Assembly: GCA_964405465.1 (NCBI GenBank)
Contig: CAYONZ010000015.1
Coordinates: forward strand, 3,721-67,720
DNA from: an uncultured Bdellovibrionales bacterium
Lineage (GTDB): Bacteria > Bdellovibrionota > Bdellovibrionia > Bdellovibrionales > JAMPXM01
Length of the DNA stretch: 64,000 bases
Direction: 5' to 3'
Shown here: positions 1-64,000 of the stretch, piece by piece
How the letters are laid out: every line of letters begins with the position of its first letter
How positions within the stretch are numbered: the stretch's first letter is position 1
The notes under the pieces: generated by a model
Seen by the model: only the letters and a program-made list of their open reading frames with translations
Told to the model about the DNA's origin: nothing
Databases searched by the model: none
Position numbers and translations under genes: made by a program

Positions 1-47
1 ACTTTGGCTTAAATTGGTTCGGATCTCACTCCACCAAATCGCTTCGA

Positions 48-695
48 TTACTTAATCGAAGCGATTTTTCCAGTGGCAATTCGCAATTCAATCTGTCCAA
101 GCGAGAGAAATACAGAAGAACTTGAGCCGCGGTCCAAAATAATGCCGCTGTTGTCTGAAGCAACAGAAACCCCAGTGACAGTTGTATAGGCCCCACCTTT
201 TGAATCGGCCAACTCATAAAGTTTTCCATCGAGTCCGACCATTACAACATGGCCAGTTTCGGTCGGAACAAAGTATCTACCTTTAAACACCTTGCCGTCT
301 TTGTCGAGATCCACTTTCAAAACTGCTGAATTGGCCGGGCAAACACGAGCCAAATGATAACCACGAAGCGATCTGTCTCTAACTTTGGCGATCTTTACTG
401 CAGACTTTCCAACACTCACCGTGATCAACTGATCTGAGCTTTGGCCTGCTGTAAGCAAACTGTTTGAAGTAAACACCAAGGTGCGTACACCAGGCGCAAT
501 CGCTTGTTTGCAATCTTTTAGATCACTAGTTTTAAGCTCGAGGTAATCATTTGAATTACCCAGCGCGAGTACATCGCATGCTGCCATCTGGCGCTCGAGG
601 CACGAATTGATTCTCGCTGAAACTTCAGATGCATGTGCCGCACCTGTTGCGAACACCATCAAGAACGAAAGAACTGCCAATTTCGACTTCGACAT
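48..695 (-). CDS. hypothetical secreted protein
   Basis: 215-aa ORF with a signal-peptide-like N-terminus (MSKSKLAVLSFLMVFATGAAHA/SE). No family recognised. Confidence 0.5.
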   Translation of the reverse strand: MSKSKLAVLSFLMVFATGAAHASEVSARINSCLERQMAACDVLALGNSNDYLELKTSDLKDCKQAIAPGVRTLVFTSNSLLTAGQSSDQLITVSVGKSAVKIAKVRDRSLRGYHLARVCPANSAVLKVDLDKDGKVFKGRYFVPTETGHVVMVGLDGKLYELADSKGGAYTTVTGVSVASDNSGIILDRGSSSSVFLSLGQIELRIATGKIASIK

Positions 696-807
696 AATTA
701 CTCCTAACCGGCTCCTAAAAAATAGAAGCTTTTGATTATTGCGTTAAAAACCAAAAGGACGCCCCAACTAACTAAAACAGTTCTTGTTTAGACGCAACCC
801 TAAGGCC

Positions 808-878
808 CTCCGTCCCCCTCGGTTAGCAAGATTTTCTCTATGTAGACTCCGATTTAAAGAGTGTTTGAGGGGACGGAG
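808..878. repeat. inverted doublet of the GGGGACGGAG word (CTCCGTCCCC at 808-817, GGGGACGGAG at 869-878, 51-nt spacer)
   Basis: Both 10-mers read directly. Intergenic, between the divergent hypothetical gene and flagellin 1. Confidence 0.9.
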
Positions 879-1015
879 CCGACAAAAGTTGCACCAACTT
901 CAGGTCCCATCGCGAATCATTACGACACATCTTCATGTTCAAATCTGATAAAATCGATATGATTGAGATTTTACAGTTCCTTTGTCCAGAACTTGATCAA
1001 AATGAGAAAAAGTTC

Positions 1016-1042
1016 TCAAGCTTCAGAATGAGACGCCGATCA
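1016..1042 (+). promoter_or_regulatory. candidate sigma-28 (FliA) promoter of flagellin 1
   Basis: TCAA-N15-GCCGATCA compared with the consensus TAAA-N15-GCCGATAA, about 90 nt upstream of the ATG. Confidence 0.35.
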
Positions 1043-1083
1043 GTTAGGCATGAAGTAAGCCCATCGAGCTTTAACCGGCTCAC

Positions 1084-1105
1084 GGAACCTCAAGGAATGA
1101 GGTCC
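1084..1105 (+). promoter_or_regulatory. 5' leader hairpin presenting AGGAA in its loop (CsrA-type site candidate)
   Basis: GGAACCTCA / TGAGGTCC stem with one bulge and loop AGGAA. A second GGA lies in the SD AAGGAGGAGG at 1115-1124. Confidence 0.3.
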
Positions 1106-1128
1106 TGTATCTTCAAGGAGGAGGAAAT

Positions 1129-1974
1129 ATGGGTCTGCGTATTAACACGAACACCGCTTCGCTCAATGCCCAAAGAAATTTAATGGGCACGAAGTGGGGT
1201 CTCGATAAGAGTTTGGAACGATTGTCTTCGGGATACCGAATCAATCGCGCAGGGGACGACGCCGCGGGGCTGGCGATCTCAGAAAACCTGCGAGCCCAAA
1301 CAAGGGGTCTAAAACAAGCCTCACGAAACGCACAAGATGGTGTCTCGATGGTGCAGGTTGCGGAAGGTGGACTGAATGAAGTCAGTTCGATTCTCATCCG
1401 ACTACGAGAACTAGCGGTGCAAGCGGCTTCAGATACGATCGGGCCAGTTGAGAGACAATTCCTCAACGTGGAATACGATCAGCTGGTCTCGGAGGTTGAT
1501 AGGATCGCCGACAGCACTGAATTCAACGGCACACCACTCTTGAGTGGAACGGGATCGATTCTCGACTTTCAAGTCGGTACACGAAACGATCCGAATATTG
1601 ACCGTCTCTCATTTGACGCTTCGAAAGCAGATGCCAACACGGCGGCATTAGGTGTGAACCTAACGAGTGTTGCAGACAAAGCTTCGGCGCAAAATAGTTT
1701 GTCAGCGATTGACCAAGCGATTGTGAGCGTTTCTGCGATGCGAGCCGATTTCGGTGCGATTCAGAACCGTCTACAATCAACCATCGGAAACCTAGCTGTA
1801 TCGGTTGAGAACCTCTCTGCCGCAAACAGCCGAATCCGAGATGTGGATGTCGCTGAAGAGACTGCGGAATTGACTAAGAATAATATCTTACTCAGCGCCG
1901 GCACCTCAGTGTTAGCACAGGCGAATTCGTCGGCTAACACAGCATTGCAGCTCTTGAACAAGTCGATGCAGTAA
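1129..1974 (+). CDS. fliC: flagellin
   Basis: N-terminus MGLRINTNTASLNAQRNL and C-terminus LSAANSRIRDVDVAEETAELTKNNILLSAGTSVLAQAN are canonical flagellin D0/D1 segments. Strong SD upstream. Confidence 0.92.
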   Translation: MGLRINTNTASLNAQRNLMGTKWGLDKSLERLSSGYRINRAGDDAAGLAISENLRAQTRGLKQASRNAQDGVSMVQVAEGGLNEVSSILIRLRELAVQAASDTIGPVERQFLNVEYDQLVSEVDRIADSTEFNGTPLLSGTGSILDFQVGTRNDPNIDRLSFDASKADANTAALGVNLTSVADKASAQNSLSAIDQAIVSVSAMRADFGAIQNRLQSTIGNLAVSVENLSAANSRIRDVDVAEETAELTKNNILLSAGTSVLAQANSSANTALQLLNKSMQ

Positions 1975-2510
1975 GGATTGTACGCAATCTTTAACTGAAG
2001 GGTACGATCCTAACCACCCTCAATAGCGCGACTTGCTCAGAGAACTGAGCGCTGAATTGATGCTATTAAAACGCCATGTCTTAGGACTGGTGGATGACCA
2101 ACACTGTTTCCTGCTCGACGGGGTCTGAAAGACGGCTCCGTTATTCTGCAGTTTCGGCGAGTGTCAACTTCGTTTTCCGAACCTACAGAAAGAGGAACCA
2201 AAAACTGAATATGTTTTCACGTTGAACGTAAGGATTCGATCAACCTTTGTATTTTGAAAAGATTGAATTCAGACACTTTGCACCTGCCTTTGGCTAAAAT
2301 TCAACTCGTGAAGAAAATGATGGAGTTCTGATGAGCGCTCCAATGCCCACCAACACAATCACCCGATTCTGTTTTTCGAAAAAATATCCTGCTACACAAA
2401 CTGAATTTTTGATTTTGAACTCTTTCTCCAAATGCCAGGCATCAAGCTGCAGATCATAGATTCATGGTATTCATCTATACTATATTTGATCCATCCATCC
2501 ACCTCAACGA

Positions 2511-2539
2511 CAAATACAAAATAGATTTTTTCCGATAAA
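2511..2539 (+). promoter_or_regulatory. weak candidate sigma-28 promoter of flagellin 2
   Basis: CAAA-N16-TCCGATAA. The -10 matches 7 of 8 positions but the -35 is poor. It would give a leader of about 200 nt. Confidence 0.22.
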
Positions 2540-2751
2540 TTCCCACAAAATTTGTGTAAACAATATTTGTTTTTTACAAAACTCTAGACTCTATTTTTTT
2601 GTTGGTGTTCCGAAAAGAGATTAGGTGGAGAATAAAAAATATTTTGTCGCACAGGCATCCACCCCTGACGACGCAAATCGCGGTGCACGACGCACCCGTA
2701 GCCCAAGGAAGGCAACATTCAAGGAGGATTAGGTTATGCAGGGAGGATAAA

Positions 2752-3585
2752 GTGGCTTTAAGAATTACAACAAACGTGGCGTCACTGAACGCTCAAAAGA
2801 ATCTCGGGGCAACCCAACACTTGATGGAAAGATCGATGGCACGACTCAGTTCGGGTTTTCGAATCAATCAAGCGGCAGACGACGCCGCGGGATTGGCCAT
2901 CAGCGAAAACTTGAAAGCGCAAATTCGCGGACTCCGTCAGGCTTCACGAAACGCCAACGACGGTATCTCACTTGTGCAAGTCGCGGAAGGTGGTCTCAAC
3001 GAGGTCTCGAATATGCTCATTCGTTTACGCGAACTAGCTGTTCAAGCGTCTTCAGATACTATAGGTGATACCGAGAGAAAATTTACCGACGTCGAATATC
3101 AACAGTTGAAGTCGGAAATTCAACGGATCACTGAAGTGACGTCTTTTAACGGACGCGATTTATTGAACGGAACTGGTGGTTTGATTGATGTACAGGTCGG
3201 AACTCATAATGATGCTTTTAAAGACCGTATCTCTTTCAACGCTTCGGCTGCCAATGCAAGCCTTGAAGCACTTGGAATCACAGTCAACACTGTTGCAACA
3301 AAAGAGATGGCGCAACAGAGTATCGATGTGGTCGACAAAGCATTAGTTTCGGTCAATGCCATTCGCGCCAACTTTGGTGCTCTACAAAACAGGCTTCAGT
3401 CGACGACTGCTAACTTAGCTATCAGCGATGAAAACCTGTCAGCAGCCAACAGCCGCGTACGTGATGCAGACGTCGCAGCAGAAACAGCGGAAATGACTCG
3501 AAACAATATCTTGCTTCAAGCTGGAGTATCAGTCTTGGGACAAGCGAATCAGCAGAGTCAAATCGCGCTTAAGCTCTTGGGTTGA
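2752..3585 (+). CDS. fliC: flagellin (tandem paralog)
   Basis: A GTG start after GGGAGGA gives (M)ALRITTNVASLNAQKNL, which aligns with the start of flagellin 1. The track ORF from 2599 is an unsupported N-terminal extension. The C-terminus LSAANSRVRDADVAAETAEMTRNNILLQAG is conserved. Confidence 0.9.
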   Translation: MALRITTNVASLNAQKNLGATQHLMERSMARLSSGFRINQAADDAAGLAISENLKAQIRGLRQASRNANDGISLVQVAEGGLNEVSNMLIRLRELAVQASSDTIGDTERKFTDVEYQQLKSEIQRITEVTSFNGRDLLNGTGGLIDVQVGTHNDAFKDRISFNASAANASLEALGITVNTVATKEMAQQSIDVVDKALVSVNAIRANFGALQNRLQSTTANLAISDENLSAANSRVRDADVAAETAEMTRNNILLQAGVSVLGQANQQSQIALKLLG

Positions 3586-3610
3586 TGGAAATAGCACTAA
3601 GGAGAAACTT

Positions 3611-3691
3611 ATGAAGGCAATGATCATTGAGTGGTCTGGTTCAGTTCTCACAGTTGCTCTCTCGGGAGCAGCGCTGTACCTTTCACTCTAG
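3611..3691 (+). CDS. candidate 26-aa hydrophobic small protein (MKAMIIEWSGSVLTVALSGAALYLSL)
   Basis: ATG preceded by AAGGAGA at 3598-3604. It lies between the flagellin stop and the terminator. Too short for the ORF track. Confidence 0.3.
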   Translation: MKAMIIEWSGSVLTVALSGAALYLSL

Positions 3692-3701
3692 TCTATCAAG
3701 G

Positions 3702-3727
3702 AGGCCCCTTAGGGGGGCCTTTTTTTA
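3702..3727 (+). terminator. rho-independent terminator
   Basis: AGGCCCC-ttagg-GGGGCCT stem-loop followed by TTTTTT. Confidence 0.8.
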
Positions 3728-3864
3728 CTAAACTAAACCTAGCGAGCCACTTCCCACCACATTCTAAGCACTCAACAGGTGAATTCCTGCGCTTCGACTG
3801 CCAGATCTGAGCTTCATCGGCTTTTTTTTCTTGCAGAATCCGCAACTCAATCGTAAAAAAAATT

Positions 3865-4155
3865 ATGAAAAAAGATTATTCACCACTCGGACAACTCCTA
3901 AAAGACGGTCGTGTTGCTGCTGGCCTTACACAAGCTGAAGTTTCAGCAAAGCTTGGCCATGCAACTCCCCAATATCTTTCCAATTGCGAACGTGGACTTT
4001 GCGGCCTGCCATTACAAGCAATTCGCAAGCTCATTGATCTTTACAACTTGGATCAGACTCAAGTTCTTAAAATTTTGATGGATGAACAAGAGCGTATTAT
4101 CAAGGCGCAGTTGTTTAAAAAAGAAGTATCGAGAGTAAAAAAAGCCAAAGCTTAA
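3865..4155 (+). CDS. XRE-family helix-turn-helix transcriptional regulator
   Basis: GLTQAEVSAKLGHATPQYLSNCERG is a typical Cro/C1 HTH. Confidence 0.75.
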   Translation: MKKDYSPLGQLLKDGRVAAGLTQAEVSAKLGHATPQYLSNCERGLCGLPLQAIRKLIDLYNLDQTQVLKILMDEQERIIKAQLFKKEVSRVKKAKA

Positions 4156-4201
4156 ATATAGATTGGGCAAATCTGCTCGATCTCTTTCTCCGGGAGGGTC
4201 C

Positions 4202-4900
4202 ATGCTTTCGACGGCAACCGAAACACAGAGCTTCGACCAGGAACTAGTCGATCTACTTCAAGATGTGGCAAGGCTCGCTAAAGCATATAGAGCCCCAATC
4301 AGAGCCGTTCCTCTCAACTTCAAAGAAACATTAAAGAATCTCTCCCTTGAGCAAGTTGCCGCAATGAAGACCTGTCTTCGCTTTGTACGGGACACAACTC
4401 TGCGCGCTTGCGGACCTGGCGGTGAGCTTCCATCCGAGCAAACGCTTTTAAAGTCGGCTCTAGAAAGCCTTGGTCTGGAACCGATGTCTGATGATCTTTA
4501 TTCTACGCTTGAACATGAAGACATTATCGAGGTTCATGATCTTTCAGGAACACAGATCTATCGAAATTTCGAGGCCTTCAATCTCATTAGCTTCACCCTT
4601 TTTGATTTGATGGCAAACCCTTGGTACACGCTTTATTCACGACCGCAGTTGGCCAGCGAAGCCATTCAGCGCCGAATGCTAGAGCTTATGAGTAGTCCCA
4701 AAGGTGTAGAGGATGCCAAAATTCCAGATCACTTGATCACGGAACTTGAGGTTGAAATGCCCCGGTCCATTTTACTGAGCTTTAAAAAAGTGGCCCCTCT
4801 GCGTAGCAAGGCCACTGGAGAAATCGCTGCATTTTTTTCGACGAAATCAGCTCGCTTGATTGCTCACGGAGAAGAAACGAGCAAGATTGCCTTTATTTAA
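4202..4900 (+). CDS. hypothetical protein
   Basis: ORF with GGGAGGG before the ATG at 4202 (the track ORF starts at 4163). No family recognised. Confidence 0.5.
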   Translation: MLSTATETQSFDQELVDLLQDVARLAKAYRAPIRAVPLNFKETLKNLSLEQVAAMKTCLRFVRDTTLRACGPGGELPSEQTLLKSALESLGLEPMSDDLYSTLEHEDIIEVHDLSGTQIYRNFEAFNLISFTLFDLMANPWYTLYSRPQLASEAIQRRMLELMSSPKGVEDAKIPDHLITELEVEMPRSILLSFKKVAPLRSKATGEIAAFFSTKSARLIAHGEETSKIAFI

Positions 4901-5533
4901 TTCTTCACGAACCGCGGGATCAGCAGCTTGTAATAAGACCTCTCTATACAATACAAGAGACTGATCGAAATTTTTCTTCACAATTTCTTGGGTTTCAGCC
5001 GGGAGTCCTTGTAGAAACTGAAGGGCATGAGGAAAATGGTCTTGATCCACTTCTTCATGAAGAGCAAGAAACTTACAAGCCTTTCCCATTCCGGCGGCAT
5101 TTACCTTTTTTAAAATTTGTTTTGAGTAAAGATAAGTTAACCCCTCAAGCACTGTGATGTATCCAAACATTGCCATTGGATTGACGTGTTGAATTTGAAA
5201 AAATTGGATTTCATAGAAGTTTCTCGTCTGGGGAGCTTCAGGGTATTGGTCAAGTCGAGCCCCCAAGCAATGCAGATCTTGCTTCAAAAGATGCTCATGC
5301 CCCTTTTCTTCTGTCGCATGGTCAATAAAGCGAACTCTAATTTTTTCGAGAGATTTATCGCAGTTTCCAGCAACCAAACAAAGCAGCTGGTGAGTGTGAT
5401 CTACATAATGGTAGGTTTGGGCTAGATAATTAATATAGAACTCTCGATTTTCCCAAGGCAGGCTTAATGCAAACTTTCCGAAATCGGCCAATTGACTCTC
5501 TATATATTCTCTTAAAATCATAGACACCCCCAT
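4847..5533 (-). CDS. heme-oxygenase-like fold diiron oxidase / iron-containing redox enzyme family protein (tentative)
   Basis: All-helical protein with paired carboxylate/His motifs (HATEEKGHEHL and LALHEEVDQDH), as in HO-like diiron enzymes. The start is at 5533 or 5521. Confidence 0.45.
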   Translation of the reverse strand: MGVSMILREYIESQLADFGKFALSLPWENREFYINYLAQTYHYVDHTHQLLCLVAGNCDKSLEKIRVRFIDHATEEKGHEHLLKQDLHCLGARLDQYPEAPQTRNFYEIQFFQIQHVNPMAMFGYITVLEGLTYLYSKQILKKVNAAGMGKACKFLALHEEVDQDHFPHALQFLQGLPAETQEIVKKNFDQSLVLYREVLLQAADPAVREELNKGNLARFFSVSNQAS

Positions 5534-5579
5534 ATTCGTTTTGTGCAATCCGGCCATTAGAAAAATCCAGTTCAATCGC

Positions 5580-6302
5580 TTAGGAAGCTCGGGCAAATAC
5601 CGGACGATCTATATTGACCGCGTATTTTCGCTTTCGCCAAATTTCCATTACAGCCATTCTGGCCTTTGGGTGTTCAATTGGCTTGTGGTTCTCTTTGGTC
5701 AAAACGATCAAATCAATTTCAAGTTTCGAGGGTTCATGAAAAAATGTATGTAGCACTCTTGCGCCCAAATTTTCTGCCATTTTCGTTACACCAAGATTTT
5801 GCCGGGTCGACCCTAACAAAGCCTCCGCATCACTTTCAAGAAATCTTTCACACAAGAGTGCACCAAGCAGATCCTTTACTGAAACTCCCCCAGTCCGCCC
5901 ACGCCAATTCGGATGAACCGTTGTATGGCTCGAAACCAAAAACTTTTTCCCAAACTTTTCTAAAACACCGTGAGCTTCTGGACGCCAGAGTGTCGAAAAA
6001 TAGCCGTCCTCTCGGTTTGCTGGAAGAGAGAAATCGACAAAGTCCATGAGCATGACCGCAACACACTCTGCTCCGTAAAATATGGCAAGAATTTCATCTT
6101 GTCGGAGAAATGAGTCGGACGTTTGTTGATGATTGGGTTTGCGCTCTTGCCAAAATTCTTGCCAGACATTCTTCCACATAGAATAGGCACTATTGTAGTC
6201 GCGAACAAACTCATTTGACGGATTTTTTCCAGGAAGAATCACAACTCTAAATAGCGACATATTCAATCTAAACACCTTAGACTCAGTGGAAATCTCACTC
6301 AT
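5580..6302 (-). CDS. GNAT-fold acyltransferase, N-acyl amino acid synthase / LuxI-like (tentative)
   Basis: Start at MSEIST after GGAGG. Overall resemblance to Acetyltransf_5 / autoinducer-synthase-like proteins. Not a confident family call. Confidence 0.35.
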   Translation of the reverse strand: MSEISTESKVFRLNMSLFRVVILPGKNPSNEFVRDYNSAYSMWKNVWQEFWQERKPNHQQTSDSFLRQDEILAIFYGAECVAVMLMDFVDFSLPANREDGYFSTLWRPEAHGVLEKFGKKFLVSSHTTVHPNWRGRTGGVSVKDLLGALLCERFLESDAEALLGSTRQNLGVTKMAENLGARVLHTFFHEPSKLEIDLIVLTKENHKPIEHPKARMAVMEIWRKRKYAVNIDRPVFARAS

Positions 6303-6633
6303 ATTTTCCTCCGAATGCATACGTCTCCATTTAGCGCACAACACAAACGTTGGCACACCACTATGCAGACAATTGACACATTCTTAACTAAATAGTTTTT
6401 ATTGATACAGCTCACTATCGATTCTGAGTCACTCGATCATAAGATTCAAGAGTCAGTGTTAAAATTCCCAAAATTTCTTCACATATTGACAAGCTTTATT
6501 TATAACTATTTTTTATTTAGACGTAGGTATTTTAAGGACTTAGTAAAATCATATTTTAAAAAAACTGACTAATTTTTGATATCTCATCTAGAGACTTCGA
6601 TAGAGGCATTGTGCCAATTCGACACAATTCGAA

Positions 6634-7389
6634 CTAGAATTTCATAAACTTTATTAAATCCGCCATCGCTTGCGGATTATCCCAAGGAACTCGGTGGCCA
6701 GCTCCAGATACAATTGATAACCGCTGAGTCGCAGGTTTATCTATTTCGGAGAGAACTTTGGTGAACTTTTGATCTCGCTCGCCACATATCCAATGAATTG
6801 GCACTGAAACCGATTGAAGTTCTTTTCGTAGGTCTCTCTGCAAACCAAGCGACCAATTCTTCAGCGCCCAAGACAAGGTCAGCCTATCAAAATCGGCCTC
6901 ATCGCGACGCAAGTGCCTTTCACTTGCTACTGACGAGGCAAGTACCTCTTGCGAATTCCACTCATCAACGATCTCATGCCACTGCGATGAACAAAATTTA
7001 TTTGCCCAATTCGCGTCATTGTCTCGGCGCTGCTTTCGCAGCTGTTCATCCCATTCTGCAAGACCAGGATGTGCTGATATGAAGACTGCTTCAACAAAAC
7101 GCGACGGCGCCATGAGGAGAATATGCATCGCGAGCCGTCCACCCAGAGAGTAACCCACTAGTAATGGTTTGACCGGGTCTTCAACAATCTCAAGTGTCTT
7201 CAAAAAACTTTGTGCAAAAAAATCGAAAGCATTGTCTTCTGAGGAACACTGAAATGAACTGGCATTGGTCTTTATCCATTGCCATAGATCAATCGCTTCG
7301 ACCTGAACATCCTTGCCCCACTCGAGCCGGTTCCAGTCGGAAGGCAATCCCAAAAAACCATGAATGACTACAATGCGACGTTTTTCCAA
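6634..7389 (-). CDS. menH: 2-succinyl-6-hydroxy-2,4-cyclohexadiene-1-carboxylate synthase (alpha/beta hydrolase)
   Basis: HGFLG and GYSLGG nucleophile elbow. Overlaps the menD 3' end by 22 nt. Confidence 0.75.
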   Translation of the reverse strand: MEKRRIVVIHGFLGLPSDWNRLEWGKDVQVEAIDLWQWIKTNASSFQCSSEDNAFDFFAQSFLKTLEIVEDPVKPLLVGYSLGGRLAMHILLMAPSRFVEAVFISAHPGLAEWDEQLRKQRRDNDANWANKFCSSQWHEIVDEWNSQEVLASSVASERHLRRDEADFDRLTLSWALKNWSLGLQRDLRKELQSVSVPIHWICGERDQKFTKVLSEIDKPATQRLSIVSGAGHRVPWDNPQAMADLIKFMKF

Positions 7390-9089
7390 AGGGCCTCAAA
7401 TTGCGAGTTGAAGTTTTTAGATTGTTGCGCGTCTGGGCGAATTTCAACAACACGCCATCCACGATGGCCTCGCCCCTCGATCTCCCCTTGGCGACAGACG
7501 TTTTCCACTGACTGCCAACACTCGTAAGAAAGATTCCACATTTCTGCCCATTTTCGAAAATCTAGCTGATGATTATTTTGAAAAAGCTCACTTCGAAATA
7601 TTCCTTCGAAGATCTTGCCGCCAGCATTATTCATCACCACAATTGTTCCACTATCTGCTTCAAGACATGGCAAGATCCAAGGCGCCTCTAAATTGTAAAG
7701 TGTCGTGAGGTCACCAAACAAACCCCAGTTATGAACCTTGGCGCGAGCTAAACCCAAAAATGTCGAGATCTGGCCATCGATACCATTCACTCCCCGATTT
7801 GCATCGACCACTATACGTTTCACTCGTTGGCCAAAATTATCCCACTGGCGAATGGAGAGGCTGTTGCCAACATACATAATGTCGTCGCACCCAACCAATT
7901 TGGATAAATGGAAAACCATGGAAGCTTCCGAATTAGAATATCGCTGCAGCAAATCTTTCACTTGTTTTTCAATACGCGAGTCAAGCGCCAGAAGATCTGA
8001 ACTGGACGAATCCGTTGGAGCCTCAGCCAGAGACATTCTCAGCGGAATTGCACCTTCCAACATCATCGCCGAAATGGCGCTCAATGGGGTTTGCAAAAAC
8101 CATCCTCGCCCCAAGCCAGCAAACTCAAGATGGTGAATCGAAAGAACTGAAACAGGACAATTGGCATTGTCCAAATCACGCCAAACCCTTACCGTTGGAA
8201 CTCCCCCCAAACGGAGAACCCCATCATAAAGACGCTTATGCAAGCCAAGACTAAGAAGTCGGTCGCCCGATTTTATTGCGAAAGGATTTAGGTCTGGATC
8301 CTCCCGCAGTCCTGACGTACCTTCCAGGTAAACAGGAAGTTTAAGACTCAATAATATTTGTTTACATGCGGCCTGCTCTACAGCAGAGCACAACGTCCCC
8401 ACAATCACCACAGGTGATTTTGAACCGTTGAAAAAATCTTGAAAAGAATCCACTATCGTTTTTGCCGGGATTTTTTTTTGTTTTACAAAATCGACAGCAA
8501 CCGAAAACTCCTCTGCCAGCGAGACTAAGTCTAGAGGTTCAATTGGACCATCAAGCAAGGGTTCATCAAAGCAAATATTGACATGAACTGGGCGAGACGA
8601 TTCCAAGTCGGCCAAACTCAAATTCAACGGCTCATTTTCAAGATCAAAAGCTTGGGCTACATAATGGCTAAAAATTCCAGGCTGCACGATGGACTGAGGA
8701 GCTCCCGTTCCCCGCAAACGTTTCGGCCTGTCTGCCGTCAATAACACCAGTGGAACGCCTGAATAAAATGCCTCGACTGTTGCCGGAAGTAGCTCTGCCA
8801 CCGCAGTGCCACTCGTGGTAATAACGGCCACCGGGCGTTGGGTCGCTCGAGCTCTACCTAATGCAAAAAATCCAGCCGAACGCTCTTCAAAAAATGACCA
8901 GATTTTGAAGCCTTGAGTTTTTTCGAGTTGCATGATCAGCGGAGCATTGCGAGCTCCAGCACAGAAGATCACATCGCGAACGCCAGTCCGATAAAGTTCC
9001 TGCAGTACCTGTCTCGCCAATTCAATATTTGAATTTGGACCGCACCTCAAATCACCCGATGCTAAATTTGGAACTACTTGATTGGTCAT
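7368..9089 (-). CDS. menD: SEPHCHC synthase (ThDP-dependent)
   Basis: Length and sequence are typical of MenD (GVRDVIFCAGARNAPL, TSGTAVAELLPA). It sits between menF and menH. Start taken at MTNQVV. Confidence 0.88.
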   Translation of the reverse strand: MTNQVVPNLASGDLRCGPNSNIELARQVLQELYRTGVRDVIFCAGARNAPLIMQLEKTQGFKIWSFFEERSAGFFALGRARATQRPVAVITTSGTAVAELLPATVEAFYSGVPLVLLTADRPKRLRGTGAPQSIVQPGIFSHYVAQAFDLENEPLNLSLADLESSRPVHVNICFDEPLLDGPIEPLDLVSLAEEFSVAVDFVKQKKIPAKTIVDSFQDFFNGSKSPVVIVGTLCSAVEQAACKQILLSLKLPVYLEGTSGLREDPDLNPFAIKSGDRLLSLGLHKRLYDGVLRLGGVPTVRVWRDLDNANCPVSVLSIHHLEFAGLGRGWFLQTPLSAISAMMLEGAIPLRMSLAEAPTDSSSSDLLALDSRIEKQVKDLLQRYSNSEASMVFHLSKLVGCDDIMYVGNSLSIRQWDNFGQRVKRIVVDANRGVNGIDGQISTFLGLARAKVHNWGLFGDLTTLYNLEAPWILPCLEADSGTIVVMNNAGGKIFEGIFRSELFQNNHQLDFRKWAEMWNLSYECWQSVENVCRQGEIEGRGHRGWRVVEIRPDAQQSKNFNSQFEALWKNVAL

Positions 9090-9131
9090 TCTATTTCGCC
9101 ATCTCACGATCCGTTTCAACTTCAAAAAATA

Positions 9132-10241
9132 CTACACATCGAGCATTCGACGAATGGCATGTCGTTTTGCCTGCAGTTCGACCCATTCTTTTTCGAGAAC
9201 GCTTTTTCCTACAACACCACAACCTGAATTCAATAGTATTTGTTTATCCTGCCATTGCACGTTGCGAATCGCGACCCAACACTCAGCATTCACCTTGGAG
9301 TCTTCAGTCCACAAAACACCAAATGGTGCACCAAAGCGAAAGCGAGTGCTAACGGAATCCCATGTGCTCATCCATTGCAATCCCCCTCCTCGCGGAGAAA
9401 CCCCCAATGCTGGAGTGGGATGTAAATCAGCAACCAAGTCTGAAAATGAAAATTCTCGAGTCAGTTGCAAGCGCAAATCAGTTTTGAGATGCAAAAGGTG
9501 AGGTAACTCTAAAATCTCAACGGCTTTCTTTTCAACATGGCCCCAGCGATTCAAAACCGCAATTATATCATCCACTACAAGTTGATGCTCTTCTTGCTCT
9601 TTGGGATCCATAATGAAAAAATCGCGCTCCGCTTGACTCGCCGGCAACGGCAGAGTTCCCGCAAGAGCCATCGTATTCAGAGTGCCCCCTGCCCGGTATG
9701 AAAACAGGCACTCTGGGGTTAGACCTAGCATTCCCTCTTGATCATTCCAAAAACCATAAACGCAACCTCTTTGGGCTTTTTCGCGAGATTTCAATGCTGC
9801 CAAAATCACTCTTGCTCGCCAATGATCAGAGGTCAAAGCTTCAGCCTTTGCCGTGACCATTGGAACGGCCTTCATAACCTGGCGATTCGAAATAGAGTTT
9901 TGAATCACATGAAATGCGGACGCAAAGTCATCAAACTCTGGTTCTTTCCAAGACAAAAACAGCTCTGGTCTAGAAACCTCGGTTTGCAACCAAGCCTCCA
10001 ATACCGAAATCAAACTCGAAGTCGATACCGGCTGCCAGTGCCTGGTGATCCACCAAGGCTTTTTGCTCTTAAGGTAAAAATCAGGGGCAAAAATCGAAGC
10101 CGTCTCAGCATCTGCGAAATCGCTCCACCGACCATCGCCCCAGCCCAGCAAAACACGATCGGCAGACGACGACAAAATCCAACCGGAACGCAAGAATACG
10201 CCCACCTGACTCGCTGCAAAAGTGTCTGACCAACGGCTCAT
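9132..10241 (-). CDS. menF: isochorismate synthase
   Basis: Chorismate-binding enzyme C-terminal region (GTLPLPAS, HPTPALGVSPR, GAPFGVLW) in men-operon context. Confidence 0.85.
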   Translation of the reverse strand: MSRWSDTFAASQVGVFLRSGWILSSSADRVLLGWGDGRWSDFADAETASIFAPDFYLKSKKPWWITRHWQPVSTSSLISVLEAWLQTEVSRPELFLSWKEPEFDDFASAFHVIQNSISNRQVMKAVPMVTAKAEALTSDHWRARVILAALKSREKAQRGCVYGFWNDQEGMLGLTPECLFSYRAGGTLNTMALAGTLPLPASQAERDFFIMDPKEQEEHQLVVDDIIAVLNRWGHVEKKAVEILELPHLLHLKTDLRLQLTREFSFSDLVADLHPTPALGVSPRGGGLQWMSTWDSVSTRFRFGAPFGVLWTEDSKVNAECWVAIRNVQWQDKQILLNSGCGVVGKSVLEKEWVELQAKRHAIRRMLDV

Positions 10242-10319
10242 TATTTATCCTCTAGAGTTGACTTCAAAATTGACTTGTAATCTGGTACTTTCACTCTGTC
10301 ACTAAGGAATAAAGCAGTT

Positions 10320-11174
10320 ATGAAGAAGTCGTCGTCGAGTGTGGAAATTCAATTGCCACACATCGCATCTGTCAAAATTGGTGGAGAATTGGAGCGCCGC
10401 GAATTTGCGGTCATCGCCGGCCCCTGTTCAATTGAATCACGCGATCAATTTCGCAATGCTGCCCTTTCTGTTAAAGCCGCTGGAGCTACCGTTTTACGTG
10501 GTGGAATTTTTAAAATGCGCACCAATCCCAACGCTTTTCAAGGGCTAGGCACAACGTCGTTTGCGTTGATCAAAGAGGTCAAAAACGAAACACAGATGCC
10601 TTTGTGTTCTGAGGTTATGGATCCAAGACAAATTTCAGATCTTATGGAAGTGGTCGATTGTTTTCAGGTCGGCTCACGCAACATGTATAATTACTCGCTG
10701 CTTTTGGAACTCGGGCAGACCAAAAAGCCGGTGATGCTCAAGCGTGGCCTCTCGGCAACAGTGGAAGAGTGGGTCTTAGCTGCTGAATATATTATGAAGG
10801 GTGGAGGCACAGACATTATCATGTGCGAACGTGGTATTCGTACATTTGAAACAATCACCCGCAATACCCTTGACCTAAATGCAGTGGCTTATCTTAAAGC
10901 CCACACGCACTTTCCTGTAATTGTGGATCCTTCACATGGCACAGGTCGCCCAGAACTGATTGCTCCAATGGCTCTCGCCGCTGCTGCAGCTGGAGCGGAT
11001 GGTATCATGATTGAAGTTCATCCAAATCCCAAGGAGGCCCTGTCTGATGGATTTCAGGCACTTACTCCGCAACAGTTTTCAGATCTCATGGGACCGTTGC
11101 AAGCCGTAGTCGAAGCCACTGGTCGAAAACTTTCAATTTCTCGCAAACCCGAAATATCGCTATCGTTGCCTTAG
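10320..11174 (+). CDS. 3-deoxy-7-phosphoheptulonate (DAHP) synthase, type I-beta
   Basis: [25 protein letters not shown] and VDPSHGTGR motifs of the KDO8P/DAHP I-beta family. Confidence 0.85.
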
Positions 11175-11217
11175 AGAAAAACATGCTTAGTGATACAAAA
11201 ATAAATAGGACTTATTT

Positions 11218-11979
11218 ATGAATACTGAATTACAACCTACTGACCCAACACAATACTCCACTCGTACCTCTGCCGAGCATGGCCCACAAGCCGAAAAAAT
11301 TCGCTCGATGTTTAGTGAGATTGCTGGACGCTATGACCTTGCCAACACAGTGATGTCTCTGGGTGTCCATCACCTTTGGAGGAAAGAGCTGGTTCGTTGG
11401 AGTGGTGCACGACCAGGTCAAAAAACACTTGATTGCGCAACAGGCACTGGCGATTTGGCTATTGAATTTAAACGAGCCGTGAGTTCGTTGGGTGATGTCA
11501 TTGGAACCGACTTCTGCAAGGAAATGATGCTTCCTGCCCCTGCTAAAGCCAAAGAGGCGGGTTTTGATATTCGCTTTGAACAAGCAGATGTCACACAGCT
11601 CCCCTATGACAAGGCTCGTTTTGATATTTCAAGTATTTCATTCGGAATTCGCAATGTGCAGGAGCCAACTAAAGGATTGAGTGAATTGGCCCGAGTTGTA
11701 AAACCAGGTGGCAAGGTGATGGTTCTCGAGTTTGGCCAACCTTCATTTCCGATATTGAGCCAACTCTACAAATGGTATTCCCGAAACATTTTGCCTAAGA
11801 TCGGTGGATGGATCACAGGCAAACCGCAACACTATAGCTATTTGCAAAACTCATCAGCTGAGTTTCCATGTGGTCAAAAATTTGTCGACCTCATGATGTC
11901 GACAGGCCGATACACTAAAGTGGAGTATCGGGAACTTACTTTTGGCATCGCTTACATCTACCGCGGCACCGTAAGATAG
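11218..11979 (+). CDS. ubiE: demethylmenaquinone / ubiquinone C-methyltransferase
   Basis: FSEIAGRYDLANTVMSLGVHHLWRKE, LDCATGTGD and FGIRNV are UbiE/MenG hallmarks. Confidence 0.9.
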   Translation: MNTELQPTDPTQYSTRTSAEHGPQAEKIRSMFSEIAGRYDLANTVMSLGVHHLWRKELVRWSGARPGQKTLDCATGTGDLAIEFKRAVSSLGDVIGTDFCKEMMLPAPAKAKEAGFDIRFEQADVTQLPYDKARFDISSISFGIRNVQEPTKGLSELARVVKPGGKVMVLEFGQPSFPILSQLYKWYSRNILPKIGGWITGKPQHYSYLQNSSAEFPCGQKFVDLMMSTGRYTKVEYRELTFGIAYIYRGTVR

Positions 11980-12063
11980 AGCTGCGAAATAGCTTTGAAA
12001 CAAATGTGAAATGGGCATTTATAAATTGTTTGTGCGACATCACGGCTCGAGTGAAGCCAAAAA

Positions 12064-13902
12064 TTAATCCAGGCTCGCACGGTAACGAGCTTGCTTACCC
12101 TTTCCCATTTGGAAAATTTTCTTTTGGTTCTTTAAAAGTTGCAACTGCCGAGAGGCTGTCGCACGCGACACCGAAAAGGCGCGCTCAAAATCCAGTCTTG
12201 AAATCTCGTGTCGAGCAAGAATGAACTCTATCAATTCAGAACCAAGATCCACTTTTTCTTTTGCGTTCGCTGAGATACTATCTCCATCCGATGTCCAATT
12301 TAATTCTTCGACGAATCTCTCGCGTGCATCCATTGGAAGGACCACCAGCCTTTGGGTGTCAATTTCGAAATGAAGTACGCCATGACTAAGACTGACTTTT
12401 TTCACAACCTGAGTGTAGGACTTAAAACGATTCAATAAATTGAAAATTCGACGATAGTCCTCCTGATCTCCGAGATATTTTTTTTGTTCAAAAGTAAATT
12501 GATAAAACTCATCTAAACCAATTGGACTTCCGAATTCATTGGCTACCAAAAAAAATGCTCGACTCAATGGTTTCGATTTGCATGAAATCCCTTGGTATTC
12601 GATTATCGAACTTCCCATCGAAATGAAGATTTGATCCCGTTCCTGCACGGCGCTTTTGCTCACCAAAAAACGATGGAGGTCAAACAACGGATGGCTCGGA
12701 TCAAGTGTGGATTTCAGCAAATCAGCCAGCAGAAGTTGATTGGAACCAAAGAGAGAGTGATTCTCAAGTGGTCGTAAAAATTTCTGCCCAACCCAACGAT
12801 CTTTCAAGTGTTGAATCAAAAGATACTCAAATTCATATAGCGGAAAAAGTTGCCGATTTAAAACGCCCAATTGAGAAACCAAAGAATCAACAATTGCCGA
12901 TACCTTGGGAGAAACCAATGCCAACCAATGGAGCGCGTTGGCCACCAGAACACGATCCTCAGATGACATTGATCGAGACTGCCGCGGAAGGTCTAAGTTG
13001 CGTAATACCATCATCCACATTGAACAAGGGACTCGATGTGGGTCCACCAGCCAATTCCAAACCCAAAGATAAAATCGATCACATAAAAGTGGGAGATAAG
13101 GATTAATAAAGTCACGTTCATCCACAATAAAATTAATTGTGTTCTGTTTGAATACTTTAAAAGTTGCAATTTTGTCATTTAGAGTAAAATTATCAATACC
13201 ACTTTGCCTATTAAATTTTGGTGCACCAGTCGCGACAAAAGGCAGTGAGCAAACCCACGAGGCATAGCCAACATATCCTCTTTGCTGATCGAACTCCGTT
13301 ATTGAAGCAACCAAACTCGAAAATTCACCTGAGCGGAATAGAATTCTTTGCTTGAATTCTGCAAAACCATAGTAGGCCAACGGTACCAAAGACCGATTTT
13401 TTTCTTTGCTAAAAAAATTTGTTAATTGGTCTTCTGTTTCTTTGTTTCGCATGCCTAGACTTTCACAGACACCAAGTAAATTGACCTGGGCTGATATCCG
13501 ACACCAATCGTCTTGCGCATGCCCTACCGCTCGAAGGCACAGATCTAACGCTAAGGAAAGATCAAGTTTCTGTAATGCCTGACATGAACCTTCGAAAAGA
13601 AAAAAGAAATCATACTCAAGCTCCGACTTGGACATGAAGTCTTTTATGGCCTCATAGAGACGATAAGCTTTTGGTAGGTTCTGCTCACGTCTTGCTACCC
13701 ATGCACGAAGTAAAATTGAGTGGGCAATATTTCGGCGAAATACAAACGGCTGGTTCTGAATATCAAACGCCGAAACATTCAACATATATTGATGTTCGAA
13801 TTTCTCAAGGCACTGGAGAGCAAATACGAAATCTTGTTCAAACCTCGCCTGCCATGCTGTGCGAACAAGTGTGTCCATTTCGATGTCATCACTGTAACTC
13901 AT
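12064..13902 (-). CDS. hypothetical protein with a C-terminal winged-helix-like segment
   Basis: 612-aa ORF. The C-terminal SRATASRQLQLLKNQKKIFQMGKGKQARY looks like a wHTH. The rest is unrecognised. Confidence 0.45.
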   Translation of the reverse strand: MSYSDDIEMDTLVRTAWQARFEQDFVFALQCLEKFEHQYMLNVSAFDIQNQPFVFRRNIAHSILLRAWVARREQNLPKAYRLYEAIKDFMSKSELEYDFFFLFEGSCQALQKLDLSLALDLCLRAVGHAQDDWCRISAQVNLLGVCESLGMRNKETEDQLTNFFSKEKNRSLVPLAYYGFAEFKQRILFRSGEFSSLVASITEFDQQRGYVGYASWVCSLPFVATGAPKFNRQSGIDNFTLNDKIATFKVFKQNTINFIVDERDFINPYLPLLCDRFYLWVWNWLVDPHRVPCSMWMMVLRNLDLPRQSRSMSSEDRVLVANALHWLALVSPKVSAIVDSLVSQLGVLNRQLFPLYEFEYLLIQHLKDRWVGQKFLRPLENHSLFGSNQLLLADLLKSTLDPSHPLFDLHRFLVSKSAVQERDQIFISMGSSIIEYQGISCKSKPLSRAFFLVANEFGSPIGLDEFYQFTFEQKKYLGDQEDYRRIFNLLNRFKSYTQVVKKVSLSHGVLHFEIDTQRLVVLPMDARERFVEELNWTSDGDSISANAKEKVDLGSELIEFILARHEISRLDFERAFSVSRATASRQLQLLKNQKKIFQMGKGKQARYRASLD

Positions 13903-14049
13903 GTGCCCTCACATTCGACTCATTTGCTACTCAAATAATAATAGACCCCAGTTTCAAGAAAAAAGGCAAGTCGATATAGTTTGATTTGCCCTCGATCAGC
14001 ACTTTGAATGCCAGACAATTTACAGCTCAATAGAAAAAGGAGATTCAAG

Positions 14050-15099
14050 ATGAATGCACAGCCCTTACAATACGATTTCGATTATGAAAGACTCATTCTG
14101 ATCTGCGGTGGACACATTTTTTTTCAAACAGTTGCTGCCGCGGTCGAACTCGAACTATTTGATAAAATTGAGGTGAGAAAAACGGCAACCATGGAAGAAC
14201 TTGCCAGTGATCTTAAACTTCAGAGTAAGCCAGTCCGAATATTGTTGTTAGGTTTGAGTTCGCTTAAGCTTGTGGAAAAAAAAGGCCATCTTTATGAAAA
14301 TAGTCCTTTGGCAAAAATGTTTTTGTTAAAAGGCAGCCCTCGTACACTGGTGAATTTAATCAAGTGGCAACACCACATCAATTACAAGGCCATGTTCCAC
14401 TTCACCGAAGCACTTATCGCCAACGATAACGTTGGCCTCAAAGAATTTTCAGGTTCCGAAAAAACTCTCTATGAAAGACTTGTACACACACCGCATCTCG
14501 AAAAAATATTTCAAGATGCAATGAAGGACATATCAGACCAGTCAAATTCTGCCTTTGCAAAATCGGTCAACTTAAACGGAGTCAAACATTTGATTGATGT
14601 TGGTGGCGGAAATGGAACAAACATTGTGAATCTGGCCAAGATTCACCCCAACACCAAATTCTCTATTTTTGATTCACCTAGTGTTTGCGAAGAGGCCAAA
14701 AGAAATTTTGCGAATTTTCCTGAACTGAGTGGGCGACTTGGAACCTTTGTGGGAAACTGCTTTGAGAATGAATTTCCGAGCGAAGCAGATTGCATTTTGT
14801 TTTGCCACTTTTTCACCATTTGGAGCGAAAACGAAAACCTCACTCTTCTTAAAAAGTGTTTCAATTCGTTGAAGTCTGGAGGTCGCGCCATGATTTTCAA
14901 TATGATGCAATTTGATTCAGAGGATGGTCCGCTAACTGCAGCGATGGGATCTCCCTATTTTTTAACTTTGGCGACGGGTAAAGGGATGCTTTATACCAGA
15001 AATGAATATATGAAATGGTTTCGTGAGGCTGGTTTTGTTGATGTCACAATACAAGAACTGCCAACTGACCATGCCCTAATCTATGGATTCAAGCCTTAG
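14050..15099 (+). CDS. class I SAM-dependent O-methyltransferase (Methyltransf_2-like)
   Basis: LIDVGGGNGT SAM motif with an N-terminal dimerisation-like region. AAGGAG lies before the ATG at 14050. Confidence 0.7.
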   Translation: MNAQPLQYDFDYERLILICGGHIFFQTVAAAVELELFDKIEVRKTATMEELASDLKLQSKPVRILLLGLSSLKLVEKKGHLYENSPLAKMFLLKGSPRTLVNLIKWQHHINYKAMFHFTEALIANDNVGLKEFSGSEKTLYERLVHTPHLEKIFQDAMKDISDQSNSAFAKSVNLNGVKHLIDVGGGNGTNIVNLAKIHPNTKFSIFDSPSVCEEAKRNFANFPELSGRLGTFVGNCFENEFPSEADCILFCHFFTIWSENENLTLLKKCFNSLKSGGRAMIFNMMQFDSEDGPLTAAMGSPYFLTLATGKGMLYTRNEYMKWFREAGFVDVTIQELPTDHALIYGFKP

Positions 15100-16686
15100 T
15101 TTTTTTGCAAGTGCCACTCTATCTAGCTTGCCATTTGCATTGATAGGTCGCTCGAAGACGATATGCACCTGTTTGGGGACCAATGTTCCGGCGAGATGTT
15201 TGGCACATTCTAGTATGGCGGCCTCTTTTTGTAGTTGAGTTATAGGTCTAAACACCACGGCCAATAGGCTTATGACATGGCCATCAATATCTTTCTGCCC
15301 AGGCAAAACAACCACTTCTTGTCCATCCAGTGCGCGTGAAAAATGCGTCTCAACCTCTTCAAGACAAACCCGTTGCCCAGCGACTTTCACCTGCAAATCT
15401 GACCGACCCACAAAAAAGTATTCACCATTATCCAGGCATCTGGCTAGGTCACCTGTTTTGAACCAACGCACCTGATCTAATTCGAAAAATTTATCTTTAC
15501 TCAACTCAGACTTCTTTAAATACCCACGAACCACCTGGGAACCGCCTATCCATATTTCCCCAACTTCTCCCGGCATGACCTTGCAACCTTCCTGATCGCG
15601 CAAATCAATTTGTACATTTGCATATGGTTTCCCTAGTGAAATCATGAGGAAAGATTGATCCTCGGCGAAATCCTGTGGCAGAGCTTTTGAAATTGGTACT
15701 GAGATAGATTCGACTTGCTTTAGATCTACTATCTTTCGCATCACACTAATCGTGGTCTCTGCTGGGCCATACAGATTTTCAATTCGAGAAATGGGCGCGA
15801 TGCGATGCCACTCACGCACAAGGCTTAGAGACAACGATTCCCCAATAAACGTGGTCAATCGAATATTGCCGAAACTACCATCTAAAATGGTTCGAATTGA
15901 TAAACACAATCGTGCCATCGAGGGCGATGAATTCCAAATGGTGACTCGCTCGCGACCCACAAAATCAATAATGTTTACCATATCAAAAGAAGTAAATGGA
16001 CACAGGCAGGCCCCTTTGGTCCATGCCCAAAGCAAATCTCCAATTGATGGGTCAAAACTCAACTCAAATACTTGAGCAATACGATCGCTTGGATTGATGT
16101 CATAGAGCCCCTGGATGTTTTCATAATAGGTCTGTAGATTGAACTGTGAGACTGGAATTCCTTTAGGCACGCCAGTTGTTCCAGATGTAAAGATAATATA
16201 AGCCAACGACAAAGGCATAAAACCTATTTCTGCCGTTAAAAGATCAGTCAATTTGGCACGAGATTTTTCTTTTGCGGGACCTTGAAAATTGAACTCCGCA
16301 AACTGAGGTGGATGACTCCATTTACGCGCAAGCAGATCTTGCGCAACTGACTTCCCAACACGGTCAAAGATCACAAATTTTAGATCTGCCTCCGCAATAA
16401 TGGTAGCCGTTTTTTCTACCGGCCACCGTGGGTTAAGAGGCACAAAGGAAATTCCCAAAGCCCAACACGACACCATCGCTGCATAAGATGTCTCGGTTTT
16501 TTGAGTCAAAATTCCTATGGCGTTTTGCTCTGACTTTCGAAAAATTTCATACAGTTCGCCACAAATTCTATCAATCTCGCGAAATGTGAGGCGCACTTGT
16601 TTTTTTTGAATTTGATCGAAATAGGAAACTGCGGTTTGGTCAGGGAACAAGCGAAATGCCATCAAAATATCGTCTAGATATCTCAA
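15076..16686 (-). CDS. AMP-dependent adenylating enzyme (stand-alone A-domain / DltA-like)
   Basis: IIFTSGTTGVPKG, YGPAETT, WFKTGDLAR and GRSDLQVKVAGQRV core motifs. Confidence 0.8.
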   Translation of the reverse strand: MRYLDDILMAFRLFPDQTAVSYFDQIQKKQVRLTFREIDRICGELYEIFRKSEQNAIGILTQKTETSYAAMVSCWALGISFVPLNPRWPVEKTATIIAEADLKFVIFDRVGKSVAQDLLARKWSHPPQFAEFNFQGPAKEKSRAKLTDLLTAEIGFMPLSLAYIIFTSGTTGVPKGIPVSQFNLQTYYENIQGLYDINPSDRIAQVFELSFDPSIGDLLWAWTKGACLCPFTSFDMVNIIDFVGRERVTIWNSSPSMARLCLSIRTILDGSFGNIRLTTFIGESLSLSLVREWHRIAPISRIENLYGPAETTISVMRKIVDLKQVESISVPISKALPQDFAEDQSFLMISLGKPYANVQIDLRDQEGCKVMPGEVGEIWIGGSQVVRGYLKKSELSKDKFFELDQVRWFKTGDLARCLDNGEYFFVGRSDLQVKVAGQRVCLEEVETHFSRALDGQEVVVLPGQKDIDGHVISLLAVVFRPITQLQKEAAILECAKHLAGTLVPKQVHIVFERPINANGKLDRVALAKKLRLESID

Positions 16687-18530
16687 AGCCGCCCCTCGCG
16701 CTCCATCTTTTGCCAGAATTCTCTCTGCCCCAACGCCTGTGCTTTGAACATTTTAATTCCAGAAACATAACGTGAACCAGTCTTTTGAGCGTATTCTAAT
16801 CCGGGTGAATCTTCTGCATAATTTAAATCGAAAATCACATCTGGCTTCCAACTCGGATCTGGCCAAATATTGGATTTTTCAAACTGCGCTCGTCCAACCC
16901 CCCAAATAAGTAAACGTGGAAATTCACATGGAAGTTCATTGTTTCGGGGCAGACCAGACTGAGCAGAATACGAGGACGCCGCAGGAAACACCCGCCGAAT
17001 CACCTCTAGTGTTCCTCCGCCACCCCAAATGACAACTTGCTCGAGAGACAAGAGCTGCTCTTCTTCCGCCGAATAGCTAAGCCCAAACAAATCCGTATTG
17101 GTTGAAAGCCAGGACTTTTTCTGCTGACTCCACACTAATGTATTCGAGGCCCCAAGTTCCTGGGTAATGGAGTCATAAACTATGCTCGAATCAAAACAGA
17201 TTGTCTTGAGTGGCGACGTGACTGCGGCCCACTTGAGTCCGAGTGAACCCAAAAATTCCAAGGCTCCGTTTTTCCATTCCTGTTCAGTCATACGAATGGA
17301 AAAAACAGGTGCACCAAGTTTTTTAAAAAATTCAAACTGTTCTGCAGGAGTCCGGCTATGTGCCACTGGATCCCCCAAAATGGCTGCAAAACACATGGCA
17401 TTGGCCATTTTTTTTCGACGAGTCCATTCAATAAGTGTTGGTTGATCAATTGCCGATCCGTCGCCCTCACGCCAAAACTGCAAAGGTGACCTCGTACTCA
17501 TCCAAAGCCGGTACCACTTCCATCGACCATCGGTAGACATCGGTAAAAAGCTGCGATTTGCAGGGTCTTGTCGAACCCAGTTATGTACTTCTTCCAGTTC
17601 CCTAAAGTCATCGATCATCAGCGCAAGTTTGATTGTCGATTTTGGCAGACCAGGTGAGACAGCGTTCAGATTCTCAAGTGTTTCAGTCAACGATCCAGAT
17701 TTTGTGTGCAGTGACAGAACTGTAGGAGCGAGGTCTTTTGTTGGCAAACCCCGCTCGAGAGGCCAATCAAAATTAAGTTTGTATTTTCTGATCAGACCGA
17801 GTGACCTGTCCGTTTCACTTTGGTTCCTCAAGCTAAACAAAATTTGTCTACCGAATCCCCACTCCTCACAGAGAATTTTTAGCGTGAGTTGAAGATTCTC
17901 AAATGAAAGTAAGTCGTCCCGTAACTCCAGCCACTTAACTCCCCTTTGGATTTGCCGTTGTAGCCAAATTCGATCATTGTATCGAGAACCAGGAACGGTA
18001 ACGGCACCACCGACCTGTTGAATGTCCCCCAGTAACCATTCTCGTTCCTCATCATTAATGAAATCAAATCCTTCTTGTGTTTCCAGAATCTGATCTGCCA
18101 TCTGCATATATCTTTTGGTGCGAGTATCAACCCGCTGCAAATACTCTTCCAAAGGACCAAGACCTGCAGTCAATCTTGGTCGATTCAAAAACACTCTTCC
18201 TTTAGTGTCAGTGGGTCTCTTTACCCACAAATACTCCCAACCCGATTTCTTTGGGCCCTCGAACCCACCGCCCAACGATACAAAACAGTCCTCAGTTCTC
18301 TTGGAAAGTTCTCGATCAAGACGATCGAAATGGCTTTGTTCAAGCTGACGAAATGCCGACTCACCTTTCGTCGAAAAAATTTCTGCTACGCTGATGCCTT
18401 CTGCTTTTGCGATCTCTTGATCCAAATCGAAAAAACTGGCTGCCCGTCCTGCACGCTCATAATAAAACTTGGCCCTCTCTAGAAAACTAGTTTTTCCAGT
18501 TCCTCGGTGGCCAATAATCGCATATTTCAC
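16683..18530 (-). CDS. trifunctional shikimate kinase / type I 3-dehydroquinate dehydratase-like / shikimate dehydrogenase fusion
   Basis: N-terminal GHRGTGKTS Walker A; central VKWLELRDDLL and TVLSLHT (AroD-like); C-terminal ILGDPVAHSRTP, TSPLK and NTD (AroE). Confidence 0.7.
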   Translation of the reverse strand: MKYAIIGHRGTGKTSFLERAKFYYERAGRAASFFDLDQEIAKAEGISVAEIFSTKGESAFRQLEQSHFDRLDRELSKRTEDCFVSLGGGFEGPKKSGWEYLWVKRPTDTKGRVFLNRPRLTAGLGPLEEYLQRVDTRTKRYMQMADQILETQEGFDFINDEEREWLLGDIQQVGGAVTVPGSRYNDRIWLQRQIQRGVKWLELRDDLLSFENLQLTLKILCEEWGFGRQILFSLRNQSETDRSLGLIRKYKLNFDWPLERGLPTKDLAPTVLSLHTKSGSLTETLENLNAVSPGLPKSTIKLALMIDDFRELEEVHNWVRQDPANRSFLPMSTDGRWKWYRLWMSTRSPLQFWREGDGSAIDQPTLIEWTRRKKMANAMCFAAILGDPVAHSRTPAEQFEFFKKLGAPVFSIRMTEQEWKNGALEFLGSLGLKWAAVTSPLKTICFDSSIVYDSITQELGASNTLVWSQQKKSWLSTNTDLFGLSYSAEEEQLLSLEQVVIWGGGGTLEVIRRVFPAASSYSAQSGLPRNNELPCEFPRLLIWGVGRAQFEKSNIWPDPSWKPDVIFDLNYAEDSPGLEYAQKTGSRYVSGIKMFKAQALGQREFWQKMEREGRL

Positions 18531-19612
18531 TTCATCCAGCCTTGGGCACGAGCCTCAACAATGACTTCGGCGACACGGACTTTCTCACGTTTGACCTTGC
18601 CCCACCCATGCACAAAAAGAAATGTAACTGTGTCTCCCCTTTTTGTGTCACCTTTTTCACGTTTTTTATCCTTAAGCAAAAGGTTCTGAACGCGTTTTTC
18701 AGTAAGTGCTTTTTGATTCCATTGCGAATCAACATTCCAACTCGCAAAACCGCAGACGTCTTCTAGCAAAATCAGAAAATCAAAAAGTTCATGCTCTTTA
18801 ATATATTTTTTTTCAAAGCTCCAATTGAGCGCGAAAAAAGTTCCTTGAGCAACTGCCATCCCATGCGCAACCCCTAACTCTGCCTCAAGTACATGACCAA
18901 AAGTGTGCCCAAGATTTAGAATCTGACGAACACCTGTTTTTTCATAAGGATCGCGATTAACAACTCGATACTTTGAATCGATAGCAGACTTTAGTGTTTT
19001 CCAAATCATTTCAGCAGGCGCCATTCCCTCACGCATTTTTTTGCGCCAAGGTCCACCATCGATAATTGCAATTTTAGCCAGTTCACCTAAAGCCTCAAGG
19101 GCACGCGCTTCAGGCTGGTTTTTTAAAAAATCGTAGCAAATCACAATCTCTTTTGCAGGATAAAACGTGCCTATTTGATTCTTTGCACTGGCCACATTCA
19201 TAGCAGTCTTCCCGCCATGAGAAGAATCGACGGCCGCCAGCCAAGTGGTTGGCACATGAATGAGTCCAACACCACGCTTAAGAATACTTGCTACAAAGCC
19301 AGCAAAATCACCTACCGAACCTCCGCCAGCCGCAACCACAGTGAGCTCTCTTGAGTTCAGATGCGCAACTTTCTCAATAATTTTAGCAATGTGAACAGGA
19401 AAGCCGTTAATGTCCTTCAGAGATTCACCAGCTTCAACACCATATGTACAAGTGAAACCTTTCATCCATGAACGAAAACTTGGCGATACTTTTCCAAGAT
19501 GCTTGTCATAAATAAGAATTGTTTGTTCGCCAAATCGAGAAGGTTTGAGAATTTTTCTAGTAAATGTAATTTTTGATTTTTTCATAGTTTCTATTATAGG
19601 CTCGATGCCCAC
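18527..19612 (-). CDS. aroB: 3-dehydroquinate synthase
   Basis: GGGSVGDFAGFVA, HGGKTA and LNLGHTFGHVLE. Confidence 0.9.
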   Translation of the reverse strand: MGIEPIIETMKKSKITFTRKILKPSRFGEQTILIYDKHLGKVSPSFRSWMKGFTCTYGVEAGESLKDINGFPVHIAKIIEKVAHLNSRELTVVAAGGGSVGDFAGFVASILKRGVGLIHVPTTWLAAVDSSHGGKTAMNVASAKNQIGTFYPAKEIVICYDFLKNQPEARALEALGELAKIAIIDGGPWRKKMREGMAPAEMIWKTLKSAIDSKYRVVNRDPYEKTGVRQILNLGHTFGHVLEAELGVAHGMAVAQGTFFALNWSFEKKYIKEHELFDFLILLEDVCGFASWNVDSQWNQKALTEKRVQNLLLKDKKREKGDTKRGDTVTFLFVHGWGKVKREKVRVAEVIVEARAQGWMK

Positions 19613-19647
19613 AACAGAGAAGACCTAAATAAACTCTTGTATTGAGT

Positions 19648-20532
19648 TTAGGACCGATTTTTAAGTCTTGGATCAAGTGCATCGCGAAGACCATCGCCTA
19701 AAAGATTGAAAGCAATGACTACCATCAAGATACAAAGTCCAGGTAGTGTCACCAGCCAAGGAGAGGTCTCGATAAAAGACCTGGCATCGGCTAGCATTAC
19801 GCCCCACTCAGGAGTGGGTGCCTGTGCACCAAGACCCAAGAAACCGAGTGCCGCAACACTCAATATACCATCACTAAAACCAAGAGCCATTTGCACAAGA
19901 ATCGGCCCTAAACAATTTGGCAGTATGGTCAACACGGCCAAGCGAAAGTCGGTGGCACCAAACGAGCGTGAGGCTTGGACATAAGCTTTTTCTTTCTCAG
20001 CCAAAACGCTTGCTCTCACCAAACGAACAAACGAGGGGATTAATGTGACCGAGACTGCCAAAAGAGCATTTACAAAACTCTGTCCTAATACCGCAACAAC
20101 AACAATCGAAAGTAAAATACTCGGAAGCGACATCAAAATATCGGTCAAACGTGAAATGACAGCGTCGATTCGCCCTTCGCGAAAACCAGCCCAAAGTCCC
20201 AGGGAGACGCCGACGGCACCAGAAAGCAGCACCACTACAAATCCAGCGAGCAGAGATACTCTTGCCCCGTAAATTAGCCTCGACAGGAGATCGCGACCGA
20301 CATCATCTGTTCCCAGAAGAAAACGTGTATTGCTATTAGGGGCCTGTAGCTCTGGGCTCAATGTGCTTGACCAAATTGGATTGAGTTTCAATTGCCCATC
20401 AAAAATTTCGGTCGGATCATGAGGAGCCAAAATTGGAGCCAATAGAGCAACTATCACAAAAAACAAAACCACTCCAAGACCCAGGAGTGCTGCCCGATTT
20501 CTTTTTAAAAGATTCCAAAATACCACCATCAA
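19648..20532 (-). CDS. dppC: dipeptide ABC transporter permease
   Basis: OppC/DppC-type permease with N-terminal oligopeptide-transport segment and an EAA-like loop. Confidence 0.85.
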   Translation of the reverse strand: MMVVFWNLLKRNRAALLGLGVVLFFVIVALLAPILAPHDPTEIFDGQLKLNPIWSSTLSPELQAPNSNTRFLLGTDDVGRDLLSRLIYGARVSLLAGFVVVLLSGAVGVSLGLWAGFREGRIDAVISRLTDILMSLPSILLSIVVVAVLGQSFVNALLAVSVTLIPSFVRLVRASVLAEKEKAYVQASRSFGATDFRLAVLTILPNCLGPILVQMALGFSDGILSVAALGFLGLGAQAPTPEWGVMLADARSFIETSPWLVTLPGLCILMVVIAFNLLGDGLRDALDPRLKNRS

Positions 20533-20539
20533 AATATTC

Positions 20540-21553
20540 TCACAGTTTTGCTCGCATTTGTGGATTCACCCAAAAATAGGCGACGTCGACCAAAAGATTC
20601 GTCAATACGACAAGCAGGGCAATCAACAACACACCCCCCTGAATAACAGGGTAATCACGGGACAAGACACTTTGCACGATCCACTTTCCGATTCCTGGCC
20701 AAGAAAATAATGTTTCGGTTAAAACGGCTCCCGTCAAAAGACTCCCCAATGTCAAACCAATCACCGTTACGATAGGAATGAGTGCATTTCGTAAAGCATG
20801 TACAAAATAAACACGCCAACTCGCAACGCCCTTTGCTTTTGCCGTTCGAATATAATCTTCATGTAAAACCTCAAGTAGGCTTGAGCGAGTCATTCGTGCT
20901 ATCACGGCGAGAGGAATTGTTCCCAACACGATTGAGGGCAAAACCAAATGTGCAAGCGCACTTTTAAACGCAAGCCAAGCCTCATCACTTTTCCAAACAT
21001 CGATTAACATCAAGCCCGACCATTGAGGTACATCGAATTCAGCTGCAATTCTCCCTGAAACCGGAGTCAGGCCGAGTTGGACCGAAAAAAACATAATCAA
21101 TAGCAATCCCCACCAAAAAACTGGCATCGAAAATCCGACCAATGAACTTGTCATGACAAGATAGTCTGCAAGTTTATTGCGCCTCAAAGCTGCCCAAATG
21201 CCCAGAGGAATTCCAAAAATCACGGCAATTGCAAGCGCCACCGTCGACAATTCGATCGTGGCAGGAAACCGATCAAGAAATTCTTCAGACACTGGACGTT
21301 TCGAAGATATAGATGTGCCAAGATCCCCGCGTATGGCCCCCCAAACAAATTTTATGTATTGTTCAGGCAATGGGCGATCCAGCCCCATGGAAGCTTTCAT
21401 TTCTTGGTAAGCTTGTTCAGATGAACCTCGCTCACCGAGCATCAAAAGCACTGGGTCGCCAGGGATCATTCGAATCAAGAAGAACGACAATAGTGTGACA
21501 CCAATTAATGTTGGAATACCCATGGCTAAACGGCGAACAATAAAAATCAGCAT
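20540..21553 (-). CDS. dppB: dipeptide ABC transporter permease
   Basis: The MLIFIVRRL..IPTLIGVTLLSFFLI..PGDPV start is typical of DppB/OppB. Confidence 0.85.
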   Translation of the reverse strand: MLIFIVRRLAMGIPTLIGVTLLSFFLIRMIPGDPVLLMLGERGSSEQAYQEMKASMGLDRPLPEQYIKFVWGAIRGDLGTSISSKRPVSEEFLDRFPATIELSTVALAIAVIFGIPLGIWAALRRNKLADYLVMTSSLVGFSMPVFWWGLLLIMFFSVQLGLTPVSGRIAAEFDVPQWSGLMLIDVWKSDEAWLAFKSALAHLVLPSIVLGTIPLAVIARMTRSSLLEVLHEDYIRTAKAKGVASWRVYFVHALRNALIPIVTVIGLTLGSLLTGAVLTETLFSWPGIGKWIVQSVLSRDYPVIQGGVLLIALLVVLTNLLVDVAYFWVNPQMRAKL

Positions 21554-23151
21554 TACTTCAAATCAACTCCATAAAAAGAGTCTGTCCCAAGTGGACTAAT
21601 TTTAAATCCAGTCACATTCTTCGCCATTGCCCTAAATACTTTGGCATGGGCAAGTGTCACCCAAGGAGCCTGTTCCTTAAAAATCCTCTGAGCCTCTTCA
21701 TAAAACTTAGTTCGCTTTTTAATATCGTTGGTCGTCTTCGCCTGCTCCATGAGTTTATCATACGCTTTGTCGCACCAACGTGAATAATTGCTCCCACTCT
21801 CGACTGCTGCACAACCCAAGAGAGTGTTCATAAAATTATCAGGATCGCCAATATCGGCGGTCCAACCAGCGAGCAACATTTCATGTTCACCTTTTCGAGC
21901 CTTTGCAAGATAAGTCGCCCACTCAAACGTAACTAAATTTAGTTTAATGCCAATCTTAGCTAAATCGGCTTGCATCATTTCGGCCATTTTCTTGGCCGCT
22001 GGATTGTATGGGCGAGAGACAGGTAAATACCAAAGAGTTGTCTCAAACCCTTTCTCAAAACCTGCTTTCTTCAACAAGGCTTTGGCTTTCTCAACATTAT
22101 ACTCGTAATCTTTTATGGATTTATTATAGCCCCATAGTGAGGGCGGCAACGGATTTTTCGCAATAGATGCAAAACCTAAATAGACGGCCTCTAGGTAAGC
22201 CGCGCGATTGAGTGCCATGTGAATGGCCTGGCGAACTTCGAGTTTATCGAACGGAGCCTTTTGCGTGTTGAATGCCAAGTACCCAACATTCAAACCTTCT
22301 TGCTCAAGCACTAAAAGCTTTGGATCTTTCTTCATAGCACCCAAATCACTGGGCTGTGGCTCGGCGATAAGATGGCACTCTCCTGCCTTCAATTTCTGCG
22401 TTCGCACACTCGCATCTTTAGTGATCGCAAAAACCAATTTATCGATTGCGGCTCTTCCCGCAAAATAATTTGCATTGGCTTCATAGCGAATTTGCGTGTC
22501 TTTAGAATAACTCTGAAAAACAAACGGGCCAGTTCCAATCGGCTCGAAATCAATTTTCTCGGGAGTTTTATTCGCCAATAATTTTTGCCCGTATTCTGCA
22601 GACAAAATGCTTGCGAAATCCATTGCCATATCAACTAAGAATGGAGCTTCAGCCTTAGCCAAAATAAATTTGACCGTTTGTTCATCGACTTTAACAACCT
22701 CTTTGATCAGCGTATCGAGCTCCATAGATTTGAAATACTCATACACTCCACCATTCACTTTGTTGTAAGGATGACTAACCTTCAACATTCTCTCGAAGCT
22801 AAACACGACATCGTCAGCATTAAACTCTCGCGTCGGCGTAAAATATTTTGTCGTATGAAACTTCACACCTTTTCGAAGTTTAAAAGTATAGACCTTCCCA
22901 CCGTCTGAAATGGTCCATGATTCTGCTAATGAGGGAACAACCTCAGTAGTTCCAGCCTTAAAGTCGGCCAAGCGATTGTAGATCGCACGCGAACTCGCAT
23001 TGAACGTCGGACCGTCGCTTCCCATCTGGGGATTAAATGTGGAAGGACTCGCCTCTGAGCAATAAATCAAAGTCTTTGTCGCATTTGCTGAGGCAACTCC
23101 CAAGATCGACACCATCAAACCAATAAACAATTTTAATTGAGATCGAAACAT
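21553..23151 (-). CDS. dppA: dipeptide ABC transporter substrate-binding protein (family 5)
   Basis: Signal peptide, then TLIYCSEASPSTFNPQ..YNRL..GTTEVVPSLAESW, closely like enterobacterial DppA. Confidence 0.85.
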   Translation of the reverse strand: MFRSQLKLFIGLMVSILGVASANATKTLIYCSEASPSTFNPQMGSDGPTFNASSRAIYNRLADFKAGTTEVVPSLAESWTISDGGKVYTFKLRKGVKFHTTKYFTPTREFNADDVVFSFERMLKVSHPYNKVNGGVYEYFKSMELDTLIKEVVKVDEQTVKFILAKAEAPFLVDMAMDFASILSAEYGQKLLANKTPEKIDFEPIGTGPFVFQSYSKDTQIRYEANANYFAGRAAIDKLVFAITKDASVRTQKLKAGECHLIAEPQPSDLGAMKKDPKLLVLEQEGLNVGYLAFNTQKAPFDKLEVRQAIHMALNRAAYLEAVYLGFASIAKNPLPPSLWGYNKSIKDYEYNVEKAKALLKKAGFEKGFETTLWYLPVSRPYNPAAKKMAEMMQADLAKIGIKLNLVTFEWATYLAKARKGEHEMLLAGWTADIGDPDNFMNTLLGCAAVESGSNYSRWCDKAYDKLMEQAKTTNDIKKRTKFYEEAQRIFKEQAPWVTLAHAKVFRAMAKNVTGFKISPLGTDSFYGVDLK

Positions 23152-23193
23152 GAAGCCTCCCCGAGAAATTTAGAAAATTATCGGCACTAATGG

Positions 23194-24036
23194 CTACCGA
23201 AGCAAGCTTGCATCTAAGCTTTTGCGAGGCGGCAGGGTCCAATCGATCGGTGCGATTCCCTTCTTTTCCAAATACGAATTAATTTTGGAAAACGGTCGAC
23301 TCCCAAGAAATCCCCTGGAGGCTGACAGTGGCGAAGGATGAACTGATTCAATAACGAGATGTTTACTTCGATCAATAAACTGACCCTTTTTTTGTGCATA
23401 TGCACCCCAAAGAACGAAAACCAAATTTTCTCTTTGAGTATTCAATCGGTCGATCACTTGGTCTGTGAATTTCTCCCAACCACGATTTTGGTGTGAGGCG
23501 GGACGCCCATCCTCTACCGTCAACACGGCGTTCAATAGCAAAACACCTTGATCAGCCCACGACAATAGGCAACCGTGGTCAGCCCGTGGAATGCCGAGGT
23601 CTGCTTGAAGCTCCTTGTAGATGTTCAGCAACGATGGAGGAAGCTTCACATCAGGACGTACGGAAAAACACAATCCATGTGCTTGCCCAGGCCCATGATA
23701 GGGATCTTGCCCAAGAATTACGACTTTCACATTTTGAAATTTCGTATGATCAAATGCCGCGAATATCTCAGATGATTTTGGATAGATTTGTTTTTTTTCC
23801 TTCTTCTCGCTCTGCAAAAATGCTCGCAAACTGTGCATATAGGGCTTCTCGAATTCTTCGTTTAATTGAAGCAACCAACCCGGCTCCATCTTCACTCGAT
23901 TGCCATTGTCCAGTGCTGACTTCTGCAAATTTTCCGCTGCAGACAACGCTGTCATACCATACTTGGTCCTGTCACCTTCTGAGTCGCACCCTTTAAACGC
24001 TTGAGAGACTTGCTTCTCAGGTAATTCATCGTTCAT
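23194..24036 (-). CDS. ung: uracil-DNA glycosylase, family 1, with an N-terminal extension
   Basis: [22 protein letters not shown] and HPSPLSA motifs. The start is uncertain (24036, 24057 or 24117). Confidence 0.85.
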
Positions 24037-24247
24037 CTCAATTCCCCATCTTGACATTAATAACTTCGAACACACATTAAAGTTGAGTATTAGAACGCGA
24101 ACCACAGAGTTGTTCACTGCAAAGCAGGAATCGATTTTAAGTTCTCAATATGTGGTTCCTGATCTAGCAGGTGACGAAGCGCGCTCAGACTGATGTCAAA
24201 ATGACATGCCACCGTCAACAAACTAACATCAACGAACGGAGACGATC

Positions 24248-24649
24248 GTGCAAAATCCAAAAGAAAACAAGACGCAAGTTGGTCCACAAGTTGATGTTTC
24301 AAAATTAAGCGGGTCGTCAACAACTGAGGTAAGAGCTTATATTTTGCAAAAACTTGTAGAGGCCGAAAGGCACAACACGGTTGCCCTCGAGATTTCGGTC
24401 AATATTGAGAATTTTGAGGGACAGATAAATGGCAAAACGCAGAAGGGTTTTGTGGCGTTCATTGCTGCTGATTCGAAGGAATTCAATATTCGAGTTAAGG
24501 GGAGAAGCCTAAACATTTACAAGGCGATTGATCGCGCCAACGAGAAATTCTTATCGGCTCTCGGAAATGTGCAAGAATTTATGAACGACAACCCGTCGCG
24601 TGAAGCACTCCTTGCTGCGCTTGAAAACGGCCAAAGTCTGATCCATTAA
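24248..24649 (+). CDS. RaiA/HPF-like ribosome-associated protein (tentative)
   Basis: GTG start. NIYKAIDRANEKFLSALGNVQ resembles the conserved C-terminal helix of the YfiA/HPF family. Confidence 0.45.
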   Translation: MQNPKENKTQVGPQVDVSKLSGSSTTEVRAYILQKLVEAERHNTVALEISVNIENFEGQINGKTQKGFVAFIAADSKEFNIRVKGRSLNIYKAIDRANEKFLSALGNVQEFMNDNPSREALLAALENGQSLIH

Positions 24650-24663
24650 AGGCCGGCAAATTG

Positions 24664-24688
24664 GAGGGGACGGAGCCCCTCTTTTTTT
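24664..24688 (+). terminator. rho-independent terminator built from a GGGGACGGAG copy
   Basis: GAGGGG-acggag-CCCCTC stem-loop followed by TTTTTTT. The motif copy at 24666-24675 supplies one arm and the loop. Confidence 0.75.
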
Positions 24689-24828
24689 ATCTTTTATCCC
24701 AAAACCATAAATGCAAGTGATTGATTTTACTTTTGATTATTAAATTGCATACAATTTAATTGAAAACAATTCGTATTCCGTGTATTCTGATCTCACTGCA
24801 TCAGTTTTTGGGCAGCAAAGGAGAACTC

Positions 24829-25254
24829 ATGAAAGCACTCTATACCACAATTGCCACAGCCACCGGAGGCCGCGAAGGCCGAGCACGAAGTTCCGATGGA
24901 ACCCTTGATTTAGTGCTCGCCCTCCCTAAGGAGCTCGGTGGATCTGGTAAGACACAGGCCACCAATCCCGAGCAACTATTTGCGGCTGGATACGCCGCCT
25001 GTTTTGAAAACGCTGTTCGACATTTAGCTCGAGCCAAAAAAATTGCCATCTCGCAATCAGCAGTGACAGCCCGGGTGGGAATTGGTCCAAACGAGTCCGG
25101 CGGATTTGCTCTCGATGTTGAGCTCGATGTTTCCCTTCCAGAAGTTGACCCTAAAATTGCCGAAGAGTTGATCCAACAGGCTCACTCAGAAGTTTGCCCC
25201 TACTCCAATGCCACTCGAGGCAACATCGACGTGCGGGTAAAATTAATTAAATAG
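24829..25254 (+). CDS. ohr: organic hydroperoxide resistance protein (Ohr/OsmC family)
   Basis: MKALYTTIATATGGREGRA start after GGAGAA, and the two conserved Cys contexts (AAGYAACFENA and EVCPYSNATRGNI). Confidence 0.85.
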   Translation: MKALYTTIATATGGREGRARSSDGTLDLVLALPKELGGSGKTQATNPEQLFAAGYAACFENAVRHLARAKKIAISQSAVTARVGIGPNESGGFALDVELDVSLPEVDPKIAEELIQQAHSEVCPYSNATRGNIDVRVKLIK

Positions 25255-25261
25255 CATTTAT

Positions 25262-26077
25262 TTATGCGGGATTGTCCGATTCAATATAGTGGCACTCAAG
25301 CTGGGGAAAATCTTTCCGCAGCTTGTTCATAACAGCCAAAACTCCGAATCGTTCAGTCGCGTGATGACCCCCAGCGTACATATGTATTCCCGACTCCCGA
25401 CTCTCATGATAGTCGTGCTCGCTCATTTCACCAGTCAGATAGGCGTCGAGCCCCAAGCTCAGACTTTCGGTCCACTGCGAATTCGCACCACCCGTAATAA
25501 TACCTATCGATTGAATTTTACTCACGCCAAACCCAAGCCCATTGGGATTAGAATAATAGACCTCATGGTTCAAAATTTTAACCAACCTATTTCGCAATTC
25601 AATTGGATCCTGCGGAGTCAAAAATCTTCCATAAACTCCAGTGGACATTTTTTTGTACAATCCAAACGGTGCAATACCGCTCAGCTGAAGTTGTTCTGCT
25701 AAAGTCGAAGCATTGCCGACTTCGAGATGCCCATCTAATGGCAAATGATATCCATACAAATTGATTTTGTTTTCAATCAAGGGCAACACTCTTCTCGCAA
25801 ACGCCCCGGTCAAAGTTCTCGGGCCATGAAATTTCCAAAAAAGCCCATGGTGCACAAAGAGCGCATCTGCCTTCAACTCCACTGCCTTTTTCACCGAATG
25901 ACTTGTCGCTGACACGGCAAACGCTACACGAGCGATTCGTGGGGCCCCCTCAACTTGCAAACCATTCGGACAATAATCATCGAAAAGACTTGGTTGAAAC
26001 ATGGTTTCAAAATACTCATCCAAATCTTCTCGACTCACTCCTTGATTTTCTGGCGAATTATCAGTCGGTGCTGGCAC
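25262..26077 (-). CDS. Nif3-like dinuclear metal centre protein (YbgI family)
   Basis: NGLQVEG, FVHHGLFW and GGHHATE motifs. Confidence 0.8.
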   Translation of the reverse strand: MPAPTDNSPENQGVSREDLDEYFETMFQPSLFDDYCPNGLQVEGAPRIARVAFAVSATSHSVKKAVELKADALFVHHGLFWKFHGPRTLTGAFARRVLPLIENKINLYGYHLPLDGHLEVGNASTLAEQLQLSGIAPFGLYKKMSTGVYGRFLTPQDPIELRNRLVKILNHEVYYSNPNGLGFGVSKIQSIGIITGGANSQWTESLSLGLDAYLTGEMSEHDYHESRESGIHMYAGGHHATERFGVLAVMNKLRKDFPQLECHYIESDNPA

Positions 26078-26100
26078 GGCCTCACTCCTTCATCAAATTT

Positions 26101-27771
26101 CTATTTCCTAATGTAGTTATAAAAAGCTACTGCGCTTAAAACAACGGCAAGCCCATAAGAAATTGCACTCATAAACGGAAGGTTTAATAGCTTTGGCTCT
26201 TTGTCTACTATTTGTAAAATCGAAGCACTTAAAATGAGACTGCCAATGACAAAACCTAGAAAGATAATATTCGAACCCGTCTCGACAGATCTCTTGAGTT
26301 CATCCACCCCGTGTATTTTGTGTTTCAAAGAAAAATCTGGATGATTGATCTTGCGGACCATTTGCTTAAGCTGCTTAGGCAAAATAGCAAGCAGAGACGC
26401 GGAATCACGCGCCAAATATAAAAGATCTTCTTTCACTCTTTCCGGTTCATACCGCGTTTTGACCAACTCCGAGGCAAAGGCCATTGCTTGAGCCAGGAAA
26501 TCAAAGTCCTTCAGCACCAACCGACCCATACCCTCAACCGTAACTATAGACTTAAAAAACAACATCAACTCACTCGGCATAACCAAATGGTATCGCGCCG
26601 CTATTGCCGTACTCTCCATCAGCAATTTTCCAAAATCCACATTCTTCGTCGAGAGTCCAAAGTAGGGAGCCAATAAATCCCTTAGGTCTTTTGCGAAACG
26701 ATCCAAATCTACCCGGTCATTAAATGGTGCCAACTCTACATACTCATAGGCCATTCGCTCATAGTCCTCTGTGTATAGTGCCACAAACATATTGGCGATC
26801 GTATTTTGAGACTTGCGATTCAGTCGCCCCACAATTCCAAAATCAATCAAACCAATGCGGCCATCTGCCATCACAAAAAGATTTCCAGCATGAAGGTCAC
26901 CATGAAATAGTCCATCCTTGAAAACCATTTTTAAATAACATCGAAGGCCCTCATTCATGAATTTTTCTCGATCAATTCCCTCCTGCAAAAGGGCCGCACG
27001 ATTGCTAAGGGGAATTCCCTGTAAAGCTTCTAGCACTAGAATTCGACGTGTTGAGCACTCGAGATAGACCTGGGGTATTTTGATCGACGATTCATTCCGA
27101 AAGTTTTCAGAAACCCTTCTGATGTTATTTGCTTCGATAATAAAATTTGTTTCTAATTCGAGTGTTTTAAAAAACTCATCAACAATCCCAACGGGATTGA
27201 AAGCTCTGGTTTCTGGAGCATATTTCTCAAGTAGATCAGCAATGAAATAAAGAATTCCTACGTCTTGCTGGATCGTCTCAACGATTCCTGGACGCTGAAC
27301 CTTGACGACTACCGCCTCTCCATTCTTTAGAGTCGCACGATGTACCTGCGCAATACTAGCCGCACCCAAAGGCAAGGGTTCGAAAACTTCAAAGGTTTCA
27401 TGCAGATCACAACCCAGCTCTCCTTCGATGACTTTCCGAATATCTCCAAATGGAAGTGCAGATACTTGATCATGAAGTTTTTTAAACTCATCAACAAAAT
27501 CACTTGGAACTAGATCGGGCCTAGTCGCAAGCAATTGCCCCAACTTGACAAATGTGGGTCCAAGCTCCTCGAAGCTTAAACGCATTCGCTCCGCAGGGGT
27601 CAAATTTTCGACCCCTGAACGGTTCATACGATCTAAGACAAACCTTCCAAGATTAATTTTTTCGGCGACGCTTCGAAACCCGTTCTTTGCGAACACGCCC
27701 ACGATTGTTTTCAGTCTTGCCGCGTTTTTGAACGTATTTCCGATTTTCATCGGAGCCCTTAGAAGATTCAA
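26101..27771 (-). CDS. ubiB: ABC1/UbiB family kinase-like protein
   Basis: AASIAQVHRATL..VVKVQRPG, HGDLHAGNL and IDFG, plus C-terminal TM helices. Confidence 0.85.
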   Translation of the reverse strand: MNLLRAPMKIGNTFKNAARLKTIVGVFAKNGFRSVAEKINLGRFVLDRMNRSGVENLTPAERMRLSFEELGPTFVKLGQLLATRPDLVPSDFVDEFKKLHDQVSALPFGDIRKVIEGELGCDLHETFEVFEPLPLGAASIAQVHRATLKNGEAVVVKVQRPGIVETIQQDVGILYFIADLLEKYAPETRAFNPVGIVDEFFKTLELETNFIIEANNIRRVSENFRNESSIKIPQVYLECSTRRILVLEALQGIPLSNRAALLQEGIDREKFMNEGLRCYLKMVFKDGLFHGDLHAGNLFVMADGRIGLIDFGIVGRLNRKSQNTIANMFVALYTEDYERMAYEYVELAPFNDRVDLDRFAKDLRDLLAPYFGLSTKNVDFGKLLMESTAIAARYHLVMPSELMLFFKSIVTVEGMGRLVLKDFDFLAQAMAFASELVKTRYEPERVKEDLLYLARDSASLLAILPKQLKQMVRKINHPDFSLKHKIHGVDELKRSVETGSNIIFLGFVIGSLILSASILQIVDKEPKLLNLPFMSAISYGLAVVLSAVAFYNYIRK

Positions 27772-30232
27772 TTTCTACTCCTACCAATTCAAAATCGACT
27801 TTGCCTGCCTCAGGGTCGGCAGCCACCACTCGCACCTTCAAAATGTCACCCAATGAAAATGATTGTCCAGTACGTTTGCCCACCAGTCGCAAGTTTTGCT
27901 GATCAAATTCAAAACGATCATTGCCAAGTCTTTCAATCTTGATCAGTCCATCAACATCATAGGCGCGAAGTTGAACAAAGATACCAAACTTCGTGACCGA
28001 ACTGACCATACCCTCAAACTCACTTCCTACAAATTGCTTGATGAACCTCGCTTTTTTTATTGAAATCAATTGCCTCTCGGCCTTTGCTGATCTCTGTTCA
28101 CAAGCGCTTAACATTACACCTGCGGTTTCCAGCTCTTCGATGCGAAGCTTGTCTCTGTTGTATTTTGGGTACAAAACACTTTTGGTCAACCGATGGACGA
28201 TTAAATCTGGGTATCGCCGAATCGGAGAAGTAAAATGTGCGTAGTGAGAAAATCCCAATCCAAAGTGACCTACGTTCTCTGGACTATATTTCGCCTGATT
28301 CATTGATCGAAGTGTTAAAATATTCAATATCGTAGCTTCTGGTTTTCCTGCAAACGACTCAAGTGCTCGAGTGATTTTCTTTTGCAACTTGCCACCCTCA
28401 AGACTTCTTGGCCCCCCAAAATTAAAGAGAAAGCGCTCGAGAGATTTGAGATTCTCATCCATTGGTGGTTCATGAACACGATAAAGAGCAGGGACCTGCT
28501 TTTCATCCAAAAATTCAGCCACAGAAATATTGGCTGCCAACATTAACTCCTCGATCAGACGATGCGCGAATAGCCGTTCTGTCTTGATGATATCAGTTGT
28601 GTTTCCTGATGGATCAACGACAACTTGGGTTTCTGGAATTTCAAGATCAAGTGAACCCTCTCGAAATCTTTTTGCCATCAGGATTTTTGCCAAACCTGCG
28701 GCAGCGCGAATATGCTCGGCCACATGTTTGATTTTTTCGGGTGGATTTCCATCAATCGCCTCTTGTGCCTCTCCATATGTCACTCGCGCCTTTGACTCCA
28801 TCACAGCTTCGTAAAACTTCTTGCTTTGAATTTCTCCCTCAAAGCTGATTTGCATTTCACAAACAAAGCAAAGGCGAACGACATGGGGTTTGAGCGAACA
28901 CAGTTCATTACTCAATTCCTCTGGTAACATCGGAACCACATAGTTTGGAAAATAAGTGCTCGTACCTCGCTCGAAAGCTTCTATGTCTAACGCTGTCTCT
29001 GCTATGACATAGTGACTGACATCTGCAATGGCTACCCAGAGTTTGAAGCCACTCGGAGTTTGCTCCACATAAATGGCATCGTCAAAATCACGCGCCGTTG
29101 CTCCGTCAATCGTTATCAAACTTTTTTCTCTGAGGTCCACTCGTCCGGCTATGTCTTCTGGCCTGACCTCCGTCCCCCATTTTCGGGCATCACGAAGAGC
29201 ATTTTGGGAAAACTCATGTGGGATATGATGGTGAAATATCATGCGTTTCACATCGTTAATCGGATCATCGGCGTCACCCAAAATCTGCACAACACGTCCG
29301 GTAAAATCGTCCGTCTCACTCGGATAGGTCAGCACATCCACTGCAACCATATCACCCTCTTTAGCTCCACCACTATCGGCAGCGGCAATGCGGAGGTCAG
29401 CTCCCCATCCCCGCCCCTCATCCAAAATCACACCGTATTTCAAGTCGACAGGAAGATACCGACCGACGATGCGCTGATGTGCTCGACTGATCACTCGCGT
29501 GATTTCTCCAGCTAATCTGTCCTGGGAATCTTTTTTATAAACACGGACCTCAACCTTGTCGTTTGTCATTACCGCAGACATATACTGGCGAGGAACATAA
29601 ACGTCCGGATAGGCCTTATCATCACAGAGTAAGAAACCAAAACCATCCGGATGGCGTTTAATCGTCCCGATCAACAAGTCTTTACGCCCCGCCTGTGGCT
29701 TTTCTGCACTCGGTTTCACCGGCATTTGATATTTTCCTGCGCTTCGCCGAGGGGACTCCGTCCCCTGCTTTGGGGACGGAGTCCCCCTTGGGGAAGTGGA
29801 GGCGGAAGAACTTTTTGATACTCCCCTTGAATTCTGATTCTCATGATTTTCACGGTATTTCCCACCGCTTTTTCGTTTTGATTTGCGACCGACTAAATCC
29901 TCTTCTTTTCGCGACACTTGGCGATCATCTTTTGTCGTACTCTTCTGCGATCGATTTTTTTTCGATGTTTTCTTATAAGTCTTTCCACTTCCCACTTCGG
30001 ACTTTGCTTTTTCTTCGGAGGTTCTCGTTAGCCCAAAGCTTGTCTGATTTTTTCTTGGCTCGGTCTTTCCGCTTCCACCAAAAAGACTAGAGAGACTTCG
30101 CGACGAAGACGCTTTGATCTGTAAACCACTCCGTCCCACTGACTTTTCAGCCCTTGAAACGATTTCAGATTTACTATTTGACCCGCCGGCCGATTCATTA
30201 CGAGACTTTTGTTTTTTTCTGTTATTTCTCAT
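27653..30232 (-). CDS. rnr: ribonuclease R with a roughly 200-aa Ser/Lys/Arg-rich N-terminal extension
   Basis: CSD (HPDGFGFL), RNB core and C-terminal S1 (GMVSSVTKFGIFVQL) followed by a basic tail. The ORF is open to 30322, so the start is uncertain. Confidence 0.9.
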   Translation of the reverse strand: MRNNRKKQKSRNESAGGSNSKSEIVSRAEKSVGRSGLQIKASSSRSLSSLFGGSGKTEPRKNQTSFGLTRTSEEKAKSEVGSGKTYKKTSKKNRSQKSTTKDDRQVSRKEEDLVGRKSKRKSGGKYRENHENQNSRGVSKSSSASTSPRGTPSPKQGTESPRRSAGKYQMPVKPSAEKPQAGRKDLLIGTIKRHPDGFGFLLCDDKAYPDVYVPRQYMSAVMTNDKVEVRVYKKDSQDRLAGEITRVISRAHQRIVGRYLPVDLKYGVILDEGRGWGADLRIAAADSGGAKEGDMVAVDVLTYPSETDDFTGRVVQILGDADDPINDVKRMIFHHHIPHEFSQNALRDARKWGTEVRPEDIAGRVDLREKSLITIDGATARDFDDAIYVEQTPSGFKLWVAIADVSHYVIAETALDIEAFERGTSTYFPNYVVPMLPEELSNELCSLKPHVVRLCFVCEMQISFEGEIQSKKFYEAVMESKARVTYGEAQEAIDGNPPEKIKHVAEHIRAAAGLAKILMAKRFREGSLDLEIPETQVVVDPSGNTTDIIKTERLFAHRLIEELMLAANISVAEFLDEKQVPALYRVHEPPMDENLKSLERFLFNFGGPRSLEGGKLQKKITRALESFAGKPEATILNILTLRSMNQAKYSPENVGHFGLGFSHYAHFTSPIRRYPDLIVHRLTKSVLYPKYNRDKLRIEELETAGVMLSACEQRSAKAERQLISIKKARFIKQFVGSEFEGMVSSVTKFGIFVQLRAYDVDGLIKIERLGNDRFEFDQQNLRLVGKRTGQSFSLGDILKVRVVAADPEAGKVDFELVGVEIESSKGSDENRKYVQKRGKTENNRGRVRKERVSKRRRKN
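29168..29177 (-). repeat. GGGGACGGAG motif copy (exact)
   Basis: CTCCGTCCCC on the + strand. Inside rnr; the sense strand reads W-G-T-E-V. Confidence 0.9.
29751..29786. repeat. perfect 15-bp inverted repeat made of two motif copies (GGGGACTCCGTCCCC-tgcttt-GGGGACGGAGTCCCC)
   Basis: Read directly. Motif copies at 29756-29765 and 29772-29781. It lies inside the rnr N-terminal extension (codons R-G-T-P-S-P-K-Q-G-T-E-S-P). Confidence 0.95.
30129..30138 (-). repeat. GGGGACGGAG motif, 9/10 copy
   Basis: CTCCGTCCCa on the + strand. In the rnr N-terminal extension (V-G-R-S-G). Confidence 0.6.
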
Positions 30233-30352
30233 TACCCAAAACGCTAACACACGCCCCATACCGAAGGAATCTTTAGTCAGCCCCACCAAGCACATCGCGT
30301 TACATACACTTTGATTTTCCAACCGACCTCATCTACCATCAGAGGTCGTTGG

Positions 30353-30439
30353 GCCCGGATGGCGGAACTGGTAGACGCGCTAGATTCAGGTTCTAGTCCT
30401 CGCAAGGGGGTGGAGGTTCAAGTCCTCTTTCGGGCACCA
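30353..30439 (+). tRNA. tRNA-Leu (anticodon CAG), encoded CCA
   Basis: Hand-folded cloverleaf. Acceptor GCCCGGA/TTCGGGC, anticodon stem CTAGA/TCTAG with loop TTCAGGT, long variable arm, T-arm GGAGG-TTCAAGT-CCTCT, and 3' ACCA. Confidence 0.9.
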
Positions 30440-30853
30440 TCTTTTAACAATCATCAATCACTCTGTCTGATCACGGTTTTTGATATTTATCCCAATTACT
30501 AACATTCGATTTCAAAATTCACCCACTGTGTTCGATACAGATTGCGATCTGGCCATTTAAAAAATTAATTAAAATAAAAAAATCAAATGCGAAAGTTTTA
30601 ATCCCATAATATTTCAGCTTGAGACTCCGGCTAAATATTTCGACCCACTCTCTATCTGACAAGAAGACAATCGGAACTTAAAAATGGCCCACCCCGGACA
30701 GAGGAGGAATAGTGATTTTAGTTTGATAGAAATATGTCACAATTTACTTTTCAGTTCGAATTCGTCTGTGAAATTGCGGTTCAGGTCTTCATTTTGAAAA
30801 TCGAAATTTCTACAGTTCACGACTCCATCAGAATGTCTTACGCCAACCACGAA

Positions 30854-32245
30854 CTAGCCGAAAACAACACCCGTGACCTCGGTGTTCAGCTTAAAGAGAG
30901 AATCTCCAAGTCGTGCTACCAATATCTTTTTTGCTTCGTCCAGTGGTAGCCAATAGTAGTGAAAATTGAGACTCTTATCTGCATCGGTCCCAGTAACTTT
31001 ATGTGTCCACCTGTCCTTAATTTGAAAGTCTCCAACCAAGTGGTACACATGCCGTTTTGTGTACCTTTGGGACCATTCAGCAAAAAAGAGATACTCATCT
31101 ATTTTGTTTATTGAAAATGGACCACATAGACCTGATTCTTCAAAGACCTCCCTTAACAGCTCCTGCTCAGTGTCTGTTCCACATTCAATGATCCCCGCTG
31201 GAACCTGAGTTCCCGCATCTGCAAAATGCTTGTCATGGTCAAACACCAAAAGTTCAGGTCTATTCTGGCCCTTTCGAGTTCGAGTAATGTATGCAACAAC
31301 TTTTGTCGAAATTTTTTGTTTGGAGGAATCGTGGACTTTCATGACCTGATCCCTCGCCTCCCCCAGAGCATCAGCAAGAGTCACCCAGTATCGCCGAACA
31401 TATTCATTTTTGATTTTATCAAAAAATCTATTTTCCAGATGAGCAGAATACCCCTCAACGATTCTCCACGACGGTGTATTCTGATCTCCGCATGTGATCA
31501 GAACTTTTTCTAAGCCAAGCTTTTGGCAAATTCCCAATCCCTGGCGATAGATTTCGAATCCATATCCACGCCCTCGGTACTTTGGGTTCACGGCATATCC
31601 GATGTGCCCGCCTCGCTCCATGAGCGCCGTGTTTAATTCGTGACGAATGTTGATTCTCCCCACAATTTTTTCTCTTACAAAAGCATAAAGCATTGTCGAC
31701 GCCACTTGACCCGAGCCAACTGAAATGGGGTTTTTCTGAAGATCGAGAAGCTGGAGGTGCTCTCCAAAAGACATCCCAGAGGACCACAGAAATGTGAACC
31801 AAGAAACTCCCTCTTTTTTCCACTCCTCTAGCCCCTCAAAAAATGCAACCTCGTCGTCAGCGTTAAGTTCACGTAGAATCAATTCCTCCATAAACATTTC
31901 CTCATTTTCATTTAAATTTTTTCCAGAATTCAACGATCGAACATGTTCGCACACCGAGAAAGAACGGGGGTAATCCAAAATTTTTTTCGATAATAGTATT
32001 TCGCAGTCCTCTTGTTCCGGACAACCGATAGTCTCTTCCAAAGCGAGATAGCGCAACCAGTTAGGGAATCTTTGAGCTCTTACCTTTAAACCAGGGGTCC
32101 GGAAGGAGTGCAAAAGGTAGATCATGAACCGCGTCCAATACCCCTGGAGGCACTCACTTTGGGGGGACGGAGTACTACTTTCTGAATTTGTTTTCTTATT
32201 TGAAAAAGCCAACAACAAAGTGCCAATTATATGGCCGGATCGCAA
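30854..32245 (-). CDS. GNAT N-acetyltransferase / NUDIX hydrolase fusion protein
   Basis: GNAT core (YRGRGYGFEIYRQG) followed by a Nudix box GIIECGTDTEQELLREVFEESGL. The N-terminal ~130 aa are unrecognised and the start is uncertain. Confidence 0.65.
   Translation of the reverse strand: MRSGHIIGTLLLAFSNKKTNSESSTPSPQSECLQGYWTRFMIYLLHSFRTPGLKVRAQRFPNWLRYLALEETIGCPEQEDCEILLSKKILDYPRSFSVCEHVRSLNSGKNLNENEEMFMEELILRELNADDEVAFFEGLEEWKKEGVSWFTFLWSSGMSFGEHLQLLDLQKNPISVGSGQVASTMLYAFVREKIVGRINIRHELNTALMERGGHIGYAVNPKYRGRGYGFEIYRQGLGICQKLGLEKVLITCGDQNTPSWRIVEGYSAHLENRFFDKIKNEYVRRYWVTLADALGEARDQVMKVHDSSKQKISTKVVAYITRTRKGQNRPELLVFDHDKHFADAGTQVPAGIIECGTDTEQELLREVFEESGLCGPFSINKIDEYLFFAEWSQRYTKRHVYHLVGDFQIKDRWTHKVTGTDADKSLNFHYYWLPLDEAKKILVARLGDSLFKLNTEVTGVVFG
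32163..32172 (+). repeat. GGGGACGGAG motif copy (exact)
   Basis: In the N-terminal region of the GNAT-Nudix ORF. The sense strand carries the C-rich complement (T-P-S-P). Confidence 0.9.
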
Positions 32246-32288
32246 AAGAATCTGTATTTATTGAGCCTTTACCAATACGCTTGTACTC

Positions 32289-32666
32289 GTGATTACTAAA
32301 ACTAAAAATTTCGTCTTTCTAATTATTGGTTGGATCTTCGTGGCTCTGGGGATCATTGGACTCTTTCTTCCCGTAATGCCTACGACTCCCTTTCTAATTG
32401 CTGCTGCCTATTTTTTTTCACGAGGTTCTCCTAAATACCACCAATGGCTGTTGGAACGCCCAATTCTAGGCAAACAATTGAGCGATTGGGAGAGAGACGG
32501 AATTATTTCCAGACGCACTAAGGTCCTCGCGGTGTCCATGATTGCTGTTTCGTTCTCAAGTATTTTCGTACTGGTAGATGCTCCATCATGGGCAAAAACG
32601 GCAATGCTGTTTGTCGGCTTAGTTGTCTCTATCTTTATACTGTCTCGCCCTTCGAGTAAGCCTTGA
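32289..32666 (+). CDS. ybaN: DUF454 inner-membrane protein (YbaN family)
   Basis: LGIIGLFLPVMPTTPFLIAAAYFFSRGSPKYHQWLL is the YbaN signature. GTG start. Confidence 0.75.
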   Translation: MITKTKNFVFLIIGWIFVALGIIGLFLPVMPTTPFLIAAAYFFSRGSPKYHQWLLERPILGKQLSDWERDGIISRRTKVLAVSMIAVSFSSIFVLVDAPSWAKTAMLFVGLVVSIFILSRPSSKP

Positions 32667-32711
32667 AAAGGTTTGAAACCTAATATCCATTGCTACTATT
32701 TTCCTATGGTA

Positions 32712-33596
32712 TTAGGAGGCTCCGTCCCCTTTTATCGCCTCTTCCTGGGGAAGTTTGCGGCCAACAGCCATTAAGGTGCGACCCGATCCCAGGAGAACTG
32801 GATCACTCGAATAATCAAAGAGAAAGTCAGCCCACTTCTTTTTCAATCTCTCAGGTAAACGGTTAAAAATTTCGTCAAAAGCACCGATACATGGATCAGT
32901 TACATGTAGTGCTTCGAGTTCGAGATCCGCCACGTTGTGCAACGACCGGACATCCTCAAAGGAACTAAAATATCCACGAAACATTCCATTCCTGGGATGA
33001 TCCTTTACAAAACCAGATTGCATCATTTCTTTTGCCTGCTCCGGTACACGCTCAAGCCATTCCGGAAATAGTGCCAATTGATACGACATCAATCCCATCC
33101 TAGTTAAAAAAGAACTAAAGATTTTCCCATTTGGAGAGAGCAGCATTTCGATGTCTTTCATCAATTTGTGCCTATCATCACTTTTTACCAGGTGATACAA
33201 TGGGCCCATAACTAAAATTGCATCAAATTTTTCAGGAACCAACGATCTTACCTCCCTGGCGTCCCCCACTACAAAGCTGACTTGCGAACCAAACTCTGAA
33301 ACCCTTCTTCGATTTTCGTCAATTAATTCCTCTGTCAAATCTAGCGCGGTCACCTTGTGTCCGGCCTCAAGCAAATATTGAGTATATCGTCCGGAACCTG
33401 CTCCCAACTCGAGTACATTTTGAGGAGATTTTAAATAAGAATCCAAAACCTTTTTTGTGATCGCAAATTCCAACTGCTGAGTCTGTAACCTCCCACTCTC
33501 TCCGTTTTTTCTGTAATACTGAGCAATATCCGCCAGATCTTCGAACTCCGTCCCCTCATTTTTGACGCTCTTTTTGTCACTGCCTTCATTTTTCAT
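32712..33596 (-). CDS. class I SAM-dependent methyltransferase
   Basis: VLELGAGSGRYT..KVTALDL motifs. Confidence 0.75.
   Translation of the reverse strand: MKNEGSDKKSVKNEGTEFEDLADIAQYYRKNGESGRLQTQQLEFAITKKVLDSYLKSPQNVLELGAGSGRYTQYLLEAGHKVTALDLTEELIDENRRRVSEFGSQVSFVVGDAREVRSLVPEKFDAILVMGPLYHLVKSDDRHKLMKDIEMLLSPNGKIFSSFLTRMGLMSYQLALFPEWLERVPEQAKEMMQSGFVKDHPRNGMFRGYFSSFEDVRSLHNVADLELEALHVTDPCIGAFDEIFNRLPERLKKKWADFLFDYSSDPVLLGSGRTLMAVGRKLPQEEAIKGDGAS
32720..32729 (-). repeat. GGGGACGGAG motif copy (exact)
   Basis: Covers the last codons of the methyltransferase (K-G-D-G-A-S-stop). Confidence 0.9.
33546..33555 (-). repeat. GGGGACGGAG motif copy (exact)
   Basis: At the methyltransferase N-terminus (N-E-G-T-E-F). 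Confidence 0.9.
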
Positions 33597-34824
33597 CGCA
33601 ACATGCTCTCCTACCCTCTATGCCGTCGACCTTTTCAATCAATCGAAAAACTACCAATGCTCCAGCCGAAACTATCGCAGCCATTGTATAGGCCGCCCCA
33701 GGGAAAAACATCACAGAACGTGACCCTGCAAAATGCGCAAATAAATTTGAATACAACAAAGGAGCAATTATCGCTGTCAAACTCGCAATTGAATTCAGTG
33801 TTCCCTGCAACTTCCCCTGTTGCTTCGTCTGAACTTTTCGCGCAATCAATGACTGAATAGACGGCCCTGCCAGACCTGATACACATGTCGCTGTCACTAT
33901 CGCATACATCATCCACCCCTTGGTCGCCAACGCGAAGCCCAAGAATCCCAGACAATTTATCAATATTGAAATCTTCAGGGCACGTACCTCTCCAATTTTT
34001 GGAACCAACAATCCCGTCAAAATTCCCTGCGAAATCGACATTACCAAACCTACATATGCCAAAGAAAAACCAACCTCTCTCGCCCCCCAACCAAACTTCG
34101 ATTGAGTATAAAGGGTCCAATTGCTAGGATGAACCTGCCCTGCCAAAAACATCAAAAAATAAATCAACAACAAACCAGAAATATTTTGCATCACAAAAAT
34201 CGATTTCAGCGCTGAAAAAGGATTCACCTTTTTAAAGGCCAGTGAATTGCGTTTTTCCATTGGAAGTGACTCAGGAAGAACAAAAAATCCCCAAACAAAA
34301 TTCAAGAAATTCATCAAAGCAGCCGCAATAAACGGATAGGTGTACCCATAGCTTCCCAAAGCACCACCAATTGAGGGACCAATGATAAATCCCAATCCAA
34401 ATCCAACGCCAATAAAACCGAAATTTTTCGTTCGATTTTTATCATCTGAAATATCAGCAATATATGAACTAGCCACCGTCATCCCAGCTCCTGTGAGTCC
34501 AGATAACACTCTTCCAAAAAACAGCAGAGGCAGGCTAGGTGCAAATCCCATAAACAAATAATCCAAACTTGCTCCCAATAAGGAGACCAACAGTACAGGC
34601 CTTCGACCAAATCGATCCGAAATCGCCCCAAGCACAGGAGATGCAAGAAACTGCATCAATGCATACACCGCCACAAAGTATCCAAAATACCTCGTTACAA
34701 AATCCTCACTATTCCCGAATCTTCGAATTGCCTCCGGTAGAACCGGAATAACAATGCCCACTCCAATCCACTCTAATAAAACCGTCACAAAAACAAATTG
34801 TATAGTTGCTCTCGAACTCTTCAT
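33586..34824 (-). CDS. MFS transporter (DHA1 / TetA-like)
   Basis: 12-TM pattern with motif A GAISDRFGRRPVLL. Confidence 0.85.
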   Translation of the reverse strand: MKSSRATIQFVFVTVLLEWIGVGIVIPVLPEAIRRFGNSEDFVTRYFGYFVAVYALMQFLASPVLGAISDRFGRRPVLLVSLLGASLDYLFMGFAPSLPLLFFGRVLSGLTGAGMTVASSYIADISDDKNRTKNFGFIGVGFGLGFIIGPSIGGALGSYGYTYPFIAAALMNFLNFVWGFFVLPESLPMEKRNSLAFKKVNPFSALKSIFVMQNISGLLLIYFLMFLAGQVHPSNWTLYTQSKFGWGAREVGFSLAYVGLVMSISQGILTGLLVPKIGEVRALKISILINCLGFLGFALATKGWMMYAIVTATCVSGLAGPSIQSLIARKVQTKQQGKLQGTLNSIASLTAIIAPLLYSNLFAHFAGSRSVMFFPGAAYTMAAIVSAGALVVFRLIEKVDGIEGRRACCDEK

Positions 34825-35179
34825 TTAAAACGCACCCGCTCTTCCCTTATTATTTCGATGGCCAGCACCACACACCAAGATCCCAAATACAATTAAATCA
34901 TCACTATGTCGGATATAGGAAACCGAATAATTCCTTGGATTCCTGTGTACCAAATCCCAAAAGGTCCGATTTGGATGCCCCAGGTTACTACCAGAACTGC
35001 CACTCGAAATGCGAAAGGTACATCCCGATCTTGAATTCTAATCGACTTGTCAATGACTAGGTTTTTCCCAAAAAACCCAGCCAGAATCTTGAAAAGAATA
35101 TACCTACGCTGTTAGCATCAGACGATTATTTCTGCATGAAAGTTTTAAAGTCGAGTACTTTCCAAACCCACAAAGCATT

Positions 35180-35208
35180 CTCATTCATAACGAAACCGTG
35201 TGAATGAG
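35180..35208 (+). repeat. 8-bp hairpin (CTCATTCA-N13-TGAATGAG) just upstream of the RAYT gene
   Basis: Read directly. A motif copy at 35220 follows 11 nt later. Confidence 0.5.
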
Positions 35209-36049
35209 TAATTGGGGCCGGGGACGGAGACTTGAGCAGAAAATAAATACGGTCGCAATTCGGATGATTCAGACGACCAACTTGTCTTTAATCAGATTTC
35301 AACGTTGTCCCCGAATTGCACGATTCGACCACATGAGAATATCGAGGACACAACAACTTCACCCTTTTTCCGCTAGCACACATATGTACTGGAAATGCCA
35401 CAATCACGAATACTATCTCCAAAAGAACTCAATAAAAGATCTTTACATAAAATGCATAAATGAATCACTAAATCGAAAAAGCTCATATCACTCTAAAATC
35501 ACCATTTCCTCCTTCTGCGTAATGAGTAACCATTTTCACCAAATCGCTTCATATAGAAATTCATCTATTCACCTTTCCAATCACATGCGATACAGCCAGG
35601 GGTTATTTGGCGCTCGTTACAATCGCATGAATAGTCGAGCTGGAAAGGTTTCGATCGGACGACCAAAGACTCCGCTTATTCAAAATAGCACCCATGAGAT
35701 GAAAGTTCATTTATACATCGAAGCAAATCCAATTAGAGCAGGCATATGTAAAATACAGGATCTTAAATATTTCAAACATTGCTCATTTAGATTCTATGCC
35801 TTTGGAATTGAAGATCAAATCACAAAAATTCTGACGATACCTCAATGGTACCTAGACTTAGGAAGAACTTCTTTGGAAAGACAGAAAAAATATAGGGAAC
35901 TTTTTTTGGCAGCTCTCAAGTCTTACGCATTTTCCCCGGCAAAATACCTAAGGTTTCAATTGCCGTTTATTGGTTCACAAAAATGGATAAAATCTCAGCA
36001 TTGCCGTCTAGCAAAAATAAAAAAGTTAAATTCGCTCAACGACTCCTAG
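35204..36049 (+). CDS. REP-associated tyrosine transposase (RAYT) / IS200-like Y1 HUH transposase
   Basis: HUH motif in VMSNHFHQIA and the catalytic-Tyr helix HLYIEANPIRAGICK. The spacing and the LFGARYNRMNSRAGKV segment fit the Y1_Tnp (COG1943) family. There is no tnpB partner. The start is uncertain (35204, 35264 or 35333). Confidence 0.75.
   Translation: MSNWGRGRRLEQKINTVAIRMIQTTNLSLIRFQRCPRIARFDHMRISRTQQLHPFSASTHMYWKCHNHEYYLQKNSIKDLYIKCINESLNRKSSYHSKITISSFCVMSNHFHQIASYRNSSIHLSNHMRYSQGLFGARYNRMNSRAGKVSIGRPKTPLIQNSTHEMKVHLYIEANPIRAGICKIQDLKYFKHCSFRFYAFGIEDQITKILTIPQWYLDLGRTSLERQKKYRELFLAALKSYAFSPAKYLRFQLPFIGSQKWIKSQHCRLAKIKKLNSLNDS
35220..35229 (+). repeat. GGGGACGGAG motif copy (exact) at the 5' edge of the RAYT ORF
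   Basis: Context GGGGCCGGGGACGGAGAC. It lies upstream of the internal Met codons at 35264 and 35333 that may be the real start. Confidence 0.9.
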
Positions 36050-36052
36050 ATT

Positions 36053-36700
36053 CTATTTACCTTTATCGATAATTCGCCCCTCATACATATAAAACACATC
36101 TCCGCCAAATACTTCGACATCTCCTGGGTCATGTGTAATCAGCATTGTTGGAATTTTATTTCTCTCAATCAGTGATTTTATCAATGATCTGGCCTCTGCT
36201 TTATTTTCAGCATCCAACGCTGAAAATGGCTCGTCCAACAGCAATATCCTTGGCTGTCTAGCAATCGCTCTTGCTATTGCGACTCGCTGTTTTTCACCTC
36301 CAGACAATTCTCCACCCTTTCGATCGGCACATCCACTCAAACGCAATTGATCTATTAAACTCTGAACACGGAGGCTCCGTCCCTTTTTGTCGCCTCCGAC
36401 TAAAGTCAGGGGAAATTCTATATTTTCTCTGACTGTCATATGTGGAAATATTTCTAAACTCTGAAAAACTACACCAATATTTCTTTCCAAATGACTAATT
36501 TTTAAAAGGTCCGTCCCCTTCCATTCCCAAGTCCATTCTTGCTGTGGTATTTCCAAACCAATTAGAGAACGAAAAAGAGTTGTCTTGCCGGATCCCGAAG
36601 GTCCCAGCAAACAAGTAGCTCCAATATCTGACAAAAACAATTCGGGTACATTCAAACAGAAACTACCCAACCTAACCTTAAGGTTTCTTATAACCGACAT
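36053..36700 (-). CDS. thiQ: thiamine-type ABC transporter ATP-binding protein
   Basis: Walker A GPSGSGKTT, signature LSGGEKQRV and Walker B LLLDEPFSALD. Last gene of the thiB-thiP-thiQ arrangement. Confidence 0.7.
   Translation of the reverse strand: MSVIRNLKVRLGSFCLNVPELFLSDIGATCLLGPSGSGKTTLFRSLIGLEIPQQEWTWEWKGTDLLKISHLERNIGVVFQSLEIFPHMTVRENIEFPLTLVGGDKKGRSLRVQSLIDQLRLSGCADRKGGELSGGEKQRVAIARAIARQPRILLLDEPFSALDAENKAEARSLIKSLIERNKIPTMLITHDPGDVEVFGGDVFYMYEGRIIDKGK
36375..36384 (-). repeat. GGGGACGGAG motif, 9/10 copy
   Basis: CTCCGTCCCt on the + strand. In thiQ (K-G-R-S-L). Confidence 0.6.
36509..36518 (-). repeat. GGGGACGGAG motif, 9/10 copy
   Basis: gTCCGTCCCC on the + strand. In thiQ (K-G-T-D-L). 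Confidence 0.6.
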
Positions 36701-38141
36701 TTCCCATCCCTTTGAACAAAAAGAACGTGACTAACCCCCCACATACTAGAACCCATACCTCAGCAGTTGCCACCGACAGTCGATAGCTTTCCATCAAACC
36801 TGCCACTTGAAGCGATAATGTTAGTGGCTTCGCAAGTACCATCTTTGACAAGGAAATATCCCCCCAGGCCCAAAAACTTGCAAATGCAGCTATCCCACAG
36901 CAACGACTCCAGGCTTGCGGCAATACAATTCTTGTAAGAATTGTTAGGGGCCCTCCCCCCATCGTGCGCACTAACTGAACCTGTGAATTTATTTGGCCTA
37001 AAAAAGAATCCAAATAAAATCGATAGAGAAACGGAAAAAAAAGTACGCTTAGACCTATAATTAGACTGAATTTGCCAGTTAGATTGAAGCTGATCATTGC
37101 AAAGCCAACTACAACCATACTAGGTGCCAAGTGCCCTAAAAGAACTTTTCGAACTGCTCCGGTTGGGAATACGTAAAGTATCAATATGCAAAGCCCCAAG
37201 GAGGCTAGTCCAACTCCCATTCCTATAAAAATCGATCCAATGAGTCCATCGAGGATTCCGTCGAGTATGGCTGGGTTGCTCAAAATTAATTGAACTCCGT
37301 CCCCAAAACCAACGCTTAGGCCAACGAATAGACAACTCACTGGCAGAAGTACCGGAACCAAACCAAGTGGACTTGAAAGAAGACTCAGACCCATGCCTTT
37401 GGGACGTCCCTCTATCTGAAAATGAACACGTCTTTGCGTAAGCATCAAAGAAAGTCCAAGAACCAATACGCTCTGTATGAAAGAATACGACGCAGCCAGC
37501 CCCCAATTTTGGTCCACCCGAAGTTTTTCATAAATCAATACTTCAAGCGTTGTCGCCCCCCTTCCCCCGAGAATCAAAGGGATTGAGAAGCTAGTCAAAC
37601 ATATCGCAAATATCGACAATCCAATTATCCTCACGTCCTTCTCAATGTTGCCATACACAACCCTTCGAAAAAACGTCCACTTCCCTGCTCCCATCACCTC
37701 AGCCACTGCGGAATACCTAGCAACTACCGAAACTAGCAAATCCTCCAGGGCAACAGCCACTATTCCGACGTTTATCAGAGAATGGACAACCACTATGGAT
37801 GCCAGCGGAGCAATATTTCTTGGTGCCAAATTCAAATAGGCCAAAATCAATAGAAGCGATGGAAAAACATTAGGAACTATCGACAGAAATCGAGCTGCTG
37901 ATACCAAACCAGACGAGTAATGTCGACTCAGATAAATCAACCCATAAGCACCCAATAAACCGAAAGTCATCGTAACGAATGCGCTTAAAAACGATTGGGC
38001 CAACGTAAAACCCAACGCTCTCCAAAAATCCTGGCCAACTAAAAAACTGCTTACATCGAAGTGAAGGCCTAAAACTAAATAAGGAAAAATCAGAAATGTG
38101 AGGAGTATCAGCAGAATAAATACTCGAAAGGGATCCCTCAT
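36678..38141 (-). CDS. thiP: thiamine-type ABC transporter permease (duplicated domain)
   Basis: 487-aa two-module permease between the ThiB-like binding protein and the ATPase. Confidence 0.7.
   Translation of the reverse strand: MRDPFRVFILLILLTFLIFPYLVLGLHFDVSSFLVGQDFWRALGFTLAQSFLSAFVTMTFGLLGAYGLIYLSRHYSSGLVSAARFLSIVPNVFPSLLLILAYLNLAPRNIAPLASIVVVHSLINVGIVAVALEDLLVSVVARYSAVAEVMGAGKWTFFRRVVYGNIEKDVRIIGLSIFAICLTSFSIPLILGGRGATTLEVLIYEKLRVDQNWGLAASYSFIQSVLVLGLSLMLTQRRVHFQIEGRPKGMGLSLLSSPLGLVPVLLPVSCLFVGLSVGFGDGVQLILSNPAILDGILDGLIGSIFIGMGVGLASLGLCILILYVFPTGAVRKVLLGHLAPSMVVVGFAMISFNLTGKFSLIIGLSVLFFPFLYRFYLDSFLGQINSQVQLVRTMGGGPLTILTRIVLPQAWSRCCGIAAFASFWAWGDISLSKMVLAKPLTLSLQVAGLMESYRLSVATAEVWVLVCGGLVTFFLFKGMGNVGYKKP
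37295..37304 (-). repeat. GGGGACGGAG motif copy (exact)
   Basis: In thiP (F-G-D-G-V-Q). Confidence 0.9.
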
Positions 38142-38168
38142 CGTTTTAACTCTAGTTGGAATTTTTGC

Positions 38169-39182
38169 TCAAAACCCATCAATCCGTTTCCATATCTCCA
38201 ACATCTCATGTTTTCGATCGCCCAACCTAAGGTTAATTGAACCTTCAATTAATTTGAGCTCTGGAATTTTGTCGAACTCCGTCCCCTTTTTAACAGAATC
38301 TACAACAGGCAGCATATAGTTCTTCTTCATGATTATAGACTGAGACTCTGGTTCTAGTAGGAAACTCAAAAACAACAGTGCAGCTTCTTTCTGTAAACTG
38401 CCCGCAGGAACCCCCGCAAACTCAACCTGAATTGGATGGCCCTCTTTGAATACTGAAGCCCGATACTCGGACTTCCCTTCCTCAATCAAATGATACAACG
38501 GTGAGGTTAAATACGACATCACCAATTTTGCATGCCCAGATTGAAATAAGCCGTAGGCCTGGGACCAAGAACTCGAAATGCTTTGAATATTTGGAGCCAA
38601 TTGGGTTAAAAAACCACGAGCTCCGTCCCCCTTTTCACCCATTGGAAAGCCTTTTTGAGCAAAAACCCAGAAGAGAAACTGTTGTCCCGGTGAACTAATC
38701 CTGGGGTCCTGCAAAGCAATCTGACCCCTAAATCGAGAACTCAATAAATCATCCATCGACTCCGGTGGAACAATTTCTTTATCCCGATAAATAAAAGCCA
38801 TCGGAGCCCAATCAAATGCGTAAAACTCATCACGGGCAAATCGTGCAGTTGTTCCCTGAAGCCTCTCCCACTTAAACTGTTTCGCGGCTTCTTCCACCGA
38901 AAACTGATCCAAACCCACCACCACATCAGCTTTCCGAATCTTTAGCCTTTCCAAGAGCAGTGCTCCGTCCCCACCATCCTGAAAACTAACGGCGATTTGG
39001 TATTTCTCCTCAAATCGCTTTGCCAACTCCGGACCCGGCCCCCATGAATTCATAAATGACCCATAGGTCAGGACCTCGATCGATTTCCCCACAGAGCTCC
39101 GTCCCCGTGCCATGTTCCAATAGATCGCAATGCCCACCAAAATCGACACCATTGTAACCAACAGAATTACAACCCTCTTCAT
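38169..39182 (-). CDS. thiB: thiamine ABC transporter substrate-binding protein
   Basis: VLTYGSFMNSWGPGP, QDPRISSPG, SWSQAYGLF and SYLTSPLYHLIEE match ThiB/TbpA as I recall it. Confidence 0.8.
   Translation of the reverse strand: MKRVVILLVTMVSILVGIAIYWNMARGRSSVGKSIEVLTYGSFMNSWGPGPELAKRFEEKYQIAVSFQDGGDGALLLERLKIRKADVVVGLDQFSVEEAAKQFKWERLQGTTARFARDEFYAFDWAPMAFIYRDKEIVPPESMDDLLSSRFRGQIALQDPRISSPGQQFLFWVFAQKGFPMGEKGDGARGFLTQLAPNIQSISSSWSQAYGLFQSGHAKLVMSYLTSPLYHLIEEGKSEYRASVFKEGHPIQVEFAGVPAGSLQKEAALLFLSFLLEPESQSIIMKKNYMLPVVDSVKKGTEFDKIPELKLIEGSINLRLGDRKHEMLEIWKRIDGF
38277..38286 (-). repeat. GGGGACGGAG motif copy (exact)
   Basis: In thiB (K-G-T-E-F). Confidence 0.9.
38621..38630 (-). repeat. GGGGACGGAG motif copy (exact)
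   Basis: In thiB (K-G-D-G-A). Part of the 13-mer GAGCTCCGTCCCC. Confidence 0.9.
38963..38972 (-). repeat. GGGGACGGAG motif copy (exact)
   Basis: In thiB (G-G-D-G-A-L). Confidence 0.9.
39097..39106 (-). repeat. GGGGACGGAG motif copy (exact)
   Basis: In thiB (R-G-R-S-S). Part of the 13-mer GAGCTCCGTCCCC. Confidence 0.9.
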
Positions 39183-39186
39183 TCAA

Positions 39187-39666
39187 CTACCACCAAATGC
39201 CTCGATGGCGTTTATAAAAGTAATAATCTAGCCCAAGACACCGACCTGCCCCCATCCATCCCAAAGTAAGGTGGACCATCAAAACAAAAGTTGTTTGTAA
39301 ATCCGTTGTAGTCTGAACCATCAATAACAAAACACACGCCAGCATTCCCAACATCGCAAACGGACGCACCAAATACCCAAGAATATACGCCAAGCCCATG
39401 ACGATTTGAAAAATCACAAAGATATGTGCAAATACCTGCCAGTTCGGTATCACAACATTCTCCAAGAAAAATCGCATAGCTTCGGGGACAGCCGATTGCG
39501 GTAAAAAATTTCTAATATCCTCTGCTAAATAGGCATGCTCCAAATATCCACTTTTAAGATGCGAAATACCCAAGTTAAAATAATAGTAGCCTAAAAAAAT
39601 ACGCAGAAATGAAATCGGTAAAAAATGCCCAACGTATTTGATGCTCTCAACGAATGCAATAATCAT
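39187..39666 (-). CDS. small integral membrane protein (DoxX-like, tentative)
   Basis: Four hydrophobic helices. AAGGAGA lies about 10 nt before the ATG at 39666. The family call is a guess. Confidence 0.4.
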   Translation of the reverse strand: MIIAFVESIKYVGHFLPISFLRIFLGYYYFNLGISHLKSGYLEHAYLAEDIRNFLPQSAVPEAMRFFLENVVIPNWQVFAHIFVIFQIVMGLAYILGYLVRPFAMLGMLACVLLLMVQTTTDLQTTFVLMVHLTLGWMGAGRCLGLDYYFYKRHRGIWW

Positions 39667-39709
39667 AAAACTCATTCTCCTTGAGGGAACTACCCTGGTC
39701 AACTCTGCC

Positions 39710-40447
39710 TCAGAGTTTTTTCATACACAATTCATTTAGAAAACAAGAGCCACACTGAGGGCTTCGTGCCTTACATACCTTTCTTCCATGCCAGATCAAT
39801 TGATGGGAAAACGCAATCCACTTTTCCTGCGGCAACAACTCCATGATTTCCCTTTCGATTTTTACTGGATCATCTTCCTTAGTGAGTCCCATCCTCTGAC
39901 ACAGTCTCCTGACATGAGTATCCACCACTACTCCAGAGGGAATTCCAAATGCCACACCTAAAACTACATTCGCTGTCTTTCTACCCACACCGGCCAACTC
40001 AACCAGCTTGTCTAAACTTTTGGGAATCTCACCGTCATATTTCTCAACCAAAGTCTGGCAGCATCGCTGAATATTTTTAGCCTTGTTCTTATAAAAACCA
40101 GTCGATCGAATAATTTCTTCCAGATTTTTTAACGGAGCCCTGCTCAATGAAAATGCATCCGGGTACTCCTCAAACAAAATTGGAGTCACCATATTAACAC
40201 GCTCATCCGTACACTGCGCCGACAAAATTGTCGCCACCAAAAGCTCCAGCGTACTCCTGTGGTTTAATGCACACTCCGCTTCCGGATAATATTTTTCTAA
40301 CAAGGCCACAGCTTTCGCGATCCGATTCGTCTTTTCTCCTACAGATTCACCTCTAGAAAATGAGGTCGCTCGCTCACCCGGCTTAGTGCTCTTGCCCGAC
40401 AGCTTGTGGTTCTTTTTTGAATTCTGAAGTTTTCTCTTTTTCTTCAT
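39710..40447 (-). CDS. nth: endonuclease III with a basic N-terminal extension
   Basis: HhH (LVELAGVGRKTANVVL) and the 4Fe-4S cluster loop CKARSPQCGSCFLNELC. Confidence 0.9.
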   Translation of the reverse strand: MKKKRKLQNSKKNHKLSGKSTKPGERATSFSRGESVGEKTNRIAKAVALLEKYYPEAECALNHRSTLELLVATILSAQCTDERVNMVTPILFEEYPDAFSLSRAPLKNLEEIIRSTGFYKNKAKNIQRCCQTLVEKYDGEIPKSLDKLVELAGVGRKTANVVLGVAFGIPSGVVVDTHVRRLCQRMGLTKEDDPVKIEREIMELLPQEKWIAFSHQLIWHGRKVCKARSPQCGSCFLNELCMKKL

Positions 40448-40606
40448 TTTGATGTTGTTCCCCTTGAGATTTCACACTGTCCCTAAGTGTTAGGACTAAA
40501 GTCAAGTCATCCAGACTCGCACTGGGTCTGGATTTAAAGAGACCATACATTTTTATCTCATTTCCTGCTCAGTATTTTCGTACACTAATCTTATAAGGAG
40601 GGCCCC

Positions 40607-41695
40607 ATGGAAGGACCACGTCCACCACAGGATCACGAAATTAATGGTGTATTTTCGTTTCTCAATACGCACCTCCGTCCCCAAGAAAAATGGTCGATCA
40701 CGGCAGAATATCCGATCGCTTTTGCTTCGGGAAACTATGGCAACATGAGGATAATTAAAGAAAACAACGAGGTTCTCTCACACGCTGTAATGCGCCCCTT
40801 GATCGTAAAGTCCACCTGCGGCCTCTTTAAAGTTGGAGCGATCGGAAGTGTCGTCACCTCAACAGACCATCGCAACCAAGGTCTCAGTCGCCAAATTCTT
40901 GAGAGCTGTGTTTCCGCTGCGCGAGATCACGGTTGTGATATCGCAATCCTTTGGACCAACCTCTACGATTTCTATCGAAAGCTCGGTTTTGAACTCGCGG
41001 GTTCAGAGGTAAGTCTTGTAATTGATCGAGAGCTCAAGCTCGAAACCAATTACAAAATCGTTGAGGGAACCAAAGTTGATCCCGAAGCAATTCACAAGCT
41101 TTTTCTAAGTCACACAGTCTGTTCACTTCGAAATCTCGATGAAACTCGGCGCTACATGCAAATTCCCAATACACGGATGTACACGGCATGGGATGCTAAT
41201 GGATCCATCAAAGCTTTTGCCGTAGAGGGAAAGGGCGCTGATCTCGACGGTTACATTCATGAGTGGGCAGGATCAGTGAGCGCCCTCATGTCCCTGTTTG
41301 ACCATATTCGAAAAGCTCAGAAACGAAATATTACGGTCATTTCCCCTAGGCACTCGATCAATTTAATTCAGCAGCTAAAAGCACAGGGGATTCGCTCACA
41401 CGAGGGATTTTTGGGAATGGTAAAGATTCTCAACCACAATAATCTCTTCAGCAAACTGAAGAGATATGCCCGAGCTATGGGTGTCGGCGAGCTGGTCCTC
41501 GAAAAACAAGGCGACTACTATTACTTTGGGTCCGAAGACAATATTTTCAAAACAGACTCAGATGTGGATCTCATTCGGTTGATTTTCGGTCCCCAACGCC
41601 CTTCAGAGATTCACAAATTCGATCCTTCAACAACAAAGATGTTTGAGCAGATTTTTCCGATCGATATGTGGATTTGGGGTTGGGACTCAATATGA
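40607..41695 (+). CDS. GNAT acetyltransferase with an Eis-like C-terminal domain (tentative)
   Basis: GNAT core (HRNQGLSRQILESCV..YRKLGFE) plus a roughly 200-aa C-terminal extension. Confidence 0.55.
   Translation: MEGPRPPQDHEINGVFSFLNTHLRPQEKWSITAEYPIAFASGNYGNMRIIKENNEVLSHAVMRPLIVKSTCGLFKVGAIGSVVTSTDHRNQGLSRQILESCVSAARDHGCDIAILWTNLYDFYRKLGFELAGSEVSLVIDRELKLETNYKIVEGTKVDPEAIHKLFLSHTVCSLRNLDETRRYMQIPNTRMYTAWDANGSIKAFAVEGKGADLDGYIHEWAGSVSALMSLFDHIRKAQKRNITVISPRHSINLIQQLKAQGIRSHEGFLGMVKILNHNNLFSKLKRYARAMGVGELVLEKQGDYYYFGSEDNIFKTDSDVDLIRLIFGPQRPSEIHKFDPSTTKMFEQIFPIDMWIWGWDSI
40673..40682 (-). repeat. GGGGACGGAG motif copy (exact)
   Basis: CTCCGTCCCC on the sense strand of the GNAT gene (H-L-R-P-Q). 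Confidence 0.9.
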
Positions 41696-42609
41696 AGAGT
41701 GAATCCTCCGCAAACTTCCGACCTGGTAAAACCATCTCTAGGCAAACCAATCTGACTCGAGCTCCGTCCCCTGCAAAAATGGTCGGAGAGATGGTCGAAT
41801 GGGTCGGACTGCGGATAACTCTATTGTCAGCACTTCTGCTCTGTGCGTGCGTAAAACACGAACAACCCAAACAAGACTTTGGACCAGAATCTGACCCGCA
41901 GGAAATCCTCAACACAATCAAAAAAGTTAGATCTTCAAGCAATCCATTTTCGATGAAAGTCGGCGAATTTGTCCACCTTGAGGAGAACCAGACCGTGGCC
42001 AACACTGTTCACTCCATCACTGCCGACACCGGAATTACTGTGACCAATCGTGAAGAAAACGATGTCGCCGTCCGATATTCGTTCACCCAACGGCGATTCA
42101 CATACTATGAGCAAAAGCCCCGAGAGGTCGCTACAGAACTTCCTCCCCTTGTCCTAAAAAAGCCGCAGAAGTCTTCCTCCAGTATCGCAGACATGATTTT
42201 CTCTTTTGGTATTTCAGTAACTCCGTCCCCGAACCCCTTGGCTCCGTCCCCTTTGTCGGGACCCCAGACCCACCTCACTATGAGCGCGTCCGAGCCCTCT
42301 CAAGTAACCTTTCACAATTTTAAATTTTCTGAACAAACCGAACCAGCCCCTGACCTGGTCGCCCAACGCCCAGACTGCCTCAATATCGAAGGTTGTAAGT
42401 ACAAGGTCTCGCGCATTTCATTCGATGAAGTCGCTTGGATCAACAACCAACCCGAACTCACACAATACTCCTATGCATTCAGCGACCGCGTTCCCTACAT
42501 CGCCAGTCAACTCGAAAACTGTGCCACTCGCATGGTCGAACTCTCCAGTGGCAGCAAAGCTCCCGTTAAGTTCTGTAGTGTTGTTCGAGACTTCAAGTCA
42601 GGCAACTGA
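41692..42609 (+). CDS. putative lipoprotein
   Basis: ATGA start/stop overlap with the upstream gene. Lipobox-like LLSALLLCAC. No family recognised. Confidence 0.5.
   Translation: MKSESSANFRPGKTISRQTNLTRAPSPAKMVGEMVEWVGLRITLLSALLLCACVKHEQPKQDFGPESDPQEILNTIKKVRSSSNPFSMKVGEFVHLEENQTVANTVHSITADTGITVTNREENDVAVRYSFTQRRFTYYEQKPREVATELPPLVLKKPQKSSSSIADMIFSFGISVTPSPNPLAPSPLSGPQTHLTMSASEPSQVTFHNFKFSEQTEPAPDLVAQRPDCLNIEGCKYKVSRISFDEVAWINNQPELTQYSYAFSDRVPYIASQLENCATRMVELSSGSKAPVKFCSVVRDFKSGN
41762..41771 (-). repeat. GGGGACGGAG motif copy (exact)
   Basis: C-rich strand in the sense of the lipoprotein gene (A-P-S-P). Part of the 13-mer GAGCTCCGTCCCC. Confidence 0.9.
42221..42230 (-). repeat. GGGGACGGAG motif copy (exact)
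   Basis: In the lipoprotein gene (T-P-S-P). Direct repeat with the copy 21 bp downstream. Confidence 0.9.
42242..42251 (-). repeat. GGGGACGGAG motif copy (exact)
   Basis: In the lipoprotein gene (A-P-S-P). Confidence 0.9.
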
Positions 42610-42692
42610 TCCATTCCCACTTGCCATCTGAATTCTATCGAGTCACAATTCTTAAAGTCGAAGTGTTTTGGCACAATTTATGAGGAGGGAAA

Positions 42693-43343
42693 ATGCGAAG
42701 AGTTGCAGTCATATTGTCAGGCTGTGGCTTTCGAGATGGGGCCGAAATAACCGAATCCATTAGTACCCTTATTTGTTTATCCGAACTCAAAGCCGAGGTG
42801 GAGTGTTTCGCACCCAAACTCGATTTTTCTCCCACTAATCATCTGAATAGTAGCCAAAGTTCCGAGGTCCGAAATACTTTGTTTGAAGCAGCGAGAATTT
42901 CTCGCGGCCACATATCAGATCTCGACACGCTTGATGAAAAAAAATTTGATGCCATTGTTCTCCCCGGAGGATTTGGAGTTGCTCAACATCTGAGTGATTT
43001 CGCAAAAAATGGCGCCAAGGCGAAGGTACTACCCTCCCTTGAATCAAGACTTCGCGCATTTCACAAAAACTCTAAGCCAATTGGCGGAATCTGTATCGCA
43101 CCCGCCGTGATCGCTCTTACTCTAGCCCAATACAGGGTCACAGTGACAATTGGAAATGATCCAGAGACAATAAAAGAAATTGAAAAAACCGGGGCCCAAC
43201 ATGTTGTTTGCTCTGCAACAGATTACATTAGTGATCGTGACAACAAAGTTCTTACAACCCCGGCATACATGTTTGATGCAAAACCACACGAAGTTTTCAC
43301 TGGAGTGCGAGCCATGTTGCGTGAACTGGTGGAAATGGCGTAA
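42693..43343 (+). CDS. elbB: ElbB-type DJ-1/PfpI family protein
   Basis: VAVILSGCGFRDGAEITE start and ICIAP nucleophile-elbow context. Confidence 0.75.
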   Translation: MRRVAVILSGCGFRDGAEITESISTLICLSELKAEVECFAPKLDFSPTNHLNSSQSSEVRNTLFEAARISRGHISDLDTLDEKKFDAIVLPGGFGVAQHLSDFAKNGAKAKVLPSLESRLRAFHKNSKPIGGICIAPAVIALTLAQYRVTVTIGNDPETIKEIEKTGAQHVVCSATDYISDRDNKVLTTPAYMFDAKPHEVFTGVRAMLRELVEMA

Positions 43344-43359
43344 TAACTAAGGATTGTTT

Positions 43360-44445
43360 ATGAATAAAAAAAATCTAGTTCTTCTTTTTGGCGGCCGCTC
43401 CTCCGAGCACAACGTTTCACTTGAGTCCGCAAAAAACGTGGCAAGTGCCATAGATCCCCAACAGTTTCAACTCCATTTAATTGGCATTGATCGCAACGGC
43501 ATTTGGCACGCAGTCGACGCCGAGTTGCTCCAAAAAACCGACGTCGCAAAACCCATTCAGCTTGAGAACAGTGGTCCCCAGGTGTTTATTGTTCCCTCTC
43601 CTAGTGGTGCGAAAATTATTCGACTCGACAATGGGGAATCTATTGGACAGGCCGATGTCGTTTTTCCTGTAATGCATGGAACGCTCGGTGAAGATGGCGC
43701 CATTCAGGGATTTCTCCGTATGCTAGATCTTCCATTTGTCGGATGTGGAATTTTGGCATCGTCAGTTGGGATGGACAAGGACTTCACCAAACGAATTCTT
43801 CGCGATGCCGGAATTCCCGTTGCTGACTTTGTAACATTACAAAAAGACACGGCCAGCTCGTCAGATTTTGCTCGGCTTACCACTCGCCTTGGTCTTCCAT
43901 TTTTCTTAAAACCAGCCAACCAGGGGTCATCTGTAGGCGTTCATAAAGTAGCAGATGCCAACAAATTTGCGAGTGCCCTTCAAGACGCTTTCAAATATGA
44001 CACCAAACTTATGGTTGAAAAGTTTGTTAAAGGTAGAGAAATTGAATGCTCAGTTCTCGGAAACCGCCTACCAAAAGTATCGGCTCCGGGAGAAGTGATG
44101 CCGCAACACGATTTTTATTCCTACGAAGCCAAATACCTCGACGAAAACGGCGCGCTCCTGAAAATCCCTGCCGACCTTTCTGAGGCTCTCACAAAAAAAG
44201 TTCAAGCCCTCGCCTTAAGAACATACGAAGTTCTGGGTTGCGAAGGACTTGCAAGGGTTGATTTCTTTTTGACCGAAAATGGCGAAGTTTATGTAAATGA
44301 AATTAACACTATTCCGGGATTCACAAAAATCAGTATGTATCCAAAAATGTGGAGTCAGTCCGGATTGAACTACACAGAACTGATCAATAAGTTGATCTCT
44401 CTTGCAATTGAGCGCACCGTAGAAGATCGCACTCTGGTTCGCTAA
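43360..44445 (+). CDS. ddl: D-alanine--D-alanine ligase
   Basis: LLFGGRSSEHNVSL, KPANQGSSVGV and EINTIPGFT. Confidence 0.9.
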   Translation: MNKKNLVLLFGGRSSEHNVSLESAKNVASAIDPQQFQLHLIGIDRNGIWHAVDAELLQKTDVAKPIQLENSGPQVFIVPSPSGAKIIRLDNGESIGQADVVFPVMHGTLGEDGAIQGFLRMLDLPFVGCGILASSVGMDKDFTKRILRDAGIPVADFVTLQKDTASSSDFARLTTRLGLPFFLKPANQGSSVGVHKVADANKFASALQDAFKYDTKLMVEKFVKGREIECSVLGNRLPKVSAPGEVMPQHDFYSYEAKYLDENGALLKIPADLSEALTKKVQALALRTYEVLGCEGLARVDFFLTENGEVYVNEINTIPGFTKISMYPKMWSQSGLNYTELINKLISLAIERTVEDRTLVR

Positions 44446-44459
44446 ACTGAATGGTTTTA

Positions 44460-45359
44460 TCACTTTTTGCGACTTTGCAAAATAGCTTGATGCTCCTGGC
44501 TCCACCAGTGTTTTTCAAATAGTTTGGCTTCATTGGTGTTGGTCATTTTTTTAATGGAGCCGATAGGCTGCTGTGGGCCCTTTGTCGCAAAATCAAGCCA
44601 TTGTCGTGCCCGCTTTTCTGCAAAACTTTTATTGAAAGCCAATTCGTCGACAAGACCCATGGATTGTGCCTCATATGCATTTATTTGATCGGTTGATACC
44701 GCAAGTAATCGAAATGCAGATTTGGAGATTCGATTTTGTAACCGCTCTCCTCCACCCCAACCTGTCGTAAGCCCGTTCTTTCGCTGCCACAACCCAAAAT
44801 ACACGTGTGGAGTGGCCACTACAAAGTCAAAGCAACTCAATAGCTCCAGCCCACCACCCCAGCAATCACCATCGACCACAACAGCTGTTGGAAATTGTAT
44901 TAAATAAATATAATTTAGTATTCGCTGTATCTCACTATTTACTTGTCTGCCTTCGAGTGCGGTTTTCATTCGTGCATAGTTCTTGAGATTCCCGCCCGAA
45001 CAAAAAATTCGATAATTGCTTTTGAATAAAAGCGCCCGACAAGAAGACTGGTTTTCTCGAATGATCTTCTCGAGGAGCTGCGCCGTCTCCAGACTAAAGC
45101 TATTACCATTTGTATGATCCCGAAATGTGATCTCAAGTACCCCATTTCGCAATTCTGAGTTCAGCGAAGGTACTTGACCATCTTGGTTTTCAATCAGAAG
45201 CGAGCTCTGGGAATCAATCCCGACGGTCGAATTTCTATGCAAAGGATTGGTACGCTCGCTATTTTGACTTTTCATTTTTTTCGTTTGCTCAATTCGCTTT
45301 TTTAGCGGCGTTTTCTTTACGACTTTCTTATGCGGCACCGTGGTCTCCACGCTTTGCAC
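44460..45359 (-). CDS. enoyl-CoA hydratase/isomerase (crotonase) family protein
   Basis: FCSGGNLKNY oxyanion-hole segment, with an N-terminal ~70-aa low-complexity extension. The start may be at 45275. Confidence 0.6.
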   Translation of the reverse strand: MQSVETTVPHKKVVKKTPLKKRIEQTKKMKSQNSERTNPLHRNSTVGIDSQSSLLIENQDGQVPSLNSELRNGVLEITFRDHTNGNSFSLETAQLLEKIIRENQSSCRALLFKSNYRIFCSGGNLKNYARMKTALEGRQVNSEIQRILNYIYLIQFPTAVVVDGDCWGGGLELLSCFDFVVATPHVYFGLWQRKNGLTTGWGGGERLQNRISKSAFRLLAVSTDQINAYEAQSMGLVDELAFNKSFAEKRARQWLDFATKGPQQPIGSIKKMTNTNEAKLFEKHWWSQEHQAILQSRKK

Positions 45360-46029
45360 GTGTCATATGAATCTTTCCGACAAACTCCACCCCAACACCG
45401 GTTTCTCCCGGCTGCATTTCCGGAGAAATCCAAACTGCCTTACAAGGCATAACATAGGTTTTATTGACGTCGTCAAGTGTAACGGTCACAGTCATCTGGT
45501 CTCCGATTTTTACTTCGACCACTTCTGGAATCAAAACGAAGGCCCCCCCCTTGGAGAGATTCAGCATTGTTGAATGGGTAAGCCCTGACTTTCCAGAAAA
45601 CGAAACCTTTGCCTCTTGTTCGGTAGCAAATCTTTTGTGAATTCGTTTTGCAATCTTGTCTTCAAACAATACCTTGCGCATCAATCCTATCAGATCCCGA
45701 ATCTGATAGGGCTTTTCTAAAAAAAAGACGTTTTCTAGGGACCGTAGAATTGTTCTCGCCTCTAGCGAGTCCGCTTTGGACAATACCAAAATCGGACCGC
45801 GGTAGCCTATCTTACGCGTCTCAACAATTGCCTGGTGAAAGACTTCGTTGAAAATGTTGGAGTTCAAAACCACGATACTCACATCTTTATCCACAGATTG
45901 GGGCAATAGCTGGGGACGGACCCCCACAAAAGCCAAAGCTTCTCCACCTCGCATGAGGGGCTCAACTTTTCTCTTTAAAAGGTGATTCTCTTCTTCGGTT
46001 TGACTTACCAAAAAAATCTTTGTCATCAC
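45328..46029 (-). CDS. receiver-like domain / PilZ domain protein
   Basis: C-terminal KRIHKRF and NLSKGGAF resemble the PilZ RxxxR and DxSxxG motifs. The N-terminal half has a CheY-like pattern. Confidence 0.55.
   Translation of the reverse strand: MMTKIFLVSQTEEENHLLKRKVEPLMRGGEALAFVGVRPQLLPQSVDKDVSIVVLNSNIFNEVFHQAIVETRKIGYRGPILVLSKADSLEARTILRSLENVFFLEKPYQIRDLIGLMRKVLFEDKIAKRIHKRFATEQEAKVSFSGKSGLTHSTMLNLSKGGAFVLIPEVVEVKIGDQMTVTVTLDDVNKTYVMPCKAVWISPEMQPGETGVGVEFVGKIHMTRAKRGDHGAA
45912..45921 (+). repeat. GGGGACGGAG motif, 9/10 copy
   Basis: GGGGACGGAc. In the REC/PilZ gene (sense strand V-R-P-Q). Confidence 0.6.
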
Positions 46030-46092
46030 TGTCTTATCGGCCTATCCGGGCCTCACTAAACAAGACAATCGCCCCACTTGGACCATAGCCCT

Positions 46093-46127
46093 GATTGTCC
46101 GAGCTATGACAAACCTCTCGGACAATC
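46093..46127. repeat. perfect 11-bp inverted repeat GATTGTCCGAG-N13-CTCGGACAATC
   Basis: Read directly in the 415-bp intergenic region upstream of nadE. Confidence 0.85.
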
Positions 46128-46171
46128 AATTTCACTCCGGCGAAATCCTCCCCCTTAACTCAAACTGGGAC

Positions 46172-46195
46172 CTCCAAATTTGGAGCTCCGTCCCC
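46172..46195. repeat. 14-bp palindrome CTCCAAATTTGGAG abutting an exact motif copy (CTCCGTCCCC at 46186-46195)
   Basis: Read directly. Intergenic. Confidence 0.9.
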
Positions 46196-46444
46196 CTTGG
46201 GTAAATTGGATCATGGGCGCAACTTACTAGAATGGTTGAATTAATTTGGAGCAACCAAAGAATTTGTGCGGCACCAGTACTAGTTCTTCAGTCAAGAAAT
46301 GTAGGTTCCATTTTCAATCAAAGACCAACGAGCCCTGGAGACATTTTGAATTCGCAACAGAATATGATCGATAGATTTTTCAACAAATGATAAATTGCCA
46401 CTAGACAATGAGCTTCGAGAATAAAATTAATTCGGAGAAAATAC

Positions 46445-48427
46445 ATGAAATACGTAAAAGTGGCGGCAGGTGTGGTCAACCAGACCCCACTCGACTGGAC
46501 TGGAAACAAGAATCGGATCCTGCAAACCATTGCGCATGCCCAAAAGAGTTCAGCATCGATTCTCTGCCTGCCTGAACTCTGTATTACCGGTTACGGGTGC
46601 GAGGACGCTTTTTTTTCTCCCTTCGTACATGACAAAGCTCTCCAGATATTAAAACAAATTCTGCCCCACACAGTGGGACTCGTGGTCACCCTAGGCTTAC
46701 CCATTTTTCACCAAGGTGCCATTTTCAACACCACGGCCGTCATCGCAAATGGGCAAATTCTCGGGTTCATTCCCAAGAAACAGCTCGCTGGGGACGGAGT
46801 CCACTACGAGAACCGATGGTTTAAGACCTGGCCAAACGATGTCTATGATTCACTCAAGCTCGATGGTTTAGATTACCCATTTGGAGATTTCTTTTTTGAG
46901 ATCGGCGACATCCGAATTGGCCTCGAAATCTGCGAAGAAGCTTGGGTCGCCAAACGCACAGGGGCGCAGCTCGCGCAGAAGGCAACAGACATCATTCTGA
47001 ATCCCAGTGCAAGTCACTTCGCCTTTGGAAAACACGAAGTTCGCAAACGATTTGTCCTCGAGGGCTCGCGAGCTTTTGGCGTGGCATACGTGTACACGAA
47101 TTTGGTAGGCAACGAATCGGGACGAATTATATTTGATGGTGGAGCGCTTATTGCCTCAAATGGTCAGATCGTGCTGCAATCTCCGCGTTTTTCTTTTGCC
47201 GACTCGGCCATTTATACTGCCGTAATTGATGTTGAGATGAATCGAACCAAACGCGCACAGACCGCAAGTTTCACACCTCTGATGGGGACGGACCCCTCGC
47301 TGATTCGAGTACCGTTTTCTTGGCTCGAGTGTAAACCCGAAATTTCTCATGCCGAGGTCCACGCTTGGGAACAAAGTGCTGATATTAAAAATGAAGAATT
47401 CTATCGTGCCGAGGTGCTAGCCCTATTCGACTATTTGAGAAAAAGCCGTTCTTCCGGATTTGCGGTTTCACTCTCTGGCGGAGTGGATTCTGCGGTTTGC
47501 GCTACCCTCGCCGCTAAGTGTTTCGAGTGCGCGGCCAAAGAAATTGGCCTAGATCAATTGAAAACTCGCCTCGCATACATCCCCAAGATCGACCGACACC
47601 TTTCCCTTCAATCCCTGACAAAACAAATGGTCCTGACTCTCTACCAAAGCACCCAAAACAGCTCCAATGACACCCGAAATGCAGCAACAAAAGTTGCTTT
47701 CGAGCTGGGGACGGAGCACCACCAGTGGAACATTGATGGCCTTCTCAAGGAGTATCACTCTCGGGTAGAAACCATTATTGGACGTCCTCTTTCCTGGGCC
47801 ACCGATGACATCGCCTTACAAAATGTCCAAGCTCGAGTGCGATCCCCAGGTGTCTGGATGCTCGCCAATCTCAGGGGTGCACTCTTGTTGGCAACCAGCA
47901 ATCGCAGTGAAGCCGCGGTCGGATACGCAACAATGGACGGCGACACCTCCGGGGGACTGAGCCCGATTGCGGGTGTCGATAAAGCATTTCTGCAAACATG
48001 GATTCGATGGATGGCAGAACACGGGCCAGCGGATGGAAACAAAGTGGCCTCCCTAGCTGAGGTCTATAAAGTGCCGCCCTCAGCCGAGCTCCGTCCCCCA
48101 GAAAAGCATCAAACCGATGAGGCAGATTTGATGCCTTACTCTGTTCTTGATGCTATTGAGCGGGCGTTTATTCGGGATCGCAAAGCACCACTCGAAATTT
48201 TGTCACTATTAAAAATACATTTCCCACAGTTTCCACCAGAGATGCTTCGCAATTGGACGTCTCGCTTTCTTCGACTCTGGGCACAGAATCAGTGGAAGCG
48301 TGAGCGATATGCTCCAGCATTTCACCTTGATGACGAGAGCCTAGACCCCAAAACCTGGTGCAGATTCCCGATATTATCCAATGGATTCATTGATGAAATA
48401 GAGGACATTAAAAATTGGAACCCTTAG
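46445..48427 (+). CDS. nadE: glutamine-dependent NAD+ synthetase
   Basis: N-terminal CN-hydrolase domain (LEICEEAW) and C-terminal NAD synthetase domain with P-loop SLSGGVDSAV. Confidence 0.9.
   Translation: MKYVKVAAGVVNQTPLDWTGNKNRILQTIAHAQKSSASILCLPELCITGYGCEDAFFSPFVHDKALQILKQILPHTVGLVVTLGLPIFHQGAIFNTTAVIANGQILGFIPKKQLAGDGVHYENRWFKTWPNDVYDSLKLDGLDYPFGDFFFEIGDIRIGLEICEEAWVAKRTGAQLAQKATDIILNPSASHFAFGKHEVRKRFVLEGSRAFGVAYVYTNLVGNESGRIIFDGGALIASNGQIVLQSPRFSFADSAIYTAVIDVEMNRTKRAQTASFTPLMGTDPSLIRVPFSWLECKPEISHAEVHAWEQSADIKNEEFYRAEVLALFDYLRKSRSSGFAVSLSGGVDSAVCATLAAKCFECAAKEIGLDQLKTRLAYIPKIDRHLSLQSLTKQMVLTLYQSTQNSSNDTRNAATKVAFELGTEHHQWNIDGLLKEYHSRVETIIGRPLSWATDDIALQNVQARVRSPGVWMLANLRGALLLATSNRSEAAVGYATMDGDTSGGLSPIAGVDKAFLQTWIRWMAEHGPADGNKVASLAEVYKVPPSAELRPPEKHQTDEADLMPYSVLDAIERAFIRDRKAPLEILSLLKIHFPQFPPEMLRNWTSRFLRLWAQNQWKRERYAPAFHLDDESLDPKTWCRFPILSNGFIDEIEDIKNWNP
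46790..46799 (+). repeat. GGGGACGGAG motif copy (exact)
   Basis: In nadE (A-G-D-G-V-H). Confidence 0.9.
47284..47293 (+). repeat. GGGGACGGAG motif, 9/10 copy
   Basis: GGGGACGGAc. In nadE (M-G-T-D-P). Confidence 0.6.
47707..47716 (+). repeat. GGGGACGGAG motif copy (exact)
   Basis: In nadE (L-G-T-E-H). Confidence 0.9.
48089..48098 (-). repeat. GGGGACGGAG motif copy (exact)
   Basis: CTCCGTCCCC in the sense of nadE (E-L-R-P-P). Part of the 13-mer GAGCTCCGTCCCC. Confidence 0.9.
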
Positions 48428-48665
48428 AGTTATACCTGTAGGCGTACAAGGCAATTGTCGCTGTCTCTAGATCACTGGAACACAATGGATCTATACCTCA
48501 ACCTACTGATTGAGTGTCCCGATTTCCACTGCCCAAAGTTTTCACGTTTTTGAGCAGTGTATAAGCCATCGACACTCAGGAAGAAATTCTAGAGCTACAA
48601 AAATTTAGCCATCCACTTTCGAGATGATCATTTTTCTGGCTCCGATTACAGGGTAAGATGCGGCG

Positions 48666-49847
48666 ATGGCGAGAATCTTCAATAGAAAATTCTATTTCGA
48701 GCTAATCTTAAGCGTCCTAATAGGTACACTTTTACCCAAAGTTTCACTGGCAAGAGCAGAATCGATTTCTATCAAGGCAGACCAAGTTGTGTCGCACGTT
48801 AATCGTGTTTGGTATGGACGAATTCATAAAATTCTAGAATTCAGAGTTTTTGATCTCCGACATTGCTCTACATCCTTTCGGCAAATGACTCTCCAGCGTT
48901 TCAATCAAATGAGTCTCGATTCCTCAGACTCGATCGCTCTGACACAGCTTCTTGAGTTCTACCAACATACTCACTCTCCACAAATTGAGATGAACTGCCA
49001 AATGCAACTCGATAAGAACGAAAATCTTTTTTGGAAACATGAGACAAGGGCCTTTAAAATTCCTAAATTAATTTTTCCTATGTCAACAGTACTTCAAGAG
49101 CTCAATCCACATTGCATCTCAAGGCAAGTGCCATCACTCAATGGCAAATATGACTCTAATCCGTGTTTGGCCGCAGACGAAATGATTGGTCGCGGACTTA
49201 TGACCGACCTCGAACTGTGGCATTCCCAAATGTCACAAATCAACACTGAACTTCGAGTTCGATTTTCCGAAAGGACAGACAAAAATCCCTCTATAGATCT
49301 CTATGCGGTATTTCTATCGGCCACTTCCACAAGAGATACGCCTGAAAATCGGGAGCGAGCGATCGCGATGGTGGCAGGGGCACTGGCCTCGGCTCCAAGT
49401 TGGTCGGCCTACTTTGACGGAATCACCGATGTAGTTTGGAGAGACCAAATGAAGGACAGTAGGTATTCATTGTCCCCCCGCGAAATCCAAAAACTCGTGG
49501 AATTCATCCCTGCGCTTCGTTTACAGATCGACGAACTCAGCCAACTTTTCAAGTGGGGACGGAGCAATGTCGAAGGAATGAATTGGCAGGGGATCGACCT
49601 CTCGGATAGCAATCACCACAACATGATGTCCGCATATTTAGCATGCCATTACCGAGAGCGGACGGCACTGACCCATGAATTTCTTCCTAAGCTAATGGGA
49701 CAGATCTACGAAGCAAAAGACTTTGCCTCACACCTTCTTGTCGACAAAGACAGTTGGCCGATTGCCGTCCAAAATTTTACGACAGACACAAATCGCTACT
49801 CCGCTGGCGCCGAATGGGGCTACCGCTTTTGTAAAATGAGGCTTTAG
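48666..49847 (+). CDS. hypothetical secreted protein
   Basis: 393-aa ORF with a signal-peptide-like N-terminus. No family recognised. Confidence 0.45.
   Translation: MARIFNRKFYFELILSVLIGTLLPKVSLARAESISIKADQVVSHVNRVWYGRIHKILEFRVFDLRHCSTSFRQMTLQRFNQMSLDSSDSIALTQLLEFYQHTHSPQIEMNCQMQLDKNENLFWKHETRAFKIPKLIFPMSTVLQELNPHCISRQVPSLNGKYDSNPCLAADEMIGRGLMTDLELWHSQMSQINTELRVRFSERTDKNPSIDLYAVFLSATSTRDTPENRERAIAMVAGALASAPSWSAYFDGITDVVWRDQMKDSRYSLSPREIQKLVEFIPALRLQIDELSQLFKWGRSNVEGMNWQGIDLSDSNHHNMMSAYLACHYRERTALTHEFLPKLMGQIYEAKDFASHLLVDKDSWPIAVQNFTTDTNRYSAGAEWGYRFCKMRL
49555..49564 (+). repeat. GGGGACGGAG motif copy (exact)
   Basis: In the hypothetical gene (K-W-G-R-S-N). Confidence 0.9.
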
Positions 49848-49903
49848 CGGCAACGCCCAAATACTCCAAATTTGTTTGGGCCAACTCGGCTCGATACGAC
49901 CGA

Positions 49904-49940
49904 GGCTCCGTCCCCCGGTCTTTGATTAGGGGACGGAGCC
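49904..49940. repeat. perfect 12-bp inverted repeat GGCTCCGTCCCC-N13-GGGGACGGAGCC (motif doublet)
   Basis: Read directly. Intergenic, between the hypothetical gene and menB. No T-run follows it. Confidence 0.95.
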
Positions 49941-50132
49941 CAGTGATTGCGGGCACAAGAGATCTAAGCCGTGGACCGGGCGCGCGAGGCGTTAGATGGA
50001 ACTGTCCGGGATTCCGGCTACATTTTTTTTTGTAATTCTGCTAAACCCTCAGGCACACTAAGTCGCACCATTTTTCTAATCACCTGCAGGAGGATTCGCG
50101 TGGGCACATCAAAATCAGAAGTTTGGATAAAA

Positions 50133-50933
50133 ATGAAAGACTACACCGACATCAAGCTTGAAAAAACAGCCGATGGCGTGGCCAAGGTAACCATAAATCG
50201 ACCCGAAGTTCGCAATGCATTTCGCCCACTCACGGTGCAGGAACTTCAAGATGCATTTAATATTTGCCGAGATGACGGCTCAGTTGGCGTTGTGATTCTC
50301 ACCGGAGCTGGTGATTTAGCTTTTTGTTCAGGTGGAGACCAACGAGTTCGTGGCACTGGCGGCTATGTCGGTGGGGACGGAGTCCCTCGGTTAAACGTAC
50401 TTGATCTTCAAAAACAAATTCGCAGCATCCCAAAACCCGTGATTGCCATGGTTGCCGGATACGCAGTTGGCGGAGGACACGTACTCCACGTCGTCTGTGA
50501 TCTTTCAATTGCCGCCGACAACGCTCGCTTCGGACAAACCGGACCAAAAGTTGGATCATTCGATGGCGGTCTCGGCAGCAGTTATCTCGCCAGAATTGTG
50601 GGCCAAAAGAAAGCTCGTGAAATTTGGTACCTCTGCCGTCAATACGACGCCCAACAGGCTCTCGACATGGGACTCGTCAATGCCGTTGTTCCTCTGGCAG
50701 AGCTTGAAACCGAAACTCTCAAATGGTGCCGCGAAATTCTCGAACACTCACCGCTTGCGCTTCGCTGCTTAAAGGCCTCACTCAACGCAGATTGCGATGG
50801 GCAAATGGGTCTTCTCGATTTGGCCGGTAACGCCACACTTTTGTATTATCTCTCAGAAGAAGCAAAAGAAGGAAAACAGGCCTATTTGGAAAAGCGTCAG
50901 CCTGATTTTTCTAAGTTTCCACGATTACCATAA
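50133..50933 (+). CDS. menB: 1,4-dihydroxy-2-naphthoyl-CoA synthase
   Basis: Near-full-length similarity to MenB ([41 protein letters not shown]). The track ORF from 49971 is an unsupported N-terminal extension. Confidence 0.92.
50373..50382 (+). repeat. GGGGACGGAG motif copy (exact)
   Basis: In a variable loop of menB (V-G-G-D-G-V-P). Confidence 0.9.
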
Positions 50934-50939
50934 TTTTAA

Positions 50940-51950
50940 GTGGAAGATATCGTGACAGAAACTCAAAGTTCCCTTCGCGCATCACCACCAGTTCACTCGG
51001 GCCCAACAGGAAATGCTGTTGGCCCCTGGCTTTTGGCTTTAAGGCCAAAGACTCTCACTGCAGCATTGGTTCCCGTGGTGGTTGCCTCCGCACTTTGCTA
51101 CTCAAACTGGAAAACCACCTGTGGCATTGACAGTGCCAATTCTTCGATTCTCTCTCTAAACCATCCGTGCGTTCCATTTGCCTGGTGGATTTCGATCTTT
51201 GCTCTACTCAGCTCGGTATTTATTCAAATCGGCACTAATCTGGTAAACGATGCCCTTGACTTCAAAAAAGGCGCCGACACCGAATCACGCATTGGACCCA
51301 AGAGAGTTACCCAAACCGGTCTTCTCACTGATAAACAGGTTTTATTTGGTGCCATGATCTGCTTTTTATTGGCAACGCTTTTCGGAGTTCCCCTCGTATT
51401 AACCGGTGGATGGCCGATTGCCTTAGTGGGACTCATTTCTATCGCATGTGCTTACGGTTACACTGGAGGCCCATTTCCACTCGCCTACCGTGGCCTCGGT
51501 GACTTGTTTGTGATTATTTTTTTTGGTTGGGTTGCGGTTTTAGGTATGCAGTTTCTATTTATGAAATCAATCAACATTGATGGATTCATCGTTGGAACAC
51601 AGATCGGCTTTCTCGCAACGGTTTTAATTGCAATCAATAATTTGCGCGACCGAGATCAAGATGTTCATGTAAACAAAAAGACATTAGCCGTGCGCTTCGG
51701 AAAAAATTTCGCAAGAACCGAAATTGCAGTTCTTGCCTTTGCGCCTTTTATTCTGGGTGCATATTGGATAATGACCCATCGGGTGCTCATGGGCACAGTC
51801 CCGTTCATCGCGATTCCCCTAGCTATAAAAGTGGTAAACGGAATTTTCTCTAACGAACCCAGCTCGCTCTATAATCAGTTTCTCGGCAAAGCTGCCGGCC
51901 TACATCTGCTCTTCGGGATAGGCCTAGCAATCGCGGCGGTATTTTCGTGA
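50940..51950 (+). CDS. menA: 1,4-dihydroxy-2-naphthoate polyprenyltransferase
   Basis: UbiA-family Asp-rich motifs NDALDFKKGAD and NNLRDRDQD, multiple TM helices, men-operon context. Confidence 0.85.
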   Translation: MEDIVTETQSSLRASPPVHSGPTGNAVGPWLLALRPKTLTAALVPVVVASALCYSNWKTTCGIDSANSSILSLNHPCVPFAWWISIFALLSSVFIQIGTNLVNDALDFKKGADTESRIGPKRVTQTGLLTDKQVLFGAMICFLLATLFGVPLVLTGGWPIALVGLISIACAYGYTGGPFPLAYRGLGDLFVIIFFGWVAVLGMQFLFMKSINIDGFIVGTQIGFLATVLIAINNLRDRDQDVHVNKKTLAVRFGKNFARTEIAVLAFAPFILGAYWIMTHRVLMGTVPFIAIPLAIKVVNGIFSNEPSSLYNQFLGKAAGLHLLFGIGLAIAAVFS

Positions 51951-53056
51951 ACATCTCGGACCACCCAAGTCGTAACGTAGCGATTTGGAGCGCACCCTAC
52001 ATATTAGAGCGCCGCAATTCCTCTGGTTCAGATGATGTTCGCTACGGCACACTTTTGAAATTCAATTTTCCTGATGGCGTGGGCTATGCAGATCTTCACC
52101 CCTGGCCAGAACTCGGGGACCTCGACTTAAAAACTCAACTCGAGGCTCTCGCTTCAGGAAAACTTCAAACACAACAACTGAAAAACAGCTTTCTTTTTGC
52201 AACAATTGACGCAAAAAATCGTTCGCAAAATCTCAATGCGTTTGCTGGAGCAACGGTGCCTCAAAGTCACTTTCTTTTGGCAAATACAAATCATCTTCAC
52301 CTTACAACCCTTATGCTCATCACTGAAGACTCGTTTCGAGCAATAAAAATCAAGGTCGGAAGAAATCTCGAACAGGAGATGAAGTGTTTTAAAAAGATCT
52401 CAGAGGAATGGCCCGAAGATTTGGCAATTCGACTAGACTTCAACGCAATAGCGCCTCTGAACGATGTCTGTGCTTTTTTTAAAAGTCTTCCAAAAAATAT
52501 TCGAGATAAAATTGAATTTGTCGAGGATCCAATTTCCTTGCGTGGATTACGTCCTGACCAACAAAGTGATTTAATGCAATTACTAGATCGTGAAGTTGGG
52601 CACACCATCACCTGGGCCCAAGACTTCGAACCCATCATTGGAAACTCTAGCCATGCTAAAGTGCAAATTTTGAAGCCTGCCGTCGATATAGTAACAATGC
52701 AAGTGGCATCAACAAATGAAACTCAGATTCTAACAAATTTATCCAAACATGACATCGTCGTATCGAGCTATCTCGATCATCCGCTCGCACAAACACAAGC
52801 CGCTTATATAGCCACTCGCCTCATGCAACTCGCCCCCGAAAAAATTCGAACTTGTGGCTTACTATCACACACGATTTACCAACCGTCAGAATTTTCTGAG
52901 GAGCTCGTCGCGAAGGGTCCCTACTTTCAAATCCCTTCCGGAGTGGGCTTCGGATTCGATTTACCTCTTGCTCGACAAAATTGGAAACTGCTCTCTGCAG
53001 TTTCCTGCTCCGACTTGTCTCAACAAGTTGGGAACCATGATGGTTTGGTGCAATGA
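51947..53056 (+). CDS. menC: o-succinylbenzoate synthase (enolase superfamily), divergent
   Basis: KIKVGRN, RLDFNA and FVEDP metal-ligand contexts. GTGA overlap with menA and ATGA overlap with menE. Confidence 0.65.
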   Translation: MNISDHPSRNVAIWSAPYILERRNSSGSDDVRYGTLLKFNFPDGVGYADLHPWPELGDLDLKTQLEALASGKLQTQQLKNSFLFATIDAKNRSQNLNAFAGATVPQSHFLLANTNHLHLTTLMLITEDSFRAIKIKVGRNLEQEMKCFKKISEEWPEDLAIRLDFNAIAPLNDVCAFFKSLPKNIRDKIEFVEDPISLRGLRPDQQSDLMQLLDREVGHTITWAQDFEPIIGNSSHAKVQILKPAVDIVTMQVASTNETQILTNLSKHDIVVSSYLDHPLAQTQAAYIATRLMQLAPEKIRTCGLLSHTIYQPSEFSEELVAKGPYFQIPSGVGFGFDLPLARQNWKLLSAVSCSDLSQQVGNHDGLVQ

Positions 53057-54471
53057 TGCCACAATTAAAACATTTCTCTGACCAACTTTCCAAAACCTGC
53101 GATTTCTATACAACCGATGGGAATGTCGAATGGCTAGGCAAATCCACCCATGTGATTCTGAATTCGCGTATGCCCTCGGAGACAAAAGAGCAAATCATTC
53201 GTACACTAAATAAAAACTGTTTTAGTGGAAATGGCAAAGATCATTGTCTTCCCGAAGAAAGCGTAGTGCTGCAAACTTCCGGATCTACCACTCCGATTAC
53301 GCCACTTGGAAAATCAGCTCAAACAAAACTTGTTGTACTTTCGAAGTCTGCATTTTTAGCATCTGCAGCTGCCGTCAATAAACACTTTTCTATTTCAGCA
53401 GAAGATCGATGGCTACAAGTGCTCCCACGATTTCATGTTGGTGGACTGGCAATTTATGCACGTGCATTTCTATCTAAATCTCCTGTGGTTGAGTCCTCAC
53501 TTATTGAAAACAAATGGGACGTTCACACCTTTTTGCGGGAGCTCACTCAAGCGAAAGCAACCCTGGTCTCACTTGTACCGACTCAGATATTTGACCTTTG
53601 TTCGCATGATCTTTCTCCGCCTGAAGATCTAAGAGCAGTGATTGTAGGTGGATCCAAACTAAGTGCATCTCTCTATCGAAGAGCCCGGCAACTAGGGTGG
53701 CCCATTTACCCTAGCTTCGGGGCGACTGAGCTCTGTTCACAAATCGCGACTGCACCCTATTCAATGACTTTCGATCCCACGAGTTGTGAATGGACCGGGA
53801 GGAGTGTCGCCCCTTTAGTGTCTGCGGACCGAGCTTTGCTAGATTTTAAATTTCCAGATCTTGAACTCTTGCCACATATTGAATGTCAAGTCGAAGCCAC
53901 AGGTCGGCTTCTATTTCGTGGACCTTCTTTGTTCTCAGGATACATTTTTGTGAGCAGTTCTCCCGAGTGGGGTGAATCAATGAATGCAGATGGCTGGTTT
54001 GCCTCAGAAGACTTTGGAAGCCTCAATGAAAAGACTCTTCGTATAAACGGACGAGGTGCTGACTATCTCAAAATAGGTGGTGAAGCTGTATCTTTGATCG
54101 AGCTGAATGAAATATTTGAGATCGCACGCGACAGAACACGTTTTGTTTATGACTGCTCACTATTGAGTCTTGCCGATGATCGCCTAGGAGAAAAAATTGT
54201 TTTGGCGGTGGCCTGTCCCATGGAATATTGGCCTACAGAACAGCAAGATGAAAATGACACTAAACCCACTGACCTCAGAAAAACTGCCCAAGCTTCTATC
54301 GAAAATTTAGTCGCCTGTTACAATTCAAATGTTTTACCTGTGGCAAAAATTCGTGAGGTCATTTGCATTAATAAAATTCCACGCTCGCCGCTCGGAAAAG
54401 TTTTGCGCGAAGAGCTTAAGACTTTGTGTTCAAAGAATAGCTCAAAGAGTGGTTCGCGAAAATTGTATTGA
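53053..54471 (+). CDS. menE: o-succinylbenzoate--CoA ligase, divergent
   Basis: Degenerate AMP-binding motif (LQTSGSTT) and size. The call rests mainly on operon position after menB, menA and menC. Confidence 0.65.
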   Translation: MMPQLKHFSDQLSKTCDFYTTDGNVEWLGKSTHVILNSRMPSETKEQIIRTLNKNCFSGNGKDHCLPEESVVLQTSGSTTPITPLGKSAQTKLVVLSKSAFLASAAAVNKHFSISAEDRWLQVLPRFHVGGLAIYARAFLSKSPVVESSLIENKWDVHTFLRELTQAKATLVSLVPTQIFDLCSHDLSPPEDLRAVIVGGSKLSASLYRRARQLGWPIYPSFGATELCSQIATAPYSMTFDPTSCEWTGRSVAPLVSADRALLDFKFPDLELLPHIECQVEATGRLLFRGPSLFSGYIFVSSSPEWGESMNADGWFASEDFGSLNEKTLRINGRGADYLKIGGEAVSLIELNEIFEIARDRTRFVYDCSLLSLADDRLGEKIVLAVACPMEYWPTEQQDENDTKPTDLRKTAQASIENLVACYNSNVLPVAKIREVICINKIPRSPLGKVLREELKTLCSKNSSKSGSRKLY

Positions 54472-54522
54472 ACGCCGATTCCTAATTCGGAAAAAAATGA
54501 TTTCACTAAAAAAGAAATTTGC

Positions 54523-57357
54523 CTAACGAACCTGTTGTTGCCACTCCGTATGAGGTCGCATGAACTCTTGTTGCTTGCGTATTTCTTCTATGGTCAACAC
54601 CATTTTCTTTGCTGCATTCGGATCGCCGCCTGAGCCTTTTAGCGAAATACTCTCAATTCTCTTAGTCAACTCTGCTTCGAAAGCAACCGATCTTTCAATT
54701 TGCTTCTTCAACGCACGACGCTTGAACAGGTTTTTCAGTCCACCCAAGCGTGCCATCTCAGTCATAGCCGAAGTACGTGCAGCCTGGACTGCATTTCTTG
54801 TTGAAACCAAATCATCGAGTACTTCGGACTTCAGGATGGTTTTCTTTTCGGCCCAAATTTTCGGAAGCTCACCAGCATCAGATCTAGCCACTACCTCTTT
54901 GCTTTTTTGATACTTTTTCGGATTAAACTTAGGAATTCCTGACCACCGACCAGGTCGCTCTATTGCTTCTAGCGCCTTCAATTCTCCTTGCAGTACGGCT
55001 CGATTTCCAACCATCTCACTTCTTTGCAAAGCCATGCCTACGTCACCCAATAGAGGATGCGCTGTTTTACCCATCTCTGCGATTGTGCGATCAAGCCGCT
55101 CAAGTTCCAATCGTTTCTTCGCCAATTCCGCCTGAATTTCCTCTTTCGTTCCGTGCGAAGATCGTAATGTTTTTTGGTATCCAATTTCCTCTCGACTAAC
55201 CAATTCTTTTTTTGTTGGCTCAAATCTTCGCGAGACCGTCTCTCGCTGCTTCAGCGCCCGGCGGCCCAAGACCGAATTCCCTGGGATCTCAGATTTGATA
55301 TTCAAGCCAAATTTCGAACTCAGTCGTCTTGCAGAATTAACGACTGGAGTCGCCGCAAATTTTGCTGCTCGACTCATTTTATCACGCACGCTCTGTCTTA
55401 CCGTCTTTTCAAACAGTTCTTTGGATTTGGAAAGAGCAACCTTCAACACCTGCGCGCTTCGAGCCTTGGTTTCCTCAACCATGATCGCACGTCCCACTCG
55501 CGCAGTTTTTTGTTTCGCGGCCAAAGTCGTTTTCAATTTGGTGGCCACATTCTTGGTGATACTCATCGCTTTTTGACCACCCGGAACCTTTCCGAGGGCT
55601 TCAACTGCAAATTTGGCAACAGCTTGCCCAGATTGAGAGGCCTTTAGAAATCCAGCTAGCTTAGTCAATCCAGCTGGAGTTGCCAGGACTCCTAAGATCT
55701 GTCCGGTTTTACGACAGGTGTATTGCGCTGCCTCATAATTATTCAGGCACGTTGACCATCCATTAATTTGTGTAGCTACGGCTTTCTGAATCTGCTCTGC
55801 AATTTTGAAAAGCGAGTCAGGGAGATTGCTCACAAAATTCCAAATCGCCACATAAGTCTCAGTTTGAAAGATACTAGTGAGTGTTTTCCAGAGAGTCTTT
55901 ACGGTTGCCACAATTCCATCTTTAAATCCATTTACCGCTTTGAGTAGACAATCTGATATGCCCGAATTTTTCTTGGTGGGCTGACTACGATCGAAGCACT
56001 CCCTGACCTGTTCAGCTGAATCCCACTTTGAAAAATCCGCAATCTCTGCTTCTAAGATCTGCGCTAAGGGTCCCTTAGTCGCACCCGCCACTCCCACGCC
56101 GGAGCAACAATACTCGGTATTGCCGTATTCAGGATCTTCTTTCTTTTTTGCTTCGACTAAAAGCTTTGCGATCGTCGATGCCTTGCAATTCGCACAAGCT
56201 CCCTGTGCTTCTAATCTTTCTTGGTCCGCAGGACTTGGTGCCTTAACTCCCTCGCCTTGAAACTTTGTAGTCAACTCTTTTGCTTCATTGAGCTCAAGCA
56301 ACACTGCACCCAAGAGCTCAGTGCTCGAATCGAATTCATCCCATGTACTATCTGGACATTCCTCTGGGCGTTCGTCGGGTTTTTGTTCATCTAGCGTACA
56401 TCCGTCAGAAGAGAGACGATTTGCCCAGTAAGAGGTCGAGTTACTATAAGCAGACTCGGTCAACTTCACCAGGCATTGCAGCTTCTCTTTTTGCTTAGGA
56501 GTTTTACCATCTTTTAGGTCTATGGATGCCGCCAGGCTTTTCATGTCTCGAATCATCGTCTCAAATCGAAAGATGGCAGATCCCGGCTTCTCAGTCCATT
56601 CACCCTCTAGCAAATATTTTTCTTTTTCGCTCTCACATGTGGCGTCTTCGGCCCATGCCTGAGTACTTGTTGGCATGCGAGACAATAGCGGCGAAATGAT
56701 TCTACCGATTTGTTTCGATTTAATGTCGTATATAAAATTAGCGATCTTCTCAGCATGCGAGTCCCCAATGCGCCGGGCCTGTTTCGGATCGGTGACGGTC
56801 GTGAAGGTTTGGAGGTCACTCTCCAAACTCGATTGCAATGGCTTCTCAATTGACTGTGGATAAACCAAAACCGCAAATGCAAGACCATCAGTCGTAATTT
56901 CATAAACCTTCGACTCGATCCAATATTCTGTACTTGAAGTGCCAGACTCACTTGCGGATGAGTGTTGTTCTTTGGTTACCACTGAGCGAATCACCACGCG
57001 CGTTTTCGATGGAGAACTGCGCAAAACATGACTGTCCATAACTTTTCGCGATAACCATCCAGAAAGCGAATCGTTCGATTTCGCTTGTGCTACCCATTTG
57101 TCTATCAAATCTTGATCGGCAATTTTTGTTTCAGCAAAAAAGTCAGATCCGGATTTAATTCCGACCAAAAGACGAATTTTTTTGTTGTTAGATAACGTAT
57201 AATTGTCGAGTTCTCCAGGGATAAATGTGTCCTCTTGATGCCATTTCTGTTTGACGTCAATCTGATAATCGAAATCCGCGGCCAAAATCGAAATCGGTGC
57301 AATTGACGACAATAGAATGCCCAGGAACAAAATCAAAATTTTTGAATACTTCTTCAT
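54523..57357 (-). CDS. large secreted hypothetical protein (944 aa)
   Basis: Signal peptide (MKKYSKILILFLGILLSSIAPISILA), a Cys-containing middle region, and a Lys/Arg/Glu-rich helical C-terminal third. No family recognised. Confidence 0.55.
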   Translation of the reverse strand: MKKYSKILILFLGILLSSIAPISILAADFDYQIDVKQKWHQEDTFIPGELDNYTLSNNKKIRLLVGIKSGSDFFAETKIADQDLIDKWVAQAKSNDSLSGWLSRKVMDSHVLRSSPSKTRVVIRSVVTKEQHSSASESGTSSTEYWIESKVYEITTDGLAFAVLVYPQSIEKPLQSSLESDLQTFTTVTDPKQARRIGDSHAEKIANFIYDIKSKQIGRIISPLLSRMPTSTQAWAEDATCESEKEKYLLEGEWTEKPGSAIFRFETMIRDMKSLAASIDLKDGKTPKQKEKLQCLVKLTESAYSNSTSYWANRLSSDGCTLDEQKPDERPEECPDSTWDEFDSSTELLGAVLLELNEAKELTTKFQGEGVKAPSPADQERLEAQGACANCKASTIAKLLVEAKKKEDPEYGNTEYCCSGVGVAGATKGPLAQILEAEIADFSKWDSAEQVRECFDRSQPTKKNSGISDCLLKAVNGFKDGIVATVKTLWKTLTSIFQTETYVAIWNFVSNLPDSLFKIAEQIQKAVATQINGWSTCLNNYEAAQYTCRKTGQILGVLATPAGLTKLAGFLKASQSGQAVAKFAVEALGKVPGGQKAMSITKNVATKLKTTLAAKQKTARVGRAIMVEETKARSAQVLKVALSKSKELFEKTVRQSVRDKMSRAAKFAATPVVNSARRLSSKFGLNIKSEIPGNSVLGRRALKQRETVSRRFEPTKKELVSREEIGYQKTLRSSHGTKEEIQAELAKKRLELERLDRTIAEMGKTAHPLLGDVGMALQRSEMVGNRAVLQGELKALEAIERPGRWSGIPKFNPKKYQKSKEVVARSDAGELPKIWAEKKTILKSEVLDDLVSTRNAVQAARTSAMTEMARLGGLKNLFKRRALKKQIERSVAFEAELTKRIESISLKGSGGDPNAAKKMVLTIEEIRKQQEFMRPHTEWQQQVR

Positions 57358-57546
57358 ATCTTAGCTATCGGGAAAATTCACACATCGCTCAACTCGCCAT
57401 TGGTTGGGTATGCGTTCATTTGATTCAACCCTTGGAACTGGATGACGTTCATATTTGGTTTGAGACTTATCCAGCCCTGCATAACGCATATATAAATAAT
57501 AAATATTTGCAGGCTTTTGGTCCTGAAGGCAAAAGAGTGTGTTAGA

Positions 57547-58368
57547 ATGAGTGACATGAATACTTCGACTTTAGTTCCCAATGGTCAAAAATTTGAATTT
57601 CTTCTTCACTTCATTCACTCTCCTCATGGCATTAGCTGGAGAAGCCCGAGTGCGTTGGCGCTCTCGGCTCTTGCCAATATCATCTCTGGGGAAACCCTAT
57701 TTCCGGGCCATTCGATTGGTCATGTCCATGTCGAGTTGAAAGCGCGCGATTTAAAAAAACGTTTTTTTACTAGTATTACAATCGACAATCAGAATCAGTA
57801 CTATGATGTTTTGGTGAAAAAGAGGATTGGTTTTGGCATTCTCTTTCATCGTTTCAAAGGGCGACTCGAATCACCAGAAGAAATTCAAGCCAGCCTCAAC
57901 CTAGCTCAGCGACAGAGACGATTGCAAACTTTACGGCTGGCGATTTCTGCTGAGGCGTTTGCTCGCGCCGAAGAGTATCTCACTCAACTTCTTCAAATAA
58001 AAAATAGCCTTCAGTATGGATTTCCTTGTGAACCCCGAAAACGCGAAGGAGCAGGATGTACCGCCTTTGCCATGAGCTTTCTTGAGGTGATGGGAGTTTC
58101 TCTACCAGACTTTTCACAGTGGCAACAAACCATTCACGTTCCGCTTGACTTAATTGGTGAAGGCTTCAGGAAGGTTTCGCTTCTCGAAACGGTTGCATCG
58201 CCTCGCGCGTTCTCTTGGGGCAAACCTGAAGAATCCCAGACTCTTCGATTTTGGGATCCAGACCTTATGTTCCATTGGGCAAAGAAAAGAAGCGAAAATC
58301 GAAACACAGTGCTGATCGATGCCAAAGACCAAAAAGTGAGTTCTGATTCAATTTGGCTAGAAAATTAA
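57547..58368 (+). CDS. hypothetical protein
   Basis: ORF with the ATG at 57547 (track start 57517). A conserved-looking His (GHSIGHVHVE) precedes a Cys (GAGCTAFAMSF). No confident family. Confidence 0.4.
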   Translation: MSDMNTSTLVPNGQKFEFLLHFIHSPHGISWRSPSALALSALANIISGETLFPGHSIGHVHVELKARDLKKRFFTSITIDNQNQYYDVLVKKRIGFGILFHRFKGRLESPEEIQASLNLAQRQRRLQTLRLAISAEAFARAEEYLTQLLQIKNSLQYGFPCEPRKREGAGCTAFAMSFLEVMGVSLPDFSQWQQTIHVPLDLIGEGFRKVSLLETVASPRAFSWGKPEESQTLRFWDPDLMFHWAKKRSENRNTVLIDAKDQKVSSDSIWLEN

Positions 58369-58477
58369 GTCCTGTCTTTTGATTTTTCACTTTAACCTTC
58401 TCGACTGAAGTAGTGAGCACCCAAAGGACAATGCATTTCTAATTTAAATATACTGACTCATTTTATAGTATTAAAGA

Positions 58478-59479
58478 ATGCGACGACTTTTCTTATTCAT
58501 TTCAGTCTTGGTTTACTTTCCCTGGACGTCTGCAAATCTCAGTCAGAGCGAATGCCCAAAGTCTGACCTCTCTTCTTGTTTTGGGATAAATCGAGAAAAT
58601 GGAAATGCCGACTGGTGTTGGGCCAATACTGCTGCAGATCTTATTGGTTGCTTTCAAAAGGTGGGACCGCTCAATCGGATCTCAACTCTCGATGTCGCGG
58701 CGGCACAACTCTCAATAGACTCAAATACTCTGCAAAGCACGATCGCTTCGATCGGCAATCACGATTTAAGTGCTTCCACGCACTTTTACCACGAACAAAT
58801 AAAAGAGGATCGTAAACAATTGCAATTTCGTCCATTGCGGTCCAACTTCAACTCCGTTTTGGCATCTATTGTTGGATATCAAAAACGATCAGGGTATTGC
58901 CTTGAGAAAGACTTTGCCATTGATATCAAACCGACAAATCCCAGTTATATTTCAGAATATCTCAATGCAATGGTCGGCAAGCCTTCCACCTTTTTAACAC
59001 AACTCAAAATCAAAAATGATTGCGATCCACTGGCTTCTATTGATGACCTCAATAGCTTTACCTACTTTCTCAATTCAGAACTTCGCGACAAGATCGAGGA
59101 AGATCTCATGCAAAACTGTAAACCCAGAAAAAAAATGAAACCGATGCTGCCTATTTACTATTCCTTCAGCGGTACCCAACAAGATATCTCCCAGGTTCTT
59201 ATTGAAAATCTCAGGAAAGGAGTGCCCTCGGCGATCGGTTACGACCTCAATCTTCTTAGGGAAAAAAAATATTCAAACATTGCCACCCATGCAGGTACGG
59301 TCATTGCTTCTCGTTGGAGTCACGGCCACTGTGAATTTAGAGTTCGCGACGGTAACGGCGCAGACTGCACAATTTATCCGAAGAGACTAAGACAGAAATG
59401 TTCGCTTGGAAATATTTGGCTATCAGAAAACGAGCTCAACAGCTCGGTAGAAAACATAACCTGGATAGCCTCACCCTAG
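58478..59479 (+). CDS. secreted protein, possible papain-like cysteine peptidase
   Basis: Signal peptide. NADWCWANTAADLIG resembles a papain-type Cys helix, and later THAGTVI and NIWLSENE could be the His and Asn. Weak. Confidence 0.35.
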   Translation: MRRLFLFISVLVYFPWTSANLSQSECPKSDLSSCFGINRENGNADWCWANTAADLIGCFQKVGPLNRISTLDVAAAQLSIDSNTLQSTIASIGNHDLSASTHFYHEQIKEDRKQLQFRPLRSNFNSVLASIVGYQKRSGYCLEKDFAIDIKPTNPSYISEYLNAMVGKPSTFLTQLKIKNDCDPLASIDDLNSFTYFLNSELRDKIEEDLMQNCKPRKKMKPMLPIYYSFSGTQQDISQVLIENLRKGVPSAIGYDLNLLREKKYSNIATHAGTVIASRWSHGHCEFRVRDGNGADCTIYPKRLRQKCSLGNIWLSENELNSSVENITWIASP

Positions 59480-59534
59480 CAGTGCACCCTTGAAGCTAGC
59501 TCGACTAAGTCGCCGATTCCGCTCAGACATTGAT

Positions 59535-59885
59535 CTAATAATTCGATTTCTTTTCTGGAGCGGTGGCAACTTTGGCCTTCTTCATCATTTTTGCGCATTC
59601 TTCTTTTTTCATTGTCTCTTCGCATTTACCCATCGCCTCATGATCACAAACCTTTGCATCTTTGTGCATTTTCTTGCATTCGTGCATCATCGCCATCATT
59701 TGATCAGTGTCCATCATGTGCCCCATCATATCAGATTTCATCTGACCGTTAGGAGACCCTTTCGAAACGGTTTCTTGGGATTGCGCCTGTGCGGCCGGTG
59801 CCTCTCCTTCAGCTTGAGAAGCTCTAACCAAGACAAAAATGGTTAACATGAAAACCGACATAATGAACATCCAATTCATTTTCAT
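59535..59885 (-). CDS. secreted Met/His/Cys-rich protein (putative metal-binding)
   Basis: Signal peptide followed by MKSDMMGHMMDTDQMMAMMHECKKMHKD-type composition. Confidence 0.55.
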   Translation of the reverse strand: MKMNWMFIMSVFMLTIFVLVRASQAEGEAPAAQAQSQETVSKGSPNGQMKSDMMGHMMDTDQMMAMMHECKKMHKDAKVCDHEAMGKCEETMKKEECAKMMKKAKVATAPEKKSNY

Positions 59886-60132
59886 ACAAACTCCTTTTAT
59901 TTCTTCAGTTCATCTGAAGACCGAAATGTAATTTCATATCGAAGACTAAGTATTGCGAACCCCATACTCAAAACAATAAATCTTGACATCCTCTTGGCAT
60001 TTGCACGATTCACTCCGACTCTTCCTTCGCATCTGCAAATTTGTCCGGAGATTCTCAAATTGAGAATCTTTGAATCCTTTTGCGGGTTGCTGACTCTAAT
60101 AGAAAACGTTCATTAACCAAAAAGGAAACAAT

Positions 60133-60342
60133 ATGTTTTATATAAAGAATCTACCGACCGGAGAGCGCGTCGCTCGTGTGACTATTTCAATCCTCGCGGC
60201 CATAGCGGGAGCCGCACAGTTTGGGCTGGGTATGTACGGGCTGATGATCATCGCTTCTTCTGCGATGTTCGCTGTTACAGGGTTTGTTGGATGGTGTCCA
60301 ATGTGTGCCATGGCTGGACGAAAGATAGCAAAAAAATCATAG
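60133..60342 (+). CDS. DUF2892 (YgaP-like) small membrane protein
   Basis: Two TM helices ending in GWCPMCAMAG. Confidence 0.6.
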   Translation: MFYIKNLPTGERVARVTISILAAIAGAAQFGLGMYGLMIIASSAMFAVTGFVGWCPMCAMAGRKIAKKS

Positions 60343-60404
60343 TTTGACCTCAAGGAGTTGTGAACTGAAAATCAATTCACAACTCTTTTTGCAAACTTGT
60401 TGAG

Positions 60405-60962
60405 GTGCAATTGCCACTCCAAAATGAAGATGAAATTTTAAAACTCGCAAGTGCCGGAGACGCAGCCGCAATCGCCGTGCTTATTGAACACTATCAACCT
60501 GACCTTAAAAAATTTGCCTCCGGCGTTTGTCAAACTTCAGAGGACGCAGAAGATGCCGTCCAGCACACGCTTTTTGTTATTTCGACTAAAATCTCGGGAT
60601 TTCGCAAAGCTGCGAAGCTCACCTCTTGGCTGTTCACTATTGTGTAGAATGAATGTCTCCGTTTTTTAAACAAACGTCTTCGCCACGTTGAAATTGACGA
60701 TTCGATCGTCGACCCAGATCTTTCGGCTGTTGAAAAACTATCTGAGCACGAACTCCTAGCGAAAGTACAACAAGCCTTCGAAGAGCTAGAACCTCTTTAT
60801 CGAGAGGTATTTATTTTGCGTGACATTGAAGGATTAAGCGCACCTGAGGTGAGCGAAAGACTCGGCATTTCGATCACGGCAGTGAAGTCAAGACTCCACC
60901 GCGCCAGAAACGAAGTGAGACAAAGTTTCATTAATCCCGCAGCGCGTTTGTCTGGAGATTAA
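60405..60962 (+). pseudogene. ECF-family RNA polymerase sigma factor interrupted by an in-frame TAG at 60645-60647
   Basis: Region 2 (DAEDAVQHTLFVISTKISGF..LTSWLFTIV), then TAG, then NECLRFLNKR and region 4 (YREVFILRDIEGLSAPEVSERLGISITAVKSRLHRARNEV) continue in the same frame to the TAA at 60960-60962. Confidence 0.7.
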
Positions 60963-61138
60963 ACATAACTATAAAGTCGAATCTATAAAAAGCGAATGCC
61001 AATAATCGACGATTCCGTGAATGTTTCAGGGGACTGAATGCAATGGTAAACAGCCCCTTGAAAGTTTTTTTTGCGCGTGATGCCGGGACTCAAAACCTGT
61101 CGCTTGCCAAGCACCCGATCTAATTTCATAATTTTGAA

Positions 61139-61714
61139 ATGCAAAACACAAATACAAATTCGCTGGAACAGTCGTTGGGTCCGTTGGCAAAACTCGTTGG
61201 CAAGTGGGAGGGTTCAGTCGGTGACGACACCGCACCCGCTGACGATCGTGGAGTTGAAAAAAACAGCTATAAAGAACTCATGATCTTTACTCCATTTGGC
61301 CCCACAAACAATCACGAGCAAACTTTATTTGGGCTTAGCTACAATCGCACAGCCTGGAGATTGACCGAAGACCAACCCTTTCATGAACAAGTCGGCTATT
61401 GGCTTTGGGATGCTGACGCACAATTGATTATGCATTCATTTATGATACCGAGAGGCATGACCGTTTTAGCTGGAGGGGCCTGTGAGGCAAATGCAAACAC
61501 CTTTAAAGTGAGTGCCACTCTGGGCTCGAGTACGTTTGGCATTTGTTCCAATCCTTTTCTTGATCGTGAATTCAAAACAGTCCAGTACGATTCCACTATA
61601 ACCCTAACAGACCCGACAACTTTGATCTATGAAGAGAACACACAGATCAAAATCAAAGATCAAAACAAAATATTTAACCACATTGACAAAAATATTTTAA
61701 AAAAAATTTGTTAA
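61139..61714 (+). CDS. nitrobindin-like / DUF1794 beta-barrel protein (tentative)
   Basis: N-terminal LAKLVGKWEGSVG and a beta-rich pattern. Confidence 0.45.
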   Translation: MQNTNTNSLEQSLGPLAKLVGKWEGSVGDDTAPADDRGVEKNSYKELMIFTPFGPTNNHEQTLFGLSYNRTAWRLTEDQPFHEQVGYWLWDADAQLIMHSFMIPRGMTVLAGGACEANANTFKVSATLGSSTFGICSNPFLDREFKTVQYDSTITLTDPTTLIYEENTQIKIKDQNKIFNHIDKNILKKIC

Positions 61715-61733
61715 CCGAAAAAAGGAACATCAA

Positions 61734-62108
61734 ATGATTAAAGGGTATCGAGATTTCTATTATAACGTTGCCGACATGAATCGTGCTGTTCGATTTTATA
61801 CTGAGGCACTAGGTTTAAAAAAAGCACATGGCGATGAGTATTGGACTTCGATGACTTTGGGCAACTTGAATCTCGGTTTGCACTGGACTGAGGGCGACTC
61901 TGTTCCTATCTCGCCCAGAGATTCACATGGATGTCATAACGGCGGCACGCTCACTCTTGAGTCAGACAATGTCCCTAACGACAGAAAAAACATTGAGAGT
62001 GCTGGTGGTAAAATTCTGAGTGAGTCTAAACAAGAATGGGGGCACATGCTTGTATTCGAAGACCTCGATGGGAATGTCTTAAAGCTTATGAACCCCACAC
62101 ATTTTTAG
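61734..62108 (+). CDS. VOC (glyoxalase/bleomycin-resistance) family protein
   Basis: 124-aa protein with FYTEALGLK..GGTL..FEDLDGNVLKL, typical of the VOC fold. Confidence 0.75.
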   Translation: MIKGYRDFYYNVADMNRAVRFYTEALGLKKAHGDEYWTSMTLGNLNLGLHWTEGDSVPISPRDSHGCHNGGTLTLESDNVPNDRKNIESAGGKILSESKQEWGHMLVFEDLDGNVLKLMNPTHF

Positions 62109-62170
62109 AATTTTTAAGATCAAGATTTTGATGGCGCCTGTTTTGCAAATTCAAATCTTCAGGAGAATCA

Positions 62171-63457
62171 GTGAAGATGAGATCTGCATTAATTGCAACA
62201 GGCGGAATTTTACTGTCGATTTTTTTGACAGAGACAGGGCACGCTTCGGCAACCAAACCGCTGCCAGTTGCTCTTTCATTATTGAGGAGCCTTGCTGCTC
62301 ACGCAACAGCTTCGACTGAGGTCGATCAAGCGTCAACTGCCCAAGCCTGTATCAGCGTCCCGATCGAAGATCCTTTGGTAAAAGGCCGAGCAAGAATGGT
62401 CAGATTCCCCAACGGACGCTCCGTCACAGTTGTCGGACATGTCCATGGGAGCAGACAGATCTATGAGATTGGTGCGCTCATAAAAAATTCTCGCTTAATG
62501 CAAATGTCAGATGCAGAATTCGACACTCTACTGTTTAGAATCATGAATGAAAATCGCCGGGTTGTTCCAATCGGCGCATCTAAAGAGACGAAACAAAGCG
62601 CTGTCAACTTTTACAAGAAGAAATTCAATATCGATTTTAGTGACTTACTCCATCCAGAAAATGGACTCGATCTACCTGAAGTCACCTTTGAGCGACACGC
62701 CATTGAAGATTTTCGCTATTTGCATCAACTCTTGGGTCAAAAGAACTCGAGTATTCAATTTGTCGGATATGAGGGCACCCAGCGAACTTGGGCGAGCAAT
62801 CTTCCATTTTATTTGCGAACTCGCCAGGTCCTTTTAGAACAGTTCGCGCTTCGAAAGAGTCGAGGCCAAATCAAGTTCAGCGAGTACTACCTTGATCCGC
62901 TCCTTCTATCGAGCTCAAATGGCAATGCCTATACCTACATGGTGAATCCTCAACTCATATTAAAGGTCCCGATGGTTGGAACCGAAGATGAAGCCGTAAC
63001 CAGTGATCCTAAGAATGCAGATCCTCTAGAAAAAATGTCCCAGGCCCTAAATAGGCTTAAGGCTGCGGGCGATACCTACCTTGATTCCCAAACCAAAATA
63101 GAAAAAAAGCGCCTGTTCAATGAGCCGTCACTTATCTCGTTCTTCGTATTGGCCCTCAATGCATACAGCGAGGTGGAAAACATGAGCTTTGTCTCCGAGG
63201 CTGATTTAGAGGTTCAGCTCACCCAATTGCGTGCGAAGACTCCTCATTGGCTCAAAGGCGAAGTGGAAGAATTGATTGAGACATTTAGGGAGCGCGTGAG
63301 AATCAATTTTTTGCGAGATGAGGCCTCAGCCAGAAATCTTGTTGGATTAAATAAAACAGGAATTCACTTTGTCGGTCTCAATCACTTTCGAAACACCGTA
63401 AGAAATCTCGAAAATCTCTGTAAACAAGAACAGAACCACGCACAGATCTTTTATTAG
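62171..63457 (+). CDS. hypothetical secreted protein
   Basis: 428-aa ORF with a signal peptide. No family recognised. Confidence 0.45.
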   Translation: MKMRSALIATGGILLSIFLTETGHASATKPLPVALSLLRSLAAHATASTEVDQASTAQACISVPIEDPLVKGRARMVRFPNGRSVTVVGHVHGSRQIYEIGALIKNSRLMQMSDAEFDTLLFRIMNENRRVVPIGASKETKQSAVNFYKKKFNIDFSDLLHPENGLDLPEVTFERHAIEDFRYLHQLLGQKNSSIQFVGYEGTQRTWASNLPFYLRTRQVLLEQFALRKSRGQIKFSEYYLDPLLLSSSNGNAYTYMVNPQLILKVPMVGTEDEAVTSDPKNADPLEKMSQALNRLKAAGDTYLDSQTKIEKKRLFNEPSLISFFVLALNAYSEVENMSFVSEADLEVQLTQLRAKTPHWLKGEVEELIETFRERVRINFLRDEASARNLVGLNKTGIHFVGLNHFRNTVRNLENLCKQEQNHAQIFY

Positions 63458-63475
63458 ATAGATTGGGAGTATACC

Positions 63476-63811
63476 ATGATTCAAAAATTTTTCTTGTCAC
63501 TGTTATTGATGCTAAATTCCACCTCCGTCTTAGCAGAACAAAAAATCAGCTTGGCAACAGGTGAAAGTCTGGTCCTCTGTGCAAACGACACCGAAGACCG
63601 GCAAACTGGAGTCATGACATCTGGGCTTTCGCGGTTGAATATGGTGTTGCTTCAATCCCAGGTCTCCACTCAAGCTGGGGTAACCGAGCAGGTCACCCTT
63701 AGAATTGATCGGCCATTTTCAGTTTCTGCACCCGCAGTCCTGCTCGTTGAAAAAACGAGCCCCTCAGGAAATACGCTTTTCAACTATTGCGTGACTCTGA
63801 CCAAAAAATAA
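63476..63811 (+). CDS. hypothetical small secreted protein
   Basis: 111-aa ORF with signal peptide (MIQKFFLSLLLMLNSTSVLA). Confidence 0.4.
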   Translation: MIQKFFLSLLLMLNSTSVLAEQKISLATGESLVLCANDTEDRQTGVMTSGLSRLNMVLLQSQVSTQAGVTEQVTLRIDRPFSVSAPAVLLVEKTSPSGNTLFNYCVTLTKK

Positions 63812-63817
63812 GTGGCT

Positions 63818-64000
63818 TCACATCGGAATTTGACCGAGCTGTCGAGCCTTCGCCCTTTCTTTGACTCGCTCCTTGTCACCAGCGCGATTGAGCTTCTCAA
63901 GCATATGGTCAACAATGTCGGCAAGTGCCTTGTACAAATTTGAATCAGACTTAGTGACAACAATGCCACGAAACCGACCATTCGAAACATGAAACTTTAC
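63818..64000 (-). CDS. ribosome hibernation factor (RaiA/HPF family), 3' part; the 5' end lies beyond the window
   Basis: My own translation of the minus strand gives VKFHVSNGRFRGIVVTKSDSNLYKALADIVDHMLEKLNRAGDKERVKERAKARQLGQIPM-stop, which matches the HPF C-terminal beta-strand and helix. This frame is not in the ORF track because it has no start codon inside the window. Confidence 0.6.
   Translation of the reverse strand, partial: VKFHVSNGRFRGIVVTKSDSNLYKALADIVDHMLEKLNRAGDKERVKERAKARQLGQIPM

Follow-up and report, generated by a model that had tools for sequence, protein, structure and literature searches.

The window, that is, the whole 64-kb stretch of DNA that was analysed, carries a gene for a Y1 HUH tyrosine transposase between an MFS transporter gene and thiQ. 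A preliminary description of the locus had placed the thiQ stop 3 nt from this gene, and the gap has that length (36049 vs 36053). The longest open reading frame (ORF), 35204-36049 on the plus strand, encodes 281 aa and was confirmed to contain the HUH motif SNHFHQI and the tyrosine helix HLYIEANPIRAG. The true start is most likely ATG 35333, giving a protein of 238 aa, because all 33 aligned homologues begin at MR[IL]xR; homologues cover only ~80% of the 281-aa ORF. The part of the ORF upstream of this start is probably non-coding and would be leader or promoter DNA. The features at the gene are listed below.

35180..35208, plus strand: 8-bp hairpin beside the left word (-10.5 kcal/mol, z = -2.5), found at this locus only
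35204..35332, plus strand: 5' extension of the longest ORF, containing the left word
35220..35229, plus strand: left terminal word GGGGACGGAG, with GGGGCC before it and the start codon 112 nt downstream
35333..36049, plus strand: Y1 HUH tyrosine transposase gene matching the TIRYT class, 238 aa, start Met shared by 33 homologues
36375..36384, minus strand: right terminal word aGGGACGGAG, inverted, inside thiQ and 326 nt beyond the stop, encoding K-G-R-S
36509..36518, minus strand: one-mismatch variant GGGGACGGAC, inside thiQ

The transposase and its class

The protein was initially described as a RAYT or IS200-like Y1 HUH protein, and its structure agrees. An AlphaFold model (pLDDT 93.9) matched E. 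coli TnpA_REP (4ER8) best in a Foldseek search of the PDB (E = 1e-5; TM-score 0.74, normalised to the target), followed by the TnpA structures of ISDra2 and IS608 (2XMA, 2A6M). Likewise, 4ER8 was the sole PDB match of the family profile. The HUH motif consists of N66-H67-F68-H69, and Tyr128, located in YIEANP, is taken as the catalytic residue by family motif. H69, Y128, N132, and P133 are invariant in an alignment of 34 sequences, and H67/H69 are described as conserved. In other words, the protein has the HUH fold, the His-hydrophobic-His motif, and the tyrosine on a C-terminal helix that characterise the Y1 HUH superfamily. In the model, helices at residues 152-235 extend beyond this core. 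A Pfam search of the protein returned no match, Y1_Tnp included, and the NCBIfam model REP_Tyr_transpos matched only weakly (33 bits vs a cut-off of 80).

The preliminary view of the gene as a domesticated REP-associated RAYT has to be replaced. By length, motifs, and paralogy, the gene matches a class called TIRYT or 'TIRtron' (Di Nocera et al. 2013, PMC3733652), TnpA_Y1 subclass 2.1 (Quentin et al. 2018, PMC6006769), or RAYT Group 1 (Bertels et al. 2017, PMC5581495), an assignment made from motifs and not from the HMMs of these authors. Subclass 2.1 proteins have ~238 aa, a C-terminal extension, NHVH or NH[YF]H, and YIELNP or Y[IV]HLNP, and TIRYT genes are flanked by terminal inverted repeats that share GGGGWSAS and lack REP-like hairpins (PMC3733652, PMC6006769). 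The protein in the window has 238 aa, NHFH, YIEANP, and a C-terminal helical extension. Its gene is flanked by inverted repeats without REP hairpins, at distances from the coding sequence similar to those of TIRYTs; GGGGACGG fits GGGGWSAS at seven of eight positions (off at position 7), and the dialect GGGGACAG of three related loci (L212, L148, and L159) fits at all eight. TIRYTs, which are common in delta-proteobacteria-like lineages, have about two diverged copies per genome, and the paralogues of this family are likewise diverged pairs and not identical copies as in insertion sequences (P0020/P0022, P0001/P0003). The W[EQ] (or FQ) motif of the class is missing: the family has GKV[AS]xGRPKT and canonical TIRYTs have GxLWEGR. 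Because this conserved Trp is replaced, the family appears to be a divergent branch of the TIRYT class; it also differs from canonical members in that Pfam Y1_Tnp misses the protein.

The hallmarks of REP-associated RAYTs (REPtron; subclasses 2.2 and 2.5) were not found. The gene is also not an IS200/IS605 insertion sequence. It shares with IS608 and ISDra2 TnpA the HUH/Tyr fold of single-strand DNA transposases and presumably their chemistry, and the orientation of the ends matters in both. Unlike those transposases, it has the Tyr motif Y...NP (YIEANP) instead of Y...Q, is ~90 aa longer, escapes Pfam Y1_Tnp, and comes without subterminal hairpins, tnpB, or identical multi-copy elements.

The gene had been called lone, which is correct for the window, where no tnpB partner was found and tblastn revealed neither a second copy nor a remnant. 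It is probably not correct for the genome, because another contig from the same sequencing run carries a paralogue of 52% identity (P0003 vs P0001) that has the word too. A second pair, P0020 and P0022, is 78% identical and occupies different gene contexts on two contigs of GCA_964612425.1. An ORF at 1129-1974, equal in length to the 281-aa ORF, was considered as a second copy and rejected because it is a flagellin gene. A tblastn search of plasmids with the protein gave matches at 25% identity only.

Terminal words and the word field

The word core starts at 35220 within GGGGCCGGGGACGGAGAC (35214-35231). It was first described as a motif copy at the 5' edge of the gene; with the start at 35333, it lies clear of the coding sequence, on its upstream side. 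The same description saw no inverted-repeat ends and no repeat on the 3' side, and here it was mistaken. With the left word on the gene strand and an inverted copy downstream, the gene has inverted ends. This bracket recurs in nine of ten family loci (the window, seven others, and, in degenerate form, L214). In the seven others, the gene-strand copy is 47-205 nt from the start and the inverted copies are 255-825 nt past the gene. L214 has degenerate terminal words only, the upstream one ~320 nt away. The exception is L002, whose downstream inverted copy is present and whose upstream copy is on the opposite strand. The reported hairpin exists at 35180-35208 but does not belong to the conserved features of these loci, since seven homologous loci that were checked lack a counterpart; the hypothesis of a conserved hairpin was thus rejected.

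The terminal words belong to a larger population. The word GGGACGGAG occurs 29 times in the 64-kb window, compared with 0.29 expected, and 27 of these occurrences lie within 24667-50382 (binomial p ~6e-9). The field thus holds 27 copies in 26 kb, and the remainder of the window holds two in 38 kb. The regions 900-24600 and 50400-64000 contain no copy; they carry ordinary core genes (flagellin, menA, and others). GC is uniform (0.41-0.49), and no compositional step accompanies the fairly sharp borders at 24.7 and 50.4 kb. Most copies (21 of 29, or 72%) fall inside genes; they occupy every reading frame and either strand (15 sense and 6 antisense). No sequence conservation was found around the copies past the 10-nt core, and only three inverted doublets are present among the 29. 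Perfect copies (27) outnumber one-mismatch copies (six, with 2.3 expected by chance). The copies are distributed as follows.

808..878, both strands: remote inverted doublet (808/870), upstream of a flagellin gene, at a distance of 34 kb from the transposase gene
24667..24675, plus strand: outermost upstream copy, intergenic, in a terminator-like context
29168..33554, both strands: upstream field, with four copies in the RNase R gene, one intergenic (32164), and two in a methyltransferase gene
36375..39105, minus strand: six exact copies in thiQ, thiP, and thiB, all sense, in three different frames
40673..42250, minus strand: four copies, antisense in plus-strand genes (GNAT gene and orf313)
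46186..50382, both strands: distal cluster of eight exact and two one-mismatch copies in nadE, orf393, menB, and intergenic DNA

The seven copies previously counted in thiQPB correspond to the six exact copies and one variant. Among the doublets, an inverted one lies within the RNase R gene (29756-29781), and another, in the distal cluster, is intergenic at a terminator-like site (49906/49930). The group at 40673..42250 includes two directly repeated copies spaced 21 nt apart, within an insertion that the orthologue lacks. One further one-mismatch variant (45912) is just outside the distal cluster. Copy density had been described as highest at the gene and thinning over about 14 kb. The peak is indeed at the gene, but the decay in the window is uneven: copies cluster again at 46.2-50.4 kb, 10-14 kb away from the gene, and the remote doublet lies further still. 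A decayed family gene under the 46-50 kb cluster was looked for and not found.

The word at other family loci

Ten independent family loci (the window and nine others; GC 34-58%) carry the word or its dialect GGGGACAGAC. Their neighbouring genes differ at every locus and have no common function. In six family loci of other genomes (GC 34-48%), the word is the commonest or joint-commonest 10-mer. Its density falls with distance from the gene, from 2.4/kb at <0.5 kb to 0.7-0.9/kb at 1-3 kb and 0.05/kb at 7.5-10 kb. Without the window, the loci have 0.96 copies/kb within 3 kb and 0.125/kb beyond 5 kb (p = 2e-11), and in all nine the distal flanks lack the word. Field size ranges from 0.5 to 25 kb. 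At nine of the ten loci, density peaks at the gene ends with opposed orientations. Orientation leans toward the gene on both sides (upstream 23 plus and 15 minus, downstream 14 plus and 43 minus; Fisher p = 6e-4), a bias that cannot be separated from the direction in which the neighbouring genes run.

The word also changes with the protein. The divergent clade of L212 and L213 (38% identity) has GGGGACAGAC in the same architecture. So do L148 and L159 (28% identity), which turned out to be canonical TIRYTs; they came from a search of metagenome contigs with the family alignment, in which the relatives were all COG1943 proteins with at most 35% identity. As a negative control, 80 loci of other COG1943 families held eight copies in 493 kb. 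Further evidence comes from L216, a region of 21 kb and the same GC that shares the gene order PilZ-ECH-Ddl-DJ1-GNAT-DoxD-thiBPQ with the window, lacks the transposase gene, and has no copy of the word. The genome of L216 may lack the family altogether, in which case the comparison tests dependence on the gene and not locality. L215 also has no copy. The replicated clustering, the co-variation of word and clade, and the gene-less control together strongly support a link between the gene and the field, as the preliminary description had suspected.

Stretches of 8 kb in other genomes, chosen via word doublets, included two with copies of the word and without a family gene (18 copies at L047 and three at L076). 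The matches listed for inverted word doublets in genome contigs came from unrelated genomes and were mostly a conserved Collinsella site. Clusters like those at L047 and L076 could mean that the word is an insertion target, as TTAC is for IS608, and that the gene lands in pre-existing word-rich patches. The target of IS200/IS605 elements is indeed their left cleavage site (PMC6006769). We regard this explanation as improbable: it leaves the origin of the patches without any account, the syntenic region without the gene is also without the word, the density peak with opposed orientations falls at the gene ends in nine of ten loci, and the dialect shifts with the protein clade.

Another possibility is a functional word used genome-wide (for DNA uptake, Chi-like, or KOPS-like), with the gaps in the window being recently acquired DNA and the association with the gene coincidental. 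The DUS of Neisseria and the USS of Pasteurellaceae occur at ~1/kb, at tolerant positions in genes and as inverted pairs at terminator-like sites. The word resembles them in being a 10-nt word at ~1/kb, in being tolerated in genes through codon choice and variable protein segments, and in its terminator-like inverted pairs (24667, 49906/49930), and it is common to genomes of very different GC. DUS and USS are, however, genome-wide and tied to the competence machinery, whereas the word, at the loci analysed, keeps to the surroundings of a Y1 transposase gene. Neither the window nor the flanks of the nine other loci have the even density of such a signal: copies are missing from long stretches of core genes at uniform GC and from the distal flanks. 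The co-variation with the protein clade and the empty syntenic region L216 add to making this explanation very improbable.

The fairly sharp limits of the field would suit an imported segment, in which the gene and ~25 kb of its flanks recombined in from a donor lineage where the word is common genome-wide. A gene-centred peak would then need ten separate imports with fields from 0.5 to 25 kb. Furthermore, the borders show no compositional step, and the neighbours are syntenic with L216. Import is hence scarcely to be credited.

Origin of the word copies

Most intragenic copies came by substitution and not by insertion. Alignments with homologues of NadE (three copies), MenB, ThiQ, and ThiB (two copies) have no gap at the word. 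The peptide DGGDGALLL is identical in the window and in L216, and it is encoded with gGGGACGGAG in the former and ggtgacggcg in the latter. In the GNAT gene, CTCCGTggt became CTCCGTCCC, which changed Gly to Pro. Among sites where synonymous codons can spell the word, 23 of 28 carry it inside the field and 0 of 15 outside. Housekeeping proteins took amino-acid changes and insertions where the word sits; a minority of the copies are proposed to be short in-frame insertions or tandem arrays. The strain pairs considered for comparing conservation of the word with that of its flanks were near-identical (at least 99.7% identity), too close for divergence of the flanks to show.

These properties separate the word from REPs, which are imperfect palindromes of 20-40 nt with a GTAG or CGTC head, extragenic, and present in hundreds genome-wide. 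The system does resemble REP/REPIN-RAYT systems (E. coli TnpA_REP, 4ER8; Pseudomonas REPINs) in that the closest solved fold is shared, the gene is low-copy and not IS-like, inverted copies of the presumed target repeat bracket it, and repeat and protein co-vary. The word is nevertheless a 10-nt non-palindrome local to the gene. Because its copies are single, non-palindromic, intragenic, and mostly substituted, their spread differs from REP/REPIN transposition, as had been anticipated. Described TIRYTs also differ, in that the shared repeat is here reduced to a 10-nt core and the copies are mostly single, non-palindromic, and in genes within a few kb of the transposase.

We consider it probable on balance that the locus is a 'TIRtron' and that a protein acting near its own gene, not a REPIN-like mobile unit, made the word copies. 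In this model, the gene for a TIRYT-class Y1 HUH protein lies between inverted copies of the 10-nt word GGGGACGGAG, which the protein would recognise and where it would presumably nick and rejoin single-stranded DNA, with the HUH histidines holding a metal ion and Tyr128 forming a 5'-phosphotyrosine link. Binding and cleavage of the word are suggested by analogy with TnpA_REP and IS608. The copies, which extend ~3 kb around the gene in most loci and ~15 kb here, would be products of a protein that acts preferentially nearby, that is, in cis. Most would have been written into existing DNA, coding DNA included, with its length unchanged, a minority would have entered with short in-frame insertions or tandem arrays, and all would be kept as perfect 10-mers. 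Several observations count against this model: the cluster in the window 10-14 kb from the gene and the doublet 34 kb away, the copies at L047 (18) and L076 (3) with no family gene inside 8 kb, and the terminal words of L214, which are only degenerate. In addition, we know of no HUH reaction that replaces ~10 nt in place without changing the length. Outside the 64 kb analysed, the source genome may also have dense fields distant from every copy of the gene.

Do the copies reflect molecular drive by the protein, or were they selected as its binding sites? The latter would apply to a domesticated binding protein that has lost DNA movement and uses an iteron- or parS-like array to regulate or organise the locus. 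All ten positions of the word are perfectly conserved, the copies came by substitution, and at L121, L209, L126, and L211 direct repeats of the word precede the start codon in the manner of operators or iterons. RAYT groups also generally behave as vertically inherited single-copy genes (PMC5581495). However, a diffusible protein needs no sites beside its own gene, and the neighbours, which differ at every locus, offer no common function to regulate. The amino-acid changes and insertions in housekeeping proteins would be a high cost for a regulatory array, and the invariant HUH and Tyr residues argue that catalysis is retained. Selected binding sites are thus rather unlikely, and we favour the model in which the protein generates the copies.

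A stronger form of the 'TIRtron' model, which we put forward as tentative, is that the enzyme overwrites near-cognate sites by its own gene with perfect GGGGACGGAG, giving a self-renewing painted field. Conversion would take place in situ, at unchanged length, and would include codons of essential genes. If so, repeats would propagate neither by transposition nor by selection of binding sites.

The gene and its terminal repeats belong to a type already known. What is new and undescribed is the local field of words inside genes; a search of the literature for the word itself found nothing relevant. To our knowledge, the literature on TIRYTs does not describe binding or cleavage of the flanking repeats by any of them. 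TIRYT, or Group 1, is the largest RAYT group, and the papers cited here demonstrate no DNA target, activity, or function for it; surveys by 16-mers or REP hairpins reported it as not repeat-associated. The present analysis supplies a 10-nt candidate target together with a natural specificity pair, GGGGACGGAG vs GGGGACAGAC. It also places a repeat population next to the gene and within coding DNA, where housekeeping proteins have altered residues to accommodate it. If the enzyme makes the copies, a selfish or domesticated nuclease would here be shaping the genes around it in a new manner, and the locus would be a natural case of sequence-specific DNA rewriting at short range.

The gene and its protein

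The preliminary description had placed beside thiQ a gene for a RAYT/IS200-like HUH Y1 transposase, separated from thiQ by 3 nt, preceded by an 8-bp hairpin (35180-35208) and a repeat, and single in the window. These details hold: gap and hairpin are present, the repeat is an 18-mer at 35214, and no second copy was found in the window. The gene and the two 10-nt words nearest to it are laid out as follows.

35204-36049, + strand: longest open reading frame, 281 aa
112 nt upstream of the start, gene strand: left word
326 nt past the stop, within thiQ: right word, inverted

A database search found 89 homologues, mostly ~240 aa long and from Bdellovibrionota metagenome bins, which cover only ~80% of the 281-aa frame. 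Because every full-length member of a 34-sequence alignment begins MR[IL]xR at the position of the ATG at 35333, the true gene is most likely 35333-36049 (238 aa). Four residues never vary in the same alignment, namely H69 of the HUH motif (N66-H67-F68-H69) and Y128, N132 and P133 of YIEANP; H67 is kept in >90% of the sequences. The family is of modest size, with 111 clusters at 50% identity with E <= 1e-30.

What kind of enzyme is it? The protein had no match in Pfam, and its sole NCBIfam match was a sub-threshold one to REP_Tyr_transpos (33 bits against a cut-off of 80). The family profile had a single, weak PDB match, E. coli TnpA_REP (4ER8; E = 0.42). Further evidence comes from a confident AlphaFold model (pLDDT 93.9, pTM 0.90), whose top structural match is again 4ER8 (E = 1e-5, target-normalised TM-score 0.74), followed by the ISDra2 and IS608 transposases. 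The protein is thus a Y1 HUH enzyme nearest to RAYTs, as had been proposed.

Distribution of the word around the gene

The core of the word reads GGGGACGGAG and then C, T or G; beyond this nothing is conserved. The window contains 29 copies of the 9-mer GGGACGGAG, where 0.29 are expected; 27 copies lie within 24667-50382 (the field) and two at 808 and 870 (p about 6e-9), and there are none in 900-24600 or 50400-64000. Perfect 10-mers number 27 against 6 one-mismatch copies, for which chance predicts 2.3. GC content is even along the whole window.

Comparison loci around homologues in other assemblies (L002, L121, L123, L125, L126, L209, L211, L212 and L214) range from 34% to 58% GC, and their neighbouring genes all differ (e.g., gatCAB-ligA, exbBD, an alternative complex III operon, pheST and flagellin genes). 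The word ranks first or joint first among 10-mers in six of these loci, including L002, L121, L123 and L211; it stands behind a local tandem repeat in L126 and is not the top 10-mer in L209. Copies crowd around the gene: all five in L121 lie between -2330 and -174, the 13 in L123 lie from -1914 to +3431 with zero in the remaining 14 kb, and L209 and L211 show the same crowding. When all ten loci including the window were pooled, word density fell from 2.4/kb in the nearest 0.5 kb to 0.7-0.9/kb at 1-3 kb and to 0.05/kb at 7.5-10 kb. Without the window it was 0.96/kb up to 3 kb versus 0.125/kb beyond 5 kb (p = 2e-11).

The word also brackets the gene. Nine of these ten loci, the window among them, have a gene-strand word, often as 2-3 direct repeats, 47-320 nt upstream and an inverted copy 255-825 nt downstream. 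This overturns the earlier statement that inverted-repeat ends are lacking; the copy reported at the 5' edge exists, but 112 nt upstream of the likely start rather than at the edge. In L002 the upstream word is on the opposite strand, L121 has no downstream copy within the locus sequence examined, and the copies in L214 are all degenerate. This architecture is shared by the most divergent clade (P0083, 38% identity, L212/L213), where the word is a different one, GGGGACAGAC(TCC). In the 28%-identical relatives L148 and L159, GGGGACAGACC stands in palindromes or doublets, again clustered near the gene.

Is the word tied to the gene? In 493 kb from 80 loci of other COG1943 families, the word occurs 8 times. 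L216, 21 kb of another genome that matches the window in GC and in the gene order PilZ-ECH-Ddl-DJ1-GNAT-DoxD-thiBPQ, lacks the gene and has no copy; nor has L215, a thiBPQ region likewise without it. Locality around the gene is well supported for the first few kilobases but not proven genome-wide, because in the window itself one cluster lies as far as 10-14 kb from the gene and one doublet 34 kb from it, and L047 (18 copies) and L076 (3 copies), stretches of other genomes ascertained through word doublets, have no family gene inside 8 kb.

Several further repeats were seen. The 18 copies of GGGGACGGAG in L047:360-7760 (8 kb of Pseudohongiella MAG JAUYSM010000055.1) all lie in REP-like hairpins, such as GGGGACGGAGGGATCAAAATTTGATCCCTCCGTCCCC; they may represent a palindromic form of the repeat that is dispersed in a gammaproteobacterium. 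L173:340-3650 has ~26 copies of a different repeat, containing CGCAATGAC, close to a further, distantly related Y1 gene; this repeat is probably a REP family of the classical type. Canonical TIRYT genes (NHVH, YIELNP) with GGGGACAGACC repeats, palindromic or in REPIN-like doublets and clustered within a few kb of the gene, occur at L148:9539-9790 and 14662-14840 and L159:1538-7500; in L148 another cluster lies at a distance of 4.3 kb. In L123:8087-13905 a single field mixes two variants, 8 copies of GGGGACGGAG and 5 of GGGGACGCAG. At L126:11080-11300 a second word, TAAACCTGGG, is repeated 10 times in tandem next to the three downstream word copies, and this array differs in length between L126 and the near-identical contig L127.

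In two different genomes (window 808-878 and L214:16963-17158), flagellin genes have word copies 190-380 nt upstream of them; no similarity besides the copies was seen between these upstream regions, and the L214 family gene itself sits between flagellin genes. RNase R has a Lys/Ser/Arg-rich N-terminal extension of ~200 aa (29700-30295, - strand) containing an inverted word doublet that translates as PRGTPSPKQGTESPR. A tRNA-Leu(CAG) lies inside the field (30353-30439, + strand), and a tRNA-like sequence, judged by eye, directly follows the family gene at about L212 7510-7600.

Origin of the copies

Of the 29 window copies, 21 are intragenic (15 sense, 6 antisense, in all three frames); because coding DNA makes up ~95% of the field, intergenic DNA is still word-enriched. 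Alignments of NadE, MenB and ThiQ to solved homologues have no gap at the word. The NadE sites read LAGDGVHYE versus LANEGVHYE, ELGTEHHQW, and AELRPPEK versus AELRPSEY. ThiB carries two copies within conserved peptides (GTEF and DGGDGALLL) and one in its variable N-terminus. The identical peptide DGGDGALLL is encoded with ...ggtgGGGACGGAGca... in the window and ...ggtggtgacggcgcg... in syntenic L216, and relative to L216 the GNAT gene has changed ctccgtggt (LRG) to CTCCGTCCC (LRP). Insertions occur as well: a 6-aa one in ThiB (PMGEKG; 38600-38650, - strand), missing in 15 orthologues, is immediately 5' of or coincides with a copy, and the orf313 direct doublet lies in an insertion relative to L216.

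Sites where synonymous codons could spell the word are occupied in 23 of 28 cases inside the field versus 0 of 15 outside. Encodable sites are also more numerous inside than the outside density predicts; thus protein sequences were altered to hold the word. Orthologue comparisons and codon-site counts together show that substitution made most of the field, and that short in-frame insertions and intergenic tandem arrays (L126, L121, L209) account for a minority. Such an origin excludes REPIN-like copy-and-paste as the main route, in keeping with the suggestion that any spread would differ from that of REPs and REPINs.

Near-identical strains differ mostly within ~40 nt of words close to the family gene: 6 of 7 differing positions in L212/L213 and 41 of 42 in L126/L127, the latter mostly tandem-array indels. 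Between L212:8842-8860 and L213:2997-3018 (99.9% identity), these six positions make up a single block immediately 5' to an intragenic word, comprising a 3-nt indel and 3 substitutions; a small hairpin is possible in both, with different stems. These differences hint at ongoing activity at words, or at assembly noise in repeats.

Class membership and a possible mechanism

The best supported mechanism is that the word is a candidate site of recognition and cleavage by the protein, that the two proximal inverted copies would define the element, and that the other copies would arise because the protein acts mainly in the vicinity of its gene. A cis-acting bias is well known among bacterial transposases and would explain the decay of word density with distance. 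The chief alternative is that the protein has been domesticated for DNA binding and that its array of sites is kept by selection, but a selected function of a diffusible protein leaves that decay without explanation. A target-site preference of the element, a genome-wide signal word and import of the segment are each less likely than this alternative. The cleavage mechanism does not account for the replacement of 10 nt in place, because HUH strand exchange would excise or insert DNA.

TnpA_Y1 subclass 2.1 has a median length of 238 aa, a HuH motif NHVH or NH[YF]H, the Y motif YIELNP and a C-terminal extension; it has 1.9 copies per genome at 49% identity and no REPs, and is prevalent in epsilon-, beta- and delta-proteobacteria (Quentin et al. 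2018, PMC6006769). The same authors equate it with the TIRYTs, whose genes ('TIRtrons') lie between terminal inverted repeats with a common GGGGWSAS, some forming 'moderately abundant' families in dimers or clusters (Di Nocera et al. 2013, PMC3733652). As RAYT Group 1, it showed only weak repeat association using 16-mers (Bertels et al. 2017, PMC5581495). The present family matches TIRYTs in length, HUH and Tyr motifs, bracket and paralogy (two paralogues of 78% identity lie in different contexts within one MAG); therefore the gene and its ends belong to this known class. GGGGACAG matches the published TIRYT consensus exactly and GGGGACGG is off at one position. The Trp that is conserved in the W[EQ] motif is missing from the family.

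The preliminary description was thus largely correct in observation and partly right in interpretation, the gene being of a known kind. None of the papers searched describes a gene-centred, intragenic field of the core word. What is new here is the conserved 10-nt word, its dialects and its gene-centred field within neighbouring genes, which are worth experimental follow-up.

Follow-up and report, generated by a model that had tools for sequence, protein, structure and literature searches.

The closest described relatives of the system reported here are the TIRtrons with their TIRYT proteins (Di Nocera et al. 2013, PMC3733652), which are the same group as TnpA-Y1 subclass 2.1 (Quentin et al. 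2018, PMC6006769) and Group 1 RAYT (Bertels et al. 2017, PMC5581495). The terminal repeats of TIRYT share the common core GGGGWSAS (PMC3733652). The signature of class 2 is a single catalytic tyrosine on a Y-x-x-x-N-P helix, and in the survey of Quentin et al. no REP-like sequences turned up near the subclass 2.1 genes (PMC6006769). TIRYT/Group 1 RAYT were reported to be prevalent in delta-proteobacteria (PMC3733652, PMC6006769, PMC5581495). The reference for REPtrons is the E. coli TnpA-REP with REP/BIME and the structure 4ER8 (PMC3479197), together with the REPIN-RAYT system (PMC3116915). Group 1 RAYTs are the largest subclass of class 2 (RAYT-type) and have no established function or cognate DNA. 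Bdellovibrio was formerly placed in the delta-proteobacteria and has since been reassigned. The IS200/IS605 transposases use single-strand DNA chemistry, and their DNA elements are paired at the ends. The window analysed in this study is a stretch of 64,000 nucleotides from an uncultured Bdellovibrionales bacterium.

Results

The 10-base word is GGGGACGGAG in its G-rich form, and its + strand form at thiBPQ is CTCCGTCCCC. The motif occurs in the window far above chance. There are 27 exact GGGGACGGAG copies, while 0.07 were expected from dinucleotide shuffles. The over-representation is about 400-fold, and the density is about one copy per kb inside the motif cloud (Table 1). Inside the cloud, the match spectrum was 25, 6 and 9 for 10/10, 9/10 and 8/10 matches, against expected numbers of 0.07, 1.1 and 15.9, and the mismatch lies at an end position of the word in five of the six one-off copies. 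The conserved unit is 10 nt with a weak 3' YYC extension, and the flanks of the window copies are random. A small hairpin, GGGGAC-GGA-GTCCCC, is completed by just 3–4 GGGGACGGAG copies. Most exact copies (21/27) are intragenic, in ORFs with family support or orthologues. Copies occur in either orientation and use every coding frame, and no tandem array involving the motif was found in the window.

The sequence-only reading had placed seven co-oriented copies in the thiBPQ genes, and all of them were found. The exact copies start at 37295, 38277, 38621, 38963 and 39097, and the two 9/10 copies start at 36375 (CTCCGTCCCT) and 36509 (GTCCGTCCCC). Its description of the spacing as irregular, with unrelated flanks and no tandem or CRISPR-like array, was likewise borne out: the spacings are 134, 786, 982, 344, 342 and 134 bp. 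The three ORFs are – strand genes, and in all seven copies the G-rich strand is this sense strand; all three frames are used.

From its sequence, the segment 36053–39182 is assigned as one operon of the thiamine ABC importer type, with a binding protein, a fused two-domain permease and an ATPase. The ThiB-like protein scored 176 bits against TIGR01254 (cut-off 93), and JGI and NCBI name its orthologues thiamine transport binding protein. For ThiP and ThiQ, the equivalog models gave matches below their cut-offs, and the ThiQ-like protein aligned with its orthologues over the full length. No TPP riboswitch was found in the window.

Table 1. Coordinates of the genes and motif features in the window.
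Feature	Position	Strand	Description
Distal intergenic inverted pair	808–878		Copies 808/869; 51-nt spacer; 34.5 kb from the transposase gene
Whole motif cloud	24666–50382		25.7 kb with 25 exact and 6 near copies; the transposase gene lies a little left of the midpoint
Inverted pair in RNase R coding sequence	29756–29781		10-bp stem, 6-nt spacer; encodes TPSPKQGTE
'Left' repeat, upstream GGGGACGGAG copy	35220–35229	+	Lies on the sense strand of the transposase gene, whose ATG follows after 104 nt
TIRYT/RAYT-like HUH-Y1 tyrosine transposase gene	35333–36049	+	238 aa from the conserved MRxSR start
thiQ-like ABC ATPase gene	36053–36700	–	Convergent with the transposase gene; two 9/10 copies, encoding KGRS and KGTD
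Downstream arm	36375–42251	–	9 exact and 2 near copies, all inverted relative to the upstream copy 35220
thiP-like two-domain permease gene	36678–38141	–	One exact copy encoding GDGV, in the variable inter-domain segment
thiB-like substrate-binding protein gene (ThiB/SfuA family)	38169–39182	–	Four exact copies
Intergenic inverted pair	49906–49938		13-nt spacer; between a 393-aa hypothetical protein gene and menB

The copies continue beyond the operon. The downstream arm spans thiQ, thiP and thiB, then a GNAT gene and the gene of a 313-aa hypothetical protein, and its further exact copies start at 40673, 41762, 42221 and 42242. These four have the same orientation as the thiBPQ copies, yet they are antisense in + strand genes. 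The proposed rule that the G-rich strand is always the mRNA sense strand is therefore valid for the seven thiBPQ copies and fails beyond them. The longest run of exact copies in the same orientation comprises ten copies (P = 0.025, permutation); it reaches ten because the copy at 46186 is also included. At more than about 10 kb from the transposase gene, the copy orientations in the window are mixed on either side.

The pair 808/869 represents the sole copies outside the cloud in the window. No copy was found in 879–24665 or in 50383–64000, where the composition is homogeneous, and the left gap of 23.8 kb without copies has P = 1e-4. The core genes outside the cloud (men, shikimate, opp and flagellin; ~37 kb) hold no copy, with unchanged tetranucleotide composition. 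The thiBPQ genes had been regarded as an exceptional hotspot, and the density analysis did not sustain this. If the window's copies are taken as uniformly spread, the thiBPQ density has P = 0.05–0.11, and inside the motif-rich domain 24666–50382 it has P = 0.56–0.79. When stretches of similar size in the window were compared, 2.73-kb windows starting at 45912, 47284 and 47707 contained seven copies each (4, 5 and 6 exact), the same number as thiBPQ, and the stretch from NadE to MenB is as copy-dense as thiBPQ.

The transposase gene next to thiQ does not appear in the sequence-only reading. Its stop codon is 4 bp from that of thiQ. The mechanical ORF begins at 35204, and the length of 238 aa is counted from MRxSR. 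In the HUH motif, NHFH, residues H67 and H69 are invariant in sets of 24 and 39 homologues, and so are Y128, N132 and P133 of the Y motif, YIEANP (24–39 homologues). The protein matched NCBIfam REP_Tyr_transpos with an E value of 3.8e-8 and 33 bits, below the cut-off of 80. Pfam Y1_Tnp matched 17 of 24 homologues and missed the window protein, no Pfam HTH family matched it, and a PDB sequence search with it gave no match. The AF2 model has a pLDDT of 94.3 and a helical C-terminal third. The best Foldseek match of the model was 4ER8, the E. coli TnpA-REP (E 3e-6, TM 0.69 on the target), followed by 22 chains of IS608, ISDra2 and IS200. Subclass 2.1 is described in Table 1 of PMC6006769 by a length of ~238 aa, NH[YF]H, and YIELNP or Y[IV]HLNP. 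With 238 aa, NHFH and YIEANP, the window protein agrees with this description in length and motifs, and the product of 35333–36049 fits TnpA-Y1 subclass 2.1, that is, TIRYT or Group 1 RAYT.

Seven loci were picked solely because they encode a homologue of the transposase (L141/142, L143/144, L145/146, L147, L148, L149 and L150). The exact 10-mer was present in all seven, at 34–79% protein identity to the window enzyme and 34–48% GC. It was the top or joint-top 10-mer in L141–L143, L145 and L149. In the opposite direction, L089 was picked by the motif alone; it holds 17 copies in 13.7 kb, and a homologue (42% identity, E 9e-50) is located amid the copies. Including the window, nine independent homologue loci share the identical 10-mer at 35–79% identity and 34–50% GC. 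The loci L001–L017 from Bdellovibrionota (~265 kb) were picked through ThiB and showed neither a transposase homologue nor a motif copy. Two of these gene-free and copy-free loci, L015 and L017, are syntenic with the window. In L150, whose transposase is 79% identical, the MFS-transposase-thiQ arrangement and the upstream copy are already shared with the window. The motif-rich metagenome loci L117 (GC 60%), L119 and L042 showed no homologue in the few kb retrieved. In L097 the word is found in the loop of longer intergenic palindromes.

The copies have a common geometry around the gene. When eight loci were pooled, the G-rich form was on the transposase sense strand in ten copies and reversed in none within 500 nt upstream. 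From 0 to 10 kb downstream, it was on the sense strand in 2 copies and inverted in 27. Beside the gene, the pooled loci have 2.5 and 1.5 copies per kb, compared with ~0.1 per kb at 5–10 kb downstream and at more than 15 kb upstream. Thus, the density peaks beside the gene and drops within 5–15 kb; this concentration holds within the 14–64 kb read around each gene. The downstream side of the window is still dense at 10–15 kb, and its density rises again at 46–50 kb with mixed orientations, a rise that a single-centre model does not predict. A second dense copy cluster was observed at the end of L089, and a distal copy pair at 6.8 kb in L149.

A counterpart of the 35220 copy is located 50–250 nt upstream of the gene in L141, L145/L146, L147, L148, L149 and L150, and in L143 the 1.5 kb before the gene contain no exact copy. 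Upstream sense-strand G together with inverted downstream copies was found in the window, L145, L147 (where the downstream copy is 9/10), L148 and L149. The downstream copies of L089 are likewise inverted, and those of L143 are antisense in LigA and Dus. Measured along the transposase sense strand, GC skew is negative in four loci and positive in four. The copy orientation tracks the neighbouring transposase gene, not the transcription of thiBPQ. The thiBPQ copies are co-oriented because the copies downstream of the transposase gene are inverted.

Mostly intragenic copies were also found in L089, L141, L143, L145, L147 and L149. The sense peptides encoded by the copies are GDG[AV], xGRS and xGTE, and the antisense ones are TPSP, LRPQ and SVP. 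The codons of the motif are minority choices (GGG 0.17, ACG 0.18 and CGG 0.10). In ThiB, the RGRS copy is within an N-terminal linker that is variable in the orthologue alignment, one GDGA copy is at the site of a conserved DAG of the orthologues, and the KGTE copy is on a GTE conserved among them. The second GDGA copy (38621) is inside an 18-nt (6-aa) insertion that only this ThiB has. The LRPQ copy of the GNAT gene lies on residues conserved in orthologues, and the inverted pair inside GatA of L143 is in a gap-free alignment to PDB 4wj3. Compared with orthologues or solved homologues, the length is unchanged at the ThiB copies 38277 and 38963 and at the copies in ThiP, ThiQ, GNAT and the GatA pair of L143. 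The copies in the neighbouring coding sequences arose mainly by in-place substitution. We know of no Y1 chemistry that writes a 10-bp word into coding DNA without an indel.

Discussion

Since the pairing of the word with the transposase gene recurs in every related genome that was checked, thiBPQ is not a special hotspot. With a probability of roughly 0.8, it belongs, as the downstream arm, to a local cloud made of the putative cognate word of a single-copy subclass 2.1 HUH/Y1 transposase. By analogy with known enzymes of the fold and by the co-occurrence of gene and word, the enzyme would recognise the word on single-stranded DNA. The upstream copy and any inverted downstream copy could pair into a 10-bp stem, comparable to the terminal inverted repeats of TIRtrons and to REP hairpins. 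An enzyme-dependent process, acting preferentially in cis, would create or preserve perfect copies near the gene. Such a process might be selection or drive on exactly these 10–13 positions, or a short-patch correction of near-complementary partner sites. The numbers of perfect and one-off copies in the cloud, 25 and 6, together with the arrangement already shared with L150 at just 79% transposase identity, were counted as a point for active maintenance. Counted against the reading were the distal pairs (808/869 and that of L149), the second cluster of L089, the motif-rich loci L117, L119 and L042 with no homologue in the few kb retrieved, the palindromes of L097, the upstream side of L143, and the mixed orientations and renewed density of the window beyond about 10 kb downstream. 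The thiBPQ genes are intact and would be passive hosts; there is no sign that the copies serve transport or its regulation.

A short exact word at such density resembles a DNA uptake sequence. In this explanation, a competence receptor prefers GGGGACGGAG, transformation and recombination raise its density, and thiBPQ is a local extreme. The exact 10-mer with its weak 3' extension and strong enrichment agrees with it, as do both orientations, the use of all frames, peptides that are tolerant or already fitting, and the location of some inverted pairs after genes. However, the copy-free core genes belong to the same window and have the same composition, the copies in eight further loci cluster round one gene with an orientation that flips across it, and the 265 kb of ThiB-selected relatives hold no copy. 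The one-off variants are also few, unlike a balance of mutation and drive. No competence genes were recognised among the annotated ORFs of the window. The uptake-sequence reading is strongly disfavoured and appears very improbable. A Chi-like polar signal, by which oriented copies halt exonuclease degradation from nicks or breaks at the transposase gene, would account for the mirror-symmetric orientation round the gene, as for machines moving outward from a break. Nevertheless, a Chi of the host would be genome-wide, and the loci without the gene hold no copies. It would also follow replication, whereas here the orientation flips across the gene and the skew has either sign. Known Chi sites have 5–8 nt and are far less enriched. 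This explanation is hardly credible.

A miniature element of the REP/REPIN or MITE type, mobilised in trans by the RAYT, may have hit thiBPQ several times by chance. A RAYT-type gene is flanked by inverted repeats, dimers and clusters occur, and intragenic REPs are known (PMC3733652). The insertion around the 38621 copy points in the same direction, and the copies of RNase R and of the 313-aa protein are in low-complexity linkers and are possibly insertions. On the other hand, the large intragenic share and the unchanged length at most copies speak against insertion, and a 10-nt insert would break the reading frame. The unit has 10–13 nt with unrelated flanks, and therefore nothing is co-transported. 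We consider a mobile miniature element improbable. The word could also be a double-strand binding site for the C-terminal helical region of the protein or for a host protein, so that the array would nucleate a nucleoprotein domain or serve autoregulation and would be kept by selection, not made by the enzyme. The sharp 10-bp boundaries and the palindromic tendency (GGGGACGGAG-CTC...) suit a binding site. The copy at a fixed 50–250 nt before the ATG has an operator-like position, and HTH-like C-terminal domains are described in subclass 2.1 proteins (PMC6006769). However, Pfam detected no HTH domain in the window protein, and the strict inversion of the downstream copies over kilobases is left unexplained, as is the selection of sites in unrelated neighbours wherever the gene lands. 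Such an array seems to have little chance of being the explanation.

Within the reading of a transposase-centred cloud, a bolder version is that the domesticated Y1/HUH enzyme writes and maintains its own 10-bp word around its gene by correcting near-complementary sites paired with an existing copy on single-stranded DNA. This version is speculative, and we hold it to be rather unlikely. If true, the protein would direct a polar, short-patch conversion of sequence that operates within essential coding genes and leaves no indels. Local sequence drive of this kind would be new, and subclass 2.1 RAYTs would gain their first defined substrate and activity. This clade supplies a precise candidate substrate, one invariant 10-mer across proteins that are 35–54% identical. 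It also supplies a phenotype that can be measured: the cloud is polar, thins out with distance and is substituted into neighbouring coding genes. Therefore, the function of Group 1 RAYTs becomes directly testable. The case is also a caution that a local extreme of a short motif can mimic an uptake-sequence genome if one window is read.

Among the known systems, the DUS of Neisseria and the USS of Pasteurellaceae resemble the present word as short exact motifs in all frames, substituted on tolerant peptides and sometimes in inverted pairs. They are genome-wide, whereas the word here is local to one gene, polar and without a known link to competence. IS200/IS605 elements such as IS608 and ISDra2 share the HUH/Y1 fold. 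In contrast to them, this locus lacks subterminal hairpins, tnpB and a multicopy element, and the neighbour genes differ in every genome, with no sign of a defined mobile unit. The REPtron provides the closest structure (4ER8, TM 0.69), and it likewise has a single-copy gene with flanking inverted repeats and inverted doublets. However, REPs are hairpins of 20–40 nt with a GTAG or CGTC tag, and here the unit is a tagless half-stem of 10 nt. REPs are also extragenic, present in hundreds genome-wide and variable between species, whereas the copies here are in coding DNA, locally concentrated and identical across distant genomes.

The likeness to TIRYT consists of the protein of ~238 aa with NH[YF]H and a YIELNP-like motif, the low-copy gene between inverted repeats instead of REP hairpins, and repeats that at times form dimers, clusters and moderately abundant families. 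When GGGGACGG was compared with GGGGWSAS, seven of eight positions agreed, which is short of a strict fit. Core position 7 is G and not A in 27/27 window copies and in every related locus, and therefore the word is a variant of the published core. Three features distinguish the present locus from the described TIRYT. The repeat is an invariant 10-mer common to proteins of 35–54% identity, its copies are mostly intragenic and arose by in-place substitution, and they form a polar cloud that thins out with distance, where the described TIRYT have two terminal repeats or a genome-wide family.

Results

The motif reads GGGGACGGAG in its G-rich form and CTCCGTCCCC on the + strand, and 27 exact copies are present in the window against 0.07 expected. 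The seven copies that the sequence-only reading placed in the thiamine ABC-importer operon thiBPQ were all located, five exact and two at 9/10, and the G-rich strand is the sense strand in 7/7, as it had claimed. Its description of unrelated flanks without a tandem array was likewise confirmed: the core is exactly 10 nt, the flanks differ among copies save for a weak YYC 3' of the core, and no tandem array contains the motif.

Coordinates of the transposase ORF, the thiBPQ genes and their motif copies
Feature	Position	Strand	Remarks
Transposase ORF (mechanical call)	35204-36049	+	stop codon and that of thiQ 4 bp apart, genes convergent
ABC ATPase ORF	36053-36700	-	ThiB/SfuA-type importer
Two-domain permease ORF	36678-38141	-	ThiB/SfuA-type importer
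Binding protein ORF	38169-39182	-	TIGR01254, 176 bits (cut-off 93); homologues named thiamine-binding protein
Exact copies in thiBPQ	starts 37295, 38277, 38621, 38963, 39097	G-rich on -	
9/10 copies in thiBPQ	starts 36375, 36509	G-rich on -	

The operon had also been singled out as a hotspot, one that would be unremarkable if other operons of similar size across the genome carried similar numbers. Its density inside the motif-rich domain (24666-50382) is ordinary (P 0.56-0.79). The NadE-MenB stretch is equally dense: it has 7 copies, as many as 6 of which are exact, in 2.73 kb. By the test set out in that reading, the claim of an operon-specific hotspot therefore fails. Copies in the same orientation continue beyond the operon, at 40673, 41762, 42221 and 42242, antisense in + strand genes. 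The rich domain holds 25 of the 27 exact copies and the other two form an inverted pair (808/869); none was found in 879-24665 or 50383-64000. A 23.8-kb empty gap has P = 1e-4 under a uniform spread. Core genes occupy the copy-free parts (flagellins, menFDH, DAHP synthase, ubiE, shikimate genes, oppABC and menBACE), and the tetranucleotide correlation between motif-rich and motif-poor parts is r ~0.95-0.97; a chimeric contig or foreign islands behind the motif-free flanks were rejected on both grounds. The menaquinone genes are split into two blocks, menF/D/H-like on the - strand left of the cloud of copies (6634-10241) and menB/A/C/E on the + strand at its right edge (49971-54471), and the last copy (50373) lies inside menB. 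The flagellin genes 1129-1974 and 2599-3585 lie near each other and have a 229-nt stretch in common at 72% identity. A duplicated segment was suggested by ORF pairs of equal length (215 and 281 aa) and rejected, since the proteins are unrelated and the second 281-aa ORF is a flagellin.

The thiBPQ genes seem to be intact passive hosts: they align full-length with their orthologues and have no terminator signal at the copies. In the window the sole Rfam match is one tRNA, and a TPP riboswitch was not found. Premature terminators and RNA elements in the operon were rejected: terminator-like sites are about as frequent as in shuffled sequence, and no copy coincides with one on the sense strand.

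Near the middle of the cloud and beside thiQ, the 35204-36049 ORF is a weak match to the NCBIfam REP-associated tyrosine transposase and carries the motifs NHFH and YIEANPIRAG. A conserved MRxSR opens all homologues, which places the true start at 35333 and gives a protein of 238 aa. In 39 homologues, H67, H69, Y128, N132 and P133 never vary, and 17 of 24 homologues match Pfam Y1_Tnp. The best match of its AlphaFold model (pLDDT 94) is the complex of E. coli TnpA-REP with a REP hairpin (4ER8), followed by the IS608, ISDra2 and IS200 transposases. The plasmid collection returned no homologue at E 1e-10. A terminator-like hairpin, ACGGAG-GCT-CCGT followed by CCCTTTTTGT, lies on the + strand at 36368-36380, 319 nt past the transposase stop and antisense inside thiQ, where it overlaps the 9/10 copy 36375. 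It could mark the transposase transcript end inside the convergent thiQ.

The transposase gene is located at a synteny break. Two relatives' loci selected by ThiB (L015 and L017) keep PilZ-Ddl-DJ1-GNAT-DoxX-thiBPQ with adenosine deaminase after thiQ, a third (L012) retains DoxX-thiBPQ only, and none of the three has a motif copy. In L150, a locus whose transposase is 79% identical to that of the window, the MFS-transposase-thiQ order and the upstream copy are already in common. Between the MFS gene and the transposase upstream region (34845-35075), the window is ~230 bases longer than L150, the contig of the closest relative.

Scanning metagenomes for the inverted pair gave high-GC background hairpins for the most part, plus one locus (L089) with 17 copies in 13.7 kb, which encodes a transposase homologue among its copies (42% identity, E 9e-50). 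Viral contigs as carriers were rejected, the inverted-pair search having given three high-GC chance hairpins. Contigs were then picked solely by protein homologues (L141/142, L143/144, L145/146, L147, L148, L149 and L150). Their GC ranges from 34 to 48%, their protein identity from 34 to 79%, and their gene neighbourhoods are wholly different. Assemblies that contain homologues are GCA_964612425.1, GCA_021731045.1 and GCA_041391365.1. The exact 10-mer is present in all of them and is the top or joint-top 10-mer in five (L141-L143, L145 and L149). The 17 ThiB-selected loci without the gene (L001-L017, ~265 kb) have zero copies; their top 10-mers are unrelated to the motif and belong to a 48-51 nt tandem repeat and to a local cluster (GGGCGGTGCC) that is syntenic. 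That cluster has five GGGCGGTGCC copies in 700 bp at 40% GC in two Pseudobdellovibrio genomes (L001 8880-9589, L002 17329-18029). A family-profile search found the transposase gene in none of the remaining fetched loci. Between 14 and 64 kb was read per genome, and the copy counts refer to these stretches.

Further metagenome loci are rich in the exact word. No homologue was detected in the short stretches retrieved of L117 (GC 60%), with 11 copies in 9.4 kb, of L119, with 5 in 3 kb, or of L042 and L133, which have the 10-mer in 16-20 nt tandem units. L097 (Ga0256407_10000453, 412-13673; GC 45%), with ThiW and an Lsa-type ABC-F gene, has 10 copies in 14 kb and no transposase homologue in the part retrieved. 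There, intergenic palindromes of ~45 nt (ATGGTCCC-A-GGGGACGGAG-TCGA-GGGACCAT) have the 10-mer in their loop region. L089 has a second cluster at the contig end (12791-13611, 8 copies in 0.8 kb), 5.7-6.6 kb upstream of its transposase gene, which may mark another centre past the contig end. In L148 (11088-11290), AGGTTTA follows each of the three copies downstream of the transposase gene, and these downstream copies run into CCCAGGTTTA repeats (10 copies).

The geometry was pooled over eight loci. Within 500 nt upstream of the gene, the G-rich word is on the gene's sense strand in 10 copies and reversed in 0; at 0-10 kb downstream, the inverted copies number 27 and the others 2. Beside the gene there are 2.5 and 1.5 copies per kb, a density that drops to ~0.1 per kb farther away. 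An exception is the window, which remains dense 10-15 kb downstream; this second dense stretch (45912-50382; NadE, a 393-aa hypothetical protein and MenB) has mixed orientations and misfits a simple one-centre decay, and no second transposase or pseudogene was detected in it. Since downstream copies are inverted relative to the gene, the co-orientation in thiBPQ is the downstream polarity of the transposase system. The equivalent copies in L143 lie in LigA and Dus, in antisense. Relative to the gene, GC skew divides 4:4, which indicates that the polarity follows the transposase gene and not replication.

Of the 4 loci where the G-rich word would be on the lagging-strand template, 3 have long downstream arms; at most one of the other 4 does. 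The long-arm loci (the window, L089 and L143) have negative GC skew on the transposase sense strand, and the positive-skew loci have only 0-3 proximal downstream copies. A tie between long arms and lagging-strand-template placement is weakly hinted at by these eight loci, with skew over 14-20 kb being noisy.

By alignment, the copies are mostly in-place substitutions. The ThiB KGTE and GNAT LRPQ copies fall on residues conserved among orthologues, ThiB GDGA stands where orthologues have a conserved DAG, and the ThiP and ThiQ copies lie in variable segments of unchanged length. Both arms of the L143 inverted pair are within GatA, in a gap-free alignment to PDB 4wj3. The only thiBPQ copy with a length change is 38621, in a 6-aa (18-nt) insertion, FPMGEKGDGARG, within 38600-38660 (ThiB residues ~180-190) and missing from all 12 aligned orthologues. 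The thiBPQ copies use all three frames (GDG[AV], xGRS and xGTE/D), and since every frame and either orientation is in use, a peptide repeat was rejected. The motif codons are minority choices (GGG 0.17, ACG 0.18, CGG 0.10). RNase R residues 181-189 (29756-29781), in an N-terminal low-complexity region, read TPSPKQGTE and are encoded by a perfect inverted pair with 10-bp arms and a 6-nt spacer.

Matches in the cloud have a bimodal spectrum: 25 perfect, 6 one-off and 9 two-off copies against 0.07, 1.1 and 15.9 expected, with the mismatch at an end position in 5 of the 6 one-off copies. Yet L150, at 79% identity, shares the arrangement and the upstream copy. Therefore, the copies are kept or regenerated by an active process, and because copies never have flanks in common, it acts on exactly these 10-13 positions. 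Longer conversion tracts templated by the 35220 copy were rejected, as its flanks are not found at downstream copies.

Discussion

The motif and the transposase gene co-occur exclusively, the copies are local and inverted about the gene, and they originated at the DNA level mostly without indels. The transposase may recognise the word on single-stranded DNA as a candidate substrate. The upstream copy could then form a 10-bp stem with any inverted downstream copy, a pairing for which downstream copies must be inverted. An enzyme-dependent process, preferentially in cis, would create or preserve the perfect copies. It could be drive or selection on point mutations, similar to that on uptake sequences but local, or short-patch correction of near-complementary partner sites; both versions fit the data equally.

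Other explanations fare worse against the same evidence. A DNA uptake sequence, the frame in which the motif had been read from sequence alone, is strongly disfavoured by the copy distribution in the stretches read. For most copies, the gap-free alignments together with the 10-nt unit exclude insertion of a classical REP or MITE. A Chi-like signal is likewise excluded, given the gene-free loci without copies and an orientation without a link to replication; orientation tied to replication was itself rejected on the even skew split. A double-strand operator array is possible for the promoter-proximal copy, but it leaves the polar arm unexplained.

By length and motifs, the transposase fits TnpA-Y1 subclass 2.1 as defined by Quentin et al. 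(PMC6006769), who equate it with TIRYTs (Di Nocera et al., PMC3733652) and Group 1 RAYTs (PMC5581495). In the literature searched, we found no description of an invariant 10-mer common to very divergent members of a Bdellovibrionota clade, of a repeat placed mainly inside neighbouring coding genes by substitution, or of a polar cloud fading with distance. The search for the exact word gave primer coincidences only, and that for RAYT with Bdellovibrio nothing relevant. TIRYT genes are bracketed by inverted repeats with the core GGGGWSAS (PMC3733652), with which GGGGACGG of the motif here agrees at 7/8 positions. TIRtrons and this core are already published, and the system is thus of a known kind.

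Follow-up and report, generated by a model that had tools for sequence, protein, structure and literature searches.

A hairpin upstream of menB in an uncultured Bdellovibrionales bacterium is built from a locally clustered word that may belong to a RAYT-associated repeat family

The window of this study, which was a DNA stretch of 64,000 nucleotides from an uncultured Bdellovibrionales bacterium, contains a hairpin between a hypothetical gene and menB. Read directly, positions 49904–49940 are GGCTCCGTCCCC-cggtctttgatta-GGGGACGGAGCC, a perfect 12-bp inverted repeat with a 13-nt spacer. The first-pass annotation of this DNA had described a perfect 12-bp hairpin with an N13 spacer at this site, located just 3' of a gene, 57 bp past its stop codon and about 190 bp before the menB start. 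The sequence and the predicted fold (z-score of -4.9) agreed with this description, and the hairpin was found to start 56 nt past the TAG stop codon (49845–49847) of the ORF at 48666–49847. The distance of about 190 bp holds for the in-frame menB ATG at 50133, which is 192 nt beyond the hairpin end, but not for the GTG at 50100 selected by gene callers (277 aa), which is 159 nt beyond it. A longer menB ORF that starts from 49971 is not conserved, because a relative has a 1-nt indel there. The hairpin and the other features of the window are the following.

806..880, unstranded: third inverted doublet, with arms at 806–817 and 869–880 and a 51-nt spacer
24663..24689, + strand: single-word stem-loop, GGAGGGG-ACGGAG-CCCCTCT followed by a T7 run, terminator-like, after a small ORF
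29169..50382, unstranded: word-rich segment, with 27 of the 30 exact copies of TCCGTCCCC and all six one-mismatch variants, 1.3 per kb
29750..29787, unstranded: second hairpin doublet, GGGGGACTCCGTCCCC-AAAGCA-GGGGACGGAGTCCCC, with a 16-bp stem and a 6-nt loop
35220..35229, - strand: word copy upstream of the RAYT gene, GGGGACGGAG on the + strand, 104 nt before the RAYT start codon
35333..36049, + strand: gene for a RAYT-family (REP-associated) Y1 HUH tyrosine transposase, 238 aa, GC 38%, HUH motif NHFH, tyrosine motif YIEANPIRAG
46186..46195, + strand: single intergenic word copy between a divergent PilZ-domain gene and nadE
49904..49940, unstranded: hairpin under study, with arms at 49904–49915 (GGCTCCGTCCCC) and 49929–49940 (GGGGACGGAGCC) and a 13-nt loop

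The predicted folding energy of 49904–49940 as RNA was -31.0 kcal/mol for the + strand and -33.3 kcal/mol for the - strand. Shuffles of the same stretch gave about -17 ± 3 kcal/mol, which corresponds to z-scores of -4.9 (+) and -5.1 (-), and none of 200 shuffles folded equally well. With its 13-nt loop and no U-run, the window hairpin differs from an intrinsic terminator. No T-run was found 3' of 49904–49940, and a terminator scan made no call there. A search against Rfam found only a tRNA-Leu in the window at gathering thresholds and nothing at E ≤ 10 within 49840–50150, and a known RNA family at the hairpin was rejected on this basis.

The hairpin arm is the most over-represented word (k-mer) in the window. 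The word TCCGTCCCC occurred in 30 exact copies compared with 0.29 expected, and the maximum in 100 shuffles was 2; a chance origin of this excess is excluded. The 10-mer CTCCGTCCCC was found 27 times in the window, and the consensus of the copies was GRGCTCCGTCCCC. Aligned as G-R-G-CTCCGTCCCC, the copies have a strict 10-nt core that ends sharply on its 3' side, and the positions 5' of this core are weaker. Perfect copies far outnumbered those with one mismatch, as only six one-mismatch variants of CTCCGTCCCC, the word with the CTCTCCGTCCCC core, were found, three of which contained the exact 9-mer. The 30 copies were split 19 to 11 between the two strands. Both arms of the hairpin are exact 12-mers of this word, which is about 100-fold over-represented. 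The window copies had no GTAG tag and no information content beyond position -4, and CGTC was found in them only inside the word itself. A literature search for the word returned unrelated primers only.

Similar to the hairpin under study, two other sites in the window combine the word with its inverted copy. The first-pass annotation had pointed out the same C-rich-then-G-rich order in doublets at about 808–878 and 29751–29786, and both were recovered, at 806–880 and 29750–29787, respectively. The doublet at 806–880 lies in a divergent intergenic region upstream of a flagellin gene. The one at 29750–29787, whose predicted folding energy was -38.4 kcal/mol, is located either within the N-terminal extension of the RNase R ORF, which is basic and of low complexity and with which it is in frame, or in the 5' UTR of this gene. 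The three doublets are predicted to fold as strong hairpins. The remaining 24 copies are single words that form at most a weak 3–4-bp GGG/CCC self-stem and no stable hairpin alone. In the dense segment, two convergent doublets were found, compared with 0.22 expected from the density of single copies (P = 0.02), and in the sparse 29 kb on the left, two of only three word copies were paired (P = 0.003). Thus, the doublets exceed what single-copy density would give. A tyrosine-recombinase core site, with arms around a 6–8-bp spacer, fits the doublet at 29750–29787 and was dropped because the spacers of the other two, 13 and 51 nt, do not suit it.

Between the RNase R gene at one end and menB at the other, the word-rich segment covers about 20 ordinary genes, which include those for RNase R, endonuclease III, an ABC transporter, Ddl, NadE and MenB. 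None of 5000 simulations clustered the copies to a similar extreme. The first 29 kb contained three copies, all of which were extragenic, and no copy was found at 50.4–64 kb or in the 3.3 kb past the right end of the window. In all, 67 kb of the source genome was examined for the word, and the 46 kb flanking the segment, whose native genes include aro, men, opp and flagellin genes, contained no intragenic copy. The genes outside the segment are those for flagellins, menFDH, the aro genes, opp and menACE; ordinary housekeeping genes lie on both sides of each boundary. The copies were also unevenly oriented, with 14 of the 17 to the left of 44 kb on the + strand and 7 of the 10 to the right of it on the - strand (Fisher P 0.013). 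After correction for the choice of breakpoint, the P value was 0.06, and this switch in polarity near 44 kb is no more than suggestive. A replication origin, terminus or dif site behind the polarity was rejected, because neither a sign change of the GC skew nor an excess of DnaA boxes was found. The part of the segment from 30 to 42 kb had a somewhat different dinucleotide signature, largely due to its strong GC skew.

About 23 of the 30 copies are inside the ORFs of housekeeping genes, where they occupy all three frames and both orientations. Thus, the word is a signal at the DNA level, and a peptide motif was rejected. Among the peptide sites able to encode the word, 21 of 22 were used inside the segment compared with none of the six outside it at which the word fits synonymously (Fisher P 2e-5). 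The four NadE copies and the MenB copy were checked against homologs, and all were at equal-length positions. Moreover, two of the NadE copies lie on the invariant peptides LAGDGV and AELRP. All five copies checked therefore arose by substitution, not insertion. No Pfam or NCBIfam match was found for the 393-aa and 313-aa hypothetical proteins.

In the middle of the word-rich segment and 14 kb upstream of the hairpin is the ORF at 35204–36049, which was annotated as hypothetical. An exhaustive search identified 2251 homologs of this ORF, and their alignments began at residue 44. Given that the homologs begin at this residue of the long ORF, the gene was assigned to 35333–36049. It matched the NCBIfam model of the REP-associated tyrosine transposase, NF047646, only weakly, with E-values of 3e-8 to 3.8e-8 and 34 bits, which is below the cut-off of 80. 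When a profile of 40 homologs was compared with solved structures, the best match was E. coli TnpA-REP (PDB 4ER8, E-value of 1.4e-7), and 33 of the 40 homologs matched Pfam Y1_Tnp. Judged by its motifs, the profile match to 4ER8 and the Y1_Tnp matches, the gene encodes an intact RAYT-family HUH transposase. Searches of viral contigs found no homolog of this RAYT.

From the RAYT gene, the cluster of copies extends leftward for about 6 kb and rightward for about 14 kb. In addition to the copy 104 nt upstream of the gene, the nearest copies 3' of it were at 36375–36384, with one mismatch, and at 36509–36518, which are 326 and 460 nt away, respectively, and both inside the neighboring ABC ATPase gene. 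No doublets were found to flank the window RAYT gene. At the local density of 1.3 per kb, the proximity of these copies to the gene is not significant by itself. The probability that a RAYT gene falls within a given 21 kb by chance was estimated to be about 1–2%, assuming one or a few such genes per genome. The first-pass annotation had included neither this gene nor the confinement of the word to 21 kb nor the mostly intragenic location of its copies.

The named homologs of MenD were all from Bdellovibrio or Bdellovibrionales, with identities of 42–48%, and the best match of NadE was 60% identical. As the named homologs of MenD are all from Bdellovibrionota, the MenD region is native. The source lineage is under-sampled. 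Logan contigs from other samples included a sister species at about 77–79% nucleotide identity (L126, L129, L130, and L135) and strains at 98% identity (L127 and L128). In two aligned stretches of the word-rich segment that were 77–78% identical, the sister species kept 10 of 11 copies at orthologous positions amid diverged flanks (P about 9e-11), and no extra copies were found in its aligned dense stretches. Similarly, both cores of the doublet at 806–880 were kept in L130 with diverged flanks. The sparse region at 8977–12969 was without the word in both species, and its identity of 77.6% was similar to the 77.3% of the dense region. The patchiness of the word is thus old and stable. An independent Logan contig crossed the right boundary of the cluster at 100% identity. 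Recent import or an assembly chimera as the cause of the patchiness was rejected because of the equal divergence, the absence of the word from the sparse region of both species and the spanning contig.

The ortholog of the hairpin was found in L126. Its arms were kept and its loop was different (TCTTTCAGAGA), and its outer stem was changed on both sides in a compensatory manner, which resulted in a stem of 20–21 bp. With 20 pairs and a 3-nt loop followed by TTTTT, the L126 hairpin passed the terminator scan. The window hairpin is without this T5 tail because of a 23-nt indel. The view of the first-pass annotation that the site is not a canonical terminator is therefore correct for the window, where the T-run is missing, but not for the ortholog in L126.

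Searches farther afield found no copy of the word in distant NadE neighborhoods (L188 and L189) or at the loci of distant homologs of the 393-aa protein (L119–L125). A metagenome scan for the doublets yielded 51 matches, which were mostly chance high-GC hairpins and included no close relative, and a viral scan yielded three matches. Among the matches listed from a scan of genome contigs, a conserved Collinsella locus and high-GC hairpins dominated.

An HMM of the window RAYT family was run against all retrieved loci. It matched the window gene, its 98% identical copies in L127 and L128 and one additional gene, which was in L077. The latter is a locus from a Prosthecobacter MAG that was retrieved solely because it contained the doublet. 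The L077 gene is a bona fide RAYT, as it scored 87.2 bits and thus passed the NCBI RAYT cut-off of 80. About 30 nt upstream of this gene is GGGGGACTCTGTCCCCC-N9-GGGGGACAGAGTCCCCC, and about 10–20 nt downstream of it is GGGGGACTCCGTCCCCC-N12-GGGGGGACGGAGTCCCCC. The arms of these flanking hairpins are GGGGGACTC[C/T]GTCCCCC, and they are identical over 16 nt to the arms of the window hairpin at 29750–29787. The window and Prosthecobacter RAYTs are only 23% identical. The same hairpin arms thus accompany a RAYT gene in another phylum.

In Gemmatales-like sequences, GTAGGAGGGGGCTCCGTCCCCC was found singly, in tandem or as head-to-head dimers, and GTAG-tagged REP dimers of the form GTAGGAGGGGGCTCCGTCCCCC...GGGGGACGGAGCCCCCTCCTAC were present in three loci (L007, L163, and L182). 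These repeats are classical GTAG-tagged REPs that carry the core of the window word. In this view, the weak G-R-G of the window consensus is the counterpart of the 5' half of the small G-stem in such REPs.

We consider the chances to be about even that the hairpin at 49904–49940 is a REP/REPIN-type palindrome of a RAYT-associated word, which probably functions as a 3' stem-loop or terminator. The remark of the first-pass annotation that REPIN doublets look similar was strengthened by the RAYT gene in the segment and by the same arms that bracket the Prosthecobacter RAYT. If this explanation is correct, the word GRG-CTCCGTCCCC (10–13 nt) would belong to a family of repeats on which RAYT-type HUH tyrosine transposases act, and the window RAYT would recognize the word or the hairpin. 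On single-stranded DNA, the doublet would fold to the stem-loop that such enzymes bind and cut, which would explain how the extragenic doublets arose and are maintained. Once transcribed, the hairpin may act as a 3' stem-loop, either a terminator or an RNA stabilizer, like REPs elsewhere, given that it is 56 nt past a stop codon and upstream of a conserved menB promoter/leader block. The T5 tail of the L126 ortholog and the stem with a T7 run at 24663–24689 make such a role plausible.

REPs are by definition mostly extragenic palindromes that are dispersed over the genome. The canonical model of REP transposition does not account for conserved, substitution-made single words that are intragenic and confined near a RAYT gene. 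Speculatively, the intragenic words would be selected recognition sites for a RAYT-like protein acting locally. We advance only tentatively, as a possibility that we doubt more than we favor, that a domesticated RAYT HUH nuclease and the word form a local chromosomal system in which selection, not transposition, wrote the approximately 25 copies into the 21 kb around the RAYT gene and then held them across species. Such selection would write the word synonymously at invariant peptides of housekeeping genes and via amino-acid changes at variable positions. That the RAYT merely targets a pre-existing word array is also speculative.

Several features of the word are also those of a DNA uptake sequence, such as the DUS of Neisseria or the USS of Pasteurellaceae, for which a competence receptor would prefer the word, and biased uptake followed by recombination would spread and maintain it in and between genes. 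The inverted pairs would then have been co-opted as terminators, and the RAYT would be incidental or would have inserted beside the word. The short word has a strict core flanked on one side by weaker positions, and its perfect copies far exceed those with one mismatch; locally it occurs at 1.3 per kb in three frames and both orientations in genes, and the copies checked arose by substitution at tolerated or invariant peptides. Perfect copies are kept amid diverged flanks, as has been reported for DUS (PMC2397512), and inverted pairs with 6- and 13-nt spacers lie 3' of genes, one of which passes the terminator scan in a relative. The analogy to DUS drawn by the first-pass annotation thus gained from the intragenic copies and their conservation. 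It was weakened by the essential absence of the word from 46 of the 67 kb, native core genes included. Uptake sequences populate the whole core genome at about one per kb. However, the 46 kb of flanks had no coding copy, and none of the six synonymous sites outside the segment was filled, compared with 21 of 22 inside. The sparse region is word-free and equally diverged in both species, which indicates an old pattern and no recent import. In addition, the window has no competence genes, we know of no competence link for Bdellovibrionota, and uptake would leave unexplained both the co-location with the RAYT gene and the hairpins flanking the Prosthecobacter RAYT. An uptake sequence is therefore unlikely, and it is ranked below the RAYT-associated repeat because of the distribution of the word and its association with RAYT.

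Alternatively, the copies could be an array of sites for a chromosomal protein unrelated to RAYT that marks a 21-kb domain, comparable to parS, matS, ram clusters, KOPS or Ter-like polar sites, and the hairpins would merely be two adjacent sites. The sharp regional confinement of the copies, the conservation of orthologous intragenic sites, as with parS, the polarity switch near 44 kb (Fisher P 0.013) and the position of two hairpin doublets near the two ends of the array are all in line with such a domain. However, the polarity switch has a P value of 0.06 after breakpoint correction, and no sign change of GC skew, DnaA-box cluster or partition gene was found. To our knowledge, there is no system with a non-palindromic 10-mer at 1.3 per kb. 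As the RAYT gene in the array, with its estimated chance of about 1–2%, and the RAYT-flanking hairpins elsewhere would also be left unexplained, we regard sites of this kind as quite improbable. It is most improbable of all that the hairpin is an ordinary terminator or 3' stabilizer of the upstream gene whose arms match the word by accident. It would suit such a terminator that the hairpin lies between the stop codon, 56 nt away, and the conserved menB leader, that its stem is strong and that its ortholog has a T5 tail. However, each arm is an exact 12-mer of the word, whose over-representation is about 100-fold, the same doublet is found at places that are not terminators, such as the divergent promoter region at 806–880 and the ORF at 29750–29787, and there is no T-run here. 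A terminator role as such is compatible with the REP/RAYT explanation.

RAYTs are widespread, and we know of no established benefit to the host or mode of action in vivo; the REPs and REPINs that go with them are viewed as mobile hairpins outside genes. If the link between the word and the RAYT is real, such words could be maintained as selected sites instead of spreading like mobile DNA, and the enzyme may work preferentially close to the gene that encodes it, which would provide a testable handle on RAYT function. If the local chromosomal system suggested above is true, the window would contain the first REP-like words that are intragenic sites maintained by the host. This would suggest that RAYTs have a cis-acting role in the cell, for instance in the processing of single-stranded DNA in replication or repair of the region. 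REP/RAYT biology would also be extended to a deep, uncultured lineage of Bdellovibrionota. Moreover, a signature like that of uptake sequences, with a short word in all frames at conserved positions, would not be specific to uptake sequences.

Compared with known systems, the hairpin resembles a Rho-independent terminator in that it is a GC-rich stem-loop soon after a stop codon and its ortholog has a T5 tail. It differs in its 13-nt loop, in the absence of a T-run in this genome and in its arms, which are copies of a repeated word. RAYT-like genes flanked by inverted repeats that share GGGGWSAS have been described as TIRYT/TIRtron (PMC3733652). Similar to these, the window has a RAYT-like gene with G-rich inverted words, of which GGGGAC matches the first six positions of GGGGWSAS, and TIRYT/TIRtron families are likewise moderately abundant as dimers or clusters. 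However, the window word has GG at positions 7–8, where the consensus has AS, and the window differs further in that the gene has no long terminal inverted repeats around it and in that copies are inside genes.

Inverted pairs of DUS with spacers of up to 21 nt mark terminators (PMC2397512; bioRxiv 10.1101/2025.10.24.684340). The window word shares with DUS and USS a length of 10–12 nt, a strict core, a local density of about one per kb, substitution-made copies in all frames, their conservation in diverged surroundings, and inverted pairs in terminators with spacers ≤21 nt. Different from DUS and USS, it is missing from two thirds of the DNA that was covered and is associated with a RAYT gene.

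Previous studies showed that RAYTs are single-copy domesticated transposases flanked by abundant repeats (PMC5581495), and cases of REP/REPIN-RAYT systems include REP/BIME with TnpA-REP of E. coli, the REPINs of Pseudomonas fluorescens and the GTAG-tagged REPs of the PVC superphylum (PMC3733652, PMC3116915, PMC5581495). REPs have been divided into GTAG and CGTC super-families, act as RNA hairpins or terminators 3' of genes and are occasionally intragenic (PMC3733652). Similar to these systems, the window has a short GC-rich repeat, inverted doublets predicted to fold to hairpins and a gene of the RAYT-family Y1 HUH type nearby. The core GGGGG[A/C]TCCGTCCCCC flanks the Prosthecobacter RAYT and is GTAG-tagged in Gemmatales-like sequences. 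As with REPs, hairpins lie 3' of genes and can terminate, and some intragenic REP copies are found in Opitutus and Rickettsia. Different from REP/REPIN-RAYT systems, the window copies have no GTAG tag, and the window RAYT is not bracketed by doublets. The copies are mostly single 10–13-mers that are not palindromes, about three quarters of them are intragenic, and the five that were checked arose by substitution, not insertion. Moreover, their distribution is not dispersed but limited to the 21 kb surrounding the RAYT gene, and their positions are conserved at 78% nucleotide identity. Such conserved intragenic copies and the 21-kb confinement are unusual for REPs.

The two short-spacer hairpin doublets, at 29750-29787 and 49904-49940, lie at opposite ends of the word-rich segment, with 20.1 kb between them, and beyond them only one further word copy was present on each side. 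The left doublet is adjoined by a tRNA-Leu gene (30353-30439). The stretch between the doublets resembles a bounded unit, a likeness that was drawn post hoc, although the genes in it are housekeeping genes. Towards its left side, the word-rich segment overlaps a stretch at 33000-40000, where the GC skew of -0.2 to -0.31 is unusually strong and the dinucleotide signature is unlike that of the rest of the window (delta* of 65-85 x 10^-3, with CC/GG up and GC down). In addition, the word occurs as a direct (tandem) doublet at 42221-42251, within a gene for a hypothetical protein of 313 amino acid residues, and the first copy of this doublet is absent from the sister species, which has the other 10 of the 11 aligned copies.

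The sequences around the two ends contain the following features, listed together with the other menaquinone cluster of the window:

6634-11979, menH-menD-menF plus ubiE/menG cluster
29740-30322, minus strand, N-terminal extension of the RNase R ORF, about 200 residues, low-complexity and rich in Lys, Ser and Arg
49971-54471, menB-A-C-E cluster
49975-50099, conserved block of about 125 nt 5' of menB, whose GTG start is at 50100

At the left end, the 16-bp hairpin of the doublet at 29750-29787 lies in frame within the RNase R extension, where it encodes the peptide GTPSPKQGTESP. The ATG near 29724, however, may be the true RNase R start, which would put the hairpin in the 5' UTR. At the right end, the block upstream of menB is nearly identical to that of the relative of 78% nucleotide identity and, in this comparison, has diverged less than the coding sequence. 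A 1-nt indel separates it from that of the relative, and the block is therefore noncoding. Besides the GGAGGA ribosome-binding site, it carries a T9 run and a mini-hairpin of the form CCGG-GATT-CCGG, and a search of Rfam at E <= 10 returned no match for it. The block may serve the menBACE operon as a conserved promoter or leader. The flagellin gene 5' region (985-1128) differs from that of the relative by one base over about 145 nt and includes a sigma-28-like GCCGATCA element; the sequence farther upstream has diverged. The two menaquinone clusters are separated by about 40 kb, and the word-rich segment sits between them, with its end within menB.

In other low-GC Bdellovibrionota, the word was found as isolated intergenic inverted doublets in a Bdellovibrionota MAG, ABC1.69 (L074:940-1140), and in a Bacteriovoracaceae MAG (L080:3330-3380), with no cloud of copies around either doublet. 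The former also possesses a third word copy, 130 nt from the doublet. The 10-mer core of the word, mostly as CCTCCGTCCCC, forms dense intergenic arrays across unrelated phyla, including loci of a Pseudohongiella MAG (L044:1-8000), an Acidobacteriota MAG (L073) and Metabacillus (L103) as well as locus L014. Examples of these arrays are a set of 18 copies within 8 kb, spaced at 31 nt, and a set of 5 copies spaced at 22 nt, and no RAYT gene was found in the fetched 8 kb of these four loci. Finally, the dominant match in the genome scan for doublets, among the matches listed, was a CTCCGTCCCC-N20-GGGGACGGAG hairpin of Collinsella, which among these matches is kept at one locus in dozens of species (loci L003, L006, L009 and at least about 60 others).
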